A DNA stretch of 64,000 nucleotides from Ignavibacteriales bacterium (GTDB taxonomy: Bacteria > Bacteroidota > Ignavibacteria > Ignavibacteriales > SURF-24). Positions 1-64,000 of this stretch are shown piece after piece (the stretch's first letter is position 1; each line of letters opens with the position of its first letter). Under the pieces are notes generated by a model. It was not told where the DNA came from. It searched no databases and saw only the letters and a list, made by a program, of their open reading frames with translations. Location of the stretch: positions 2,041-66,040 of the forward strand of contig QZKB01000012.1 in assembly GCA_003599415.1 (NCBI GenBank), read 5' to 3'. The position numbers were made by a program, and so were the translations under genes.

Positions 1-1
1 C

Positions 2-307
2 TTTGCGCTTCGTTCTGCAGTTGAACAGGAAGATAAAAGAGCAACACTTTCATCGGTTTATTTAATAATATCATTTTTAACTGTGCCGTTCTTCATATTT
101 ATAATGCCCAGAATAATGACCGGTCTGCATCCTGGTTCTGCTGATGACACAAACTCCGGTCCGGTTGTAGATTTTAAGATGAATGCCAATATGATGCTGG
201 TCTTCTATTTATCGCTTGCGGCATTTACAATTCTTTACTTCTGGATGTGGAAGCTGAATTACAAATCAATTATACTTAATGAGAAGGCAAAACTGATTGA
301 AGAATAA
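2..307 (+). CDS. ccmC: CcmC-like heme exporter, C-terminal fragment (5' end outside window)
   Basis: Frame 2 is open from nt 2. It has hydrophobic helices and a His-containing loop (TGLHPGS) resembling the distal conserved His loop of CcmC. It lies directly upstream of ccmD/E/F-like genes. Confidence 0.55.
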   Translation, partial: FALRSAVEQEDKRATLSSVYLIISFLTVPFFIFIMPRIMTGLHPGSADDTNSGPVVDFKMNANMMLVFYLSLAAFTILYFWMWKLNYKSIILNEKAKLIEE

Positions 308-370
308 TCCGGTTCCGGATTTGATTTCGTTTTTAATCTGAAATAATTTAAAATAATAGATGGAGCAATA

Positions 371-523
371 GTGGACGGACTTTTTGGATTCTTAGAGAAG
401 AACTCAATTTATATAGTTCTTTTTATTGTCCTTGTGGTTTGGGCCGGCATTTTTATATTTTTACTTAACCTTGATAAGCGGTTAAAACAAGTTGAAAAGA
501 ACGTTAAAGGAGAAAAATCTTAA
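371..523 (+). CDS. ccmD: CcmD-like small single-pass membrane protein (50 aa, GTG start, below ORF-track cutoff)
   Basis: My translation is VDGLFGFLEKNSIYIVLFIVLVVWAGIFIFLLNLDKRLKQVEKNVKGEKS*. It has one TM helix followed by a basic tail. The stop abuts the ccmE ATG (524), and the ORF occupies the canonical ccmD slot between ccmC and ccmE. Confidence 0.5.
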   Translation: MDGLFGFLEKNSIYIVLFIVLVVWAGIFIFLLNLDKRLKQVEKNVKGEKS

Positions 524-916
524 ATGAAAAATAAATACATTTTCGGTGGGGCAATTATAGTTGTCTTTCTTGGCCTTATGATTTATTTGTTTACTCAGAC
601 GAATATTGATTACGAAAGTAATTTCGATAATGTTCAGGCAAAAGGAAAAACAGTTAAAGCTACCGGAAGCTGGGTAAAGGAAAGAAATTATAATATAGAT
701 TATTCAAACAATACTTTTACCTTTTACATGAAAGATACAAATGGCAAGGAAATGAAGGTGATCTACAATGGTACTATGCCAAACAATTTCGAGAATGCAA
801 CAAGCGTTGTAGTAACCGGCAAATACAAAAATGGCTGTTTCCATGCCTCGGATGTTTTAACCAAATGTCCATCCAAATACGAGGGCAAGCCGCAGATAAA
901 AACCAGCAGCTTATAA
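524..916 (+). CDS. ccmE: Cytochrome c maturation heme chaperone CcmE, CxxxY variant
   Basis: N-terminal membrane anchor, OB-fold-sized body, and a C-terminal tail ...DVLTKCPSKYEG aligning with the canonical ...VLAKHDENY heme-binding tail. It lies between ccmD-like and ccmF genes. Confidence 0.85.
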   Translation: MKNKYIFGGAIIVVFLGLMIYLFTQTNIDYESNFDNVQAKGKTVKATGSWVKERNYNIDYSNNTFTFYMKDTNGKEMKVIYNGTMPNNFENATSVVVTGKYKNGCFHASDVLTKCPSKYEGKPQIKTSSL

Positions 917-935
917 TTTTTAACCGGAGGAATTT

Positions 936-3329
936 ATGATTGGTAGTATAATACTTACCATTGCGCTAATTGCAAGCGCAGTGGCAATGATTATGTATTA
1001 TCTTTCTTTTAAAGGATACAGTAACACAATTAATATTGCAAGAATAAGTTACCATACTACTGTTGTTTTTGTTATTGCCGCCGCTTTCCTTTTGATGCAG
1101 GCAATCTTAACACACCAGTTTCAATATAAATATGTTTACGAATACAGTGGTAAAGGTTTACCGCTCGGATTACTTATTTCGACTTTTTATGCCGGGCAGG
1201 AAGGAAGTTTTTTCCTTTGGGCATTCTTTACTGCAATTATCGGTGTTATACTTCAGCAGTACTCGTCTAAACGGGGCGATCTTGAACCACGTGTTATGGC
1301 AGTTTATACTCTTGCCACAACATTTTTGCTTTTAATGATTTCACCTTTATTAAAAAATCCTTTTGCTTATATCTGGCTTGAAGATAATTTCATTACCGTA
1401 AAGAATATTAATCCGTCATTCCTTGGAATGCCGTTTATGCAGAACTTTATATTCTCCGATAATACAAACGGCCAGAATTTTGTTAAGATGGGTCCGCAGT
1501 TATATTCTCAGCTTGCAAATAGCGGAATAGCCATTAAAGATTTCATCATTCAGGGTAAAGGTTTAAATCCTTTGCTTCAGAATTTCTGGATGCAGATTCA
1601 TCCGCCTATGTTGTTTGTCGGGTTTGCAATGTCAACCGTTCCGTTTGCATTTGCATTAGCTGCATTAATGAAAAACGATTACAAAGAATGGGTTAAGCAA
1701 TCGCTTCCTTGGGTTTTATCTGGCGCTATGATTTTAGGTTTTGCAATTATGCTTGGCGGTTACTGGGCGTATGGTGTTTTAGGCTGGGGCGGCTACTGGG
1801 GCTGGGACCCGGTTGAAAATTCAAGTCTAGTTCCATGGCTTATCGGCGTTGCATCAATTCATACTTTGCTTGTACAAAGAAGAAGCATTAATAAAGATGG
1901 TAATGGAATTGGTGAATTTGCTAAAACAAATTTAATCCTGTGCATTCTTACTTATGTACTTGTTTTATACAGCACGTTTTTAACAAGAAGCGGAATTCTC
2001 GGCGATGCATCAGTACATTCATTCACAGATCCCGGTTATAGTGTTTACCTGTTCCTTGTAATTTTTATTGGAACATTTACTTTATTGGGATTCGGATTGC
2101 TCATTTACAGGTGGAAATTTTTATCAAAGCAAACAGAACAGTACAAAAATCTTTTAAATAGAGAACTTGCATTGTTTACCGGGGCAGTAACAATAATTGC
2201 CTCAGCGCTTATAGTTCTTGTCGGTACTTCAACTCCAATTTTTGGTACATCTGTAGAAATAAAATTCTATAGTGAATTGAATCTTCCTATTGCAATAATT
2301 ATCGGGCTGCTGAACGGATTGAGCCTTCTGCTTAAATGGAAATTTACAGACAGCAAAGAGATATTCAGGAAATCTGTTTTTGCTGTAAGCGCTTCAGTCG
2401 TTTTATCGGCTTTGGTTGTTATTGTGGGCGGAGTTTCTGATTTGATGATGATTCTTTTAACATTATCATCATCATTTGCTTTGTTTGTTAACCTTGAAAT
2501 TGTATATAAGATTATCCGTGGAAATCCTAAAATGATGGGCGCCTATATAGCTCATATCGGAATTGCGGTTTTTCTTCTTGGGGTTGTAGGATCAGGACAT
2601 TTTTCAAACCAGGTTGCTGTTCAGCTTCCAAAAGGTGAAACAAAAGAAGTGCTTGGTTATTCACTTACATTTACCGGTTATGAGCCATATGATAACGGTG
2701 CAAAATATAAATTCAATGTTGAAGTTAAAAAAGGAAATTCTTCAGCAGTAGTTTCACCGGTTATGTTTGTTTCTGACTTTAATAACAGTCTTATGCGTGA
2801 ACCTGATATCTGGCAGATGTTGACTAAGGATTTTTATATTGCTCCTTCAAGTTATGATGATGGAACCCAGTCTAAAGGCAACCAGGTAGCTTTGGAAAAA
2901 GGGTATTCAACTACTTTTGAAAATACAAAAATTACCTTCACCGGTTTTAATTTTCCTAAAGATGCAATGAACACAATGATGGGCGGCGGCGATTTCCAGA
3001 TTGGCGCTAAATTAACAGTTGAGTTCAATGGGCAATTAAAAGAAGTTGAACCTTTGATGAAAAATGTTAAAGGTAAACGTAATTTTATTCCTGTAGAAAT
3101 TAAGGAAGCAAATTTGAAAATTGAAATTGCCCAGCTTGATGCTTCGGGCAAGGTTAATTTGATTTTAACAAAGCTTAATGGAGAACAGGTAACCTCTGCT
3201 CCTAAAGAAATTCTTGCAGTTGAAGCAAGCGTTAAGCCGTTTATAAATTTAGTCTGGCTGGGTGTACTGCTTACAGTTGCAGGTTTCTTTGTTTCGGTTG
3301 TAAGAAGAACAAAGGAATCAAATAAATAG
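936..3329 (+). CDS. ccmF: Cytochrome c-type biogenesis protein CcmF (heme lyase/heme handling)
   Basis: Polytopic membrane protein with the WWD signature WGGYWGWDPVENSSLVPW and a long periplasmic C-terminal domain ending in a TM helix. Confidence 0.9.
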   Translation: MIGSIILTIALIASAVAMIMYYLSFKGYSNTINIARISYHTTVVFVIAAAFLLMQAILTHQFQYKYVYEYSGKGLPLGLLISTFYAGQEGSFFLWAFFTAIIGVILQQYSSKRGDLEPRVMAVYTLATTFLLLMISPLLKNPFAYIWLEDNFITVKNINPSFLGMPFMQNFIFSDNTNGQNFVKMGPQLYSQLANSGIAIKDFIIQGKGLNPLLQNFWMQIHPPMLFVGFAMSTVPFAFALAALMKNDYKEWVKQSLPWVLSGAMILGFAIMLGGYWAYGVLGWGGYWGWDPVENSSLVPWLIGVASIHTLLVQRRSINKDGNGIGEFAKTNLILCILTYVLVLYSTFLTRSGILGDASVHSFTDPGYSVYLFLVIFIGTFTLLGFGLLIYRWKFLSKQTEQYKNLLNRELALFTGAVTIIASALIVLVGTSTPIFGTSVEIKFYSELNLPIAIIIGLLNGLSLLLKWKFTDSKEIFRKSVFAVSASVVLSALVVIVGGVSDLMMILLTLSSSFALFVNLEIVYKIIRGNPKMMGAYIAHIGIAVFLLGVVGSGHFSNQVAVQLPKGETKEVLGYSLTFTGYEPYDNGAKYKFNVEVKKGNSSAVVSPVMFVSDFNNSLMREPDIWQMLTKDFYIAPSSYDDGTQSKGNQVALEKGYSTTFENTKITFTGFNFPKDAMNTMMGGGDFQIGAKLTVEFNGQLKEVEPLMKNVKGKRNFIPVEIKEANLKIEIAQLDASGKVNLILTKLNGEQVTSAPKEILAVEASVKPFINLVWLGVLLTVAGFFVSVVRRTKESNK

Positions 3330-3342
3330 AATATTTGTATTA

Positions 3343-3365
3343 GGGACGAGATTTATCTCGTCCTT
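3343..3365 (+). terminator. Stem-loop after ccmF (GGACGAGA-ttta-TCTCGTCC)
   Basis: 8-bp perfect stem 14 nt after the ccmF stop. The downstream tract is A/T-rich but not a clean T-run. Confidence 0.4.
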
Positions 3366-3474
3366 AATTAAACACACTCATTTTCCTAAAAAATCTTTCC
3401 TACTTTTTTCATGCAATTTTTCTATCTTATTCCCCGCATTGATTTTTATTCTGCAAAAAAGCTAAAGGTTTGAA

Positions 3475-5895
3475 ATGAACAAATTTTACATTTCCACTTT
3501 AATCCTGTTTCTCTTTTTTTACAATCCCTATTTCGCACAGGATAGTACTATCGTTGGTCCCGGTGTTGTTTACTATCATGATGAAATTATTGAAGGTGGT
3601 CCCTGGAATTTTGATATTCTTAAAATTGATCTCACAAATCCTTTCCTTCATATTGAATCTGTTAAAGCAAATGATAACCTGTTTTCATTTGAAAGAATGT
3701 CTTCTGCATCTAAACGGTATGACAAAGAAGGACATAAAGTTATCGGCGCAATCAACGGTGATTTTTACAATACTTCCACAGGTGAACCGACAAACATTCA
3801 GATTGTAAACGGCCAGGTTATTTATAAACCGATTGATCGCGTAGTGTTTGCTTTAGATGAGTTTAATAATCCTTTGATTGATATTTTTAATTACAGTGCT
3901 CAATTAATTCTTGATGACAATTCATATAGTATCCCTAACCTTAACCAGACATTCAGCAGCTCAAGCCTGAATTTATTCAATTCATTTTATGGAAGTGTTT
4001 CCAGAACTCCTTCAGGTACAAAGGAAATTACTTTTCAACCAATTAATAACTGGATGATAAATGATACGATGATGTGCATCGTTACAAAAAGTGATTCAAC
4101 TGGAAATACATCTTTGCCAAAAGGATTTTCAGTTATTTCCGGCAACAAAACAATTGCTCCATATTTAGGGAGTGTTCAGGTTGGTGATACGATTAAATTA
4201 CTGGTTAAAGTAAATCCATCCGTTACAAAATTAACCCAAGCAGTTGGTGGTAATGTAAGATTGGTAACCAACGGGGTAGTTAATAATGATAACGGCGACA
4301 GGCATCCGCGAACTGCAGTCGGATTCTCACAGGATTCGCTTACACTTTACTTTGTTACAGTAGATGGAAGACAGGCCGGCTGGTCAGTGGGAATGTCATA
4401 CTATGAACTCGGATCATATATGAAAAACAAATGGAATGTTTATCAGGGGATTAATCTTGACGGAGGTGGCTCGACTACTATTGTTGTAAGAGGTGAGGTA
4501 AAAAACAGGCCTTCCGACAGCGGTGGAGAACGTTCTGTTGCAAACGGATTGCTGCTTATAAGTTCTGCACCAACAGGCCCTCTTGCTCATGTTTTAATTT
4601 CGCCAAGGAATCTTTATTTGATCAAAGGCGGTTCTGCTAAATTCTCTGCAAAAGCTTATGATGAGTATTATAATCCTCTCACAATTTCAGGAACCCTAAA
4701 CTGGGGTTGTGATTCCAAACTTGGAACGATTGATGCCACAGGTAATTTAACTACGACCGCAGTTTCAGAGAATGGATATGTGTATGTTCAATTAGATACA
4801 ATTAAAGATTCTGTTCTTGTGCTTATCTCTTCCGTTACTAAAATTGATTTGACTCCTGACCCTGTTGTTTTGCAGGTTGGACAAACACAGCAGATGACTG
4901 CAAAAGCATATGATGCTTATGGAAATGTAGTTCAGATTTCTACTAATGGTTATGCCTGGAGTGTAGAAGGGAATGTCGGTTCAATTAATACCACAGGATT
5001 GTTTACTGCGGAAAATACCGGTGAGGGAAAAATAATTGTTAAGTATGAAGACGCCTCGGATACAGTTGAAGTTAAGATTGGCGTTGAACAATATTTTATT
5101 CTTGATGATTATTCCGGCGGACGAACTTATACTTTAAGCGGAACGAAAATAGATTTGACTGCCTGCGCTTTTACAATTGATCACTCTAAATATGTTTCAA
5201 TCCCATCTTCAGGCAGACTGGATTATTCGTTAACAACAGGCGGAACAAGCACTTTAAATATGACAAGCGATATCCCGATTTCCGGTACACCGGAAGCAAT
5301 CGGTGTTAATGTTTACGGAGACGGGAAAGGCCATTGGCTTAGATGTGAACTAAAAGACAAAAACAATAATAAATTTTTACTTGATCTTACTCCCGCTACG
5401 CCGGGGATTGATTGGACAAACGAATGGAAATATCTTGAGGTGGAATTGGCCAATGCAATTGCAAGCTGGGCTAATCCAAGTGCAGTTTTAACATTTCCAA
5501 TTTCAATAACTAAAATCTATCTTGCAGAAACCAGCGATACGAAAAAAGACCAGGGCAGTATTTATTTTGATGATCTGAAAGTACACTTTATTGCAACCGA
5601 TGTAGAAAATGAACAGGGTAAAATTGTGCCGGATAAATATGATCTTAAACAGAATTACCCCAATCCTTTTAATCCGAATACTTTAATTGAATATTCTGTA
5701 GCAAAGACTTCTAATATAGAGTTATCTGTATATAATGTCCTGGGTGAAAAACTTGATATGCTGATTAATAAAGAACATTCCCCCGGAAATTATAAGATTG
5801 AATGGAATGCCGGCAAATATTCTTCCGGAATTTATATTTGTAAATTATCCGCCGGAGATATTTCTTTATCAAGGAAGATGCAGTTGATAAAGTAA
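3475..5895 (+). CDS. Secreted phosphodiester glycosidase (DUF2233/NAGPA-like) with Big_2-like Ig repeats and T9SS C-terminal sorting domain
   Basis: Signal peptide. DUF2233-type motifs AINGDFYN, HPRTAVGF, LYFVTVDGRQ and INLDGGGSTT. Two Ig-like repeats (SAKAYDEYYNPL / TAKAYDAYGNVV). C-terminal NYPNPFNPNT...GIYICKL tail typical of Por_Secre_tail. Confidence 0.75.
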   Translation: MNKFYISTLILFLFFYNPYFAQDSTIVGPGVVYYHDEIIEGGPWNFDILKIDLTNPFLHIESVKANDNLFSFERMSSASKRYDKEGHKVIGAINGDFYNTSTGEPTNIQIVNGQVIYKPIDRVVFALDEFNNPLIDIFNYSAQLILDDNSYSIPNLNQTFSSSSLNLFNSFYGSVSRTPSGTKEITFQPINNWMINDTMMCIVTKSDSTGNTSLPKGFSVISGNKTIAPYLGSVQVGDTIKLLVKVNPSVTKLTQAVGGNVRLVTNGVVNNDNGDRHPRTAVGFSQDSLTLYFVTVDGRQAGWSVGMSYYELGSYMKNKWNVYQGINLDGGGSTTIVVRGEVKNRPSDSGGERSVANGLLLISSAPTGPLAHVLISPRNLYLIKGGSAKFSAKAYDEYYNPLTISGTLNWGCDSKLGTIDATGNLTTTAVSENGYVYVQLDTIKDSVLVLISSVTKIDLTPDPVVLQVGQTQQMTAKAYDAYGNVVQISTNGYAWSVEGNVGSINTTGLFTAENTGEGKIIVKYEDASDTVEVKIGVEQYFILDDYSGGRTYTLSGTKIDLTACAFTIDHSKYVSIPSSGRLDYSLTTGGTSTLNMTSDIPISGTPEAIGVNVYGDGKGHWLRCELKDKNNNKFLLDLTPATPGIDWTNEWKYLEVELANAIASWANPSAVLTFPISITKIYLAETSDTKKDQGSIYFDDLKVHFIATDVENEQGKIVPDKYDLKQNYPNPFNPNTLIEYSVAKTSNIELSVYNVLGEKLDMLINKEHSPGNYKIEWNAGKYSSGIYICKLSAGDISLSRKMQLIK

Positions 5896-5917
5896 AACTA
5901 TATTTATTTTAACACGG

Positions 5918-5937
5918 CCCTGGGATTTATCCCAGGG
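5918..5937 (+). terminator. Stem-loop CCCTGGGA-ttta-TCCCAGGG after the T9SS cargo gene
   Basis: Perfect 8-bp GC-rich stem 22 nt after the stop, followed by ttcgtttta. Confidence 0.5.
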
Positions 5938-5945
5938 TTCGTTTT

Positions 5946-6007
5946 ATTGAAACTCATTTTTTCGCCTTGATTTTCAAAATATATTTCTCAATTTTTTGAA
6001 CAGAAAA
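5946..6007 (+). repeat. Direct repeat copy 1 (~60 nt)
   Basis: attgaaactcattttttcgccttgattttcaa is identical over 32 nt to 6423-6454. Similarity continues with 2 mismatches for about 20 more nt. Confidence 0.9.
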
Positions 6008-6023
6008 TATCCTTGAATATCAT

Positions 6024-6206
6024 ATGAAGATAGATTCAAGAAAAATTAAAATCTTTGTTGTTAGTATTTGTGTTTTGTTTATTATAATTGATATGTTGGC
6101 GACAATTTCGACGCCTTATGAATTGCTAAGGATAATTTTTTATGGAATTGCTATTAATCTTTTATCGGATTTTATTACAAAAGTGAAAAGAAGAGGGAAA
6201 AAATGA
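6024..6206 (+). CDS. Hypothetical small membrane protein (60 aa)
   Basis: ORF with two hydrophobic segments and a basic tail. It overlaps the next ORF by 4 nt (ATGA). No recognisable family. Confidence 0.3.
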   Translation: MKIDSRKIKIFVVSICVLFIIIDMLATISTPYELLRIIFYGIAINLLSDFITKVKRRGKK

Positions 6207-6409
6207 ATTCCATTGATCTGATTACAGTGATATTTGCAATCATTATAATTCCGTCTTATGCTCTGTATCTATTTCAATTAAGAAAAGAGAATTTAAAGAA
6301 AGAAGATGATATTGAGATAAAATTTGAAAAACTTCTTGCAGCATTAAAGGAATATTCTAAGAATCATCCTGATCTGGCTTCAACATTAAATAAGTTGGGA
6401 TTATTATAG
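6203..6409 (+). CDS. Hypothetical small protein (68 aa); the tail resembles a truncated TPR_12 unit
   Basis: N-terminal TM helix. The C-terminal ...NHPDLASTLNKLGLL* resembles the HPxxAxSLNNLAxLY core of TPR_12 repeats but stops mid-repeat. Confidence 0.3.
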   Translation: MNSIDLITVIFAIIIIPSYALYLFQLRKENLKKEDDIEIKFEKLLAALKEYSKNHPDLASTLNKLGLL

Positions 6410-6422
6410 AACCCCATCATTC

Positions 6423-6484
6423 ATTGAAACTCATTTTTTCGCCTTGATTTTCAATATATATTTCCCAATTTTTGCGTTGAAAAG
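6423..6484 (+). repeat. Direct repeat copy 2 (~60 nt)
   Basis: See copy 1. The offset is exactly 477 nt. It lies immediately upstream of the PorV/PorQ-like gene. Confidence 0.9.
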
Positions 6485-6521
6485 TGCTAATCAAAACTGA
6501 TGTTCAACAGGAGTTTCTTTT

Positions 6522-7583
6522 ATGCTAAGGAATAGAAATTTAATATCTGGTTTCTTTCTCTTGCTCTTAATCTTACTCTTACTCGTTTTGCCTGTTCCTC
6601 AGCAGGCACAAACAGTTATTGGCAAGTATGCCGGTGAATTTATGGCAATTGGTGTTGGTGGTCGGTCAAGCGGAATGGGCGGCGCATTTGTGGCTGTGGC
6701 AAATGATGTTACTGCCGGGTACTGGAATCCTGCTGCACTTGCTAGTGTAAATTATCCGCAGATATCTTTAATGCACGAAGAGCACTTTGGCAATCTCGTT
6801 AACTATAATTATGGTTCAGTAGCTATTCCTTATGAAAAAGATATGAGTTTTGGTTTTAGTGTTATAAGGCTTGGTGTTGATGGAATTCCTGATACACGCA
6901 ACGCTGGTTGGGATGTAAATGGAGACGGAGTGATAGACCTTAGCAGTGGTGACAGAATTAAAACAGATTTGATTACAGAATTTAATACTTCTGACTGGGC
7001 ATTCTTTTTTACATTTGCAAAAAAATACTCTGATGATTTCTACTATGGTGCAAACGTAAAGTTTATTATCCGGGATATTGCAGAGTATTCTGCATATGGT
7101 GTTGGTTTTGATGTTGGCGCATGGTACACACCAATGGAAAAATTATATCTTGGTGCAAACTTGCAGGATATTACAACAACACTGGTTGCATGGAGCACCG
7201 GAAGAAATGAATTGATTACGCCTACTGCAAAAATTGGTGCAGCATATCAATTTGATTTTTCATTCGGAAGGATAATGCCTGCAGTTGATTTTGATGTTCG
7301 CTTTGAAAACAGAAAATTTGCCTCCCAGTTTAATATTGGTCCTGTAAGTTTTGATCCGCATTTTGGTTTGGAATATGGATTCAAAAACCTGTTTGCTGTA
7401 CGTGCCGGTTATAATGATGTAAAACAGTTTACAATTGGTGCAGGAGTAAAACTACCAAAGCTTAATATTGATTATTCATTTGCACGGTTTGCTATGTCAA
7501 AAGAAGACCGTCTGGATGATTCACATAGAATATCTTTAATTCTTACTTTGGAAGAACCAAGATTCCTCCGCAGTTCAGAGTAA
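6522..7583 (+). CDS. Outer-membrane beta-barrel, PorV/PorQ family-like (T9SS-associated)
   Basis: Signal peptide, then ...AGEFMAIGVGGRSSGMGGAFVAVANDVTAGYWNPAALA, the N-terminal signature I associate with PorV/PorQ-type barrels. Alternating beta-strand pattern with an aromatic-rich C-terminal region. Confidence 0.55.
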   Translation: MLRNRNLISGFFLLLLILLLLVLPVPQQAQTVIGKYAGEFMAIGVGGRSSGMGGAFVAVANDVTAGYWNPAALASVNYPQISLMHEEHFGNLVNYNYGSVAIPYEKDMSFGFSVIRLGVDGIPDTRNAGWDVNGDGVIDLSSGDRIKTDLITEFNTSDWAFFFTFAKKYSDDFYYGANVKFIIRDIAEYSAYGVGFDVGAWYTPMEKLYLGANLQDITTTLVAWSTGRNELITPTAKIGAAYQFDFSFGRIMPAVDFDVRFENRKFASQFNIGPVSFDPHFGLEYGFKNLFAVRAGYNDVKQFTIGAGVKLPKLNIDYSFARFAMSKEDRLDDSHRISLILTLEEPRFLRSSE

Positions 7584-7597
7584 TACAGATATAACAT

Positions 7598-8266
7598 TTG
7601 AATAAAAAATTCTTCTCAGACTTATTTAAAAGAAAAGCAAAACTTCAGGGAATAATTTCTAAATTATTTCTTCATCAGTTTATATTCCTTATACTTTATA
7701 CCTTTATACCATATGCCCTTTTTATTTTTTCCGGTTGTTCCTCAACTCCGGTTTCGGAAGTGAAGCCAGTTCCTAAAAGAGTCCTTGACGAATCACTTAC
7801 CGATAATATTGCTTATTCACAATCCAGTGATTTAACATTTAACATTCCCAAAGGTTGGTTTACAGCAGAAGATAATGACTGTAAATGTATTGATCTCTGG
7901 TTGATTCGTGATGACTTTTCTGCAACTCTTAATTTAGTAACCCTCACATTGGAGAATATTCCTAAGGATGAAGATGACATCCTTGACAGCTTGCTTCAGC
8001 ATAGCAAAAATGAAAAGAAAGCAAAACTGAAAAACTCTTTCAGGATTTTGGGTGAGGATAAATATTTTACAATTAACGAAAAAGAATTCGCTTCTTATCA
8101 GTATGAGGGAAATGAGAAACTTCCAATACAGGTTGTTGTATTCAGGTATCAGGATCATTTCTTTGAACTATCTGCTTTGCCTGCATCTGAAGTCGGCAAA
8201 GGTAAAGTTATATCTGAAGAACTCTTCAAAGTACAAAAGGCAGTGCTGACTTCAATTAACGAATAA
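7598..8266 (+). CDS. Hypothetical lipoprotein
   Basis: TTG start, hydrophobic leader ending in the lipobox-like LFIFSGC. No recognisable family. Confidence 0.5.
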   Translation: MNKKFFSDLFKRKAKLQGIISKLFLHQFIFLILYTFIPYALFIFSGCSSTPVSEVKPVPKRVLDESLTDNIAYSQSSDLTFNIPKGWFTAEDNDCKCIDLWLIRDDFSATLNLVTLTLENIPKDEDDILDSLLQHSKNEKKAKLKNSFRILGEDKYFTINEKEFASYQYEGNEKLPIQVVVFRYQDHFFELSALPASEVGKGKVISEELFKVQKAVLTSINE

Positions 8267-8280
8267 CCTTTTCCAGTATC

Positions 8281-8338
8281 CAGAATCCCTGCTTCGACGA
8301 GTAAAGCGAGGCGAGCCCGCTTCGACGAACGCGGAGAG
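8281..8338. repeat. GC-rich intergenic island flanked by 7-nt direct repeats CAGTATC
   Basis: CAGTATC occurs at 8274-8280 and 8339-8345. There is an internal 10-nt direct repeat GCTTCGACGA at 8291-8300 and 8319-8328. The composition contrasts sharply with AT-rich surroundings. Confidence 0.6.
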
Positions 8339-8443
8339 CAGTATCAAGCCTCCAGCCACTTCTTCTGTCTTCTGAAAATTTTTTTTATCTTGATAGCAAC
8401 ATTTTAACTTCCCGTGCATCTATACTATTAAAGCGAAAGCAGT

Positions 8444-8959
8444 TTGGAAAAATCATCTAAGAATATAATTGAGTTTACTCTTATTTATAACCGGACGAAA
8501 TCCCGGCTGTATTTTTATGTTCTTAAAATGGTTTTTGATAAAATGATGACAGAAGATATAATCCAGAATGTTTACCTGAAGTTCTTTGAAAATATGGATT
8601 TGCTAAGGAATAAAGAATTTGCAACAACCTGGCTTTATTCTACGGCAAGGAATGAAGTCTTTGATTATCTAAGAAAAAAGAAAATAAGAAAAACAGAAAT
8701 TATTTCAGATGAAGAAGAAGACGTTGTTTCCCCTTTGGATGTGGATATTGAATACGAAAGAATTGAATTGCGTTCTTTAATAATGAAAGAACTTGATAAA
8801 CTTCCTGAAGAACAAAGGGAAGTTTACCTGCTTAAAGAATACTCGGGATTGAAATACGAAGAGATTGCATCAATGCAGAAAATAGATGTTGAGCTTGTTA
8901 AAAGCAGGTTATTTAAAACAAGACAAAAGTTAATTAAAAGAATTTCAAAATTAGTTTAA
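8444..8959 (+). CDS. ECF-type RNA polymerase sigma-70 family factor
   Basis: Region 2 (EDIIQNVYLKFF...WLYSTARNEVFDYLRKK) and region 4 (EQREVYLLKEYSGLKYEEIA...VKSRLFKTRQKL). TTG start. Confidence 0.85.
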   Translation: MEKSSKNIIEFTLIYNRTKSRLYFYVLKMVFDKMMTEDIIQNVYLKFFENMDLLRNKEFATTWLYSTARNEVFDYLRKKKIRKTEIISDEEEDVVSPLDVDIEYERIELRSLIMKELDKLPEEQREVYLLKEYSGLKYEEIASMQKIDVELVKSRLFKTRQKLIKRISKLV

Positions 8960-8994
8960 GAGCCCCATTTAAACTTTTTCATAATGAAGAAGTT

Positions 8995-9041
8995 CAGCCT
9001 CTCCCCTTGGGGGAGAGGTTTGGAGAGGGGCCGGAGGCCTT
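8995..9041 (+). repeat. GC-rich hairpin island between sigma and anti-sigma genes
   Basis: Perfect 9-bp hairpin CCTCTCCCC-ttg-GGGGAGAGG (8998-9018). A second GGAGAGGGG lies at 9022-9030. GGCC-gga-GGCC contains GGAGG 4 nt before the ATG at 9042. Confidence 0.8.
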
Positions 9042-9509
9042 ATGAATTGCGAAAATTATCAGATGTTAATACAATCTTTTCTTGACGGCGAACTTGAGAA
9101 GGAAAAAGAAGGAATTGTTTTTACTCATCTTTCAGCCTGCCAGGATTGTCGTGAGTTTATGAAAGGAATAAACTTTCTTAATTCAACTGCACAGGATGAA
9201 ATAAAGGAATTTCCGTTATCCCTTGATGAAAGGATAATGCGCGCCATTGAAAAACGTGAAACTAAAACACAAAGCAACATCTTTACTTTCAGAATGCCGG
9301 CTTACGTTTCCTATGCATTAGGAGTTGTAATAATTATACTTGGACTTTACTTATTTGATACAACAAGAGAGTACCGCATTGAAATGCGCGAAGCCGTAAA
9401 TACAATGAAAGAACAAAACCAGCAGATCCAACAAATAATGAACAGTCTGCCGGAAGCGGAAGTAAAAGCAGAAATGCAAAATGCAATAATCGTTCAAGCC
9501 AAAATGTGA
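9042..9509 (+). CDS. Anti-sigma factor (zf-HC2 type, single TM)
   Basis: HLSACQDC (H-x3-C-x2-C) zinc-finger anti-sigma motif near the N-terminus, a central TM helix, and a position directly after the ECF sigma gene. Confidence 0.75.
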   Translation: MNCENYQMLIQSFLDGELEKEKEGIVFTHLSACQDCREFMKGINFLNSTAQDEIKEFPLSLDERIMRAIEKRETKTQSNIFTFRMPAYVSYALGVVIIILGLYLFDTTREYRIEMREAVNTMKEQNQQIQQIMNSLPEAEVKAEMQNAIIVQAKM

Positions 9510-9517
9510 GGTGGAAA

Positions 9518-10348
9518 ATGAAACCGAGAATTATTTTTGTCGTAACTATTTTTTTATCACTTTTATTTTATTCTTGTAAGGAGAATAAAATAACTATTAT
9601 TCCGAATGAAGATTTTGAGTATAAAAAATTTCCTGAAGTGGTGGCGAAAGTTAAAAATTCAATCCCGGAATTAGAGGAGATGTTTGAGAAAATTCATCCG
9701 GTTGGAAAAGATTCAACACTTAAAAACAGTTTTCTTGCATTGTATATAAGTGAAAAAGGGGCGATAGAAAAGACTAAAGTAATATTAAGTGTTGATAGTG
9801 AAACAGATGTGAAATTTGTAAATGCTTTGGAAGCGGTTCATTTTGAACCTGCAACAGATAAAGGACAGAAAATAAAATCTCAACTAGCTATGCAAATTCT
9901 TTCTTTAAAAAAAATGAACTCAGATCAAAGAAGTTGGAAAGTAATTTTTTCTCCCTGGTCTCAGTATGAAAAAATTCCAACAACAGATCCAAAATATCAA
10001 GTTCAGGACTTTAGTAATAAGCCACTCGATGAGGAACCATTAATTTTCGTCGAGCAAATGCCTAATTATAAAGGTGGCAATGATGCATTACTAAAGTTTT
10101 TAGGAGGGAATATCATGTATCCTGAACTTGCAAAACGTGCAGGCATACAGGGTAAAGTAATGGTTGAGTTTGTGGTTGATAAACAGGGTAAAGTAAGAAA
10201 TGCAAGAGTGCTTAAAGGTATTGGCGCCGGATGTGATGAAGAAGCCATTCGTGTTATTAATATGATGAAAGACTGGGAACCGGGCAAACAGGCAGGTAAA
10301 CCCGTAAATGTAAAAATGGTAATTCCTATTCATTTTAAACTTCAATAA
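9518..10348 (+). CDS. TonB C-terminal domain lipoprotein
   Basis: Lipobox-like LLFYSC. C-terminal YPELAKRAGIQGKVMVEFVVDKQGKVRNARVLKGIGAGCDEEAIRVI...PVNVKMVIPIHFKL equals TonB_C. I prefer the ATG at 9518 (gaggtgg upstream) over the GTG at 9506. Confidence 0.75.
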   Translation: MKPRIIFVVTIFLSLLFYSCKENKITIIPNEDFEYKKFPEVVAKVKNSIPELEEMFEKIHPVGKDSTLKNSFLALYISEKGAIEKTKVILSVDSETDVKFVNALEAVHFEPATDKGQKIKSQLAMQILSLKKMNSDQRSWKVIFSPWSQYEKIPTTDPKYQVQDFSNKPLDEEPLIFVEQMPNYKGGNDALLKFLGGNIMYPELAKRAGIQGKVMVEFVVDKQGKVRNARVLKGIGAGCDEEAIRVINMMKDWEPGKQAGKPVNVKMVIPIHFKLQ

Positions 10349-10373
10349 AACAAAACATATAAAGGAGAATTAT

Positions 10374-10784
10374 ATGAAGCAGATTCGTTTCTTGTTTGTT
10401 CTAACACTCATGTTAGTTTCTGTGCTGGCAATAAATAAAACAAGTTATGCACAGGAAGTACAGAAAGAAAAGGTTTATACAGATGCAGATGTTCTGCCGG
10501 AATATCCTGGTGGAATAGACGCCTTAATTAAGGAAATTGTACAAAACATTAAGTACCCGCAAAAAGCAAAGGAAGAAAACATACAGGGAAAAGTTTTAGT
10601 ACAATTCGTTGTTAAAAAAGACGGAAGTGTAACCGACGTAAAAGTACTTGAAGGAATTGATAAAGCCTGTGATGAGGAAGCGGTAAGAGTTGTTAAAGAA
10701 CTTAAACAATTTAAACCCGGTACAAAAGATGGTAAAGCAGTTGCAGTACAAATGGTTCTGCCCATTGCATTTAAACTTAGCTGA
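10374..10784 (+). CDS. Secreted TonB C-terminal domain protein (paralog of previous gene)
   Basis: Cleavable-looking signal peptide (…SYAQE), then YPQKAKEENIQGKVLVQFVVKKDGSVTDVKVLEGIDKACDEEAVRVV...AVQMVLPIAFKL. Confidence 0.75.
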   Translation: MKQIRFLFVLTLMLVSVLAINKTSYAQEVQKEKVYTDADVLPEYPGGIDALIKEIVQNIKYPQKAKEENIQGKVLVQFVVKKDGSVTDVKVLEGIDKACDEEAVRVVKELKQFKPGTKDGKAVAVQMVLPIAFKLS

Positions 10785-10809
10785 TAATAATTACCAATAA
10801 AAGATTTCT

Positions 10810-10891
10810 CTTACGCGTCTTTGCGTCTTGGCAGTTCCCTCGTCTCCGCTCGGGATGAAAACTGTGGAGTTGCAAAGGCGCTAAGGTTTTT
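10810..10891 (+). terminator. Long imperfect inverted repeat followed by T6
   Basis: Arms cttacgcgtctttgcgtcttggcagtt / aactgtggagttgcaaaggcgctaagg are complementary apart from 1 indel and several mismatches. They are followed by tttttt. The element is GC-rich relative to its flanks. Confidence 0.5.
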
Positions 10892-10921
10892 TAAAATTCT
10901 TATAAAACAATCTGGTTTAAA

Positions 10922-12220
10922 ATGAAAAGACTAATAATTTTATCTGCTTCAATTCTCCTTTTTACAAAATTATCTTTTCCGCAAACAGAAAATGCTTTTA
11001 TAAAGATCGATTCATTGTTAATGGGGGAAAATTATAAAACCGCAATAACCGAGCTCAACCTGGTTATTGCAAATGATTCGGCAAACATAAAAGCTTACTT
11101 AAAACTTGGACAGGCTTACCAGGAAAATTATCAGAACAACAAAGCAATTTCTGTTTTACAAAAAGCATCTCAAAAAGATAGCAGTCTGGTAATACAATTA
11201 TTGCTGGCAAAGAGCTATTACAACCTTGGTTTTAATGATAAAGCCGAGAAAATTTATTCAACAGTTTATAGGCAGGATTCAACAAATAAATCCGTTGCAA
11301 TAAATCTTGCAAGGATTTACCAGGATAAACATAAGTATAAACCTGCAATGGAAATCTACAATACTTTATTAAAAGATGATTCGGCTGATACTTTCATAAA
11401 TAAACAATTTGCTTTCTGCCTGATGAAGCTGGACAGTTTGGAACTATCCTTAAAGTTTTATCAGCGTTCATTGGATTTGAATCCTGAAGATGTAAGCTCA
11501 GCAGTTCAGATGGCAACAATCTGTTCAAAACTTGGCAGGCAGGATTCCGCAATTCAGTTTGTGGATTACGGCTTGTCATACTTTCCCGATGATCCGGGAT
11601 TTAATAAAATAAAAGCCGAGATTCTTTTTAAGAAGGATGATTACAAACAGGCAATAACATATTACGAAAAAGTTATTCAACTTGGCGACAGCACTTATCC
11701 CGTTTACCAGAACCTTGGTTACAGTTATTTCTTTTATGCCGGGCAGGATAGTAATTTCAAAGTAAGTGCAGATTATCTTAAAGACAAAAATGCCGCTTAT
11801 GCAAATGCAATTAGTGCTTTTGAAAAATCTTATCGGTTAGGAAATGAAAATTATTATTTATGCTATTATGCCGCCCAGGCAGCTGATAAAATAAATGAAC
11901 TTAACAAAGCTATATTTTTCTATAATGAAGTCATCCGTTTAACCGTGCCTACTTTTATTGATAAGATTTATAAAATGCTTGGATTGAATTACCAGGTAAA
12001 GGGAAGGTATGAGGAATCAATTGAAGCCTATAAGAAATCCCTGTTTTATGAGCCTAACAATTTTGAAGCGATGTGGACAATTGGAATGTTGTACTCTGAA
12101 ATGTTAAAGGATAAAGATAAAGCAATAAAATTTTATGAAAATTATCTGAAGGATATGGGCGATAAAAAAAATGACATGAGATTTTTGGTAGAGGCAAGAC
12201 TGAAAGAGTTAAGGAAATAG
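10922..12220 (+). CDS. Tetratricopeptide (TPR) repeat protein with signal peptide
   Basis: Repeated 34-aa A/Y/L patterns (e.g. AYLKLGQAYQENYQNNKAI, YQNLGYSYFF, MLGLNYQVKGRYEESIEAYKKSL). Confidence 0.75.
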   Translation: MKRLIILSASILLFTKLSFPQTENAFIKIDSLLMGENYKTAITELNLVIANDSANIKAYLKLGQAYQENYQNNKAISVLQKASQKDSSLVIQLLLAKSYYNLGFNDKAEKIYSTVYRQDSTNKSVAINLARIYQDKHKYKPAMEIYNTLLKDDSADTFINKQFAFCLMKLDSLELSLKFYQRSLDLNPEDVSSAVQMATICSKLGRQDSAIQFVDYGLSYFPDDPGFNKIKAEILFKKDDYKQAITYYEKVIQLGDSTYPVYQNLGYSYFFYAGQDSNFKVSADYLKDKNAAYANAISAFEKSYRLGNENYYLCYYAAQAADKINELNKAIFFYNEVIRLTVPTFIDKIYKMLGLNYQVKGRYEESIEAYKKSLFYEPNNFEAMWTIGMLYSEMLKDKDKAIKFYENYLKDMGDKKNDMRFLVEARLKELRK

Positions 12221-12223
12221 ACT

Positions 12224-12871
12224 TTACAGTTCGCGTGTAAACTGTCTTTCTTCATATTCGGCAGCAGCTTCTTTTATTAATTGAAGCGCGTAAGGTTCTT
12301 CATCAAATTCAATATTGTTATAAATATCTGCAAGTTTAAGAATGCATTCGGCTGAATTGATCCGGAATTTATCTTTAAGTGAATTATATTCTTTGAGTTT
12401 CCATTCATCATTTTCGGATTTGGTATAATGAACAACACTAATCCTATCCTGTGCAACAAGAATATATTCATTAAGTGATTGGAGTTTGCGGTAAAATGAA
12501 AATTTCATTCCCCTGTCATAGCTTTCAGTTGATTTGGATAATACTTCAAAAATGACCACGGGATTTAATAATGTATCAGTAGTTTTATCAAGAAACAGAG
12601 GCTTGTTGCATACAACGGAAATATCAGGATACACAAAAGTGTTGTAATCTTTTATATAAACTTTCATATCTGTATGCAGAGCTTTACAACTGCTATTCTT
12701 TAGCTTCGAATGGAGTTTAGCTAAAATATTTCCGCAAATCAAATTGTGTTTGAACGTTGCTCCGGCAAGTGCATAAGTTTTACCGTTTCTGTATTCGTTC
12801 CTTCCCTCACTGGTCCGTTCAATCTCAAGATATTCTTCAACACTTAATAATTTATTTTTATTTGCCTGCAT
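12224..12871 (-). CDS. Uma2 family (DUF820) putative endonuclease
   Basis: N-terminal ...SVEEYLEIERTSEGRNEYRNGKTYALAGATFKHNLI..., then YPDISVVC and ...VVIFEVLSKST, the PD-(D/E)xK-like Uma2 pattern. Confidence 0.75.
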   Translation of the reverse strand: MQANKNKLLSVEEYLEIERTSEGRNEYRNGKTYALAGATFKHNLICGNILAKLHSKLKNSSCKALHTDMKVYIKDYNTFVYPDISVVCNKPLFLDKTTDTLLNPVVIFEVLSKSTESYDRGMKFSFYRKLQSLNEYILVAQDRISVVHYTKSENDEWKLKEYNSLKDKFRINSAECILKLADIYNNIEFDEEPYALQLIKEAAAEYEERQFTREL

Positions 12872-12933
12872 TTCTATTCTCTATTTTTTTCAAAATGAAA
12901 TTAAAAGATGCTGAATAAAAAATCTGTTAAAAT

Positions 12934-12961
12934 TAAAAAGGGATAACGTTTGTTATCCCTT
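12934..12961 (-). terminator. Rho-independent terminator of rseP
   Basis: AGGGATAAC-gttt-GTTATCCCT stem. On the minus strand it is followed by a TTTTT run. It lies 14 nt after the rseP stop. Confidence 0.65.
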
Positions 12962-12974
12962 TCAAGTTAATTTC

Positions 12975-14330
12975 TTATAAACTGATTATATCGTTATAAA
13001 TTATGAATACCATAAAAAGTATAAGAATTACAAATCCAGTATTCTGAATTGCAACTTTAACCTTTACAGGAATTTCCCGTTTGATCAATCCTTCAATTAA
13101 TATTATTACAAGATGACCACCGTCTAAAACAGGGAAGGGAAGTATGTTAAGAATTGCAAGACTCAAACTCAGCATAGCAAGGAAGAAAACAAAAGCTGTA
13201 AAACCTGTATCGGCAGATTTAGCAGCAAATTGTGCAATCTTAACAGGTCCGCCAAACGCAGATGAGAATTCAATATTACCAACAATAACATTCTTAAGCA
13301 TTGTTATTGTTAAAACTGTGTACTTGCCAATATCGGTTACACCATAGTACATGGATTCAAAGAAGCCATAAGTTTTTAATTCAACCTTGCCTGTAAAACG
13401 CTCTGCAAAGTAAATTCCAATTTTACCGTCTGCACCAGGTGTTACGGCAAGCTGAAGAGTGTCTTTCCCTCTCATTACAACCAAAGGCAATTGCTTTTCT
13501 TTATTTGAAGAAATGATACCTGTAGTTTGTACATCCTTGAAGATAGGAACATTATTCAGCCTAAGAAAAACATCACCAGGTTTTAAGCCTGCAGCCTGTG
13601 CAGGAGAATTGTTAAGGACACTATCGATTGCAACTATAAAACCGGCAGGGAATAACATCAATCCTTTTTTCATATCGGTTGGCAAAGAATTACGTTTAAT
13701 GAAAATATTTTCTTCTTTACCGTTCCTGTCTATTTTAATATTAATGTCTTTTCCAATGTTATCAACAAAAAGTTTCGTGTATATATCTTCCCAGTAAATA
13801 ACCTGCTCGCCGTTTACTGATAAGATTTTATCGTGGCTTTGTAAACCTGCTTTTTCAAAAGGGCTGTTCTCTGTAACGTAGCCGACAGTATTTGCTTTAT
13901 AAAACTGTTTTGGCTGGAAAAAATTTGTTGCCCAGAAAACAATAAAAGCAAGCAGAACATTCATAGCAACACCGCCTGTAATAACGACAGCTTTTTTCCA
14001 GGTTTTCTGAGCACGGAATTCCCATGGCTGCGGTTCAGCACTTAGGAATTTAACATCCATACTTTCATCAATCATTCCTGCAATTTTTACGTAGCCGCCA
14101 AAAGGTAATAAACTAAAACGATAATCTGTATTGCCCTGGCCGTCAAAATCTTCCGGCAAATCTCCGAAAGTAAAGCCTGTAATTTTATTCCATCCGAACA
14201 AGCGCTTACCAAATCCTATTGTAAAGGTATCAACACGCATTCCTGTTAGTTTAGCAGTTATGAAGTGCCCGAACTCATGTACAAACACGATTATAATAAT
14301 TGTTAAAAGAAAATAAATAATGTAATTCAT
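12975..14330 (-). CDS. rseP: RIP site-2 metalloprotease RseP (M50)
   Basis: HEFGHF zinc motif in the first TM, PDZ-like middle region, and a C-terminal ...NILPFPVLDGGH motif. Confidence 0.9.
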   Translation of the reverse strand: MNYIIYFLLTIIIIVFVHEFGHFITAKLTGMRVDTFTIGFGKRLFGWNKITGFTFGDLPEDFDGQGNTDYRFSLLPFGGYVKIAGMIDESMDVKFLSAEPQPWEFRAQKTWKKAVVITGGVAMNVLLAFIVFWATNFFQPKQFYKANTVGYVTENSPFEKAGLQSHDKILSVNGEQVIYWEDIYTKLFVDNIGKDINIKIDRNGKEENIFIKRNSLPTDMKKGLMLFPAGFIVAIDSVLNNSPAQAAGLKPGDVFLRLNNVPIFKDVQTTGIISSNKEKQLPLVVMRGKDTLQLAVTPGADGKIGIYFAERFTGKVELKTYGFFESMYYGVTDIGKYTVLTITMLKNVIVGNIEFSSAFGGPVKIAQFAAKSADTGFTAFVFFLAMLSLSLAILNILPFPVLDGGHLVIILIEGLIKREIPVKVKVAIQNTGFVILILFMVFIIYNDIISL

Positions 14331-14347
14331 TTAGAAGTTTCTCCTGT

Positions 14348-15493
14348 CTACGTAAAAAGTTTCTCTGCGAATTCTCTTGTTTGTCTATCGCACTCAATTA
14401 TAGTATCAATATCCGGTGATTTATGGTTCTCTATTTTGTCCAATGATTCTTTAATCATTTCAGGAATCTGTGTAAAATTAATGCATCCATTTAAAAATTT
14501 TGAAACCGCTATTTCATTAGATGCATTCAATATACAAGAAGTTGTACCTTCTTGTTCCAAAACCTGGTAAGCGAGTTTAAGACATTCAAATCTCTCGTAA
14601 TCCGGTTCATAAAAGCTAAGATTTTTAATATCCGGAAATTTTGTTTCCACATACCGGCTTTTAAATCTTTCAGGATAAGAAAGCGCAAATTGAATCGGCA
14701 GTTTCATATCCGGTAAACTAAGCTGAGCTTTTATGGAGCCGTCAATAAATTCAATCATAGAATGAATAACTGATTGAGGATGAATCACAACTTCTATTTT
14801 TTTCTGGCTAAAGCCGAACAACCAGTGAGCTTCAATTACTTCCAATCCTTTATTCATCATTGAAGCGGAATCTATTGTAATCTTGTTACCCATTTTCCAG
14901 TTCGGATGTGTTAATGCTTCTTTAATTGAAACCTTCTTAAGCATTTCCTTATTATGATTAAGAAATGGTCCGCCTGAAGCTGTTATTATTAACTTTTCAA
15001 CTTCCTCAATCTTTTCACCAATCAAGCACTGGAAAATGGCGCTATGCTCTGAATCTATGGGCAGAAGCTGTGAATTATTTTCTTTAAGCAATTTCGTAAT
15101 CAGTTCACCTGCAACAACAAGAGTTTCTTTATTGGCAAGTGCAATTCTTTTCCCTCGTTTAATCCCTTCAATTGTAGGCGCCAAACCAACAAATCCAACC
15201 AAGGAGCTTACTAATACATCGTAATCTTCATTTTTTGCAGCAGCAGCTAAATTCTGTTCGCCAGCAAGTACTTCGAATTTTCCATTTAATCTTTTATTAA
15301 GTGCTACAGCGGCAATTTTATCGCTTACAACCACTGTTGATGGTCTGAATTCAAGAATCTGTTTTTCTAATAAACCGATATTTGAGTTTGCTGTTAAACC
15401 AGTTACTATGAATTTATCCGGGAAGCATTTGATAACTTCCAGGGTATTAACACCAATTGAACCGGTTGAACCTAAAATAAAAACTTTTTTCAT
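14348..15493 (-). CDS. dxr: 1-deoxy-D-xylulose 5-phosphate reductoisomerase
   Basis: ILGSTGSIG NADPH loop, LANKE, DSEHSAIFQC, HPNW.MG.KITIDSA..MNKGLE motifs. Confidence 0.95.
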   Translation of the reverse strand: MKKVFILGSTGSIGVNTLEVIKCFPDKFIVTGLTANSNIGLLEKQILEFRPSTVVVSDKIAAVALNKRLNGKFEVLAGEQNLAAAAKNEDYDVLVSSLVGFVGLAPTIEGIKRGKRIALANKETLVVAGELITKLLKENNSQLLPIDSEHSAIFQCLIGEKIEEVEKLIITASGGPFLNHNKEMLKKVSIKEALTHPNWKMGNKITIDSASMMNKGLEVIEAHWLFGFSQKKIEVVIHPQSVIHSMIEFIDGSIKAQLSLPDMKLPIQFALSYPERFKSRYVETKFPDIKNLSFYEPDYERFECLKLAYQVLEQEGTTSCILNASNEIAVSKFLNGCINFTQIPEMIKESLDKIENHKSPDIDTIIECDRQTREFAEKLFT

Positions 15494-15570
15494 CTGTTTA
15501 ACTTTTAACCAGTCAAAAATTAACCAAGAAACGGCTCTTTATCAATGTAAAAGTCTTTATTCAAAACAGA

Positions 15571-16059
15571 TTAAATAAACCTGTGAGTTATTGCCAAAAG
15601 AAGATTTATAAGAACAAGTACATTGGATAAAGTTATAACCGAGTATAAACCAGATAAATTTTTGAAGAAATTATCGTCAAGATTTTCGTTTGAATTTAAA
15701 TCTGAAATCAGCTTTGTTCTAAGAGCTTTAGCCTTGGGTACGATCAGAAAAGCTGTTAAAAAAACTAAAATCACCATTATGATTTGTTTAGTTGCAAGCC
15801 AATGGTTGGCAGAAAAATCGAAAAATCCGTAGAAAGGCAGATTGAGAACCAACAGAATACCCGTAACAAGAACACCTGTCATTCCAATTGCACCTGTTAA
15901 ATTCCCCTGTTTTAAATAGAAAGAAATAAACTTTTTCTGTTCAGGTTTTCCTTTGGAATTGGCGATATACTGACGAAGTAAAACATCAGCCGGAAGAAAA
16001 CTTAACCAGATAACGGCAGATAAAATATGAATAACAAGTAAAATTGCGTGATATAGCAT
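15571..16059 (-). CDS. Hypothetical 4-TM membrane protein
   Basis: Four hydrophobic helices. No family recognised. Confidence 0.45.
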   Translation of the reverse strand: MLYHAILLVIHILSAVIWLSFLPADVLLRQYIANSKGKPEQKKFISFYLKQGNLTGAIGMTGVLVTGILLVLNLPFYGFFDFSANHWLATKQIIMVILVFLTAFLIVPKAKALRTKLISDLNSNENLDDNFFKNLSGLYSVITLSNVLVLINLLLAITHRFI

Positions 16060-16162
16060 CCAATTGCTCCATTAATTTTAATTTTGTTCTACCTAAACAA
16101 TTATAACTGAAATAAAATTTCCTAATTCTTCCAGGTAGATTAAAAAAATGGATAAAATTTTT

Positions 16163-16876
16163 CTAATGTAAATATTCTTCGAAAAGAGATTCGAATTCTT
16201 CAATCGAATTCTGTTCTAATAAAAGAGAAATAAACTCTGCAAAGTTGTTTAATACAATTATTGAGTTTACAGTTGTATCCTGTAACTCAAGGTTGGCAAT
16301 TTTTTCACAAACGTACTGGTTTACAATTTTAATTTCCTCATAAGATTTAGCAAGGTTTTCAAGAAGCCAGTCCGGCTTTAATCCATTTGTGAACCTGAAA
16401 TATTGTGCAAGTAAGTACATAGAAAACGCTCTGAAAGCAGTCTCTTCGAGGGATGAAAACGGTAAATGAAACTTGACCAGAGGTTTTAGCTTTGCCATAA
16501 TTCTGCACCCGCTTGCAGTCATAAGAATTCCGATTAAAGAACCTACTGCTGTTTGAAGTGATGTCATTGTTGAATAAGTCCTTTCCTCAGTAATTACCTG
16601 GACGTTTATTTTTTCATAAGAAGGGAAAGTGCTGAAGAAAATTAAAATATCATCCAGCCCTGTGGCAACAGGGCAATAGTCACCAGGCTTTAATGATTGA
16701 ATACAGTTTGGACATGAAAAATTCTGATGCTGAGTCCAGCTGGAATGCGTATTCTTATTACTTATTAAATTTAATGTTGTCCTGTCTAACTTAATTTCAA
16801 ATTCTTTTTCCGTTCCATTCTGAAAAAAGAACTTATATGTAATTAAAATGTGCTGGCGTAAATTTTTTGTTGGCAT
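16163..16876 (-). CDS. Hypothetical Cys-rich protein, probable partner of the upstream giant ORF
   Basis: The start lies 27 nt downstream of the 1519-aa ORF on the same strand. It contains FSCPNC...DYCPVATG...ASGC cysteines. No family recognised. Confidence 0.6.
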   Translation of the reverse strand: MPTKNLRQHILITYKFFFQNGTEKEFEIKLDRTTLNLISNKNTHSSWTQHQNFSCPNCIQSLKPGDYCPVATGLDDILIFFSTFPSYEKINVQVITEERTYSTMTSLQTAVGSLIGILMTASGCRIMAKLKPLVKFHLPFSSLEETAFRAFSMYLLAQYFRFTNGLKPDWLLENLAKSYEEIKIVNQYVCEKIANLELQDTTVNSIIVLNNFAEFISLLLEQNSIEEFESLFEEYLH

Positions 16877-16903
16877 ATTTTCCTCTTAATAATTTCTACC
16901 ATG

Positions 16904-19900
16904 TTAAGTTAGAAATCTGACAAGTCCTCCAAAGTGACTATCAACTTTGAAGTGGAATTTCTTAAAAAAGTCTGTAAGATAAAAGTGGGTTGTTACTACT
17001 TTGTAACCTTTAACCGTCAACCGGTTGCAGAAATCCTCCAGTATATTTCCGCCAATGCCTCTTCCTCTGAATGGGGAAGCAAGCACAATTCCTTCTAAGT
17101 GCGCTATACCTTCATCAATTTCCCTGTAACATATACCGCCAATTATATTTTCAACTGATTCGTTTTCCAGTACAATCAAAAAACTATCTTCGGCTTTAAT
17201 GTTGGCAGGATAATCATCAAGAATGTATAACCTGTAAAGACTTGCTACTTCAAACGGTGAAAGAGCTTCTCTTATTACTAATTCTCCACCTTGTCCATCG
17301 GGAATATTTGTTTTAATGATTACGCTTTTAGTGTCCTCTTCTCCAACGGGCGTCAATTCCATTTTAACCGGATAAGATGTTTCTGGAAAAATCATTTTGC
17401 TGAATATAGTACGTTCGTCCTCGTTCTGTAAGCAATCCTGGAGTTCGGATAATTCAACAAATTGAGTTGCCGGATCATTTGGATGATGAGACATAACTCT
17501 TATTAATTTTTCAAAGCTGTCTTTCACTTCTGTGGATGATTTCCTGAAGTAGGTCTTCCTGTAAAACTCAAACCTTATTATTTCGGGAAATCTCTCAAGG
17601 TGATAAATCCAGTAAAGCTTTTTTATAAATTGTTCTTTAGCATCGCTTGTAGAAGATTGGTTTTCGGTAAGCCATTCATTATATCTTTCAATTGCTGCAA
17701 GCAGAGAAATATTTAAATAAGTTTCATCTTCAATTCGTTTTAAATAGCTTTCAAGTTCTTTTGTCAAATTAAGTTCATTGTAATTCTCCCTGGAATCTTT
17801 AAGCAGAGATAATAATTCCTTCAGTAGCAAAATGGCTTCATCTTTATCAAATGCTTCCATGAAAGAATCAAACAGCCAATCAATTTTTACAATACCACGA
17901 ACAACAGGGTAATGATTTATAGTCTGCAAAAAGAAATTATGCACAATAGGATCAATCAGAGAAAGTAAGTTTTTATATTTGCTATAACCCGATAAGGATA
18001 AAATCCTTGGATTCTCTTTGATATCAGATTCCGGTACTGCAACATTGCTCGGAGAAATATTGCCGGGAACAATTTCTCTTCCGCTGTTTTGCCAGGCGCG
18101 TAAAAATCCCGTTACACCTCGTACAATTAATATTTTCCACCTGAGAATATTTTTATCCGAAATTGATTTTTCTTTACTTGAGGAATACTCGCGGATTTTC
18201 TCCCATACATTCAATTCATTTATATAATCAAGAGAAGCTGAACCAAGCGAAGTTCTGAAATTACCGAAACGCGGAAGAACGGGGCTGCCGGTTGGATAAC
18301 CTGACATTCTTATCATCCAGTAAATCTGTTCCCGGATAGCCACCTGGTTGATGTCATCTTTTACCAGCAGCATTATATCGTAATGCTTGTTTGTTGTTGT
18401 GTTGATGCTGATCCTGTATAGAAAAACATTATGTGAGGAAATAATTTTGGAAATCCATATACCCTTATTTGTAACTGATTTCAGATTGAACTTATCTTCA
18501 TCATAAATAAGAAGAAGTGATTCCTTAAGAAATGTGGTTGTATATAAAGTTTTCTTGATTCGTTCAGTTTCATCCTTTGAAATTTCATCCTGGAAAATAA
18601 TTTTATCATCCCAGTTTTTTTGTTCCTTCTCAAAGGGAGTTAATTCAAAAGTCGATTCGAACCAAATAGCAAGCTGGTTAAACAATTCCTGCGCATATGC
18701 TGCAATAGAAGGTTCTTTCCTGTGCAGAATCCAGCTTATAAGTTCTTCCCGCACAACGCCGTAGTTGTTTCTGTTCTGTTTCGCAAAAGCAACAAGCAGG
18801 TCAAGAATTTTTTTAAATTGATTTACAGAAATACCCGAAACCGGCCATCTCAATTTTGTCCGGTAGGTCTCCAGTCTTTGTCTTAGAGCTTCCAATCTTC
18901 CTTTTTCAATATTGCTCTTGCAGATTATCTCGATACTTTTCTTATCAAGGAATGGCAAGCCGGAATTAATAAATGCGGGAAGATACTTGCTGTAATCTAA
19001 TCTTGGCTGATCAAATAATAAAATTCTGTAAGCAATGCTCCGTATGTCAAATTCGGGATGAAGAGCAAGCGTTTCAAGTCTTCTTCGTATCAGGTATTTC
19101 AGCCTGAAGTTTTCGGTATTCAGGAGTACTTCAAATTTTTTAACTGCAGTAAGAGAAGCTTCTTTACTGCCAAACAAAGCTTCCATCACTGTTTGATTGA
19201 TGCTTTTTAGTTTCTCATCAATCTTGAAATTAAAGTCATCAATCCTTGGTTTATTTCCCGTGATAAGGAAAACCTGCGTTGAGATGTTTTCAATTTCGGT
19301 ATCCCAACCGTCTTTACATTGAGCGAAATTAATTAATTGCGGATTACCGATCCACAATAGAGGATGCCGGATGAAGAGACCAAGGTCAATCTTATCATCA
19401 TTGGTAATATATTCAAGGTCGCCAATTTGAATTCTATCTGCCCGGTAATTCTTTTTGATTGCCAAGAGTGTTTTATTTACGCCGTTAAAAATTCCATCCT
19501 TCTGAATATGTAAATCGTATTCTGTAATTCCTAAATCCCTTATTAACCATCGGGGAATAAGAATCTTTATTTCTCCGGTTTTAAGTTCTACATTCTTATA
19601 CTTGTAAAGTTTGCTGATCTCTGATGAGTAATGTTCGGATATTACTTTTCTTTTATAGGTGCCCTTGGAAGTCAGTTCGCCTTTTGTCTCTTCAAAGTCT
19701 CTCTCTAAAATTGTAAAGTCAATTATCCTTTCGTATGAGGCGAGGTTTGAATTGGCCGTGGAGATAATCGGCAGGAAATATTCAATAACTTTTTTCTTTG
19801 CAAGCGTCTTTTTAAGAACCGGTTCATTATAATCCGGAACAATTAAAAGAGTATTATAAGACTGACCATCTCCAACAAGGAATGTCCTTTTAATTCCGGG

Positions 19901-21463
19901 AACCGATTCAAAAAGTTTTTCAATTTTTTGTGGGGCAATGGTTTGTCCCTTTGTGTTTTTGTAAATGTCTTTAACTCTGTCAACAATAAACAAAAAACCA
20001 TTTTCATCCTGTTTAAATAGATCACCTGTTTGCAGCCATTCTTTGTTAATGTTTATTTCCAGGTCGTCAAGGTACTTTGCAACATATACACCGGATATTT
20101 CAAGTTCCTGTTTTTCATTAAACCTGATTTTAATTCCCGGCAATGGAATGCCGACCGAGTCTTTAACATATTCTCCTGGTGGAGTCATGCTTATTCCGCC
20201 GGTAGCTTCGGTCATTCCAAATCCGCTGCAAAGTTGTACATCATTTTCATTAAAGAAGGTAAACACTTTATGATCGAGATAACCGGCTGCTGATAAGCCC
20301 CACCTTAATTTAGTGCCAACGATGCTTTGCAAAAGTTTTTTGTCTTTGGTTCTGGCAGACTTTGCAAGAAATTTTTCTCTTATCTGTACCCATCTTAAAG
20401 GAATACTTATCAAACCGGTAGGATTTAATTTCTGCATTAACATTATCAAAGTTTCTGCAGAAGGATTTCCCGCGAAAGCATAAGTGCCGCCCCAGAAAAT
20501 CATTCCCATTAATTCAAGGTATCGTCCAAACGTATGATAAAGCGGTAGATAACACAACAATAATTCATCATGACCAACATCAGGAAGAGCGGCTGCGCGT
20601 GCAAATCGTTTTGTAATCAGGTTGTAAATTGAATAGACCACACCTTTTGCATTCCCGGTGCTTCCTGAAGTAAACATAACAGTAGCAGGTTCATTAAGTG
20701 CAAGACGTTTTCTTTTTAGAAGAAGCTGCTCTGTTAAATTAACATCGAGCTTTGCAATGGACTTTTCTAATTCAAGTACTTCCAGTTTATCCTTTAACTT
20801 TTCATTACCTGTATAAATTATTGTAAAGCTTAATCCTTCTTTTTCTTTCAGGTTAAGTAGTCTTGATAACCTGACATCATCATCAGTTACTGCAATGTTT
20901 ATTTTTAACCGGTTAAAAATGTCAGCTAAGGTATCAACATTGAAGTGGACATTAAGCGGTGTATCAAGAATATCGTACATAAGGCAGGCAATATCGCAGC
21001 TGGCAGAGTCTAATGAGTTGTCCATAAAGATAGCCACACGCGGTTCAGATTCAATTGAAAAGAAAAGAGAAGCGATTTGCCTTGTACGTCTTTCAACCCA
21101 TTTATAACTAAAGTTGAAAACCTTTTCACCATTGATTGTTTTGAATAAAGGTTTGTCAGGGTGGGCGTTTACTCTTTGTTCAAACAAATCAAGAAAATTA
21201 AAGTTTATTTTTTTTATAATTTGGAAAGTAACATCTGCCCACCTGTAGCGGCTTTGCCTGTCCGGTAGTGAATTAAGAAATTCCGGCTTTCTTGTTACAT
21301 CAAGGAATGTACGCAGAAAATTTATATCGTTGGATTGCAAATTATTTTGTAAAACAGATTCTGCTTCGGAGAGTATTTCCAGAGCTTTTTCAGGATCTAT
21401 CTTTGTTGCATTGTTTATTATTTCAAAATCCTGTTCAAAAGAATATATATTCGTACTGGTCAT
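16904..21463 (-). CDS. Giant fusion: AMP-forming acyl-CoA synthetase-like (ANL) domain, ~770-aa unknown core, and C-terminal GNAT acyltransferase
   Basis: ANL motifs are TSGSTGNAKG (res 265-274), YHTFG, GFGMTEATG, TGD..DRVKD and KGTYKRK. The GNAT tail has ...LASPFRGRGIGGNILEDF... at res ~1460-1480. It is a single uninterrupted 4560-nt ORF. Confidence 0.85.
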   Translation of the reverse strand: MTSTNIYSFEQDFEIINNATKIDPEKALEILSEAESVLQNNLQSNDINFLRTFLDVTRKPEFLNSLPDRQSRYRWADVTFQIIKKINFNFLDLFEQRVNAHPDKPLFKTINGEKVFNFSYKWVERRTRQIASLFFSIESEPRVAIFMDNSLDSASCDIACLMYDILDTPLNVHFNVDTLADIFNRLKINIAVTDDDVRLSRLLNLKEKEGLSFTIIYTGNEKLKDKLEVLELEKSIAKLDVNLTEQLLLKRKRLALNEPATVMFTSGSTGNAKGVVYSIYNLITKRFARAAALPDVGHDELLLCYLPLYHTFGRYLELMGMIFWGGTYAFAGNPSAETLIMLMQKLNPTGLISIPLRWVQIREKFLAKSARTKDKKLLQSIVGTKLRWGLSAAGYLDHKVFTFFNENDVQLCSGFGMTEATGGISMTPPGEYVKDSVGIPLPGIKIRFNEKQELEISGVYVAKYLDDLEININKEWLQTGDLFKQDENGFLFIVDRVKDIYKNTKGQTIAPQKIEKLFESVPGIKRTFLVGDGQSYNTLLIVPDYNEPVLKKTLAKKKVIEYFLPIISTANSNLASYERIIDFTILERDFEETKGELTSKGTYKRKVISEHYSSEISKLYKYKNVELKTGEIKILIPRWLIRDLGITEYDLHIQKDGIFNGVNKTLLAIKKNYRADRIQIGDLEYITNDDKIDLGLFIRHPLLWIGNPQLINFAQCKDGWDTEIENISTQVFLITGNKPRIDDFNFKIDEKLKSINQTVMEALFGSKEASLTAVKKFEVLLNTENFRLKYLIRRRLETLALHPEFDIRSIAYRILLFDQPRLDYSKYLPAFINSGLPFLDKKSIEIICKSNIEKGRLEALRQRLETYRTKLRWPVSGISVNQFKKILDLLVAFAKQNRNNYGVVREELISWILHRKEPSIAAYAQELFNQLAIWFESTFELTPFEKEQKNWDDKIIFQDEISKDETERIKKTLYTTTFLKESLLLIYDEDKFNLKSVTNKGIWISKIISSHNVFLYRISINTTTNKHYDIMLLVKDDINQVAIREQIYWMIRMSGYPTGSPVLPRFGNFRTSLGSASLDYINELNVWEKIREYSSSKEKSISDKNILRWKILIVRGVTGFLRAWQNSGREIVPGNISPSNVAVPESDIKENPRILSLSGYSKYKNLLSLIDPIVHNFFLQTINHYPVVRGIVKIDWLFDSFMEAFDKDEAILLLKELLSLLKDSRENYNELNLTKELESYLKRIEDETYLNISLLAAIERYNEWLTENQSSTSDAKEQFIKKLYWIYHLERFPEIIRFEFYRKTYFRKSSTEVKDSFEKLIRVMSHHPNDPATQFVELSELQDCLQNEDERTIFSKMIFPETSYPVKMELTPVGEEDTKSVIIKTNIPDGQGGELVIREALSPFEVASLYRLYILDDYPANIKAEDSFLIVLENESVENIIGGICYREIDEGIAHLEGIVLASPFRGRGIGGNILEDFCNRLTVKGYKVVTTHFYLTDFFKKFHFKVDSHFGGLVRFLT

Positions 21464-21494
21464 TGGCTTCCGGCTTTCTTTACCCGTAATAATA

Positions 21495-22700
21495 ATGATT
21501 ATGAAATTGAAAATCTTCTTATTAATTTTCGGCGAAATTAACAGATGTTTGCCAACTAAACAAAATGATGAGGGATTTAGTTTGAAAAATAAACGCCTGC
21601 TTTTTATAGACCTGCTTCGCGGCTGGGCTTTACTTGTAATGATTGAAGTTCACGTCTTTAATGCATTCCTTAAACCTGAAATAAAATTACAATCCTGGTT
21701 TGGTTATCTTAACTTTATAAACGGATTGGTAGCGCCCTCATTCCTTTTTATATCCGGTTTTGCATTTATGATAGCAAGCCAGAGAAAACTTGAGGACTTC
21801 AGGAAATATGGTTATGCATTCTGGCGGCAGATAGGCAGGATATTACTTATATGGGGAGTCGGATACTCATTACACATTCCATTTTTATCACTCCATAAGA
21901 TGCAGACAAGAGTAGAACCGGAAATGTGGCGACAGTTTTTTGCCGTGGATGTTTTACAATGTATCGCATTCGGATTGCTGCTTATGTTTGTCTTAAGATT
22001 GCTGATAAAGTCCGATAAAATTTATAACCTTGTAATTGTTGTGCTTGGAATTATAAGTGCGGTTGTTGCTCCTTTCATTGAACATATTGATTTCTCTCTG
22101 TATATGGCAAAGCCAGTAGCAGCATATATAAATTCGTTTAACGGTTCATTGTTTCCTCTTTTTCCATGGCTGGGATTTATGCTTGCCGGTGGAATTGCAA
22201 GCTCTCTTTATTCTAAAGCAAAGGAGGGGAATTACGAGGAAAAGTATTTAAAACAGACTTTGTATGGTTCGCTCGTTGTTCTTGTGATATCATATGCGTT
22301 GTTATATATTCCGGCTATTGGAGATTTCAAACCGAGTCCTGTCTTTTTTCTTGAAAGACTTGCAATAGTGTTATTGTTAATGGTTGGTTTACGCTATTAT
22401 GAACTTTGGAGGAAAACAGAGAAATCTTTTGTCCTTGATGTGGGCAGGGAATCGCTTCTTATTTACTGGCTGCATCTGCAGGTTATCTACAGGAAATTCT
22501 GGGATGACAAGAGTATGGAGAATATTATCAACTTCAGTATGAATGTTCTTGAAGCAATCGGCTCAACTTTGTTATTGGCATTTCTTATGGTAATTGCAGC
22601 TAAAATCTGGGGAGCATTTAAAAAACGTTATAAGAAAACATCGCAGTACATTGTTGCAGCGGTTGTGATTGGAGTAATTGGATATTTCTTTCTGATGTGA
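21495..22700 (+). CDS. DUF1624/heparan-alpha-glucosaminide N-acetyltransferase-like polytopic membrane acyltransferase
   Basis: RLLFIDLLRGWALLVMIEVHVFNAF N-terminal signature and about 10 TM helices. The start is moved to the ATG at 21495 to avoid overlapping the divergent giant ORF. Confidence 0.65.
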   Translation: MIMKLKIFLLIFGEINRCLPTKQNDEGFSLKNKRLLFIDLLRGWALLVMIEVHVFNAFLKPEIKLQSWFGYLNFINGLVAPSFLFISGFAFMIASQRKLEDFRKYGYAFWRQIGRILLIWGVGYSLHIPFLSLHKMQTRVEPEMWRQFFAVDVLQCIAFGLLLMFVLRLLIKSDKIYNLVIVVLGIISAVVAPFIEHIDFSLYMAKPVAAYINSFNGSLFPLFPWLGFMLAGGIASSLYSKAKEGNYEEKYLKQTLYGSLVVLVISYALLYIPAIGDFKPSPVFFLERLAIVLLLMVGLRYYELWRKTEKSFVLDVGRESLLIYWLHLQVIYRKFWDDKSMENIINFSMNVLEAIGSTLLLAFLMVIAAKIWGAFKKRYKKTSQYIVAAVVIGVIGYFFLM

Positions 22701-22731
22701 GCCCTTTGCAGAAAACGAGAATTAATAGTTT

Positions 22732-22763
22732 GATTGCTCAATTGTTAGATTGTTTAATTGTTG
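22732..22763. repeat. 2 x 16-nt tandem repeat (gattgctcaattgtta / gattgtttaattgttg)
   Basis: Read directly from the sequence. There is an underlying 8-nt periodicity of (g/a)attg(c/t)tN. Confidence 0.8.
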
Positions 22764-22862
22764 GTAAAAAAAACAGATTAACAAATAAACAAGAAAGCAG
22801 TAAATCCATATTGAATTAAGGTGGTTTACTTTGTAAATTAATCCTGAGAAAAGAAGGTGTAA

Positions 22863-23349
<487 letters not shown>

Positions 23350-23360
23350 TATCAAAAAGA

Positions 23361-24317
23361 TTATTTCTGCTCTAACCCAAAACTTTTATATAAAGCTGAA
23401 TCATACTCTTGCAATAATCTTTCAAATAATTCTTTAACGGTAGGAATATCTTTAATAAGTCCGGCACCCTGACCAGCTTCCACCATTCCTTCTTTTTCGT
23501 CTCCTTCAAAAATTCCAAGCATCTCTCTTTTTCTGCCAAGCATTTCTTTTAATTGAATTTCATCTGCACAATTCCTTTCGGTTTCCAGTACTCTGGTTAC
23601 GAAATCATTTTTAATTGCCCGTACAAGTCCAATCTTTTTGAAGAACAGTGCAGTAGAGTTATCGCCGGATTCTACGACTTTATTCTTATAGTTTGGATGA
23701 GCTGATGATTCTTGTGTAACTGCAAAACGAGTCCCAATCTGTACACCTTCCGCACCCAATGCCAGAGCGGCCAGGATGCCTCTGCCGTCTGCAATTCCTC
23801 CTGCAGCAATAACAGGAATTTTTACAGTATCAACTAATTGAGGAATTAAAGAAAAGGAAGTTAGTTCATCTGCACCGTTATGGCCGCCTGCTTCAACACC
23901 TTCACCAACAATTGCATCACAGCCAACACTTTCTGCTTTTAGCGCCTGCTTAACTGAAGATACAACGTGAACAACGACCAATTGTTTCGCCTTAAATATT
24001 TCGATGTGTCTACCCGGATGTCCCGCAGAAGTGAAAACTATTTTTACATTTTCATCTATGGTGGTTTTAATAAGTTCTTCAGCGTCACCTCTAAGCAGAG
24101 GAATGTTCACACCAAATGGTTTATCAGTTGCTGCTTTACACTTTTGAATATGCTCTTTAAGCAATTCAGGTTTCATTGAGCCGGAACCGATTAAACCAAT
24201 TCCACCACAATTTGAAACTGCTGAAGCTAATCTCCATCCTGAAACCCAGACCATTCCAGCCTGAATGATAGGGTACTCAATTCCAAACAAATTTGTTAAA
24301 CGGTTTCTGATGTGCAT
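23361..24317 (-). CDS. FMN-dependent nitronate monooxygenase / FabK-like enoyl reductase family (NPD)
   Basis: YPIIQAGM..VS...LA.AVSN.GG.G, VIAAGGIADGRG and GA.GVQ.GTRF motifs. Confidence 0.8.
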   Translation of the reverse strand: MHIRNRLTNLFGIEYPIIQAGMVWVSGWRLASAVSNCGGIGLIGSGSMKPELLKEHIQKCKAATDKPFGVNIPLLRGDAEELIKTTIDENVKIVFTSAGHPGRHIEIFKAKQLVVVHVVSSVKQALKAESVGCDAIVGEGVEAGGHNGADELTSFSLIPQLVDTVKIPVIAAGGIADGRGILAALALGAEGVQIGTRFAVTQESSAHPNYKNKVVESGDNSTALFFKKIGLVRAIKNDFVTRVLETERNCADEIQLKEMLGRKREMLGIFEGDEKEGMVEAGQGAGLIKDIPTVKELFERLLQEYDSALYKSFGLEQK

Positions 24318-24430
24318 ATAAATAATAATTTTGTTGTTGAGTTAAAATAAAGAAATTTATTTAATTGAAGGAGTTTTAGATTAAAACAGAATATACTTTT
24401 TGAAATTGAAATCAGGCTCTGTTAAAGTTA

Positions 24431-25318
24431 TTATCTTAGAAGCACCATCTTCTTTGTTTGTGAGTAATCAGAAAACCTGATATTATAAAAATATATTCCC
24501 GAAGAGACATCGTTACCAAGATAGTCTTTACTATCCCATATAGCAGTGCAACTACCTGTAGTTTTATATTCGTTTACCAGTGTTCTTATTTCTCTTCCAA
24601 GAATATCAAGAATTATTAATTCAACATTACAGGCTTCCGGTAAATCAAATTTTATTGCTGTAGTTGGATTAAATGGATTTGGAAAATTATCATACATCTT
24701 AAACGAGGAAATTTTCGAATCAGAATTACTATTCACAGATGTTGATGTAGAGTAAGAAGATAATGTCCAGGTTCTTACACCAAAGTAACTATCTGAAATA
24801 AATTTAATCAGTCCAACATCTTTTGCGAGCCAGGAATCGAGAGCTCCGGCATCCATACATTTTTTTATGTGATAAAAATGAAAACACTGAGTGAAATTTT
24901 CTACAAATGTTGAAACCGTGTCTTCTCCACCATAAAAAACAGTACTTGAACCATAATTGCATATATAATCCGGGTGTATTGTCAATCTATCCCCAACATT
25001 TGCATTTAGAATGAAGATAGGGCTTTCGTTCCTGTGATTAACAGTATCCAATGTGTAGACCGTATCGTTAGATACTCTGAAAAAGGTAAGGTAATCTGAA
25101 TCATTTATTCGCATTCCATAGTAAAATTTTCCGTCAAATCTTGCTATAGCAACTATTTCTTTATTTACAGTAATTGTTTTGTAAGTATAAGTCCAGCGGT
25201 AACCAATTTTCAGTGGGAAATAACCAGATGGCACTTCATCAATCTGAGCAAAATTTTTTGATAGAATGAATAACGCAGTAATTAGAAAAGATAAAAACAA
25301 GATCCACTTGATTTTCAT
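24431..25318 (-). CDS. Secreted protein with T9SS C-terminal sorting domain
   Basis: Signal peptide. C-terminal NFPNPFNPTTAIKF...GIYFYNI...MVLLR tail. Confidence 0.7.
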   Translation of the reverse strand: MKIKWILFLSFLITALFILSKNFAQIDEVPSGYFPLKIGYRWTYTYKTITVNKEIVAIARFDGKFYYGMRINDSDYLTFFRVSNDTVYTLDTVNHRNESPIFILNANVGDRLTIHPDYICNYGSSTVFYGGEDTVSTFVENFTQCFHFYHIKKCMDAGALDSWLAKDVGLIKFISDSYFGVRTWTLSSYSTSTSVNSNSDSKISSFKMYDNFPNPFNPTTAIKFDLPEACNVELIILDILGREIRTLVNEYKTTGSCTAIWDSKDYLGNDVSSGIYFYNIRFSDYSQTKKMVLLR

Positions 25319-25595
25319 ACTAAACCTCCCAAAGGTATGAGACTTAACAACATTTCTTCCCTTTGAACAAAACTATCAGTATTTCATTGCTTAATTAAAA
25401 ACATATTTCAAATACCCGTCAGGAAAATGTAAAATAAAACAGCTACTTTCAAGGAATAATTTTGATCAATCAACAGAATTTTTTTCCCGCCAATACTGTT
25501 ATAGTATATATTTCTGAAGGCTTACTTTGGTTTGATATTAGTAACCCTTTTTCTTAGTTTTAATTCGATTTTTTTCAAAAAATAACGGGATATGG

Positions 25596-26573
25596 ATGAG
25601 AGCAATAATACCGGTAGCAGGATTTGGAAGCAGACTTAAACCGCACACTTACTCTATACCGAAGGTGCTGCTTAACGTCGGTGGAAAACCAATTATTGGT
25701 CATATAATCGAGAAGCTTATCCATGAAGGTATCTATAAAGCTACTTTCATAATCGGGCATCTCGGTGAAATGATTAAGGATTATATTTCCAAAACTTATC
25801 CTGACCTGCAGGCAGATTTTGTTGAGCAAAAAGAAATGCTTGGACTTGGACATGCAATTTATGTTTCAACTCCAACATTTGACGAAAAAGAGATTTTTAT
25901 AATTCTTGGTGATACTGTATTTGATGTTCAGTTAACAGAAGTATTTAAGAATAAACAATCTGCGCTTGGAGTTAAAATGGTTGAAGATCCAAGCAGGTTT
26001 GGCGTTGCTGTTGTTGAGAATGGATTCATTACAAAATTAGTTGAGAAGCCGAAAACTCCGGTCTCTAAACTTGCACTTGTTGGACTTTATTACATTTCAG
26101 ATGCGGGTAAGCTTGTTAAAGCTTTGAACGAACTCGTTGAGAAGGATATAAGAACCAAAGGTGAATTGCAGCTTACTGATGCTCTTCAGATTATGATTGA
26201 GTCAGGTGAAAAATTAAAAACTTTTCCTGTTGAAGGTTGGTACGACTGCGGTAAACCGGAAACATTACTAACAACTAATCAGCATATTTTAGAACAGGAT
26301 CATATTCATATTGATTTGAAAACTGTGTTGATTAATCAGCCGGTTTATATTGCTCCGAGTGCAATCGTGTCCAACTCAGTTATTGGACCGTTTACTACAA
26401 TTTCAGAAGGATGTGTAATTAAAGATAGTGTGATTAGAAATTCAATTATCGGGGATAATGCAAGAGTTGAGAAGGCAATGCTTGAAGCATCGATAATTGG
26501 TAACTCAGCAACAGTAAAAGGAAATTACCAGAGATTGAACGCCGGTGATTCATCGGAAATAGAATTTAATTAG
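25596..26573 (+). CDS. Sugar-phosphate nucleotidyltransferase with C-terminal left-handed beta-helix
   Basis: MRAIIPVAGFGSRLKP...PK.LL N-terminal NTP-transferase loop and a hexapeptide-like C-terminus (VIGPFTTISEGCVIKDSVIRNSIIGDNARV). Confidence 0.8.
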   Translation: MRAIIPVAGFGSRLKPHTYSIPKVLLNVGGKPIIGHIIEKLIHEGIYKATFIIGHLGEMIKDYISKTYPDLQADFVEQKEMLGLGHAIYVSTPTFDEKEIFIILGDTVFDVQLTEVFKNKQSALGVKMVEDPSRFGVAVVENGFITKLVEKPKTPVSKLALVGLYYISDAGKLVKALNELVEKDIRTKGELQLTDALQIMIESGEKLKTFPVEGWYDCGKPETLLTTNQHILEQDHIHIDLKTVLINQPVYIAPSAIVSNSVIGPFTTISEGCVIKDSVIRNSIIGDNARVEKAMLEASIIGNSATVKGNYQRLNAGDSSEIEFN

Positions 26574-26575
26574 AG

Positions 26576-26640
26576 AAGGCGAAATCCGCCAAGGCGGATT
26601 GGCTAAGGATTTTTCCTAAGCCTCAGCCTTAGACTTAGCC
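26576..26640 (+). repeat. GC-rich structured island upstream of metK
   Basis: AATCCGCC-aa-GGCGGATT palindrome (26583-26600). GGCTAAGG (26601-26608) has three possible partners downstream (cctaagcc, ccttag, cttagcc). Confidence 0.6.
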
Positions 26641-26680
26641 TTTACAAGAGTGTTTATTAACAAATTCAAGGAATAATTTA

Positions 26681-27826
26681 ATGTCATATCTTTTCACTTC
26701 AGAGTCGGTGTCAGAAGGACATCCGGATAAAGTTGCTGATCAAATATCAGACGGTGTTTTAGATGCAATTTATAAAACAGATCCTTATGCTCGTGTTGCA
26801 TGTGAGACTTTTGTTACAACCGGTTTGGTTTTAGTCGGTGGTGAAATTACTACTAAGGCTTATGTTGATATCCAGGACGTCGTAAGGAAAACTGTAAAGG
26901 AAATCGGTTATACTTCTGCAGACTATAAATTTGATGCTGAAAGCTGCTCGGTTCTTAATGCAATTCACTCCCAGTCTCCTGATATTGCTATGGGTGTTGA
27001 TAAAGGCGGCGCAGGCGACCAGGGTTTAATGTTTGGTTACGCTTGCGACCAGACTCCTGAACTTATGCCGATGCCTATTATGTATGCTCATAAACTTGTT
27101 GAAAGACTTTCTGAGATAAGAAAGAAAAATCTGAAGTTGATGCCGTATCTAAGACCTGATTCAAAATCCCAGGTTACAATTGAATACGATGATAATAATG
27201 TTCCGTTACGTGTAGATACAATTGTTATTTCAACACAACATGACGGCGATGCTAAACAAAAAAGAATTAAAGAAGACGTTATTAAACACGTAATTAAACC
27301 GGTCATTCCCGCAAAATATCTTGACAAGAAAACAAAATACTATGTTAACCCAACCGGCAGATTTGAAATTGGCGGACCACACGGAGACAGCGGATTAACA
27401 GGAAGAAAAATTATTGTTGATACATACGGCGGATGGGCTCCACACGGCGGTGGCGCTTTCTCAGGTAAAGATCCTTCTAAAGTTGACAGAAGCGCAGCTT
27501 ACGCTGCAAGACATATTGCTAAGAATGTTGTTGGCGCTAAATTGGCAAAAGAATGTATGGTTCAGATTGCTTATGCAATTGGTGTAGCTAAACCTGTTTC
27601 TGTTTATATCCACACAAACGGAACCGGCGTTGTTCCTGATAAAGAAATTTCTAAAATGATTATGAAAGAAGTTGACCTTACACCAAAAGGAATAATTACA
27701 AGATTAAAATTGCGCAGACCAATTTACCAGAAGACTGCCGCATACGGACATTTCGGAAGAAACGATAAAGACTTTACATGGGAAAAACTTGATCTCGTTC
27801 CATTGTTTAAGAAATCAATTAAATAA
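26681..27826 (+). CDS. metK: S-adenosylmethionine synthetase
   Basis: [29 protein letters not shown]...[16 protein letters not shown]. Confidence 0.97.
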
Positions 27827-27855
27827 AAGAAATAAATTATTGGAGTAAATATAAA

Positions 27856-29133
27856 ATGGATTACAAACCAGGTAAATACAAAGTAAGAAACCTGAAACTT
27901 GCTGCCGAAGGCAGAATGAAGATTGAATGGGCTGAATCAAGAATGCCGGTTCTTATGGCGTTAAGAAAAAAATATGAAAAGACTAAACCTTTGAAAGGCT
28001 ATAAGATTGCAGGCTGTCTTCATGTTACAAAAGAAACTGCAGTCCTTATTGAAACACTTGCTGCCGCAGGTGCAAAGGTAAGCTGGAGCGGTTGCAATCC
28101 TCTTTCAACACAGGATGAGATTGCTGCAGCGTTGGCTAAAAACGGAATAGAGATTTATGCATGGCATGGCATGAACGTAAAAGAATTCTACTGGTGTATT
28201 GAAAGAACATTGGATATGAAACCAAATCTTACACTTGATGACGGCGCGGATTTGATTTTTACAGTTCATAATAAATATCCGAAACTTGCAGAAAATATTA
28301 TCGGCGGTACAGAAGAAACCACAACAGGTGTTCATCGTTTAAGAGCTATGGCTGCAGATAAGAAAATTCTTTACCCGGTTATTGCGGTTAATGATGCTGA
28401 AACCAAGTGGGATTTTGATAACGTTTACGGAACAGGCCAGTCATCAATAGATGGAATTCTCCGCGCTACTTCTGTTTTATTAGCAGGAAAGAATTTTGTT
28501 GTTGCCGGTTACGGTCATTGCGGTAAAGGTTGTGCAGAAAGAGCAAAAGGATTGGGCGCTAATGTTATTGTAACAGAAGTTAAACCAACCGCTGCTTTAA
28601 AAGCTACTCTTGAAGGTCATACAGTTTTACCAATGGATGAAGCAGCAAAGATAGGTGACATATTTATTACAGCTACCGGTGTAAAAGATGTTATTATTAA
28701 AAAACACTTTGCCAAAATGAAAGATGGTGCTATTGTTTGTAACACCGGCCATTACGATTGTGAAATTAATATTCCTGATCTTGAATCAGTATCAAAAGGT
28801 AAACGTACTATAAGACCAAACAATGAAGAGTACACTTTAAAGAACGGCAGAAAAGTCTATTTGCTTGCACAGGGCAGATTGGTAAACCTTGCTGCTGCGG
28901 AAGGCCATCCGAGTGAAGTAATGGATATGTCTTTTGCAAACCAGTTTATGAGCCAGCTTAGATTAGTCAATCTTGATAAGGACGGCGTTCTGCTTGATCC
29001 TGATGTCTATGATATTCCTGAAGAACAAGACCAGGAAATTGCCGGAGTTAAATTGCAAACCATGGGCTTTAATATTGATAAGCTTACAAAAGAGCAAGTT
29101 AAATATATGAGTGATTACTCAGCCGGAACATAA
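27856..29133 (+). CDS. ahcY: Adenosylhomocysteinase
   Basis: Typical SAHH sequence: GRMKIEWAE..MPVL, TKETAVLIETL, GYGHCGKG NAD loop, HPSEVMD.SFANQ. Confidence 0.97.
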   Translation: MDYKPGKYKVRNLKLAAEGRMKIEWAESRMPVLMALRKKYEKTKPLKGYKIAGCLHVTKETAVLIETLAAAGAKVSWSGCNPLSTQDEIAAALAKNGIEIYAWHGMNVKEFYWCIERTLDMKPNLTLDDGADLIFTVHNKYPKLAENIIGGTEETTTGVHRLRAMAADKKILYPVIAVNDAETKWDFDNVYGTGQSSIDGILRATSVLLAGKNFVVAGYGHCGKGCAERAKGLGANVIVTEVKPTAALKATLEGHTVLPMDEAAKIGDIFITATGVKDVIIKKHFAKMKDGAIVCNTGHYDCEINIPDLESVSKGKRTIRPNNEEYTLKNGRKVYLLAQGRLVNLAAAEGHPSEVMDMSFANQFMSQLRLVNLDKDGVLLDPDVYDIPEEQDQEIAGVKLQTMGFNIDKLTKEQVKYMSDYSAGT

Positions 29134-29156
29134 TTCGGTAATAAATTATTTTTTCA

Positions 29157-29181
29157 GGGCGGATTAATTCCGCCTTTTTTA
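29157..29181 (+). terminator. Rho-independent terminator after ahcY
   Basis: GGGCGGA-ttaat-TCCGCC stem followed by TTTTTT. Confidence 0.7.
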
Positions 29182-29311
29182 TTTCTTTGTTCTTATCTGA
29201 AATGAGCGCTCTGTAAAAATATTATTGTTTGTTTTATCTGTGAAAATCATAATAATCAGTGTCATCAGTGTTCTAATTACTCTCTTTATATTTCAATGAT
29301 AAGGAGGATTT

Positions 29312-29671
29312 ATGCCTAAACTAATTTCTTCTCCAACGCTTGTAAAAGCTGCCGGCAACAAACCTAAAATAATCGAAGAATTCTTCGGTCGTGTAAATAC
29401 TTCTACAAGTGATATTAGCATAGCTAAAATGACAAGCCCTGCCGGATGGATTGAACCGGGTCAAACTCCTGAATTTGATGAGTACACATTAGTGCTGAAA
29501 GGAGTTCTCAGAGTAACAAGCAAACAGGGTGTAACAGATGTAGTCCAGGGGCAGGCAATTCTTGTTAAGAAAGGTGAGTGGGTTCAGTATAGTACTCCTT
29601 ATGAAGAAGGTACGGAGTATATTGCAGTTTGCATGCCCGCATTTTCTCCTGAGACTGTACACAGGAATTAA
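29312..29671 (+). CDS. Cupin-fold small protein
   Basis: Size and beta-rich pattern (...EYTLVLKGVLRV...GQAILVKKGEWVQY...). Weak assignment. Confidence 0.5.
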   Translation: MPKLISSPTLVKAAGNKPKIIEEFFGRVNTSTSDISIAKMTSPAGWIEPGQTPEFDEYTLVLKGVLRVTSKQGVTDVVQGQAILVKKGEWVQYSTPYEEGTEYIAVCMPAFSPETVHRN

Positions 29672-29752
29672 ATTTATAATTAAAGTTGACTTATTGACTT
29701 TTCAATCTTTATATTCTTTCCGGAAAAAAAATATCATAAAAATGGATTTACC

Positions 29753-30613
29753 TTGAATAATGAACAGTCTGCAATACTGCTTTTATCCTGCCCGGACAGA
29801 GTGGGATTGGTTTCCCGCATTTCACATTTCATTTTTGAAAGAGGTGGAAATATTATTAATCTTGAAGAGCATGTCGATTCGGAAGAGAAAACATTTTCAA
29901 TTAGAGTTGAATGGGATTTAATAAATTTTTCACTTAAAGCTGATGAAATAGAAAATGCTTTGCTCCCACTTGCAAAAGAGTTTAAGGCTGACTGGCGATT
30001 AAATTTTACGATTAAAAAACTGAAGGTTGCAATATTCGTTTCCAAATATGATCACTGTTTACAGGAAATACTCTGGCGATATAGCCAGGGAGAATACCCG
30101 ATTGAAATCCCACTAATAATTTCAAATCATACTGATTTAAAACCATTAGCTGATCATTATAAAATTCCATTTCACGTTTTTCAGATTACAAAAGAGAACA
30201 AAGTTGAACAGGAACAAAAAGAAATAAAACTACTTGAGGATAATAGTATAGACACGATCGTTCTTGCCCGGTACATGCAGGTGCTTTCAAGCAATTTTGT
30301 CCATCAATACTCAAATAAAATAATTAATATCCATCACTCATTCTTACCGGCATTTGCAGGGAGCAATCCTTACAAGCAGGCTTATGACAGAGGTGTAAAA
30401 ATTATTGGCGCAACCAGCCATTATGTAACAGAGAAATTAGATGAAGGTCCTATCATTGAGCAGGATATAGTAAAAATATCACACAAGGATTCATTAAAAG
30501 ATCTTATGAGAAAAGGAAGAGATGTTGAAAGATTGGTCTTAGCGCGCGCTTTGCATTGCCACTCGGAACACCGCGTGTTGGTAAGAGGAAATAAGACTAT
30601 AATTTTTAGTTAA
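29753..30613 (+). CDS. purU: Formyltetrahydrofolate deformylase
   Basis: N-terminal ACT domain (LLLSCPDRVGLVSRISHFI) plus a formyl-transferase core (INIHHSFLPAF.G..PY.QA...GVK.IGAT.HYVT..LD.GPII.Q). TTG start. Confidence 0.9.
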   Translation: MNNEQSAILLLSCPDRVGLVSRISHFIFERGGNIINLEEHVDSEEKTFSIRVEWDLINFSLKADEIENALLPLAKEFKADWRLNFTIKKLKVAIFVSKYDHCLQEILWRYSQGEYPIEIPLIISNHTDLKPLADHYKIPFHVFQITKENKVEQEQKEIKLLEDNSIDTIVLARYMQVLSSNFVHQYSNKIINIHHSFLPAFAGSNPYKQAYDRGVKIIGATSHYVTEKLDEGPIIEQDIVKISHKDSLKDLMRKGRDVERLVLARALHCHSEHRVLVRGNKTIIFS

Positions 30614-30633
30614 ACGGGCAGGTAAAATATTAT

Positions 30634-31287
30634 ATGAAAACAGCGATTGTAATAGGAGCAACAGGATTGATTGGAAATCATCTTACTAAATTGCTTTTGG
30701 ATGATGAAAGGTATCAGACAGTAAAAGTTTTTGTAAGAAGAAGTCTTGGTTTGAATAATCCAAAGCTTGATGAGCAAATTGTTGATTTTGATAAGCTGAA
30801 TGATTGGAAAAACAAATTAACAGGTGACGAATTATTTTCCTGCCTTGGCACTACAATTAAAAAGGCGGGGAGCAAAGATGCTCAATATAAGATTGATTTT
30901 ACATATCAGTTTGAAACTGCAAAAGCTGCAGCAGAAAACGGAGTTAAAAATTATCTGCTGGTTTCCTCCACCGGCGCAAATTCAGGATCGGGAAATTTTT
31001 ATTTAAGAATAAAAGGTGAACTTGAAGAAAAAATTTCTCTGCTTCCATTTGATAAATTAAGAATATTCCAGCCATCTATTCTTGTTGGAGAAAGGGAGGA
31101 GAAACGTGCGGGAGAATCAGTTGGAATTGTACTTGGGAAAGTTTTAGCTTATTTGCCGTATCTTAAAAAGTACAAACCAATTGAAGGTAAAGCAGTTGCC
31201 CAGGCAATGATTAAGTCTGCTAATTCACATAGTATAAACAAGATTGAAAAATATAATCTTGATGAAGTTGCTAACATATTGAAGTAA
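30634..31287 (+). CDS. NAD(P)-binding Rossmann protein (atypical SDR, HTATIP2/YwnB-like)
   Basis: VIGATGLIGNHL glycine-rich loop at the N-terminus, about 217 aa. Confidence 0.65.
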   Translation: MKTAIVIGATGLIGNHLTKLLLDDERYQTVKVFVRRSLGLNNPKLDEQIVDFDKLNDWKNKLTGDELFSCLGTTIKKAGSKDAQYKIDFTYQFETAKAAAENGVKNYLLVSSTGANSGSGNFYLRIKGELEEKISLLPFDKLRIFQPSILVGEREEKRAGESVGIVLGKVLAYLPYLKKYKPIEGKAVAQAMIKSANSHSINKIEKYNLDEVANILK

Positions 31288-31356
31288 CTATTTTAATCGA
31301 AGATTATCCCGGCTGATAGAAATTAATCTCACTTCATCCGGGGCAAATTTATCAGC

Positions 31357-32397
31357 CTATGGCTGAGTCGAGGGAAACACACCGGCAATTTCTTTATTGC
31401 AATTAAAACACTTTCCGTCAATCATTTTATTCTTGTTAACGCTGTGCCAGTCACGTTCAATTAAAACTGATTTGCAGTTAGGGCAATAAGTCGTCTGTCC
31501 TTCTTTGTTATGAACATTGCCTACATAACAATATTTTATTCCCACGTTCATGGCAATATTTCTTGCCATTGTTAAAGTTGAAGAAGGTGTACGTGGTATA
31601 TCAGTCATTTTAAAATCGGGGTGAAATGCCGTAAAGTGAAGCGGAACCGAATCGCCAAGATTTTTTAATATCCAATCGCATTCAGCTTTAATTTCTTCCC
31701 GGGAATCGTTTTCACCGGGAATTAGTAAAGTTGTAATTTCAAACCAAACATTAGTTTCATTTTTTAACCACACTAAAGTATCAAGCACATCATTTATGTG
31801 AGAGAATGTAAGCTTGTGGTAGAATCTTTCCGAAAAAGCTTTAAGATCAACATTTGCTGCATCAATATATTTATAAACATCTTTCCGGGCTTCTTTATCG
31901 ATATAACCTGCTGTTACCATAACAGATTTAATTCCCTCTTCACGCGCAATTTTTGAAATATCAATAACATACTCACCGAATATTGTCGGATCATTGTAGG
32001 TGAAAGCAATGGATGGGGCATTATAACTTTTTGCAGTTGCTACAACTTCTTCCGGAGAAGCCTCAAACGAATTTAAATCATCTAATCTTGCCTTACTTGT
32101 TGACCAGTTCTGACAGAATTTACAACCAAGGTTGCAACCTGCTGTTCCGAAACTTAAAATTTTTGTACCAGGGTAAAAATGATTCAACGGTTTTTTTTCA
32201 ATCGGGTCTAAACCAAATCCTGTTGGTCTGCCGTATCCTAATGAATACAGCTTGTTGTTAATATTCTGCCTGATGAAACAAAATCCTGCCTGGCCTTCTC
32301 CTATTGTACAGTAGCGTGGACACAGAGTACAAAGTATTTTATTGTTTTCAACAGGTTTCCACCATTCAGCTAACTTTAGATTTTTATTATCAAACAT
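31357..32397 (-). CDS. AmmeMemoRadiSam system radical SAM enzyme (AmrS-like)
   Basis: N-terminal ...KILCTLCPRYCTIGEGQAGFCFIRQN, radical SAM CNLGCKFCQNW (CxxxCxxC), and a C-terminal CPNC...CFNC cluster. Confidence 0.8.
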   Translation of the reverse strand: MFDNKNLKLAEWWKPVENNKILCTLCPRYCTIGEGQAGFCFIRQNINNKLYSLGYGRPTGFGLDPIEKKPLNHFYPGTKILSFGTAGCNLGCKFCQNWSTSKARLDDLNSFEASPEEVVATAKSYNAPSIAFTYNDPTIFGEYVIDISKIAREEGIKSVMVTAGYIDKEARKDVYKYIDAANVDLKAFSERFYHKLTFSHINDVLDTLVWLKNETNVWFEITTLLIPGENDSREEIKAECDWILKNLGDSVPLHFTAFHPDFKMTDIPRTPSSTLTMARNIAMNVGIKYCYVGNVHNKEGQTTYCPNCKSVLIERDWHSVNKNKMIDGKCFNCNKEIAGVFPSTQP

Positions 32398-32468
32398 TCT
32401 ATCAAACCATTTTTGAATTCAGTGAAATAATAATCTATCTCAAATTCTTTGGCAATATAAAATTTCAG

Positions 32469-34937
32469 CTACTTGCTCTTCCTGGTTTCCTTATTGTTCT
32501 TTTTATTGTTTGAATTTGGTTTTGCCGGTTTACTTCTTTTATGAAGCAGTTTCAATTTCTTTTCTACAAGTCCGAAAACCGTATTTGCTTCGTAACTTCC
32601 ATTCTTCAATAATTTACCGGCTTTTATTCCTGTAAGCAATTCAATTGCTTCTTCAATTCTACTAATGGAATAAATATGGAATTCACCGTTTTCAACAGCT
32701 TCAACAACTTCATCTTTAAGCATAAGATTTTTTACATTTTGAATGGGAATAATTACACCTTGCTTTTTATTCAAACCTCTCGCCTTGCAAACATCAAAAA
32801 ATCCTTCAACCTTTTCATTAACGCCGCCAATCGGTTGAACGTCTCCTTTTTGATTTACAGAACCGGTAATTGCAAAGTACTGTCTAAGGGGAATGTCTGA
32901 AAGTGTGGAGACAAGCGCACATATTTCTGCGCAGGAAGCGCTGTCGCCGTCAATCATTCCGTAGCCCTGTTCAAAAACCACACTTGCGGTAAATGAAAGC
33001 GGGTTCTTTTGTCCAAATGTTTCCCTGAAATACCCTGTAATAATCAGCATTCCTTTGTTATGCGTGTTGCCGCTTAATCCCGCTTCGCGTTCAACGTTAA
33101 TAATATTTCCTGTTCCCAAAGAAACGCTTGCAGTTATTCTTGTTGGTTTACCGAAAGAATAGAAATCGTTTCCATAAATAGCAAGGCCGTTAACCTGGCC
33201 GATTCTTTCTTTGTCAGAATCAATCATTATATCATTATCAAGTATCATCTCGGAAACTTTGTTTTCATACAAACCATGTCTTTCCTTAGAATTATTATAA
33301 GCCTGGGATACATCGTAATCAGTTGCAATCTTATTGCCGTTATCTTTAGCCCAGAAGTTTGATTCTCTTAATAAGTCTGCGATGAAAGAAAATCTTGTTG
33401 TAAGCTTATTCTGATCATCTGCATAGCGGGAAGCATATTCAATTACTTTAGAGATTGCCTCCCTGTTAAACTCCATCAGCCCTTCGCTTTCGATTATTTT
33501 CTTTATTACCTGGATATACTGTTCAATTGTTTTGTTGCTGCGATTCATCTCGTAGTCAAAATCAGCTTTTATTTTGAAAATCTTCTTAAAGTCATCTTCA
33601 TAAGAGGCAAGGACAGAGTACAGGTAATTGCTGCCGATAAAAATTATTTTTGTGTTAATGTCTACAGGTTCCGGTTTTAACAGTACAGGTGAGAACTGGA
33701 AATAACTTACAAGATCCTGTATTTCAAGCTTGCCGTACATTAAAACTCTTTTCATGGATTTCCAAACGCCTGTTTCCTGGAATGCATCAAGCGCATTTAA
33801 AACCAGGTAACCTCCGTTAGCTTTTAATAACGAGCCCGCTTTTATCCTTGTGAAATCAGCATACCATCCGCCTTTACCATCGGAAAATTTTTCTATTGTG
33901 CCGAATATATTGTTATAGGTAGGAGTTGTTTCAATCACTATCGGGCACTCGTGTGTATTTGAATTATCTAAAATAATATTTACTTCGTATTCCTTGAAGT
34001 AATCAATTATAATTCCTTCTTCGGTCTGTTCTGTTTTAGGTTTTGTCCCTTTGAAAACATCGAGCGAGTTATAAATATTATTTTCAACCTGCGCAAGATA
34101 TTTATGAATTTTTTCATCCTGGTATTTTTCCATTAAGCTGCTTATTGCTGCCTTAACAATTACCTCAACATTTTCTTTTTCAAGGTTCTGTACTTTCTCC
34201 TGGTATTGCTGGCTTAACAGTATTCCTTTTTTGAAAATACTCTGAAGTTCTTCCTGGTACATTGCATACTTGTGAGTAATTTCGGCAGCTTTCTTCTTCT
34301 CTATTTTACCTAATCTTATCTGTTCTTCAAGTTGCTGAATAAATATTGGTTGATTATCAAGGACAAACAAAACTTCAGGTCTGAACGCTTCGCCCACTTT
34401 AACCTGCCCAAGTGAAAAACTTTCTTTCTTTAGCTTCTCTTCAAAATTAGACATCAGTTCATTTTCTTTACTGCTGAATTCTGTTATTATCTTTTTCCTT
34501 TGTTCCTTAAAGTGCTTTCCTTCCAATGCCTGCGGAATTTTTGACTGAAGATATTGAATGGTGGAATTGAAATCGTGTTTGAATTTCTGCGCTTCGCCGG
34601 CTTTGAATACTAAAAGTATCGGTTCGTTTTCATTATCAAAATTATTAACATATGCATAATCGTAAAGCTTTGGGCATTGGGGGCGGATAGCCTCAAGCAT
34701 TTTCTTAACTGTTGTTAGTTTTCCTGTGCCGGATAAACCTGTAATAAAAATATTATATCCGGCGCTCCATAATTCAACACCAACTTTTAATGCTTTAAGG
34801 GCGCGCTCCTGCCCTATAATTTCCTGGATTGAAGGAACGTTTGAAGTGGATTCAAATTTGAAAAAATCAGGATCAACTTTTAATTTTAAATCTGATGGTT
34901 TTAGCTGCGGGTGTTTAGGAGCTTTTAAGTAAGTCAT
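32469..34937 (-). CDS. Lon-related protease (AAA_32-like ATPase-type domain plus Lon_C S16 protease domain)
   Basis: P-loop-like ITGLSGTGKLT, a long helical insertion, and a Lon protease domain with ...DGDSASCAEICALVS (Ser) and downstream GGVNEKVEGFF (Lys). I prefer the ATG at 34937 over the TTG at 35027. Confidence 0.8.
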   Translation of the reverse strand: MTYLKAPKHPQLKPSDLKLKVDPDFFKFESTSNVPSIQEIIGQERALKALKVGVELWSAGYNIFITGLSGTGKLTTVKKMLEAIRPQCPKLYDYAYVNNFDNENEPILLVFKAGEAQKFKHDFNSTIQYLQSKIPQALEGKHFKEQRKKIITEFSSKENELMSNFEEKLKKESFSLGQVKVGEAFRPEVLFVLDNQPIFIQQLEEQIRLGKIEKKKAAEITHKYAMYQEELQSIFKKGILLSQQYQEKVQNLEKENVEVIVKAAISSLMEKYQDEKIHKYLAQVENNIYNSLDVFKGTKPKTEQTEEGIIIDYFKEYEVNIILDNSNTHECPIVIETTPTYNNIFGTIEKFSDGKGGWYADFTRIKAGSLLKANGGYLVLNALDAFQETGVWKSMKRVLMYGKLEIQDLVSYFQFSPVLLKPEPVDINTKIIFIGSNYLYSVLASYEDDFKKIFKIKADFDYEMNRSNKTIEQYIQVIKKIIESEGLMEFNREAISKVIEYASRYADDQNKLTTRFSFIADLLRESNFWAKDNGNKIATDYDVSQAYNNSKERHGLYENKVSEMILDNDIMIDSDKERIGQVNGLAIYGNDFYSFGKPTRITASVSLGTGNIINVEREAGLSGNTHNKGMLIITGYFRETFGQKNPLSFTASVVFEQGYGMIDGDSASCAEICALVSTLSDIPLRQYFAITGSVNQKGDVQPIGGVNEKVEGFFDVCKARGLNKKQGVIIPIQNVKNLMLKDEVVEAVENGEFHIYSISRIEEAIELLTGIKAGKLLKNGSYEANTVFGLVEKKLKLLHKRSKPAKPNSNNKKNNKETRKSK

Positions 34938-35146
34938 AATTTCAACCTTAGTTATTTTCAATAATGGTAGGTGTAAAATATGGAAAATAGGAAATAATAA
35001 ATAGCCTGTGTTTCTTACTGAAAGCAAAAATATTCTTCCTTAAATCCGACATAGAAAATAAAAAGAAACAGTTTAAAGAATAAAAAAGGGATTAACTATG
35101 AAGAAGAAAAATCACCGATGGGTGAAAAATAAAGCGATAGATTTTT

Positions 35147-35231
35147 AACTCACCCCTCTCAAATGGAACAACGATCATCCCCTCTCTTGGCAAGAGAGGG
35201 GAAAGCCTGCCATAGCAGGCTGGGGTGAGTT
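35147..35231 (+). other. GC-rich nested three-stem element (possible structured RNA or REP-like element)
   Basis: The outer stem is 35147-35156/35222-35231. Inner hairpins are CCCCTCTCT-tggca-AGAGAGGGG (35179-35201) and AGCCTGC-cata-GCAGGCT (35204-35221). A duplicate CCCCTCTC at 35153-35160 offers an alternative pairing. Confidence 0.7.
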
Positions 35232-35379
35232 CAACAGTCATAATAATATTTTCCTATTCTATATCGGAATTTAGAATTCTTTACTGTAAAACAATTCCCG
35301 GCGAATTTTTCTTTCAATATTTCATTTTTGAAAATATTTCGTAAATTAAGATGAAACATTAAAGGTATATGATAAACTT

Positions 35380-36237
35380 ATGAAAAAGACAATTGCTGGA
35401 ATTGTAATTCTGATAGCATTATTCATTTCAAATAATAGTTTTGCCCAGCTTGAATTACCAAGAATAAGCCAGAAAGCTTCCGTTATGCAACGTATTGGAC
35501 TGATGGATGTAACAATAAATTACAGCAGACCTAACGTAAAAGGAAGAATTATCTGGGGCGAGCTTGTTCCTTATAACAAAGTATGGCGCACCGGCGCAGA
35601 TGAGGCTACAACTATTTCTATAAGTGAAGATGTTACTTTGAATGGTAATAAAGTAACTGCGGGTAAGTATGCTCTTTTTACAATTCCCGGTAAGAATGAA
35701 TGGACAATAGTAATTAACAGCGTAGCTAAACAATGGGGCGCATTCAACTATGACAGCACGAAAGATATTGTGCGGATTAAAGTGAAACCTGTTGAGAACA
35801 GATTCCTTGAATCGCTTACTATTTACTTCTCCGATGTTACGACTAACTCGGCAGTAATTAATATTGTCTGGGAAAAACTCAAAGTGTCTTTTAATATTGA
35901 TACAGATACGCACGCCACAGTTTACAGAAATATTAAAACTGCAATAGCAGCAGCTAAACCGGATGATTGGGTTGTATATGCCGCATCATCCAATTATGCT
36001 GCTGATAATGATATACATATTGATGAAGCATTGGAATGGATAGATAAATCTATTTCAATAAAATCTACATACTATAATAATTTTGTTAAGGCAAGGCTGT
36101 TGTATAAAAAGGAAGAGTTTAAAGAAGCACAGGTTTATGTTAAGAAAAGTCGTGAGTTAGGTAAGAATGAAAAAGATTTTCAATCAATAATTCCGCAGAT
36201 AGAAAAATTAGAAGGTGACCTAAAAGCAAAAAAGTGA
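35380..36237 (+). CDS. DUF2911 domain protein with helical C-terminal extension, secreted
   Basis: Signal peptide. ...VTINYSRPNVKGRIIWGELVPYNKVWRTGADEATTISISEDVTLNGNKVTAGKYALFTIP... pattern. Confidence 0.6.
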   Translation: MKKTIAGIVILIALFISNNSFAQLELPRISQKASVMQRIGLMDVTINYSRPNVKGRIIWGELVPYNKVWRTGADEATTISISEDVTLNGNKVTAGKYALFTIPGKNEWTIVINSVAKQWGAFNYDSTKDIVRIKVKPVENRFLESLTIYFSDVTTNSAVINIVWEKLKVSFNIDTDTHATVYRNIKTAIAAAKPDDWVVYAASSNYAADNDIHIDEALEWIDKSISIKSTYYNNFVKARLLYKKEEFKEAQVYVKKSRELGKNEKDFQSIIPQIEKLEGDLKAKK

Positions 36238-36315
36238 GATGATTGATATTGTAAACTGATTTTTACTTTTATTCGGAAGACCATTTCGCTTACTTTAATT
36301 CTTTTAGAAACTCTA

Positions 36316-39300
36316 ATGACAACTAAAAAATCACTCGGTATTTGCATCGGCGCAAGTTCAATCTCAACTGTAAAACTGAACAGGCATTTAAACAGTTTTG
36401 AAATTGATTTGGTGGAAACTATTGTTCACAACGGAAATCCTTCCTTAGTCCTAAAAGAAATTTTCAAAGGTGATATTCCAAATCGTATTGCTGTAACCGG
36501 GAAAAAGTTCAGAACGTTTCTGAATCTGCCATCCATATCGGAAGCTGAAGCAATAGAACTCGCTCTGGATAAGCTTAATTTAACCGCAGATCTTGTAATT
36601 AGTATAGGCGCAGAAAATTTTATTGTTTACCAGTTGGATAAGAAGAATAAAATCTCAAAGGTATCAACTGGAAATAAATGCGCTTCCGGTACAGGTGAAT
36701 TCTTTTTACAGCAGATAAAAAGAATGGATATGAATGTAAATGAGGCTGTTAAACTTGGGCTTAAAGGAGAGCCATATAACATTTCGGGAAGATGCTCGGT
36801 GTTCTGTAAATCGGATTGCACACACGCACTTAATAAAGGCGTGCCCAAAGAAAATGTTGTTGCCGGTCTTTCCCGCATGATGGCAAATAAAATTATTGAA
36901 CTTACTGCAAAAGTACCGCACAAGTCTGCAATTATTATCGGCGGCGTTACTAAAAATAAAGCTATGCTCCGCTTTCTTGATGATCACTTTGATAGCATTA
37001 TAATTCCCGAAGAAGCTGCATACTTTGAAGCTGTCGGCGCAGCATTGTTTGCTTTAGAAAACCAACAGGTTGAGTTGAATAAAGAAAAATTATTCTTTGA
37101 TGGTCATTCTTCTTTCACATTCCATAAACCATTAAGGGAATTTTCATCTAAAGTTACATTCAGAGAATCAACGCGGGGAAATGTAAAAGAAAATGATGTT
37201 TGTATTCTTGGTCTTGATGTCGGCTCAACAACTACAAAGGCAATCCTGTTAAGAAAGAAAGATAACCTGATTCTTGCATCAGAATATTTACGAACTAACG
37301 GAGATCCTGTAAAAGCATCTGTTGAATGTTATAAAAGTATCTACTCGCAAATTAATGTTACTGTTAGAATTATTGGATTGGGTGTAACCGGTTCAGGCAG
37401 GTACATTGCCGGGCTTCATGCTTTAACAAAAGGAATTATAAACGAAATAATTGCACATGCTTCCGCAACGGTTTTTTTTGATAAAGAGGTTGATACCATT
37501 TTCGAAATCGGCGGGCAGGATGCTAAGTATACTTACATCACTTCCGGCATTGCTTCAGATTATGCAATGAATGAAGCCTGCTCTGCCGGTACAGGTTCAT
37601 TCCTTGAAGAATCCGCAAAGGAATCTTTGGATATTGATTATAAGGAAATTGGTAAGATTGCTTTAACAGCAACTAACCCGCCTAACTTTAATGATCAGTG
37701 TGCGGCATTTATAAGCAGCGATATTAAAAATGCACTTCACGAAGGACTTGAAAAGGACGACATTGTCGCCGGGCTTGTTTATTCAATTTGTATGAACTAC
37801 AACAACAGGGTAAAAGGAAACAGGCCCGTTGGTAAAAAGATTTTTATGCAGGGCGGCGTTTGTTATAATAAAGCTGTTCCTGTTGCAATGGCAGCATTAA
37901 CAGGTAAGGAAATCATTGTTCCTCCCGAGCCCGGACTGATGGGAGCATTCGGAGTTGCACTTGAAATTAAAAACAGAATAAATCTAGGATTACTTGCGGA
38001 AGAGGATTTTAGTCTTGAAAATCTAATCAACAGAAAAGTTGAGTATGAAAAATCTTTTGTCTGTGCCGGCGGAGCAGAGAAGTGCGATAGAAAATGCGGC
38101 ATCTCCGTAATTAAAATTGAAGGAAAGAAATATCCATTCGGCGGTGCCTGCAATAAATATTACAATCTTCAGCTTGATATAAAAACATCTTCAAATGAAT
38201 ATGATTTAGTGAAACTCAGGCAGCATCTTGTATTCGAAAAATATATTCAGCCTTTGCCTGTGGATATTGATGTTCCCGTGATTGGAATTTCAAAATCATT
38301 TCTTACAAATACTCTCTACCCGCTCTATTATAATTTCTTTACTCAGCTTGGATTTAAAGTAATTGTTGGAGATGAAGCAAAGCATGAAGGAATTGACAAG
38401 AAAGAGTCTTCGTTCTGTTACCCGGTTGAATTAGCTCATGGTTTCTTCCAGGATTTGATTGGCAGAAAACCGGATTATATTTTTCTTCCTCATATAACTG
38501 AGGTAAGCGGCCAAGATAAAGATAAAAGGAGTAAGACCTGTGTGCTGCTCCAGTCGGAAAGTTATTATCTTAAGACAACATTTAAAGACGAGTTGAACGG
38601 AATTAAAATTCTTTCACCGCTTCTGAATTTTTCAGATGGATATAATTCGGCAAAGAATTCATTTGTTAAACTTGCAGGCGAATTAAGAATTACAAAAGCT
38701 GCTGCATCTGCAGCCTTTGATTTTGCTATTGGTAAATTAAATGAAATGTTTGATGAGTTTAAAAGTATCGGGAAAGAATTTTTATCTCAACTTGAAAAAG
38801 ACAAGTCAAAGTTTGCTGTTGTTCTGTTCGGCAGAAGCTACAACTCATTTGCTAAGGAAGCAAATCTTGGAATTCCACGGAAGTTTGCATCAAGAAATAT
38901 TCACATTATTCCACATGACTTTTTATTCCCGGATGAATCTGACAGCTACAGGCATATGTACTGGGGATTGGGCCAGCAGATTTTAAGAAACGCACGGTTC
39001 GTAAAAAATCATCCGCAGTTATTCGGAACATTCATAACAAATTTCAGTTGCGGACCGGATTCATTCATTATCGGTTACTTCCGCGAAATTATGGGAAGCA
39101 AACCGTCATTAACTCTTGAACTCGATAGTCATTCAGCCGATGCGGGTATTAATACGAGAATAGAAGCTGCAATAGATATAATTAAAAGCTACAGAGAGCT
39201 GAATAAAAATATTGATAAACCTTCAGCAGCCAAAAGATACCGCCCGTTAAAGGTAATAGATTCGCATTGGATTGAAGATTCCTTTGGCAATAAAATATCA

Positions 39301-40686
39301 ATTACTGATCCCTCAGTCAAAATGCTTGTGCCAAGTATGGGCAAAATAGGAACAGATTTCTTCTCTGCGGCTTTCAGGGCAGTTGGAATAAATTCAGTCG
39401 CTCTGCCTGTCTATTCGTTTGAAACACTGATGGTTGGAAGAGGGAATTCTACCTGTAAAGAATGCCTTCCACTGCAGCTTAATGCGGGACAGATGATTGA
39501 ATATTATAATAACCGGACTGATGAGAATGAAAAAACTTTATTGTTCATGGCAAAAGGAGACGGCCCCTGCAGGCTTGGGCAATACCATGTTTTTCTTGAA
39601 GACCTTATTGCTAAAAGGGAGTTGGAAAATTTTGGTGTTTATACTTTAACCGATGAAGATTCCTACGGCGGATTGAGTAATGAATTCGTAATCCGCGGCT
39701 GGGTTGCAGTAACTGTTTCCGATGTGTTAAAAGATATTTATAACGCTATCCAGGCGATTGCAGTCAACCGTGAAGAAGCAAATCTGATTTTTGAAAATGC
39801 TTATAATATTCTGTTAGATTCATTCACGAAAGTTTCATTAAAGCAATTCATTAAAAACCTTGAATCATTTGCAATATCAATCTCTTCTATTCCAAGAAAC
39901 GAAGAAATTGGTTCTGCTAAAAAAGTATTACTAACAGGAGAAATATTTGTCCGCCACGATGAGTTTTCAAGAATGGATTTGCTTGATAAACTTTTTAAGA
40001 AAAATTTTGTCGTAAGGACAGCTCCGATTGGCGAGTATGTTTATTATTCAAACTTTCTCGCGGCAACAAATTCCAATAAACCTTTTTCAATAAGTGATAA
40101 GTTAAAATTCAAAATCAGGGAGTATGTTCAAAGAGATTACGAGCGGAAGATAAAACATGCTTTAGCCAAATCCGGCTTTTATGAATACAACATGATTAAA
40201 GTTGAAGAAGCAATAAAAAATTCCTTACCATTTATAAGTAAGGATCTTGAAGGTGAGGCGATCCTAACAACCGGTTCAGCATTACATGAAATAATAGATC
40301 AGGTTTGCGGAGTTATTTCAATTGGTCCGTTTGGTTGTATGCCGTCAAGAGTTGCAGAATCAATCCTTAATGTTGAGATGAATATTGAAGGGAAGAAGCT
40401 TTCGTCGCGGAAAGATATTCCGAATATAGATTTAGAAGATTTGCCGTTCCTATCAATTGAAACAGACGGAAATTTATTCCCGCAGATAATTCAGTCTAAA
40501 ATTGAAATCTTTATGCTTCAGGCAGAAAGGCTTTTTGAAAAACTTAAAATAAAAGATGAACCTACTATTAAAAAATATAAGGAAGCCTTAACAAAGATTG
40601 TTGAAACTTACCAGGTGAAAGACAGAGAAAATCCAAACAAGGAAACATTGCCCCAGTATAACAGTGCAATTTCCGAAGCTGAATAA
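36316..40686 (+). CDS. Fused double BcrAD/BadFG-type activase ATPase plus DUF2229/2-hydroxyacyl-CoA dehydratase D-like domains
   Basis: Two acetate/sugar-kinase-fold halves (LGICIGASS... and LGLDVGSTTTKAILL). Each has activase cluster Cys motifs (NKCASGTGEF/GRCSVFCKSD and NEACSAGTGSF/NDQCAAFISSD). These are followed by about 870 aa with Cys-rich segments. Confidence 0.8.
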   Translation: MTTKKSLGICIGASSISTVKLNRHLNSFEIDLVETIVHNGNPSLVLKEIFKGDIPNRIAVTGKKFRTFLNLPSISEAEAIELALDKLNLTADLVISIGAENFIVYQLDKKNKISKVSTGNKCASGTGEFFLQQIKRMDMNVNEAVKLGLKGEPYNISGRCSVFCKSDCTHALNKGVPKENVVAGLSRMMANKIIELTAKVPHKSAIIIGGVTKNKAMLRFLDDHFDSIIIPEEAAYFEAVGAALFALENQQVELNKEKLFFDGHSSFTFHKPLREFSSKVTFRESTRGNVKENDVCILGLDVGSTTTKAILLRKKDNLILASEYLRTNGDPVKASVECYKSIYSQINVTVRIIGLGVTGSGRYIAGLHALTKGIINEIIAHASATVFFDKEVDTIFEIGGQDAKYTYITSGIASDYAMNEACSAGTGSFLEESAKESLDIDYKEIGKIALTATNPPNFNDQCAAFISSDIKNALHEGLEKDDIVAGLVYSICMNYNNRVKGNRPVGKKIFMQGGVCYNKAVPVAMAALTGKEIIVPPEPGLMGAFGVALEIKNRINLGLLAEEDFSLENLINRKVEYEKSFVCAGGAEKCDRKCGISVIKIEGKKYPFGGACNKYYNLQLDIKTSSNEYDLVKLRQHLVFEKYIQPLPVDIDVPVIGISKSFLTNTLYPLYYNFFTQLGFKVIVGDEAKHEGIDKKESSFCYPVELAHGFFQDLIGRKPDYIFLPHITEVSGQDKDKRSKTCVLLQSESYYLKTTFKDELNGIKILSPLLNFSDGYNSAKNSFVKLAGELRITKAAASAAFDFAIGKLNEMFDEFKSIGKEFLSQLEKDKSKFAVVLFGRSYNSFAKEANLGIPRKFASRNIHIIPHDFLFPDESDSYRHMYWGLGQQILRNARFVKNHPQLFGTFITNFSCGPDSFIIGYFREIMGSKPSLTLELDSHSADAGINTRIEAAIDIIKSYRELNKNIDKPSAAKRYRPLKVIDSHWIEDSFGNKISITDPSVKMLVPSMGKIGTDFFSAAFRAVGINSVALPVYSFETLMVGRGNSTCKECLPLQLNAGQMIEYYNNRTDENEKTLLFMAKGDGPCRLGQYHVFLEDLIAKRELENFGVYTLTDEDSYGGLSNEFVIRGWVAVTVSDVLKDIYNAIQAIAVNREEANLIFENAYNILLDSFTKVSLKQFIKNLESFAISISSIPRNEEIGSAKKVLLTGEIFVRHDEFSRMDLLDKLFKKNFVVRTAPIGEYVYYSNFLAATNSNKPFSISDKLKFKIREYVQRDYERKIKHALAKSGFYEYNMIKVEEAIKNSLPFISKDLEGEAILTTGSALHEIIDQVCGVISIGPFGCMPSRVAESILNVEMNIEGKKLSSRKDIPNIDLEDLPFLSIETDGNLFPQIIQSKIEIFMLQAERLFEKLKIKDEPTIKKYKEALTKIVETYQVKDRENPNKETLPQYNSAISEAE

Positions 40687-40693
40687 GGTCTGA

Positions 40694-42706
40694 TTATTTA
40701 ATCATCTTCTTCAGTTTATCAATTTCATCTCTAAGTGAAGCCGCGCGTTCAAACTCAAGGTCTTTGGCGGCTGCAAGCATTTCTTCGGTTAATTGCTCAA
40801 CTAATTCCTGGCGTTGTTCATTGCTCATATATTTAATTACAGGTTCGGCAACCTTTGTAAACGATGCCTGCTTGTCTGTGTCTTTCTTTCTAAGCTCAGC
40901 AATTGAAGTGGAGTTCATGATTTCTTCCACACTTTTAAAGATTGTTACCGGAGTAATATTGTTCTCTTTATTATAATCCATCTGAATCTTTCTGCGGCGC
41001 TTCGTTTCATTTATAGTCTTTTCCATTGATTTGGTTATAACATCTGCATACATAATTACTTTACCGTTTATATTTCTTGCTGTTCTACCAGCGGTTTGAA
41101 TTAATGATCTTTCACTTCGCAGAAAGCCTTCTTTGTCCGCATCAATTATAGCAACAAGAGAAACCTCAGGCAGATCAAGTCCTTCTCTTAATAAGTTTAC
41201 ACCTACAAGCACATCGAAATCGCCAAGTCGCAAATCCCTTACAATCTCAACGCGCTCAAGAGCATCAATATCACTGTGGATATATTTTACCTGGATACCA
41301 ATCCTGTCAAGGTAATCAGTCAGGTCTTCCGCCATTTTTTTTGTTAAAGTTGTAACAAGAATTCTTTCTTTTCGTTTTGTGCGTGTTCTTATCTCATCAA
41401 TCAGGTCATCTATCTGTCCTTTGATTGGTCTTACTTCTATTTCAGGATCAACCAAACCAGTAGGACGAATAACCTGTTCAATAAAAGCTCCGCCTGTTTT
41501 TTCAAGTTCAAAATTTCCCGGTGTGGCGCTTACATACACAACCTGGTTAACAAGATTTTCATATTCATCAAATTTTAATGGACGATTATCCATTGCTGAA
41601 GGAAGTCGAAATCCATATTCAACTAACACCTCTTTACGGGATCTATCTCCTAGATACATACCACGAATTTGCGGAACAGTGACGTGAGATTCATCAATTA
41701 TTAAAAGGTAATCTTTTGGAAAATAATCAAACAGGCAATAAGGACGTGAACCCGGAGGGCGGTTATCCATATGCCGGGAATAATTTTCAATTCCTGAGCA
41801 GTAACCGATTTCCTTAATCATTTCTATATCGAACCTGGTTCGCTGTTCAATTCTCTGCGCTTCAAGATATTTTTCCTGCGAGTTAAAATATTTTAATCTG
41901 TCGCGCAGTTCTTCTTCAATATCTACAATAGCGCGGTTTACCTGTTCTCTTGTAGTAACAAAATATTTTGCAGGATAAATTGCGGTTGTATCAACTTCTG
42001 TTATAACATTACCGGAGGTGGAATCAATGATAGAAAGTCTTTCAATTTCATCTCCCCAGAATTCAATCCTCACTGCTTCATCGTTCTGGTAAGCGGGAAT
42101 TATTTCTACAACATCACCACGGGCGCGGAATGTGCCTCGTGTAAAATCAATATCATTCCTTGTATAGTAAATATCAATAAGTTTCCGCATCAGTTGTTTG
42201 CGCGTTATTGTTTCTCCCTTTTTAACAAACATTATTTGTCTTGCATATTCCTGCGGGGCACCTATTCCGTAAATGCAGCTAACGCTTGCAACAATTATTA
42301 CATCATTTCTTCCTTCAATTAAAGATGTAGTAGCTTTAAGACGAAGCCTGTCAATTTCTTCGTTTACGGAAAAATCTTTTTCGATGTACAAATCCCGCTT
42401 AACAACGTAAGCTTCCGGCTGGTAGTAATCATAATAGCTAATAAAGAACTCAACCGCATTGTTAGGAAAGAAAGCCTTAAACTCCGAATAGAGTTGTGCG
42501 GCAAGGGTTTTATTATGTGAAATGATAAGAGTCGGTTTGTTAACTCTTTCAATTACGTTTGACATTGTGAATGTTTTTCCGCTTCCTGTTACACCAAGTA
42601 GAACCTGGTGTTTGTCGCCACGGTTTATTCCGGCAACTAATTCTTCAATTGCTAAGGGCTGGTCGCCGGTTGGCTTATAGTTAGAGACTAATTCAAATTT
42701 TCTCAT
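40694..42706 (-). CDS. uvrB: Excinuclease ABC subunit B
   Basis: [10 protein letters not shown] Walker A, DESH box, beta-hairpin region [11 protein letters not shown]-terminal UVR domain ...EFERAA.LRDEI..L. Confidence 0.97.
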
Positions 42707-42889
42707 TGTTTCTTAAAATATGATGATTTAAATCCGCTATGTATTAAATGATAATGGCAAGTTTGAAGTTCAACTTTCACTAATAAATTTACTTTAATAT
42801 ATGATTAAAAGAAATAAAGGTTGTAACTTTGAGCCATAAATATCCGGCAAATAGTATTCATATTTTCATTAATAATCTTTTGAGGTAAA

Positions 42890-43861
42890 ATGTTCCGCAG
42901 TATTTTTTTACATGGAAGAACAATTATTTTATTGTTTGTTCTTATCCTGGTATTTAACTCATGTAGTAAAAAGAACAACCTTTATACAATCGGCATAATA
43001 CAGGTGGTTGATAATGTAGTATTGAATGATGCAAGAAATGCAGTTATGGAATCTTTAAAGGAAGAAGGATTTGAAGAAGGAAAAAATCTGAATGTAATCT
43101 ATAAAAATGCCCAGGGTGAAATTTCTAATATCGCATTAATACTTCAATCATTTGTGACAGAGAATGTGGATATGGTTATTACTCTTGGAACACCATGTAT
43201 GGCCGGAGCTGCACAGTTTATAAAAAGCAAACCGGCAGTGTTTACAGTTGCTTTTAGTCCGGAGCAAATTGGGATTGTTAATCCACCCAAAACTTTAACG
43301 GGAGTTTACGATCCGATGGATGTAAACGAACTGTTAAATGTAATTAAAACTGTAAATCCAGGCATAAAGAAAATTGGAATTATATTTAATACTTCCGAAG
43401 CAAACGCACAATATGGTGCGGAGAAAATGAGGAAAGCATGCGCAAACCAAAATTTAGAATTGGTTGAAGCGACAATAAATTCTTCATCGGAAGTTCTTCA
43501 GGCAGCAAGTTCCCTGGCTCAAAAGAAAGTTGAAGCCTTTACTGTTATTGCGGATAATATTGCCTATGTTGGACTTGAAGCAATTGTAAAAGTATCGTTA
43601 CAAAATAAAATTCCATTATATGTTTCGGATCCAAGTCATGTTGTACGTGGAGCATTAGCCGGTAAAGGCGGAAATTATACTGAGTGGGGAAGAAAAAGCG
43701 GTAGGATTGCAGCAAGAATAATTAAGGGAGAAGATGCCAGGAATATTCCGATTGAAGTTCTTGACCAACAGGATCTTATTATTAACAAGAAAATTGCTTC
43801 GCAATTAGGAATTACAATTCCTGAAGAACTTATTAAGGAAGCAACAAAGGTAATTGAGTAA
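42890..43861 (+). CDS. ABC-transporter substrate-binding lipoprotein (ABC_sub_bind/PF04392-like), orphan
   Basis: Lipobox-like VFNSC. Periplasmic-binding fold pattern (IGIIQVVDN...VDMVITLGTP...KKIGIIFNTSEANA...). No permease or ATPase genes adjacent. Confidence 0.65.
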   Translation: MFRSIFLHGRTIILLFVLILVFNSCSKKNNLYTIGIIQVVDNVVLNDARNAVMESLKEEGFEEGKNLNVIYKNAQGEISNIALILQSFVTENVDMVITLGTPCMAGAAQFIKSKPAVFTVAFSPEQIGIVNPPKTLTGVYDPMDVNELLNVIKTVNPGIKKIGIIFNTSEANAQYGAEKMRKACANQNLELVEATINSSSEVLQAASSLAQKKVEAFTVIADNIAYVGLEAIVKVSLQNKIPLYVSDPSHVVRGALAGKGGNYTEWGRKSGRIAARIIKGEDARNIPIEVLDQQDLIINKKIASQLGITIPEELIKEATKVIE

Positions 43862-43931
43862 TATTTTAAATGAATCCTTATTGCTTTACAATTATCTTAT
43901 CAAAAGAAAATTATAAAAAACCGGAGTTATA

Positions 43932-44360
43932 GTGGCGACAAAAAAAGCTTACATAAAACAGGTAAAGGGAATAACCTTTGCAGGTAAAACAGATTCTAAC
44001 CACTGGATTACGATGGATGGACCTGAAGAATTTGGCGGAAGTAATGCAGGTATAAGACCAAAAGAATTATTGCTGATTGCACTTGGAGGCTGTACTGGAA
44101 GCGATGTTGTAAGCATCTTACAGAAGAAAAGAACTAATCTTCAGGATTTTGAAATTAATGTTTCAGCAGATGTGGCAGATGAGCATCCGCAGGTTTTTAC
44201 TAAAATTCATATTGAATATGTTTTCTACGGTAATGATCTTCAGGCAAAGGATATTGAGCGCGCAATAGAATTATCCCAGACGAAATATTGCTCGGTTACA
44301 AAGATGCTTGAGAAAGCCGCGGAAGTAACTCATTCATATAAGATTGAGAAAAGTAAATAG
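43932..44360 (+). CDS. OsmC family peroxiredoxin-like protein
   Basis: ...RPKELLLIALGGCTG.DV..IL.K.R... and ...YCSV..ML Cys pair. GTG start. Confidence 0.8.
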   Translation: MATKKAYIKQVKGITFAGKTDSNHWITMDGPEEFGGSNAGIRPKELLLIALGGCTGSDVVSILQKKRTNLQDFEINVSADVADEHPQVFTKIHIEYVFYGNDLQAKDIERAIELSQTKYCSVTKMLEKAAEVTHSYKIEKSK

Positions 44361-44402
44361 TTTGAACATTAGCCGCTATCAACAGGCAAACATGATAACT
44401 TT

Positions 44403-44435
44403 ATCAGAGAGACAAAAAATTTCTGCCTCTCTGAT
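44403..44435 (+). terminator. Stem-loop ATCAGAGAG-(15 nt)-CTCTCTGAT between convergent genes
   Basis: 9-bp perfect stem followed by ttta. The large loop lowers confidence. Confidence 0.35.
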
Positions 44436-44436
44436 T

Positions 44437-44826
44437 TTATAAAATTTTACTGTGAATCAGTTCTTCAAGAATTAATTTTCTGCCTGCATAACCAGAGCTG
44501 TAATCGTGGTAATATTTAACCTCGTCTTCATCGCTGCGCCAGCAGAGCAATACTTTATTCCCATCAATCATAGCAGGAAAATCTACCAAGCCGACATTAA
44601 AGCTCCAATCCTTATAGTAACATCCAATGCTTTCAAGTTCTTCTATAAGCGAATTTATTCTTTCGGCAAGCTTTTCTATTTGAAGTGAATTCTGCTTAGA
44701 CTTTGCCGGATCAAGTGAAAGGTCTCTCGAGATAGTACCTGTAACCAGAATATCTCTTACAATATTTTTAACGTAAGGTAAAGTTTTGTTGGCTTCTTCA
44801 ATAGTAAAATTTTTTATTTCATTCAT
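44437..44826 (-). CDS. DUF2203 domain protein
   Basis: FTIEEANKTLPYVK... N-terminus and ...GLVDFPAMIDGNKVLLCWRSDE..V.YYH pattern. Confidence 0.6.
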   Translation of the reverse strand: MNEIKNFTIEEANKTLPYVKNIVRDILVTGTISRDLSLDPAKSKQNSLQIEKLAERINSLIEELESIGCYYKDWSFNVGLVDFPAMIDGNKVLLCWRSDEDEVKYYHDYSSGYAGRKLILEELIHSKIL

Positions 44827-44978
44827 TGGTTACTTTCTAATAAAAATTTGAATTACACTGTTTAAAGAGAGCCTGCATAAGACATACTCTATTAAAAAGA
44901 TAACTAATTAAAAATAATTTTCAAGTAATCTTTTTATCACATATTTCATTAGATGATTTAGATTACATCCGTAAAGTT

Positions 44979-46175
44979 TCAACTGGATTTTATCAGAAAA
45001 ATATTTTCCTGCGGTGATGATAAAAACTCGCAACCATCTTTAGTGACTACAACTTCTTCTTCAATAGTAGCTATTCCATAATTCTTAACCGGCAATCTTG
45101 GTTCTATTGTATAAACCTGGTTTTCTTCAATTGTCTTGAATGGAAGATCACCGTATCTTTCCCAACGAGGGGAAAGTAGCCCGCCGCCGTCATGCGCCAT
45201 TCGGCCTATCTGATGACCGAGTGCATGGGGATATTCTTCATATCCGTTTGAAGTGATATATTTTCTTGCAACATCATCAATCTCGCAGCCAAGTTTACCG
45301 GGTTTTAATTCTTTGGCTGATAGCTGGATTGATTCTTTTATAATATTAAATCCTCTTAAAACTTCGGCAGGTGGAGCATCCTCGTTTTCACGTAAAATGT
45401 ACCACGTTCTTTGCAAATCTGAACAATATCCTTTGTAGTTTACTCCGAAGTCGATGTTCAATACATGCCCGGGTTGAATAACTCTGTTTGTTGGCCCGGC
45501 ATGAGCCCCGGCTGTATCTGGTCCGGAGAAAACTGATGGGCAATAATCTTTTTCCCATGCCAATCCAAGGCTGCGTTCTTTAACAAGATTTTTTACAAAT
45601 GAAGCTACTTCCTGTTCTGTCATTCCGGGTTTCATAAAATTTGTAACGTCGTCAAAAATCCTTAGGGTTTCTTTAATAGCCGTTTTCATCAATTCAAGTT
45701 CTGCAGGAGACTTTCTTCCTCTCAAAGCAGAAATAATTTCTTCCGACGAAATCAGTCTGTTTATGTATTCGGTATCTTTCAACTGGTCAACCAATTCAAG
45801 GTACATTCCATGCGTAAGTCCGTCAGCAATATTTGAGTCTCTTGAAAAATTAATTGCAATTTTATTCGGTTTATATTTCTGAAGTGTTGTTACCAATGGT
45901 TCGTTAATTGATTTCACATAACCAATAATATTCTGGTATGTTCCCTGCATTTGCATATTAGGAACATCCAGGGATCCGAGGATCGCAATTGTATCTCCGG
46001 ATTTTGTAATAATAAATGCGGAAGGCCAGGTGCAGTTAGTCCCCACAACTATATCCATACTTGGATCTTTAATGTTTGAGCTTTCCCTTACGAAGATAAG
46101 CCACATATCAATATTTTTTTCATTCAGAATATTGACTGCCTGTGCAATCTTTTCAAGAATCATTTCTTTTGACAT
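44979..46175 (-). CDS. M24 family metallopeptidase (Xaa-Pro aminopeptidase-like)
   Basis: Pita-bread fold metal ligand pattern: ...VLNIDFGVNYKGYCSDLQRTW..., HALGHQIG, YTIEP...IEE. Confidence 0.8.
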   Translation of the reverse strand: MSKEMILEKIAQAVNILNEKNIDMWLIFVRESSNIKDPSMDIVVGTNCTWPSAFIITKSGDTIAILGSLDVPNMQMQGTYQNIIGYVKSINEPLVTTLQKYKPNKIAINFSRDSNIADGLTHGMYLELVDQLKDTEYINRLISSEEIISALRGRKSPAELELMKTAIKETLRIFDDVTNFMKPGMTEQEVASFVKNLVKERSLGLAWEKDYCPSVFSGPDTAGAHAGPTNRVIQPGHVLNIDFGVNYKGYCSDLQRTWYILRENEDAPPAEVLRGFNIIKESIQLSAKELKPGKLGCEIDDVARKYITSNGYEEYPHALGHQIGRMAHDGGGLLSPRWERYGDLPFKTIEENQVYTIEPRLPVKNYGIATIEEEVVVTKDGCEFLSSPQENIFLIKSS

Positions 46176-46278
46176 AATACAACCCTTAACTTGATACAGG
46201 ATTTTTTAGTAGACTAAATTTATTTATATTAAACTTAGCCATTTAAATAAAGCCAGGCAATAATAATTTTTCATCGAT

Positions 46279-48258
46279 ATGAACAAAATTCAAGTCATCC
46301 AGCAAATCGTTATAATCCTTTCCGTTTCTCTTGCAATTATTTTTCTTTTTAAAAGAATTAATCTTCCAAGCATTCCGGGATTTTTGATTGCAGGAATAAT
46401 TATCGGTCCGCATGGTTTGGGTTTAATAAAAGAGATATCCATTATCGAAGCAATGGCAGAGATTGGAGTAATTCTGCTCTTGTTTACTATTGGTCTTGAA
46501 GTTTCTGTAAGTAAAATTAAACAACTTAAAAACCTTATTCTTGTCTCAGGAAGTTGGCAATTATTTTTAACCATGTTAATTTCCGGCGCATCTTTTTTCT
46601 TTTGGGGATTAGAACTGAAACAAAGCATCTTTCTTGGATTACTAGTAAGTATTTCCAGTACTGCAATAGTGCTTAAGCTGTTAACAGATAAAAATGAAAT
46701 AGATTCGCCTCATGGAAAGTTTGCATTAAGTATTTCAATTTTTCAGGACCTGGCATTTGTGCCAATTATAGTCATCATTCCTATACTCAGTACAAGTAAA
46801 GACTCAGACATACTGATTGGAGTTAATAAACTTTTAATTTCGTTTGTACTTTTTATTTTAGCGGTTGTCATATTCAGGTTTGCGTTACCAAAACTTTTAA
46901 AACAATTAGCAGAGATAAGGTTAAGAGAAGCTTTTACAATTGGAGTAATACTTTTAATTCTTGGCTCATCTTATATTACCGAATCAATCGGACTTTCTCT
47001 TGCATTGGGAGCATTTATTGCCGGGCTCATTCTTTCAGAAACAGATTTTAGCCATCAGGTGGTAGCAGATATTATTCCTCTTAAAGACGCATTTAATAGC
47101 CTATTCTTTGTTTCAATCGGCTTGTTGCTGGATGTCAATTATATTTTACAGTTTCCCGTTCCAAGTATTATCCTTACTATCGGATTGATTTTTATAAAAG
47201 CACTTGTAATTTTCTCCATAATTGTTTTTATGAAATATCCTCCGAGAGTAGGCATAGTTGCCGGATTTCTTTTAGCGCAGGTTGGTGAGTTCTCATTTGT
47301 TTTAATACATGTTGGAATGAATTATAAAATAATTAGCTCTGACCAGTATGCAGCTTTTCTTACTTCTTCTGTCGCGACTATGTTATTAACACCAGTTATT
47401 TACCAGGTAGTGCCGAAGCTTTCTCAAAGGCTTACAAAGTATGATTCTCTTGCAGATAGCTCAATGAAAAAGAGCAAGGAAAAATCTCTTATGAACCATG
47501 TTATCATAGGAGGGTATGGAATGAATGGTAAAAACCTGGCAAGAGTGTTAAAGGAAACCGGAATAAAATTTATAGCACTTGAGTTAAATCCTAAAACAGT
47601 GCGGGAATTCAAGGAGAAAAACGAAAACCTTATATACGGTGATATCACAAAAAGGGAAGTGCTTGAAGAAGCCGGGATTAAAACGGCATCGGTAATTTGT
47701 TTTTTAATTTCAGACCCGCTTTCTACAAGGTTTGGAATTAAAATGGTTAAAGAATTGAATCCTAAGGTGCACTGTATTGTTAGAACAAGATATATTAATG
47801 AGGTTGAAGAATTAATAAAAATTGGTGCGGATGAGGTCATACCGGAAGAGTTTGAAACTTCGCTTCAGATATTTACAAAGGTTCTGCAAAAATACCATAT
47901 TCCTCTTAATATCGTTGTTAAACAGGCAAATATTATACGGCAGGAATCTTATGGTATGCTTAGAAAAGATTCAACGGAATTTCATCCGCTTTCCCAAATA
48001 GATAAAATTCTGGCTGAAGGTTTGACCGAAAGTTATTTTGTAGAGGAATCCAATCCGAATCTGGATAAGAGTATTAAAGAGTTAAATATCAGAGCTCTTA
48101 CTGGAGCAACCATAATTGCTATTATAAGGAATGGTATAACAATAACAAATCCGTCAGGAAAAGAAGTCATTAATTCGGGTGATACACTGGTTCTTTATGG
48201 TAATCATCTTTCAGTTGATAATGCTATTGCATTGCTAAATACAGGAAATATTGATTAA
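46279..48258 (+). CDS. CPA2 cation:proton antiporter with C-terminal TrkA-N (RCK) and TrkA-C domains
   Basis: Na_H_exchanger-type 12-13 TM core. The GGYGMNGKNLARVL Rossmann loop is followed by a TrkA_C-like tail. Confidence 0.85.
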   Translation: MNKIQVIQQIVIILSVSLAIIFLFKRINLPSIPGFLIAGIIIGPHGLGLIKEISIIEAMAEIGVILLLFTIGLEVSVSKIKQLKNLILVSGSWQLFLTMLISGASFFFWGLELKQSIFLGLLVSISSTAIVLKLLTDKNEIDSPHGKFALSISIFQDLAFVPIIVIIPILSTSKDSDILIGVNKLLISFVLFILAVVIFRFALPKLLKQLAEIRLREAFTIGVILLILGSSYITESIGLSLALGAFIAGLILSETDFSHQVVADIIPLKDAFNSLFFVSIGLLLDVNYILQFPVPSIILTIGLIFIKALVIFSIIVFMKYPPRVGIVAGFLLAQVGEFSFVLIHVGMNYKIISSDQYAAFLTSSVATMLLTPVIYQVVPKLSQRLTKYDSLADSSMKKSKEKSLMNHVIIGGYGMNGKNLARVLKETGIKFIALELNPKTVREFKEKNENLIYGDITKREVLEEAGIKTASVICFLISDPLSTRFGIKMVKELNPKVHCIVRTRYINEVEELIKIGADEVIPEEFETSLQIFTKVLQKYHIPLNIVVKQANIIRQESYGMLRKDSTEFHPLSQIDKILAEGLTESYFVEESNPNLDKSIKELNIRALTGATIIAIIRNGITITNPSGKEVINSGDTLVLYGNHLSVDNAIALLNTGNID

Positions 48259-48457
48259 ACAATACCAAGTTTCACTTATTTAGGAAATACGATTTTTAAT
48301 TTTAAGAAATTTTAATTCCTTAAATACATCAAAACAGGTTTAAGTAACTTAAACCTAATATTAAACGGGCATCAAACTTGAAAGGGCAAGGCCAAAGAGA
48401 ACTAATGTGCTTATAAAGTTATCGTTAGTTTTGCACTAGGTAAAATTCAAAAAATAA

Positions 48458-49813
<1,356 letters not shown>

Positions 49814-49828
49814 AAGCCCATCCCCCAA

Positions 49829-49849
49829 CCCCTTCCCCAAGGGAAGGGG
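49829..49849 (+). repeat. GC-rich hairpin CCCCTTCCC-caa-GGGAAGGGG
   Basis: Perfect 9-bp stem 16 nt after the gdhA stop. Same polypyrimidine-arm type as 8998-9018 and 35179-35201. Confidence 0.8.
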
Positions 49850-49865
49850 AATAAGAACTTAATAA

Positions 49866-49895
49866 AAAAGCCTGCTGTAAAAGCAGGCTTTTATT
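49866..49895. terminator. Bidirectional rho-independent terminator (gdhA / SIS gene)
   Basis: aaaaAGCCTGCT-gtaa-AGCAGGCTtttatttt. There is an A-run upstream and a T-run downstream, between convergent genes. Confidence 0.7.
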
Positions 49896-49900
49896 TTAAT

Positions 49901-49932
49901 TCAAGCATTCAAACAATCAAGCATTCAAAAAA
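49901..49932. repeat. 2 x 16-nt tandem repeat (tcaagcattcaaacaa / tcaagcattcaaaaaa)
   Basis: Read directly. The reverse complement (ttgtttgaatgcttga) resembles the tandem repeat at 22732-22763. Confidence 0.8.
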
Positions 49933-49945
49933 TTGTTATAAAGTT

Positions 49946-50707
49946 TTATACTCCGGCTATTCTGCGTTTATATTCATATAGCGCTTCGCTTAATCTTTCT
50001 TTAGCTGTTGTATCACCCGGTACATTATGAGAAGGATGAATATATAATTTAACTCCGCGGTCAGCAAGAATTTCTGCGACAGTTGTTACAGTCATCCAGA
50101 CTGCTGTTACGAAAGCCATAGTAGAAATTGGGCCTACTTTATCAAAATGATTTTTTAAAGGAACACATGCATCCTGAATAGGAACACAAGTGTCAACAAT
50201 TATGTCGGCTAATTCAAAAATAGTTTTACCGCAGCTATGTCTTGTTTGTTTACCCTCAGCTTCTTTGGCAGATCCATAGACAATTACTTTCATTCCTTTC
50301 TTTTTAGCTTCAAGAGCAACATCAATATTTACTGAATTAATACCTGTATGAGAGAACAACCACATACAATCTTTTGAATCAAAATTGTATCCCTTCATTA
50401 TTTCATTGCCGTAACCTTCAACTCTTTCAAGGAACACAAACTGATGAACGCTCATACCACCGACAATATTTGTGAAGAATGTAAGCGGTAATTCAATCAT
50501 CGGATGGAAGCCAACAAACCCACCGATCCTTGGATACATTTCTTCTATTGGTAAAGTAGCATGACCGCATCCAAAAGTATGAACCCATCTACCCGCTTCG
50601 ATAGTATCTGCCATTATCAAAGCAGCTTTTTGAATATTTTCCATTTGGGTTTGTTCAATTTTATCCATCACTCCTTTCGCGTGGTCCAACCATATTTTTG
50701 CTAACAT
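49946..50707 (-). CDS. SIS domain protein (UPF0309-like)
   Basis: ...VHTFGCGHATLPIEEMYPRIGG... and ...LFSHTGINSVNIDVALEAKKKGMKVI... sugar-isomerase-fold pattern. Confidence 0.65.
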   Translation of the reverse strand: MLAKIWLDHAKGVMDKIEQTQMENIQKAALIMADTIEAGRWVHTFGCGHATLPIEEMYPRIGGFVGFHPMIELPLTFFTNIVGGMSVHQFVFLERVEGYGNEIMKGYNFDSKDCMWLFSHTGINSVNIDVALEAKKKGMKVIVYGSAKEAEGKQTRHSCGKTIFELADIIVDTCVPIQDACVPLKNHFDKVGPISTMAFVTAVWMTVTTVAEILADRGVKLYIHPSHNVPGDTTAKERLSEALYEYKRRIAGV

Positions 50708-50745
50708 TTTATCTTCCTTATGAAATTATTTATTTGATTTATTAG

Positions 50746-51909
50746 TTAAACTTTTATTTTGCTTTTTAATCTTCCAAGTGCAATCCAGAAAACCAAAGAC
50801 ATTAACAGAACACTTATTATTTGTATTGTCGGGAATATACCTATTCCGAATGGAATGGAAAGAGAACCGACAAGATAATTTAAAAGAGTGTTGCCAACCA
50901 AAGCAATTGTTATTGCAATGCTGAATGCTGTTCCTGTAACTTCGGCATATAATTCTCCGACATAACCAAGTACAACAGGAAAACCTGGGGCGAATCCAAT
51001 ACCTAATAATGCTACTCCAATGTAAGCAATAGTAACTGAGTTTGAAGTTAACAACAGGATTGCTCCGACAAGAATTAATGCCAGGCAGGCAAACTGCACA
51101 ACAAACGGACGAATTTTTTTAAGCATAAATCCCAACGCTAATCTTGTTATTAACAAACCAAGATTTAAAATTGTAAGTGCATATAGAGAAGATTCAACAT
51201 TAATCCCTTTGCCTTTTTCAAGGAATGCAGCGCTCCAGTTATTTGTTATACCTTCCAGCCCGCTTTCAAAAAATAAAACAAAACCTAAAAGAATTAATAC
51301 TGCCGGGCTCTTTATAAGCTTTAAATTTTCAGAAAACTTAGTCCCTTTTTGCTGAATAGGATTCGGAAATTTTATTACAAGGAAATAAATAGTAGGTAAC
51401 AAAATAAAGAAGCCTACAGAGGCAATTATGTTTGAAACGCTCATCGCCTTTGAAAGCAAGCCAAGTAAGCCGGGCATTCCCATTGCTCCTAATCCAAAGA
51501 AAACACCAAGAAAACTTAAATTAGAACCTTTCCCTTCAGCAGTAATAACTGATACTAATGCATTCGTTCCGCCGTTTAAGGAGCCACCACCAAGTCCAAT
51601 AAGAAAATATGCGAACAATACTAATCCGAAAGAGTTTGTGTAAGCAATTAGTTCAAAGGCGGCAACAAGAAGAACAGAGCTGATAATTAAAAGGGCTTTA
51701 TATCCATACTTATCTACAAGCGGACCAAAAATAAGTGAGCCGATTAAAATTCCAGCCGGAAGTATAGCAGATAATAATCCAAGTGTTTCGCCGGAAATTC
51801 TGTACTGTTCCGTCAGGTAAGACATTATTGTTCCTAAGGACAGAAATGCGATTCCGAATAAAAGCATTCCTAGACAGGCAGCAGCAAATACTAAATTTTT
51901 ATTATACAT
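50746..51909 (-). CDS. MFS transporter (sugar-type)
   Basis: 12 TM helices, and a GPLVDKYGYK loop after TM2 typical of MFS. Confidence 0.8.
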   Translation of the reverse strand: MYNKNLVFAAACLGMLLFGIAFLSLGTIMSYLTEQYRISGETLGLLSAILPAGILIGSLIFGPLVDKYGYKALLIISSVLLVAAFELIAYTNSFGLVLFAYFLIGLGGGSLNGGTNALVSVITAEGKGSNLSFLGVFFGLGAMGMPGLLGLLSKAMSVSNIIASVGFFILLPTIYFLVIKFPNPIQQKGTKFSENLKLIKSPAVLILLGFVLFFESGLEGITNNWSAAFLEKGKGINVESSLYALTILNLGLLITRLALGFMLKKIRPFVVQFACLALILVGAILLLTSNSVTIAYIGVALLGIGFAPGFPVVLGYVGELYAEVTGTAFSIAITIALVGNTLLNYLVGSLSIPFGIGIFPTIQIISVLLMSLVFWIALGRLKSKIKV

Positions 51910-51939
51910 TAAACTTCTCCTGATGAGGAATTAAAAATT

Positions 51940-52884
51940 TTAATCTTCTTTCAACGCAAGATATCCTGCGCCTATTAAACCGGCCTTACCGCCAAGTTTT
52001 GAACCTTCAAGTGTAACCTGGTTAATGCTTATAGGCTGAGCCCATTTGCGCGCTTCAATCATTATTTCATTTAAGAATTTTACTGCAGGTCCAAATACTC
52101 CGCCACCAAAAATTATTTTTTCCGGGTTGAACAGACTTACTAAATTGGCAACTGTCATTCCCCAGAACTCAATTGCCTGGTTGATAGTATCAACTGCATT
52201 CTTATCATTTTCATCATACGCACTAAAGACATCCCGCGCTGTTAGTTCATCAATACTTTTAGATGATAATATTCCTTTTGGATTTTTAGTTACCAGTTCT
52301 TTTACAACTTTTGCCAATCCTTCACCGGAAGCATGATATTCAAAGCATCCGCAGCTAACATATTTTTGTTCAAAAGGTCTGTCAAGAGCGAGCCAGCCAA
52401 TTGCACCGGCAATATCATTTGAACCACGCATTACTTTTCCATCGACCAGAATTCCAGCGCCAATTCCGGTTCCTACTGCAAGAAAGATAGCGTCTTTACA
52501 ACCTTTTGCAGAGCCCTGCCATACTTCACCAAGTATATAGCAGGCGCGGTCGCTGTCTATTTTTACTTTTATATTTTTTTCTTTTACTACTGAATTTATT
52601 TCTTCAAGCAAAGGATAATTATCCCAGCCCGGAATATTAGGTGCCCAGACATTTCCATTCCTGTAAGCAATACCGGGTACACAAATACCGATAGAAGATA
52701 CAGCAATTTTATTTTCATCAGAATAAGAAAGGAAATCTTTTACAAGTTTATTTATAAGATCTCCAACTTCCTTTCCCTGTCTTTTTTCAAGAGGAAGAAT
52801 ATCCTGTTTAACAATTGTGCCGTCTTCTTTAAAAATTGCTCCGGAAAGTTTTGTCCCGCCAAGGTCTAATCCGATTACGTACAT
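51940..52884 (-). CDS. ROK family sugar kinase
   Basis: IGLDLGGTK N-terminus, GTGIGAGI, and the zinc motif region ...CGC.E.HASG. Confidence 0.85.
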   Translation of the reverse strand: MYVIGLDLGGTKLSGAIFKEDGTIVKQDILPLEKRQGKEVGDLINKLVKDFLSYSDENKIAVSSIGICVPGIAYRNGNVWAPNIPGWDNYPLLEEINSVVKEKNIKVKIDSDRACYILGEVWQGSAKGCKDAIFLAVGTGIGAGILVDGKVMRGSNDIAGAIGWLALDRPFEQKYVSCGCFEYHASGEGLAKVVKELVTKNPKGILSSKSIDELTARDVFSAYDENDKNAVDTINQAIEFWGMTVANLVSLFNPEKIIFGGGVFGPAVKFLNEIMIEARKWAQPISINQVTLEGSKLGGKAGLIGAGYLALKED

Positions 52885-53086
52885 AAAAACTCTGAATTGT
52901 TTTTATTGTTAAATTACATCCTCAACTTAGATTAAGGCAAAGAGCATTGCAAGAGGAAAAAAATCTTAAAAAAAAAGATTGACTTTTAAAGGAAAGTTTT
53001 AATTGAACTAAGCACTCCATAGGTTCAAATGTGATTTGTCCACGAAATCATAACTAACTTTTTTACTAGTGAATAAAAACACCAAA

Positions 53087-54040
53087 TTAAAATCTGCCCA
53101 ATGCAAGATGACCGGCGCCGAACAGCCCGGCATTATTTCCAAGCTGTGAAGGCGAGAATTTTACTTTATCGATGCTAAGGGGCTGTGCCCACTTTTTAGC
53201 TTCGCTTTTAATTTCATCAATAAAAAATATTCCGGGGCCAAAAACACCGCCGCCAAAAATTAATATTTCCGGGTTAAAAGCACTTATAATGTTTGCCGCA
53301 GTAATTCCCCATAGTTCAACTGACTCTCTAATTATTTTTTGCGCAATAGGATCTTTTTGTTTGTATGCATCAAACACATCTCCAATAACAAGGTTCTGAA
53401 TTTTTATATCTTTGAAGTATCCCGAATAATCATCAATTATATTCAACGATTCTTTAACTCTTGTAATAATTCCTTTACCGGAGGCTAATGATTCAAGGCA
53501 ACCTTTTTCACTATAAGCATCCTTGTAAGTTCTGTCCACTGCAAACCAGCCGATTGCGCCAACAGCGTCATTAAAACCATGAAGAATTTTTCCGTCGATT
53601 AATATTCCCGCACCGATACCGCTTCCAACTGCAAGATAAACAGCATTCTTTGTTTCTTTTGCTGCACCCTGCCAGTGTTCGCCAAGAATGCAGCAGGTAC
53701 GGTTGTTATCAATTTTAATACGGATATTTTTTCCGCGCAGCAAATAACTTATATCCTGCAGCAATGGATAATTATCCCAACCAGGAATATTAGGTGCCCA
53801 CACCAATCCTGTTTTTGAATAACAAATTCCCGGAACAGAAACACCCACAGCTTTAATCTGAATCGGCTCATTTTCAAATAGAGAAAGTAATTTTTTTATC
53901 TGGTTCTGTATAAGTAAACTAACCTGTTCGCCTTGCTTTCCTTCAATTGAAAGAGATTCCTTCTTCATTACCTTGCCCGCCATACTTATAACTGCACTCG
54001 TAACGCTTATACTTGTTAAATCAATTGTTATTACTGCCAA
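53087..54040 (-). CDS. ROK family protein, divergent tandem paralog
   Basis: Collinear with the previous ROK (WAPNIPGWDNYPLL, GSGIGAGILIDGK, IFGGGVFGP), but the N-terminal ATP motif is degenerate (ITIDLTSISVT). TTG start with ggag upstream. Confidence 0.75.
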   Translation of the reverse strand: MAVITIDLTSISVTSAVISMAGKVMKKESLSIEGKQGEQVSLLIQNQIKKLLSLFENEPIQIKAVGVSVPGICYSKTGLVWAPNIPGWDNYPLLQDISYLLRGKNIRIKIDNNRTCCILGEHWQGAAKETKNAVYLAVGSGIGAGILIDGKILHGFNDAVGAIGWFAVDRTYKDAYSEKGCLESLASGKGIITRVKESLNIIDDYSGYFKDIKIQNLVIGDVFDAYKQKDPIAQKIIRESVELWGITAANIISAFNPEILIFGGGVFGPGIFFIDEIKSEAKKWAQPLSIDKVKFSPSQLGNNAGLFGAGHLALGRF

Positions 54041-54215
54041 AAATACTCCAAAGTTCTTTTCACATTTGAAAGAAGTATAGTGAAATGAAAAATTACACGC
54101 AATAATCTTTTAAAAAAATAGCTTGATTGCTTATCTTAGCAACGGTAAATTAATCATCGAAAATAATATTTCCTTAAAGTTCATTTTAATTAATTCTTAA
54201 GGTAACGGAGCAATA

Positions 54216-54407
54216 ATGAAAAAATTAAGACGTTCCAAAAATAAAATGATTGCAGGTGTTTGCGGTGGAATAGGGGAGTACCTCGGAATTGATCCCACTC
54301 TTGTAAGAGTAGGATATGTAATTTTATCTTTGGTTAGCGCTGCATTTCCGGGCTTACTTGTTTATATTATTCTTTGGATAGTTATTCCGGAAGAAGATAA
54401 TGTCTAA
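54216..54407 (+). CDS. PspC domain membrane protein
   Basis: RS...KMIAGVCGGIGEYLGIDPTLVRV.YV.L signature. Confidence 0.75.
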   Translation: MKKLRRSKNKMIAGVCGGIGEYLGIDPTLVRVGYVILSLVSAAFPGLLVYIILWIVIPEEDNV

Positions 54408-54945
54408 AAGAATTCTCCTTGTTTTAATACTTTTACTTATTTGTACATTTGTATTTCCTCAGATTGAGGAGTTTAGTGTTGGTTTAAAATTAGGACCTGG
54501 TACAATTAGCGGTAACCTGCCTTCGCAAACGAGTGTGGCTGCAGAATTATTTGTTGATGTTCTGCCAACGGTAACACAGGGTATTCCATTGCGTATGGGT
54601 TTAATATATGCCCGCAGGTTCGAAGCTTTTTTACCGCAGGGATTGCGCGGCAAATATTATCCTTTTGTTAAAGGAATTTACATCTGCGGTATTTTGAAAC
54701 AACCGCTTGGTAAATTAGGATACTTAGAAGAATCACTCGGCCCGTTGTATTTAAATGACAGAACATACAGCGATGTTAATGCAAATGATATCGGAGTGAT
54801 GTTTTCGCTTTTAATTGGATTGGATTTCCGGTATGGAGAAAAATCCGGATTTGCCTCCGGTCTTGGCGTTGAATACGGAACCACATTTACGAGCACAACT
54901 GCACGGTATACAACGGTTAATTTTCAATTGCAGTATTTCTTTTAA
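54400..54945 (+). CDS. Hypothetical secreted/outer-membrane protein
   Basis: Signal peptide, alternating beta-like pattern, aromatic C-terminus (LQYFF). Overlaps the pspC-like gene by 8 nt. Confidence 0.4.
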   Translation: MSKRILLVLILLLICTFVFPQIEEFSVGLKLGPGTISGNLPSQTSVAAELFVDVLPTVTQGIPLRMGLIYARRFEAFLPQGLRGKYYPFVKGIYICGILKQPLGKLGYLEESLGPLYLNDRTYSDVNANDIGVMFSLLIGLDFRYGEKSGFASGLGVEYGTTFTSTTARYTTVNFQLQYFF

Positions 54946-54973
54946 TAAACTAAAATATATTGTGAGGATATAA

Positions 54974-55180
54974 ATGAAAGAGATTAATTATGTGGTATGG
55001 CAGGAAGAGAAATATTATGTTGCCAGATGTCTGAATGTCGAAGTTTCCTCTTTCGGAGAAACATTGCAGGAAGCAATTGATAATCTTAAAGAAGCTGTTG
55101 AATTATATTATGAAGGGGAAAACTTTCAGTTACCGGAAATAAAATCTGTTATTTTAGGCAGAGATAATATTAATGCCTAA
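54974..55180 (+). CDS. hicB: HicB-like antitoxin (UPF0150-type, no DNA-binding tail evident)
   Basis: ...YYVARCLNVEVSSFGETLQEAIDNLKEAVELY pattern. Overlaps hicA by 8 nt. Confidence 0.7.
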   Translation: MKEINYVVWQEEKYYVARCLNVEVSSFGETLQEAIDNLKEAVELYYEGENFQLPEIKSVILGRDNINA

Positions 55181-55397
55181 ACTCTATTCATCAAAAGAGA
55201 TTGAATTAGTTTTAGCAAGGATTGGTTTTTACCACAGAGCACAGAAAGGTTCTCATGGTAAATTCAAAAATGAATCCGGTAGCATCATTATTTTACCAAT
55301 GAATAAAAAAGAAATACCTTATGGAACATTCAGGAGTATATTAAAACAATTGAATATATCCCTTCGGGAATTTGAGGCTTTGTTAAATAAAAAATAA
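55173..55397 (+). CDS. hicA: HicA family mRNA interferase toxin
   Basis: ...KEIELVLARIGFYHRAQKGSHGKFKN...IILPMNKKEIPYGTFRSILKQ pattern (YcfA/HicA). Confidence 0.8.
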   Translation: MPKLYSSKEIELVLARIGFYHRAQKGSHGKFKNESGSIIILPMNKKEIPYGTFRSILKQLNISLREFEALLNKK

Positions 55398-55421
55398 TTT
55401 ACTTCAGGAGTCTGAAAAAAA

Positions 55422-57566
55422 TTATTCAATCTTTCCTTTCAGAAGTTCTTCCTTTAATCTTTTCGCTTTATAAACATCGGAAATTGCTTCGAGCAAACCT
55501 TTGCTGTCAATTGCTACTGTCCGGTTGTTTGCAGGATCAAAAATAAAATCACCTGCATGACTTTCCATATTACCATCAAATACCAGCCCGATGACTTCTA
55601 AATTTTTATTAACGGCTGCGCTGCCTGAATTGCCGCCAATGATATCATTTGTTGAAGCAAAATCAAGTGGATATTCAAGATTCAATTCGGGTGCGGGTTT
55701 TTGCCAGCGCTGCGGAAGCGTCCATGGAAATTTACCGTTGAATGAATAGTACCTATCATACATTCCGTAATAAGTCGTTTTAGGTGGAGCCAAGGTTCCG
55801 TTATATTCATAACTTTTTATAACTCCGTCTGAGATTCTTAAAGTACCGGTGGCGTCCGGTGGAAGAGATTGACCGAATACATCAAACAAAGCTTCACCTA
55901 AAAGCTGGTTGTTTAATTGTTCACCCGAATTTAATTCATTTGCTCTCTGCTGAAGTCCCGCTAATTTATCTCTTGTGTTCAGCACGTATTTAATGAACGG
56001 ATCATTTGAACTGAGAATTGCTTCCGGACCTTCTTTTGCTAATGCAGTAAAATCATCTTTAGATGTTAACCTGGAGTTTTTAAATATAAATTCAACTGCA
56101 GCATCACCGGAATTTCCACCGGTTAATTCATCAACAAGCGGATTACTCTTACCGAGATCAGCCTCGATATGTTTTAATTGAACAGCAAGAAGTTTCTTTT
56201 GAAGCTCTACATCAAGCTTAGCAGGATACATTTTCTTTATTAATGAATCAGGATTACCCCTGAACTTTTCTTCTCTTGCGTTTTCGGGAAGTTTAAGCTG
56301 CTCAGCAAGCTTAATTATATTTGTCGCAAATGTAAAATATCTTGGTCCCCTGAAACCGCCAACCTGGTAAGCATCAATCTCGTAAAATATTTTTTTCATC
56401 TCATCTCTTGAAGCTAAAATCTCATCCCATATTTTCCCATACTTATTTTTAAGCGAAGGGTTTTCATTTACTCTCTGCTGAAAAGTTTTTTCAAAATCTT
56501 TTTTCTTTGCAATCAGGTAATCGTTATTAAGTTCGGCCAATGTTCCTTCATAAACTTTTTTTGCATTTCCTATACTCATCACCATATTCAGAAGTTCGGA
56601 TTCTCTTTCCGGGTATTTGTTGAACAGTTCGAAGTACACCGAATAAATATCTTTAAACCAGCCTGCAAGGTTGGGATACTGGTACTCTCTTTTAAATTCC
56701 AACTGGGCTAATGTCTGCAATCGTCCTGTTCTGCCAGGATTACCAATTACAAATATCGGTTCATTTTCTTTAGCGCCGTCCGGATTGAATTTGAAGTAAT
56801 CTTTTGTCTTTATCGGTTTCCCACTGTCATTGTAAGCGCGGAAAAACATGAAGTCCAATTCATAACGCGGGTAAGTAAAATTATCGTAGTCCCATCCTGT
56901 AGAGGCGATATTAAATTCAGGAGCCATAACAAGTTTAATATTGCTGTATCTTTTATAACCGTACAGTGAATATTTTCCGCCGTTATACAATGGAATTACT
57001 AAGCAGGTCAGCCCGGTTTTTTCTGAATATGATTTTTCTGTCTCTTTAATTTTCAGGTTCTTTAATTTAATCTTCTCGTTATCATCCGAACCTGATTTAA
57101 TTGCAGCTTTTATTTCATCGGTTACATCTTCAATTAGCAAAAGCTGATCTACGTATAAACCGGGAATATGTCTTTCTTCTTCAAGTATATTGGCAATAAA
57201 ACCATCTTTAAACAAATCTTCACCCGGTTTCTGAACTGTTAGCATGGCATCGCGTCCGCAATGATGGTTAGTCATAATAAGTCCATCCTCTGAAACAAAT
57301 GAAGCAGTGCAGCCGCCATCAAATTTAAGTGCACACTTACGTGCTTTTTCAAGCCATTCCTCCGATGGTTTGAATCCATATTCTCTTTCGAAGTATTCTA
57401 GCGGCGGATTATCAAACGTCCACATTTTGCCCATATCAAACTGGCCTGCTTTAACGGTATCAAGTTTTGGGTTTGATAGTTGTGTCTGTACAGATGAAGC
57501 GCAATTTGAAAACACTAAACAAAGGTTAAAAAAGAATAGCGAATAAAATATTCTGGATGGTTTCAT
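55422..57566 (-). CDS. S46 family dipeptidyl-peptidase (DPP7/DPP11-like)
   Basis: ...GGCTASFVSEDGLIMTNHHC (His), and C-terminal GGNSGSA (Ser). Signal peptide from the ATG at 57566. The upstream extension to 57689 is rejected. Confidence 0.85.
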   Translation of the reverse strand: MKPSRIFYSLFFFNLCLVFSNCASSVQTQLSNPKLDTVKAGQFDMGKMWTFDNPPLEYFEREYGFKPSEEWLEKARKCALKFDGGCTASFVSEDGLIMTNHHCGRDAMLTVQKPGEDLFKDGFIANILEEERHIPGLYVDQLLLIEDVTDEIKAAIKSGSDDNEKIKLKNLKIKETEKSYSEKTGLTCLVIPLYNGGKYSLYGYKRYSNIKLVMAPEFNIASTGWDYDNFTYPRYELDFMFFRAYNDSGKPIKTKDYFKFNPDGAKENEPIFVIGNPGRTGRLQTLAQLEFKREYQYPNLAGWFKDIYSVYFELFNKYPERESELLNMVMSIGNAKKVYEGTLAELNNDYLIAKKKDFEKTFQQRVNENPSLKNKYGKIWDEILASRDEMKKIFYEIDAYQVGGFRGPRYFTFATNIIKLAEQLKLPENAREEKFRGNPDSLIKKMYPAKLDVELQKKLLAVQLKHIEADLGKSNPLVDELTGGNSGDAAVEFIFKNSRLTSKDDFTALAKEGPEAILSSNDPFIKYVLNTRDKLAGLQQRANELNSGEQLNNQLLGEALFDVFGQSLPPDATGTLRISDGVIKSYEYNGTLAPPKTTYYGMYDRYYSFNGKFPWTLPQRWQKPAPELNLEYPLDFASTNDIIGGNSGSAAVNKNLEVIGLVFDGNMESHAGDFIFDPANNRTVAIDSKGLLEAISDVYKAKRLKEELLKGKIE

Positions 57567-57768
57567 TTTACTTTCACATATATTGTTTTTTAAAGTAAAG
57601 CAAAGATACTCCAGTAAAAGCATTAAGGTCAAATGCAATTTAAAACTGTTATATGTTGAAAAACAGTTAATCGTATTCAATAAAAACAAAATTTTTCTTG
57701 TTTCTTATTTCCTATCTCTTAATTTGCTTCTGTAAATTTAATTTTATAATCAATAAGGGGATCTTGCC

Positions 57769-58350
57769 ATGAAAAAACTATTTGTAATTTTCATTGTTCT
57801 GATTTCTTTTTTTGTCTCTTCCAATTACTTTGCCCAGGGTAAGATTATGCAAGGAATGTATAAGCTTGGCGGCAATATTACTTTTTCCACCAGCAGTAAT
57901 GAAACTGATCTTTATGATGAATCGCGTACAAGTATTTATTTTAGCCCGTCTCTTGCTTACCTGATAACGGATAATCTGGAGATTGGAGGAACAATTGGTT
58001 TCTCTTACTATGAAACAAAAGAGGAGGTAAAAGCAACACAATATTATGATGCTCATACTTCTAAGTATTACGGTAGGAATTATTTTATTGGTCCAACTTT
58101 ACGCTATTATTTCGTTGCAGGGAAAATTTTTCCATTTGTTGGCGTAGGTTTTAGTTATACTACAAACAAATTAAGTGGTGAAAATAAATCTGAAAGCCGG
58201 ATGTTTAACGCCACAATAGGTGCAGAGATATTTTTATCTTCCGAAGTAGCTGTTGAACCATTCATCAGGTATTATATTACGAATTATGGCAACGGTAATT
58301 ATAATACAATTGGCGCCGGAGTTGGTATAAATTATTTTATAGTCAGATGA
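57769..58350 (+). CDS. Small outer-membrane beta-barrel protein
   Basis: Signal peptide (…YFAQG), alternating strands, C-terminal GVGINYFIV. Confidence 0.6.
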   Translation: MKKLFVIFIVLISFFVSSNYFAQGKIMQGMYKLGGNITFSTSSNETDLYDESRTSIYFSPSLAYLITDNLEIGGTIGFSYYETKEEVKATQYYDAHTSKYYGRNYFIGPTLRYYFVAGKIFPFVGVGFSYTTNKLSGENKSESRMFNATIGAEIFLSSEVAVEPFIRYYITNYGNGNYNTIGAGVGINYFIVR

Positions 58351-58437
58351 CGGTTTTAGAAAAAATATCTGGTTATTTGTCAGGCAGTCTTTATATAAAC
58401 AGAAACTAAAACAATTTTATAAATGAGGGATCATAAG

Positions 58438-59016
58438 ATGAAAAAATCAATTGTAATTTCAATCGTTCTTGTTTCCTTGTTTGCTACAACAGGCCTTTTT
58501 GCACAGGGAAAAATTTATAAGGGTATTTATAAACTTGGCGGCAATATTATGTTTACTTCCAGCAATTATGAAACTGACTTTTCTAAATCTACTCATACAG
58601 GATTTATTTTTACTCCTTCATTATCTTACCTTATTACCAACAATTTAGAGATTGGCGGTAACATTGGATTTAAATATGAAGAAATGAAGAGTGAACCGAA
58701 GAACACACAATACGGACATACTTCAAAATTTATTGACCGGAATTTTGGGATAGGACCAATGATTCGTTATTATTTTAATGCAGGCAATTTTTATCCTTTC
58801 ATTGGTGGGTCTTATTATTATTCTACAAACAAGTTATCCGGTGATAATAAATCTGAAGACAGAACCTATGCTGTTTTTATTGGTGCAGAAATCTTTTTGT
58901 CATCGGGTGTAGCTGTTGAGCCGCTTGCTAAGTATGGAATAACAAATTACAGCCAGGGTGATGAGTGGAAATCATTTAGTTTTGGTGTTGGCATAAATTA
59001 TTTTATTGTTGATTGA
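58438..59016 (+). CDS. Small outer-membrane beta-barrel protein, tandem paralog
   Basis: Collinear with the previous ORF (YKLGGNI.F, SPSL.YLIT.NLEIGG, GAEIFLSS.VAVEP, GVGINYFIV). I prefer the ATG at 58438. Confidence 0.6.
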   Translation: MKKSIVISIVLVSLFATTGLFAQGKIYKGIYKLGGNIMFTSSNYETDFSKSTHTGFIFTPSLSYLITNNLEIGGNIGFKYEEMKSEPKNTQYGHTSKFIDRNFGIGPMIRYYFNAGNFYPFIGGSYYYSTNKLSGDNKSEDRTYAVFIGAEIFLSSGVAVEPLAKYGITNYSQGDEWKSFSFGVGINYFIVD

Positions 59017-59055
59017 AATAATAATTCAACAATAGAGAAAAATTATTTATATGAT

Positions 59056-59086
59056 GAGACGTTCAGGTGAACGTCTCTTAATTTTT
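59056..59086. terminator. Stem-loop GAGACGTTC-aggt-GAACGTCTC between convergent genes
   Basis: Perfect 9-bp stem followed by ttaattttt. Confidence 0.6.
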
Positions 59087-61427
59087 ACTTCAGCAAAATC
59101 ATTTTCCTGCTGATTATTTTGTCGGCAAATTCAATCGTGTAAAAATAAACACCGCTGGAAAATTTACTGCCGTCAAACTTCACTTCATAAATGCCTGGTT
59201 TTTTATTCTCATTAACCAGTGTAGTTACTTCTCTGCCAAGTATATCAAATATTTTCATCGTTACTAGTAAAGACGATCCGCCTGCGGCGGAATGCCCCGT
59301 CTCTACATTGGGAATTGTAAATTTTATTGTTGTAACGGGATTGAATGGATTAGGATAATTCTGTTCTAACCTGAACCTGTTTGGAGAATCAATTCTTTCA
59401 TCATTACTTAAAATTATATTTGATCGTGAAGTCTGAAAAGTGAATTTATCATCAGTTGAAAGGGGACGAGTGGTCAGTACATAAACAGTGTCCCCTTCAG
59501 TAGGCATAATTACAGTTTCTCCTGAGTACATAGTTGAGATTTGAGCGTAAGTGTTATTTGCTGCCTGCTGGTATGGCGGTGGAGTAATAAAAACAACCGG
59601 CTCCTTTGGGCTCCAGCGTTTGTTTTTTGTTGCTGTTGCTTCAGATACAAGCGTTGTTATTTTTTTATTCTCGGTAATATCCCAGGCAAAGAAAGGCACA
59701 ATAATTTCTCTTAATCCGTTGCTTCTGTTTAAGGCCGTGTCAAGCGGAAAAGCATAATCTCCGTTTGCAAGCGTATCGGTTTTTCCCCAGACCAATATTG
59801 CATCAATCGGAGGTAATTTTTTTGTACCGAATGCAGGTTGCCCGACTGTACAACTGATATTTGTCCCGGAATGATTTTTAAAATATGAATTAGTTTCATC
59901 CAAGGCTAAATCTAATTCTGGAATTAATTCTACCTGAATACCATCAAATATTGGTGTTGATAGAAAAACCTTTTCGGCATTCAGCAGGAAAAAGTTTTCT
60001 ACCGGAGCAGCACCAGTAGAAAGGTTTTTAATTGTTGTTATTATTGAATCATCCGAAACATAACTAAAACCCATTTCATAAGTATTCCCGGTAATCCTGG
60101 TAGAGTCGACAATGTGAACCACGAATTCCGTAGTTGTTCTTCCTGATGGATGTTTGTATGAATCCGGTTCAACATAACCCTGAGGTTCATAGAGATTTAT
60201 CTGCTTGCCGATAATATCATAATCTTTTCCAAATTGATTCCAGCTTGCCCAAACCACAAGCAACTCATTTTCGCTTTTTACAATTACGTCCGGTTCCCAT
60301 TGATAACTTTCCGAATAATCATTGACCTGTGTTTCAAAAGTTTTACGCAAGCCGTTTTCATCAAACAGGGAAGCATAAACTCCCTCGCGGTTTCCATCCT
60401 GTTTCCAGCTTGACCAGACAACCGCAAATTCTTTTCCGCTTGTTTTTACAATACGCGGCAGCCATTGATACTGCGGAGTAGATTTGTTTATTAAAATTTC
60501 TTCACCGACTTTTTCTGCATTGCTGTTAAACCTCTGAACATAGATCCCACCATCAGAACCGTCTTGTTCCCAACTGCACCAGGCAATTGAAAAACTATCA
60601 TCATCAAAAGTTGTAATATCGGCAAACCATTGGTAATCATTTACATAAGTATTAACCTGGAATTCATTCCCGATTTTATTCCCGTCTTTATCAAATATTT
60701 GTGCGAATACACCGTAACCGGATTCAGCAGGTTTATCCTGCTTCCAGGATTCCCATACAACAATAAAATTTCCGTTTGAAAAATATTTAACTGCAGGTTT
60801 TGCCTGGCTGTATGCGGTAGTTGTGTTAACAAGAAATTCATTCCCGTTTTTTTCAAACCTGTTCTTATAGATTTGTGCATAGATACCTCTGTCGCTACCG
60901 TCCTGATCCCAGGAATCCCAAACCACAACAAATGAACCGTCATCAAAAATATCAACATCAGGATCTGCCTGCGAATTTGCAATTGTCGTGTTAACAACAA
61001 ATTCAGTTGTTATAGAAGAAAGGATTGGACTGTAAACTCTTGCTTTAATATCATAAGCCGAATCGAGATTTGAAAAGCTTTGCCATGCAGCCACATAAAT
61101 TCCTGTTTTATTAACAGCCAATGCGGGTTTCTCCTGGTTTCCCCGTGAATCTGTATTAAATTTTTCTTCCGGAAAAACTTTATTGTTATTGTGATCAAAT
61201 AACTGGAAATAAATATCCCCTTTGGAATTGCCCGAAGCCTGGTTTATAGAAGTCCAGACTACCATATATTCACCTGAAGGAGTTGTTGCAATCTGCGGAT
61301 CACGTTGTGTTGAATCTGAATAAGTATTAACAACAAATTCATCCTGAGCCTTAACCTCGCGAAGCGGGGAGATGAAGGATGATATGATTATTAAGTTAAG
61401 CAGGAAAAATACTTTTCTCATTTTCAT
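59085..61427 (-). CDS. Secreted repeat protein (about 7 x 55-aa EF.VNT...Q..P...VVW.SW.QDGS..GIY repeats) with T9SS C-terminal sorting domain
   Basis: Signal peptide. Repeats are read directly from the translation. C-terminal NYPNPFNPVTTIKF...GVYFYTI...MILLK. Confidence 0.75.
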   Translation of the reverse strand: MKMRKVFFLLNLIIISSFISPLREVKAQDEFVVNTYSDSTQRDPQIATTPSGEYMVVWTSINQASGNSKGDIYFQLFDHNNNKVFPEEKFNTDSRGNQEKPALAVNKTGIYVAAWQSFSNLDSAYDIKARVYSPILSSITTEFVVNTTIANSQADPDVDIFDDGSFVVVWDSWDQDGSDRGIYAQIYKNRFEKNGNEFLVNTTTAYSQAKPAVKYFSNGNFIVVWESWKQDKPAESGYGVFAQIFDKDGNKIGNEFQVNTYVNDYQWFADITTFDDDSFSIAWCSWEQDGSDGGIYVQRFNSNAEKVGEEILINKSTPQYQWLPRIVKTSGKEFAVVWSSWKQDGNREGVYASLFDENGLRKTFETQVNDYSESYQWEPDVIVKSENELLVVWASWNQFGKDYDIIGKQINLYEPQGYVEPDSYKHPSGRTTTEFVVHIVDSTRITGNTYEMGFSYVSDDSIITTIKNLSTGAAPVENFFLLNAEKVFLSTPIFDGIQVELIPELDLALDETNSYFKNHSGTNISCTVGQPAFGTKKLPPIDAILVWGKTDTLANGDYAFPLDTALNRSNGLREIIVPFFAWDITENKKITTLVSEATATKNKRWSPKEPVVFITPPPYQQAANNTYAQISTMYSGETVIMPTEGDTVYVLTTRPLSTDDKFTFQTSRSNIILSNDERIDSPNRFRLEQNYPNPFNPVTTIKFTIPNVETGHSAAGGSSLLVTMKIFDILGREVTTLVNENKKPGIYEVKFDGSKFSSGVYFYTIEFADKIISRKMILLK

Positions 61428-61433
61428 CTCTCC

Positions 61434-62069
61434 TTACTTCATCTGGAAATCTAAGAGTGGGTAACTGCTTGAACCGGGATAAGTATAGTGCCACCATTCG
61501 GAATCATACTTACTGAAGCCGCCTACATTTGTCATCATATTAAGAAGAAGTGATCTGTTTGCAATTGCTTCCGCAGGAAGATTATTATAGGTATGGCTTG
61601 CTTCTTCACCAAACCAATCAAATTCTGTTGGCATTAATAATTCTTTACCGGTTGATAAATTAACTATTGATAAATCTATTGCGCCGCCGCGGTTGTGTAC
61701 AGAACCTGATGACGGATCAGCAACATAAACCGGATCGGGAAAAATTTCAAACATCAGGTATTGAATTGCCCTTGGTCTGTAGGCATCATAAATTTTTATT
61801 CCAAGACCATTTGGATATGTTGTTCCATTGTATGAAGTGATTTTTCGAAGACTATCCTGAACCAGTTTTAATTTTTTTGTCGCGCCAAGTGCAAAAAGTG
61901 CTTCATCAGTTGAGTACAGTTTTTGGCTTGTAAAGTTATTGATTGTATTATATCTCAGATCCAAAACAATATCAGGGATTATTTCTTTTACATTCACAAG
62001 TTCATCTGCGGCTGTTTGGGCTGATGTATAAACAGAAAAGATAAAAATGAACAGAAAGAGTTTACGCAT
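61434..62069 (-). CDS. M15 family D-alanyl-D-alanine dipeptidase (VanX/DdpX-like), secreted
   Basis: ...DAYRP..., SVHNRGGAIDLS and SEWWHY motifs. Signal peptide. Confidence 0.8.
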   Translation of the reverse strand: MRKLFLFIFIFSVYTSAQTAADELVNVKEIIPDIVLDLRYNTINNFTSQKLYSTDEALFALGATKKLKLVQDSLRKITSYNGTTYPNGLGIKIYDAYRPRAIQYLMFEIFPDPVYVADPSSGSVHNRGGAIDLSIVNLSTGKELLMPTEFDWFGEEASHTYNNLPAEAIANRSLLLNMMTNVGGFSKYDSEWWHYTYPGSSSYPLLDFQMK

Positions 62070-62140
62070 TTTTTACCTCTATTTAATTTATGAGGAAAAC
62101 CTACAATGTGAAAATAAAGAGAAGGAATGAAATATTCTTT

Positions 62141-62171
62141 AAAAAATAAAAAGCCGTCGTAATGACGGCTT
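62141..62171 (-). terminator. Minus-strand rho-independent terminator with no adjacent minus-strand gene end
   Basis: AAGCCGTC-gtaat-GACGGCTT, an 8-bp stem. On the minus strand it is followed by tttatttttt. Confidence 0.55.
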
Positions 62172-62241
62172 AATATATATTTGGAATAAAAATAAAATCT
62201 TTACCAGAAAAATATAATAGCTTTAAAAAAATATATTACAG

Positions 62242-62784
62242 ATGAGTACAAGAAAGAGAGACATTTTTGAGTTATTTAATTGTTTCTTTATAACAACGAC
62301 TTTCAATGATTGGTTGAAGCTGCTACTCGAAGATAAATATTATTTTGAAATTATTCATTCAATTGACTTCTGCCTGAAAAAGTATAAAGCAGATTTAATT
62401 GCCTACGTATTAATGCCAAATCATATTCACTTGATACTATTCTATAATGGAAAAACAGAAGTATCCGGATTTATGAGAGACTTTAAAAAATATACATCCA
62501 CAAGAATACGACAATTGCTTGAAGAGGATGGAAAAACAAAAATTTTAGAAAGACTAAGATATAATATTAACAGGCAGAAATTTAAGGTATGGAAAGACAG
62601 ATTTGATGCAGTAATAATAAGGCATAAAAATGTTTTGATAACAAAAATAAAATATATTCATAATAACCCGGTAAAATATGGACTTGTTGAAAGAGAAGAA
62701 GAATGGAAATATTCAAGTTCAAGCTTTTATAAAACCGGTAAGCAAGGTGTACTATCAATTAAACATGCAGGTGAAATAATATAG
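62242..62784 (+). CDS. REP-associated tyrosine transposase (RAYT; IS200/IS605 Y1 HUH family)
   Basis: HUH motif in LIAYVLMPNHIHLILFY, and catalytic Tyr region IKYIHNNPVKYGLV. Confidence 0.8.
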   Translation: MSTRKRDIFELFNCFFITTTFNDWLKLLLEDKYYFEIIHSIDFCLKKYKADLIAYVLMPNHIHLILFYNGKTEVSGFMRDFKKYTSTRIRQLLEEDGKTKILERLRYNINRQKFKVWKDRFDAVIIRHKNVLITKIKYIHNNPVKYGLVEREEEWKYSSSSFYKTGKQGVLSIKHAGEII

Positions 62785-62817
62785 ATGAAATATTTCCACG
62801 TCAGAAGGAAAGCTCTG

Positions 62818-62843
62818 CCAGTCAGGAGGAAACTCCTGACTGG
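62818..62843. repeat. Perfect 11-bp hairpin with GAAA loop directly 3' of the RAYT gene
   Basis: CCAGTCAGGAG-gaaa-CTCCTGACTGG. It is preceded by a half-site-like direct repeat gtcagaaggaaa (62800-62811). Confidence 0.8.
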
Positions 62844-62857
62844 ACAAAAAGCCCTAT

Positions 62858-64000
62858 TTATTTAGTGCCTTTTAACTCTTTTACAAGTCTGTCTGCTTTG
62901 TAAATATCTTTAAGGCATTCCATCATTCCCTGCGAAGCAACATTAATGCTGCGGTTTGTTTTTGTATCAAACAGGAAGTCACCGTTAAGGCTTTCAATGT
63001 TGCCATCGAATGCAATACCGACTATCTCCATGTTTTTATTTATTACCGGGCTTCCGGAAGCGCCGCCTGTAAGGTCATGTGTAGTAATAAAATTGAACGG
63101 AACACTCAAATCAAATTCTGCCGGGGGATTTTTCCAACGGTCAGGCAGGTTCCAAGGATTCTTCCCTTCAAATGAATAATAACGATCGTACATTCCGTAA
63201 AATGTTGTCTTTGTAGGTGCTTTCGTTCCGTTGTAATCATAATCTTTTATAACACCGTCAGAAATTCTTAATGTAAATGTAGCATCAGGAGGAATTGAAG
63301 TTCCGTAAACTTCAAACAGAGCTCTGCCTATTTTCTGGTTATAGGTTTCTTCTTTTGTTATAAGCTCATTCTGTTTTGCTCTTAACTCTTTTAATTTATC
63401 TTCTGTGTTCAGAATGAAATAAATAAACGGATCATCGGAGTTCAGAATTTCATCAGGAGATTTTTTTAAGAACTCCGCAAGCGATTCTTTGGTATCAATC
63501 TTTGAGTTATTCAGAATATAATCTGCGGCAGCTTTTCCTGTTTTGTTGCCGAATAACTTCTGAACCAATTCGTTTTGATTTCCTAAAAGACTTATAATCA
63601 GGTCAGCATGTGCTCTTAGCAGAATATCGTTTTTGCGTTTAGAGAAATCTTTCGGAAATATTTTAAGCTTAGTTGAATCAAGCTGCTCACCCTGGTACTC
63701 GGGCAATCTTTCATTCTCCGGTAACTTTAGTTGTTTTGCGAGCAGAATTACTTCTTTGGCAATGTTAAAATAATCTGATGTTAGTAAAGGATTAAGACTA
63801 TAAGCACTTAATGTCGGTGTAAGTTTTTTTAGCTGTGCTCTTATCTCTGCAATATTTTCCCAGGCATCACCGTAATCATTTTTTAATTTTGGATTTGCAT
63901 CAACAGCAGCTTTAAAGTTTTTCTCAAAATCTTTTTTACGGGCCATCATATAAGGATCATGCAGACCGGTTATCATTCCGGCGTAAACTTTCTGGCTGTT
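62858..64000 (-). CDS. S46 family dipeptidyl-peptidase paralog, C-terminal part (5' end beyond window)
   Basis: The frame stays open to nt 64000 (…NSQKVYAGMITGL…) and is collinear with res ~375-755 of the S46 gene at 55422-57566. GGASGSP serine motif. Confidence 0.85.
   Translation of the reverse strand, partial: NSQKVYAGMITGLHDPYMMARKKDFEKNFKAAVDANPKLKNDYGDAWENIAEIRAQLKKLTPTLSAYSLNPLLTSDYFNIAKEVILLAKQLKLPENERLPEYQGEQLDSTKLKIFPKDFSKRKNDILLRAHADLIISLLGNQNELVQKLFGNKTGKAAADYILNNSKIDTKESLAEFLKKSPDEILNSDDPFIYFILNTEDKLKELRAKQNELITKEETYNQKIGRALFEVYGTSIPPDATFTLRISDGVIKDYDYNGTKAPTKTTFYGMYDRYYSFEGKNPWNLPDRWKNPPAEFDLSVPFNFITTHDLTGGASGSPVINKNMEIVGIAFDGNIESLNGDFLFDTKTNRSINVASQGMMECLKDIYKADRLVKELKGTK

What the first reader, a model, noticed from the sequence alone, without database searches (positions are those of the whole stretch)
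16163..22700. 1519-aa adenylase / unknown core / GNAT fusion with a Cys-rich partner: candidate undescribed acyl-activation plus N-acylation system
**Seen in the sequence**
- One uninterrupted ORF (16904-21463, minus) starts with a complete AMP-forming ANL domain of the long-chain acyl-CoA synthetase type. Motifs are TSGSTGNAKG at res 265-274 (nt ~20641-20671), YHTFG, GFGMTEATG, TGD...DRVKD and KGTYKRK near res 600.
- It ends with a compact GNAT domain at res ~1395-1519. The acyl-CoA binding loop is FRGRGIGG.
- About 770 residues between them fit no family I can name.
- A 237-aa protein with CPNC / CPVATG / SGC cysteines follows 27 nt downstream on the same strand.
- A DUF1624 (HGSNAT-like) membrane acyltransferase is transcribed divergently, only about 31 nt from the giant ORF start.

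**Established knowledge**
- Pat-type protein acyltransferases fuse an NDP-forming acyl-CoA-synthetase-like domain to a GNAT.
- N-acyl amino acid synthases are GNAT-fold enzymes.

**Inference**
This protein could activate a carboxylate through its ANL domain and hand it on, or sense it, for N-acylation of a protein or small-molecule amine. Three acyl-handling activities clustered together would be consistent with that. I know of no characterised protein with this architecture.
Basis: partly seen in the sequence, partly recalled or inferred. Interest (0 to 1): 0.72.

Follow-up and report, generated by a model that had tools for sequence, protein, structure and literature searches.

The report
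Uncharacterised giant acyl-activating acyltransferase fusion
A 1519-residue bacterial protein joins a fatty-acid-activating enzyme to a histone-acetyltransferase-like domain through a kinase-shaped scaffold; this exact layout is conserved in hundreds of genomes across many phyla and has never been studied, but the two neighbouring genes proposed as its partners are not part of it.

Summary
ORF 16904-21463(-) encodes 1519 aa with an intact AMP-forming (ANL, ACSL-type) domain and a C-terminal GNAT, and every quoted motif sits at the stated position.

The "unknown core" now resolves into three parts:
- a confidently predicted beta/alpha domain with no match among solved structures;
- an alpha-helical domain;
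- an atypical protein-kinase-like fold (best structural matches Vps34 PI3K) without the canonical catalytic Lys/Asp.

The GNAT profile is closest to Gcn5 protein acetyltransferases. The full architecture is fixed in at least 460 species genomes (Ignavibacteriota, Zixibacteria, Gemmatimonadota, Fibrobacterota, Acidobacteriota, Marinimicrobia and others). The core never occurs outside it.

The partner idea fails:
- DUF6901 follows the gene only in the same genus.
- The HGSNAT-like gene is adjacent only in close Ignavibacteriales.
- No neighbour is conserved across phyla.

Best reading, inferred only: a self-contained enzyme in which the ANL domain makes an acyl-CoA that the GNAT transfers to an amine, probably a protein lysine. 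The main rival is Pat/AcuA-like self-regulation of the ANL domain. I found no characterised member and no literature. I rate it a new variant of known kinds, of moderately high interest.

The parts
16904..21463 (-). Whole gene: 1519-aa ANL / beta-alpha / helical / kinase-like / GNAT fusion protein. No TM-like segment, so presumably cytosolic.
21185..21463 (-). N-terminal extension (res 1-93) ahead of the Pfam ANL match, conserved within the family (L54 and W75 at 90% or more).
20120..21184 (-). ANL N-terminal domain (PF00501, res 94-448). P-loop K273, E419/T421 (A5) and H310 are invariant.
19604..20119 (-). ANL hinge and C-terminal subdomain (res 449-620; PF23562 AMP-binding_C_3 from res 504). 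D481, R496, K498, K600 and R605 are conserved. Closest solved relatives are carboxylic acid reductase A domains.
19259..19603 (-). Beta/alpha domain (res 621-735). The most conserved non-ANL segment (G681, Y685, N707 invariant; P637, W639, P701, W704 at 90% or more). pLDDT 88.8, with no sequence or fold match in the PDB.
18494..19231 (-). All-alpha (solenoid-like) domain, res 745-990.
17384..18493 (-). Atypical protein-kinase-like fold with a C-terminal helical extension (res 991-1360). G1001, R1017, D1029, G1067, W1124, N1140, D1147 and S1156 are conserved. There is no conserved beta3 Lys, and the position equivalent to the HRD Asp (1135) is variable.
16907..17371 (-). GNAT domain (res 1365-1519). 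R-G-R-G-I-G loop at 1466-1471, acidic residue at 1457, R1398/E1405/R1481 conserved. The profile is closest to Gcn5 histone acetyltransferase.
16163..16876 (-). Adjacent DUF6901 gene (237 aa; conserved C55/C58/C68/C124), 27 nt downstream. Probably co-transcribed here, but NOT a conserved partner of the family.
21495..22700 (+). Divergent HGSNAT_cat/Acyl_transf_3 membrane acyltransferase. Adjacent to the giant only in close Ignavibacteriales, so not part of the conserved unit.

Best explanation
The gene encodes a self-contained, cytosolic, two-activity acyl-transfer enzyme.

**Step 1 (inferred from intact motifs).** The ACSL-type ANL domain adenylates a carboxylate, probably a medium- or long-chain fatty acid, and thioesterifies it to CoA.

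**Step 2 (inferred).** The acyl-CoA made in cis is used by the C-terminal Gcn5-like GNAT to N-acylate an amine acceptor. The acceptor is most likely a protein lysine or N-terminus, and less likely a small amine or amino acid.

**Middle module (inferred).** The roughly 750-residue module comprises a beta/alpha domain with no PDB match, an alpha-helical domain and an atypical kinase fold. It is predicted to form one compact body with the GNAT. I propose it acts as a scaffold and/or ligand (nucleotide/CoA) sensing module, not as a phosphotransferase.

**Neighbouring genes.** The enzyme works without dedicated neighbours. The adjacent DUF6901 and HGSNAT-like genes are lineage-specific neighbours, not partners.
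For: **Shown**
- Pfam ANL N- and C-domains and the GNAT score above their cut-offs.
- ANL catalytic residues K273, E419, T421, D481, R496, K498 and R605 are invariant or nearly so, and K600 is present in 65 of 68 sequences spanning 26-76% identity.
- The GNAT R/Q-x-x-G-x-G/A loop is conserved, position 1457 is D/E in 62 of 68, and R1398, E1405 and R1481 are conserved.
- The GNAT profile hits Tetrahymena GCN5 at E 1.2e-7.
- Foldseek GNAT matches include the protein acetyltransferases Ard1, HP0935 and Gcn5.
- Domain order and length are fixed in at least 460 species genomes and in a second clade at 20-30% identity. The middle region occurs only in this architecture.
- The AF2 model of res 621-1519 has pLDDT 86.4 and pTM 0.78, which indicates a confident multi-domain assembly.
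- No conserved neighbour exists, neighbour orientation is random and the surroundings are housekeeping genes.
- No TM segment was found.

**Established knowledge (two-step precedents)**
- ACSM2B plus GLYAT in glycine conjugation.
- Drosophila Ebony, which combines an A domain with a GNAT-like amine-selecting domain.
Against: - No biochemical datum exists for any member.
- Free acyl-CoA diffuses, so fusion is not required for coupling.
- Substrate and acceptor are unknown.
- The ANL scores far below every curated NCBIfam equivalog cut-off (for example 141.7 against 476).
- In alignments to carboxylic acid reductase A domains, their A10 lysine falls on S/T602, and the family's invariant K600 lies two residues upstream. 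Adenylation competence is therefore likely but not proven.
- Gcn5-like GNATs usually prefer short acyl-CoAs, which fits poorly with an ACSL-type long-chain activating domain.
- The kinase-fold module keeps a conserved polar set (R1017, D1029, N1140, D1147, S1156), so a purely structural role is not established.
Confidence: 0.4

Rival explanations
1. Self-regulated acyl-CoA synthetase. The physiological output is acyl-CoA. The tethered Gcn5-like GNAT acylates the ANL domain's own catalytic-loop lysine (K600), in cis or within an oligomer, using acetyl-CoA or the enzyme's own product. This switches the enzyme off, as Pat and AcuA do to ANL enzymes. The kinase-fold/helical module would be the effector-sensing domain, analogous to the large regulatory domain of Pat or the cAMP/ACT domains of type III acetyltransferases.
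For: - The classic, best-studied protein substrates of bacterial GNAT lysine acetyltransferases are AMP-forming CoA ligases. AcuA forms a stable 1:1 complex with AcsA (abstracts of PMC4053389 and PMC11255334 listed; review PMC11254643).
- The GNAT is closest to protein acetyltransferases.
- K600 is near-invariant.
- The conserved acceptor-side residues, combined with the absence of any conserved partner gene, fit an intramolecular target.
Against: - The Pat recognition context PxxxxGK is absent. The loop reads E-L-T-P-K-G-S/T-x-x-R-K.
- About 900 residues would be a very large regulatory appendage.
- No solved Pat-type GNAT appears among the sequence or structural hits.
- I could not examine model coordinates to see whether K600 can reach the GNAT site.
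Confidence: 0.3
2. Three-activity enzyme. The kinase-fold domain is catalytically active with non-canonical residues (phosphorylation, AMPylation or similar, as in SelO- or SidJ-type atypical kinases, or LvaA/ACAD10-type acyl-CoA kinases). The protein would then carry out activation, phospho- or nucleotidyl-transfer and N-acylation on one substrate.
For: - The kinase-like fold is supported by Foldseek (Vps34 E 3e-6 to 1e-4; corramycin phosphotransferase 1.9e-4; many protein kinases).
- A polar set is conserved in both clades (R1017, D1029, N1140, D1147, S1156).
- The position equivalent to the HRD Asp (1135) is Asp in 11 of 23 members of the distant clade.
Against: - In the window's clade, position 1135 is variable (A/L/Y/S/N).
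- No conserved beta3 Lys is present.
- By my reading of the predicted secondary structure, the DFG-equivalent position is a conserved Ser.
- The profile of the domain finds no kinase in the PDB by sequence (0 hits at E<=10) and no Pfam kinase family.
Confidence: 0.1
3. The giant protein, the Cys-rich DUF6901 protein and the divergent HGSNAT-like membrane acyltransferase would act together in one acyl-activation and acylation pathway.
For: - In this genome the DUF6901 gene lies 27 nt downstream with no terminator-like site between, so co-transcription is likely.
- The HGSNAT-like gene stays divergent from the giant in 5 Ignavibacteriales genomes.
Against: - DUF6901 is adjacent only in the same-genus contig among the 80 loci examined.
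- DUF6901 has a different phyletic spread (Elusimicrobia, Nitrospirota, Deltaproteobacteria), and three other DUF6901 contexts lack the giant.
- The HGSNAT family is 3 of 61 immediate upstream neighbours once the same-genus L001 is set aside, and is next to the giant only in L001, L003, L004, L005 and L008 overall.
Confidence: 0.03
4. Carrier-dependent NRPS/CAR/Ebony-like enzyme. The ANL domain would load a covalently attached phosphopantetheine or cysteine in the following domain, and the GNAT-like domain would act as the condensation/amine-selecting domain.
For: - The ANL C-terminal subdomain aligns best with carboxylic acid reductase A domains, which are followed by a carrier domain.
- Ebony provides a precedent for A-T-GNAT-like logic (established knowledge).
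Against: - There is no PP-binding Pfam hit.
- The domain after the ANL is beta-rich, not a four-helix bundle.
- It has no Ser, Cys or Lys conserved across both clades. C716 is present in only 31 of 45 close and 2 of 23 distant members.
Confidence: 0.03

Closest known systems
Pat/YfiQ/PatZ-type (type I/II) bacterial lysine acetyltransferases
   Same: A large multidomain protein with a C-terminal GNAT preceded by a domain related to acyl-CoA synthetases. ANL enzymes are the functional partners of this system.
   Different: - The Pat N-terminal domain is NDP-forming-type and catalytically inactive (PMC11254643). Here the domain is AMP-forming (ANL) with invariant catalytic residues.
- No CoA_binding, ATP-grasp or Succ_CoA_lig Pfam hits.
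- An extra beta/alpha, helical and kinase-fold module is present.
- The GNAT is closer to Gcn5 than to any solved Pat.
AcsA-AcuA complex (Bacillus) and Acs/Pat reversible lysine acylation
   Same: An ANL enzyme physically associated with a GNAT that targets the lysine of its catalytic loop (PMC11255334).
   Different: - Those are separate small proteins with a dedicated acu operon.
- Here there is one polypeptide, an ACSL-type rather than acetyl-CoA-synthetase-type ANL, no PxxxxGK motif, and about 750 intervening residues.
ACSL/FadD11/FadD15-type long-chain acyl-CoA synthetases and carboxylic acid reductase A domains
   Same: PF00501 plus PF23562 (AMP-binding_C_3). The best NCBIfam hits are long-chain-fatty-acid--CoA ligases, FadD11 and carboxylic acid reductase. 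The best PDB hits are 5msc and 6oz1.
   Different: - Scores are far below every curated equivalog cut-off.
- The family has a roughly 90-residue N-terminal extension and a roughly 900-residue C-terminal extension.
- The A10 lysine is displaced by two residues in alignment.
Class III PI3K Vps34 (helical plus kinase domains) and other protein-kinase-like folds
   Same: An alpha-helical domain followed by a bilobal kinase-like fold. Top Foldseek matches have E 3e-6 to 1e-4 over about 560-620 aligned columns.
   Different: - TM-scores are low (0.2-0.34) and rmsd is 14-18 A.
- There is no sequence-level similarity.
- The canonical Lys, HRD Asp and DFG Asp are not conserved.
- The resemblance is at fold level only and does not amount to membership.
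Gcn5/PCAF histone acetyltransferase catalytic domain
   Same: The best profile-to-PDB match of the GNAT domain is E 1.2e-7 over beta4-alpha4. The pyrophosphate loop is conserved, and an acidic residue lies on beta4.
   Different: - The acidic residue lies two positions after the one that aligns with the Gcn5 catalytic Glu (my reading of the alignment; which Glu is catalytic is from memory).
- The invariant residues D1477, F1478 and R1481 are specific to this family.
- The bromodomain and other partner domains are absent.
Two-step carboxylate conjugation systems (mammalian ACSM2B plus GLYAT; Drosophila Ebony A-T-GNAT-like)
   Same: An ANL activation step followed by GNAT-fold N-acyl transfer. 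This is the logic proposed here (established knowledge).
   Different: - The mammalian pair consists of separate enzymes.
- Ebony uses a phosphopantetheinyl carrier domain, which is not detected here.

Membership tests
ANL superfamily (AMP-forming adenylating enzymes) | Pfam AMP-binding domain scoring above the gathering threshold | tested here: met
   PF00501 scores 160.9 bits against a cut-off of 29.9, over res 94-448.
ANL superfamily (AMP-forming adenylating enzymes) | Core motifs: A3 P-loop T/S-G-S-T-G-x-P-K-G, A5 (x-T-E), A7 (T-G-D) and A8 (R-x-K-D) | tested here: met
   All are present at res 265-274, 414-422, 479-481 and 495-499. K273, E419, T421, D481, R496 and K498 are invariant or near-invariant in 68 sequences.
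ANL superfamily (AMP-forming adenylating enzymes) | A10 catalytic lysine in the C-terminal subdomain | tested here: inconclusive
   K600 is present in 65 of 68 sequences and R605 in all 68. In HMMER alignments to carboxylic acid reductase A domains, their loop lysine aligns with S/T602, two residues after K600.
Long-chain-fatty-acid--CoA ligase (ACSL/FadD-type) | ACSL-type C-terminal domain (PF23562) | tested here: met
   PF23562 scores 55.5 bits against a cut-off of 20.8.
Long-chain-fatty-acid--CoA ligase (ACSL/FadD-type) | A score above a curated equivalog cut-off | tested here: not met
   The best NCBIfam hit, NF004837, scores 141.7 against 476. All others are also far below their cut-offs.
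Long-chain-fatty-acid--CoA ligase (ACSL/FadD-type) | Demonstrated long-chain fatty acid and CoA substrate use | not testable with these tools
   This requires an enzyme assay.
GNAT superfamily | Pfam GNAT domain above threshold, and the GNAT fold | tested here: met
   PF00583 scores 31.5 bits against a cut-off of 20.7. Foldseek matches GNAT structures with target-normalised TM-scores of 0.57-0.70.
GNAT superfamily | Acyl-CoA pyrophosphate-binding loop R/Q-x-x-G-x-G/A | tested here: met
   The window has R1466-G-R-G1469-I-G1471. G1469 is present in 62 of 68 sequences, and position 1471 is G/A/S.
Pat/YfiQ-type (type I/II) lysine acetyltransferase | An NDP-forming acyl-CoA synthetase-like domain (700-900 aa) fused to the GNAT | tested here: not met
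   No CoA_binding, Succ_CoA_lig or ATP-grasp Pfam hit was found. The N-terminal domain is AMP-forming. The definition is taken from PMC11254643.
Protein-kinase-like / PI3K-PI4K superfamily | Bilobal kinase fold | tested here: met
   Foldseek probability is 1.00 to Vps34, corramycin phosphotransferase, Bud32 and many protein kinases. The query model has pLDDT 86.4.
Protein-kinase-like / PI3K-PI4K superfamily | Conserved catalytic residues: beta3 Lys, catalytic-loop Asp and Asn, DFG Asp | tested here: not met
   Only the Asn (N1140) is conserved. Position 1135 is variable in the window's clade, there is no conserved beta3 Lys, and Ser1156 occupies the DFG-equivalent position by secondary-structure mapping. 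The mapping was made without coordinates and is therefore approximate.
Protein-kinase-like / PI3K-PI4K superfamily | Detectable sequence homology to a kinase family | tested here: not met
   No Pfam kinase hit was found. The profile of res 986-1220 finds no PDB chain at E<=10.
NRPS / carboxylic acid reductase / Ebony-type carrier-dependent enzymes | A phosphopantetheine-binding carrier domain with a conserved Ser after the A domain | tested here: not met
   No PP-binding hit was found. The following domain is beta-rich and has no conserved Ser or Cys across the clades.
DUF6901 (adjacent gene) | Full-length match to PF21842 | tested here: met
   E 1e-66 over positions 1-222 of the 222-position profile. 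C55, C68 and C124 are invariant and C58 is at least 90% conserved.
Conserved operon partner of the giant protein (DUF6901, HGSNAT-like) | Adjacency is maintained next to homologues in other lineages | tested here: not met
   DUF6901 is adjacent in 1 of the 80 loci examined. The HGSNAT-like gene is adjacent in 5 distinct contigs, all close Ignavibacteriales. Reciprocal DUF6901 contexts lack the giant.

The most novel reading that the evidence does not exclude
The family is a previously unrecognised class of bacterial acyltransferase machine. An active acyl-CoA synthetase is hard-wired, through a PI3K-like helical and kinase-fold scaffold and a beta/alpha domain with no counterpart among solved structures, to a Gcn5-like acyltransferase. 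On this reading a free carboxylate, possibly a long-chain fatty acid, is converted directly into a protein or metabolite N-acyl mark. That would be a prokaryotic counterpart of local acyl-CoA supply to eukaryotic acetyltransferase complexes. The kinase-fold domain might retain a nucleotide- or CoA-dependent activity or sensing role.
Probability: 0.12. Interest if true: 0.85.

Novelty: new variant of a known kind. Interest (0 to 1): 0.6.

Why it matters
- If the ANL and GNAT activities are coupled, this would be the first bacterial acyltransferase that makes its own acyl-CoA donor from a free acid. It would also add a sixth architecture to the current five-type scheme of bacterial lysine acetyltransferases, and it might write long-chain acyl marks.
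- If the GNAT instead regulates the ANL domain, this would be a fused enzyme-plus-regulator version of the Pat/Acs paradigm, applied to fatty-acid activation.
- In either case the family is large (at least 460 species genomes), strictly conserved and spread across poorly studied phyla: Ignavibacteriota, Zixibacteria, Gemmatimonadota, Fibrobacterota, Acidobacteriota, Marinimicrobia, KSB1 and NC10.
- It contains about 750 residues without any family assignment. These include a confidently predicted domain with no match among solved structures and a bacterial helical-plus-kinase-fold module that resembles PI3K.
- It is annotated only as "GNAT family N-acetyltransferase" or "long-chain acyl-CoA synthetase".

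Tried and rejected
- **Conserved partner genes.** tblastn and phmmer of all window neighbours against the fetched loci, all-vs-all clustering of ORFs within 8 kb and a Pfam census of immediate neighbours found no conserved partner. The commonest cluster, PAS/His-kinase-like, is in 16 loci and is a generic family.
- **Reciprocal test from DUF6901**. No giant gene is nearby, and DUF6901 has no conserved downstream gene.
- **Sequence-level identification of the core.** Pfam and NCBIfam, phmmer against the PDB and profiles of the beta domain and the kinase-like core against the PDB all gave nothing.
- **Fold of the beta/alpha domain.** The best Foldseek match to the PDB has E 0.47, so there is no match.
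- **Defence-system hypothesis.** PADLOC gave no hit. There is no GC anomaly and the context is housekeeping.
- **Carrier-protein hypothesis.** Rejected, because no conserved Ser or Cys is present.
- **Promoter and terminator scan.** Uninformative, at or below shuffle expectation.
- **Literature.** Five searches found no description of the architecture or of DUF6901.
- **Not possible.** Model coordinates and PAE are not available, so I could not test whether K600 can reach the GNAT site or whether the conserved kinase-fold residues cluster in a pocket.

Full report
**1.

The ORF list gives 16904-21463(-) 1519 aa, 16163-16876(-) 237 aa and a divergent ORF ending at 22700.
- TSGSTGNAKG 265-274
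- YHTFG 309
- GFGMTEATG 414
- TGD 479
- DRVKD 495
- KGTYKRK 600
- FRGRGIGG 1465

Other checks:
- The gap to the 237-aa gene is 27 nt.
- The realistic ATG of the divergent gene is at 21495, 31 nt from the giant's start codon. The mechanical TTG start at 21330 lies inside the giant gene.
- Pfam places AMP-binding at res 94-448 (5e-47), AMP-binding_C_3 at 504-621 and Acetyltransf_1 at 1416-1505, with nothing credible between.
- The 237-aa protein is a full-length DUF6901 (1e-66).
- The divergent gene is HGSNAT_cat/Acyl_transf_3, with about 8 hydrophobic segments.
- The giant has no TM-like segment.
- Base composition is flat across the window, and the surrounding genes are housekeeping: dxr, rseP, a fabK-like gene, metK, ahcY, purU, a Lon-like gene and uvrB.
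- The nearest public contig is an uncultured Melioribacter sp. (94% aa identity, fully syntenic). The window is therefore from an Ignavibacteriota chromosome.

**2. The family**

The full-length search returned more than 2000 hits. The 120 listed cover 97-100% of the query at 43-94% identity and are 1516-1590 aa long (one, P0033, is 1394 aa at 91% coverage). Their only names are "GNAT family N-acetyltransferase", "AMP-binding protein" or "long-chain acyl-CoA synthetase".

The lineages include Ignavibacteriales, Zixibacteria, Krumholzibacteriota, Gemmatimonadota, Fibrobacteraceae, Acidobacteriota, NC10, Calditrichota, environmental Bacteroidales, Kapaibacteria and a few Polyangia and Gammaproteobacteria.

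An exhaustive HMMER search with the middle region alone (res 621-1395) against 1.84 billion representatives gave only 299 hits. Among the 150 listed, the match sits at about residues 540-710 to 1300-1560 of proteins of about 1420-1710 aa, or in shorter proteins whose offsets are consistent with truncated gene calls. The core therefore appears to exist only inside this architecture.

A distant clade at 20-30% identity (1500-1640 aa; it includes Marinimicrobia and a second Ignavibacteriales form) has the same ANL, C_3 and GNAT Pfam pattern.

All parts are under selection. Per-domain tblastn identities:

| Locus | Lineage | ANL | Middle | GNAT |
|---|---|---|---|---|
| L007 | Zixibacteria | 51% | 42% | 47% |
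| L040 | Gemmatimonadales | 47% | 36% | 39% |
| L071 | Acidobacteria | 50% | 33% | 43% |

**3. The partner idea fails**

- Across the 80 homologous loci examined (up to 10 kb of flank), DUF6901 follows the giant only in L001, the same genus. phmmer at E<=10 finds no other copy.
- The HGSNAT-like gene is divergent from the giant only in L001, L003, L004, L005 (L002 is the same contig) and L008. All are Melioribacteraceae or close Ignavibacteriales, and a fabK-like gene is also retained in most of them. This is ordinary local synteny.
- Clustering of all ORFs within 8 kb finds no family in more than 16 loci, and that one is a generic PAS/His-kinase cluster.
- Immediate neighbours are oriented at random: 32 divergent and 29 co-directional upstream, 46 convergent and 29 co-directional downstream.
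- No Pfam family occurs in more than 5 of 61 upstream or 75 downstream neighbours.
- In the reciprocal test, DUF6901 homologues occur in Ignavibacteria, Elusimicrobia, Nitrospirota and Deltaproteobacteria. In three other contexts, including another Melioribacteraceae genome, no giant gene is nearby.
- DUF6901 does carry a conserved four-cysteine set (C55, C68 and C124 invariant; C58 at least 90%). It is nevertheless an independent gene.

**4. Anatomy of the "unknown core"**

An AlphaFold2 model of res 621-1519, built with 45 aligned homologues, has mean pLDDT 86.4 and pTM 0.78. Secondary structure and conservation divide it as follows:

- **Beta/alpha domain, res 621-735.**
  - This is the most conserved non-ANL segment, even in the distant clade. 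G681, Y685 and N707 are invariant, and P637, W639, P701 and W704 are at 90% or more.
  - Its profile finds nothing in the PDB by sequence.
  - Modelled alone it has pLDDT 88.8, and its best Foldseek match has E 0.47. It has no recognisable solved relative.
- **All-alpha domain, about res 745-990.**
- **Bilobal kinase-like fold with a helical extension, about res 991-1360.**
- **GNAT, res 1365-1519.**

Foldseek of the whole model against the PDB is led by:
- class III PI3K Vps34 helical-plus-kinase structures (E 3e-6 to 1e-4, 560-620 aligned columns, TM 0.2-0.34);
- corramycin phosphotransferase (1.9e-4);
- many protein kinases and Bud32;
- GNAT structures for the C-terminus.

The kinase resemblance is at fold level only. 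There is no Pfam kinase hit, and a profile of the kinase-like core finds no PDB chain at E<=10.

Mapping the motif P-G-x-x-S-P-x-N-V-V-V-P-E-x-D-F onto the predicted strands gives the following picture:
- Only the catalytic-loop Asn (N1140) is conserved.
- The position equivalent to the HRD Asp (1135) is variable in the window's clade, although it is Asp in 11 of 23 distant-clade members.
- There is no conserved beta3 Lys.
- A conserved Ser (1156) sits where the DFG motif would be.
- A polar set (R1017, D1029, N1140, D1147, S1156) is conserved in both clades.

A ligand pocket is therefore plausible and canonical phosphotransfer is not. This mapping was made without coordinates and is approximate.

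**5. The catalytic ends**

*ANL domain*
- K273, E419, T421, D481, R496, K498 and R605 are invariant or nearly so, and K600 is present in 65 of 68 sequences.
- The C-terminal subdomain is PF23562 (ACSL-type). By sequence it is closest to carboxylic acid reductase A domains (6oz1, 5msc).
- In those alignments the reductases' loop lysine falls on S/T602, and K600 lies two residues upstream. This is a caveat for the A10 assignment.
- NCBIfam places the domain nearest to long-chain-fatty-acid--CoA ligases, FadD11 and carboxylic acid reductase, but far below every curated cut-off. Substrate class is suggested, not shown.
- From memory, not tested: the A8 region (DRVKDIYKNTKGQTIAPQKIE) resembles the ACSL pattern (DRKKHIFKLAQGEYIAPEKIE).

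*GNAT domain*
- The R-x-x-G-x-G/A loop is conserved, position 1457 on beta4 is D/E in 62 of 68, and R1398, E1405 and R1481 are near-invariant.
- A 22-sequence profile of the domain hits Tetrahymena GCN5 at E 1.2e-7 as its best PDB match.
- Structural matches include Ard1, HP0935 and human Gcn5.
- The domain looks most like protein acetyltransferases.

**6. How it most likely works**

Shown:
- The protein has two apparently competent catalytic centres of known chemistry.
- A large conserved module without canonical catalytic residues lies between them.
- The architecture is fixed.
- There are no dedicated partner genes.

Inferred, best reading (0.4): the ANL domain makes an acyl-CoA that the Gcn5-like GNAT, held nearby by the scaffold, transfers to an amine. 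The acceptor is probably a protein lysine or N-terminus. Precedents for this two-step logic are ACSM2B plus GLYAT, and Ebony (established knowledge).

Main rival (0.3): the output is acyl-CoA, and the GNAT acylates the ANL's own loop lysine as feedback. This is the known relation between GNATs and ANL enzymes (Pat/Acs, and the stable AcuA-AcsA complex; PMC4053389, PMC11255334, PMC11254643).
- In its favour: the GNAT resembles protein acetyltransferases, and there is no partner gene.
- Against it: the PxxxxGK context is absent, and the appendage is very large.

The last is weakened by the lack of a PP-binding hit and of a conserved Ser or Cys in the domain that follows the ANL.

**7. Comparison with what is known, and novelty**

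The current classification of bacterial lysine acetyltransferases (types I-V; PMC11254643) contains no type with an AMP-forming domain or a kinase-fold module.
- The protein is not a Pat-type enzyme. The defining NDP-forming domain was tested and is not met.
- It is not a member of any curated acyl-CoA ligase equivalog.
- It is not a sequence-detectable kinase.

Five literature searches found no description of the architecture or of DUF6901, and no defence-system model matches.

I classify it as a new variant of known kinds: a new multidomain ANL-GNAT architecture with an unassigned roughly 750-residue module. It is not categorically new, because both catalytic chemistries are familiar. Interest is 0.6. 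The family is large, strictly conserved, phylogenetically broad and wholly uncharacterised, and it contains a possibly new fold. Its function remains inferred, and the operon part of the original finding is refuted.

Noticed in passing
window 36316-40686 (+): A second very large ORF (1456 aa) with two BcrAD_BadFG ATPase stretches and DUF2229. It looks like a fused CoA-enzyme activase-type protein.
   Followed up: no
window 16163-16876 (-): DUF6901 has a conserved four-cysteine set (C55, C68 and C124 invariant; C58 at least 90%), which suggests a metal or Fe-S site. The family occurs in Ignavibacteria, Elusimicrobia, Nitrospirota and Deltaproteobacteria in unrelated gene contexts, and no paper mentions it.
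   Followed up: partly
window 15571-16059 (-): A 162-aa hydrophobic protein with weak, sub-threshold similarity to HemJ/UPF0093 (TIGR00701 9e-5; PF03653 3e-4). It lies between DUF6901 and dxr. It is not homologous to the genes that follow DUF6901 in other genomes.
   Followed up: partly
homologues P0195, P0202, P0207, P0219, P0236, P0257 (no window coordinates): A second, deeply diverged clade (20-30% identity, 1500-1640 aa; it includes Marinimicrobia and Ignavibacteriales members) has the same architecture. In about half of its members an Asp occupies the position equivalent to the kinase HRD Asp, which hints that the kinase-fold domain may once have been, or in that clade still is, active.
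   Followed up: partly
loci L003-L081, immediate neighbours of the giant homologues: Central-metabolism genes recur weakly next to the gene in different phyla: citrate synthase 2+2, aconitase 2, isocitrate dehydrogenase 2, glutamine synthetase 3 and cytochrome bd 4. PrsW-family proteases are the commonest downstream neighbour (5 of 75). None is frequent enough to call a partner.
   Followed up: no
window 12224-12871 (-) and 24431-25318 (-): A Uma2-family putative endonuclease gene and a T9SS C-terminal sorting-domain protein flank the region. The T9SS signal fits an FCB-group (Ignavibacteriota) origin.
   Followed up: no
window 32469-35027 (-): An 852-aa LonB/LonC-like AAA protease, with AAA_32, LonB_AAA-LID, LonC_helical and Lon_C domains.
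   Followed up: no
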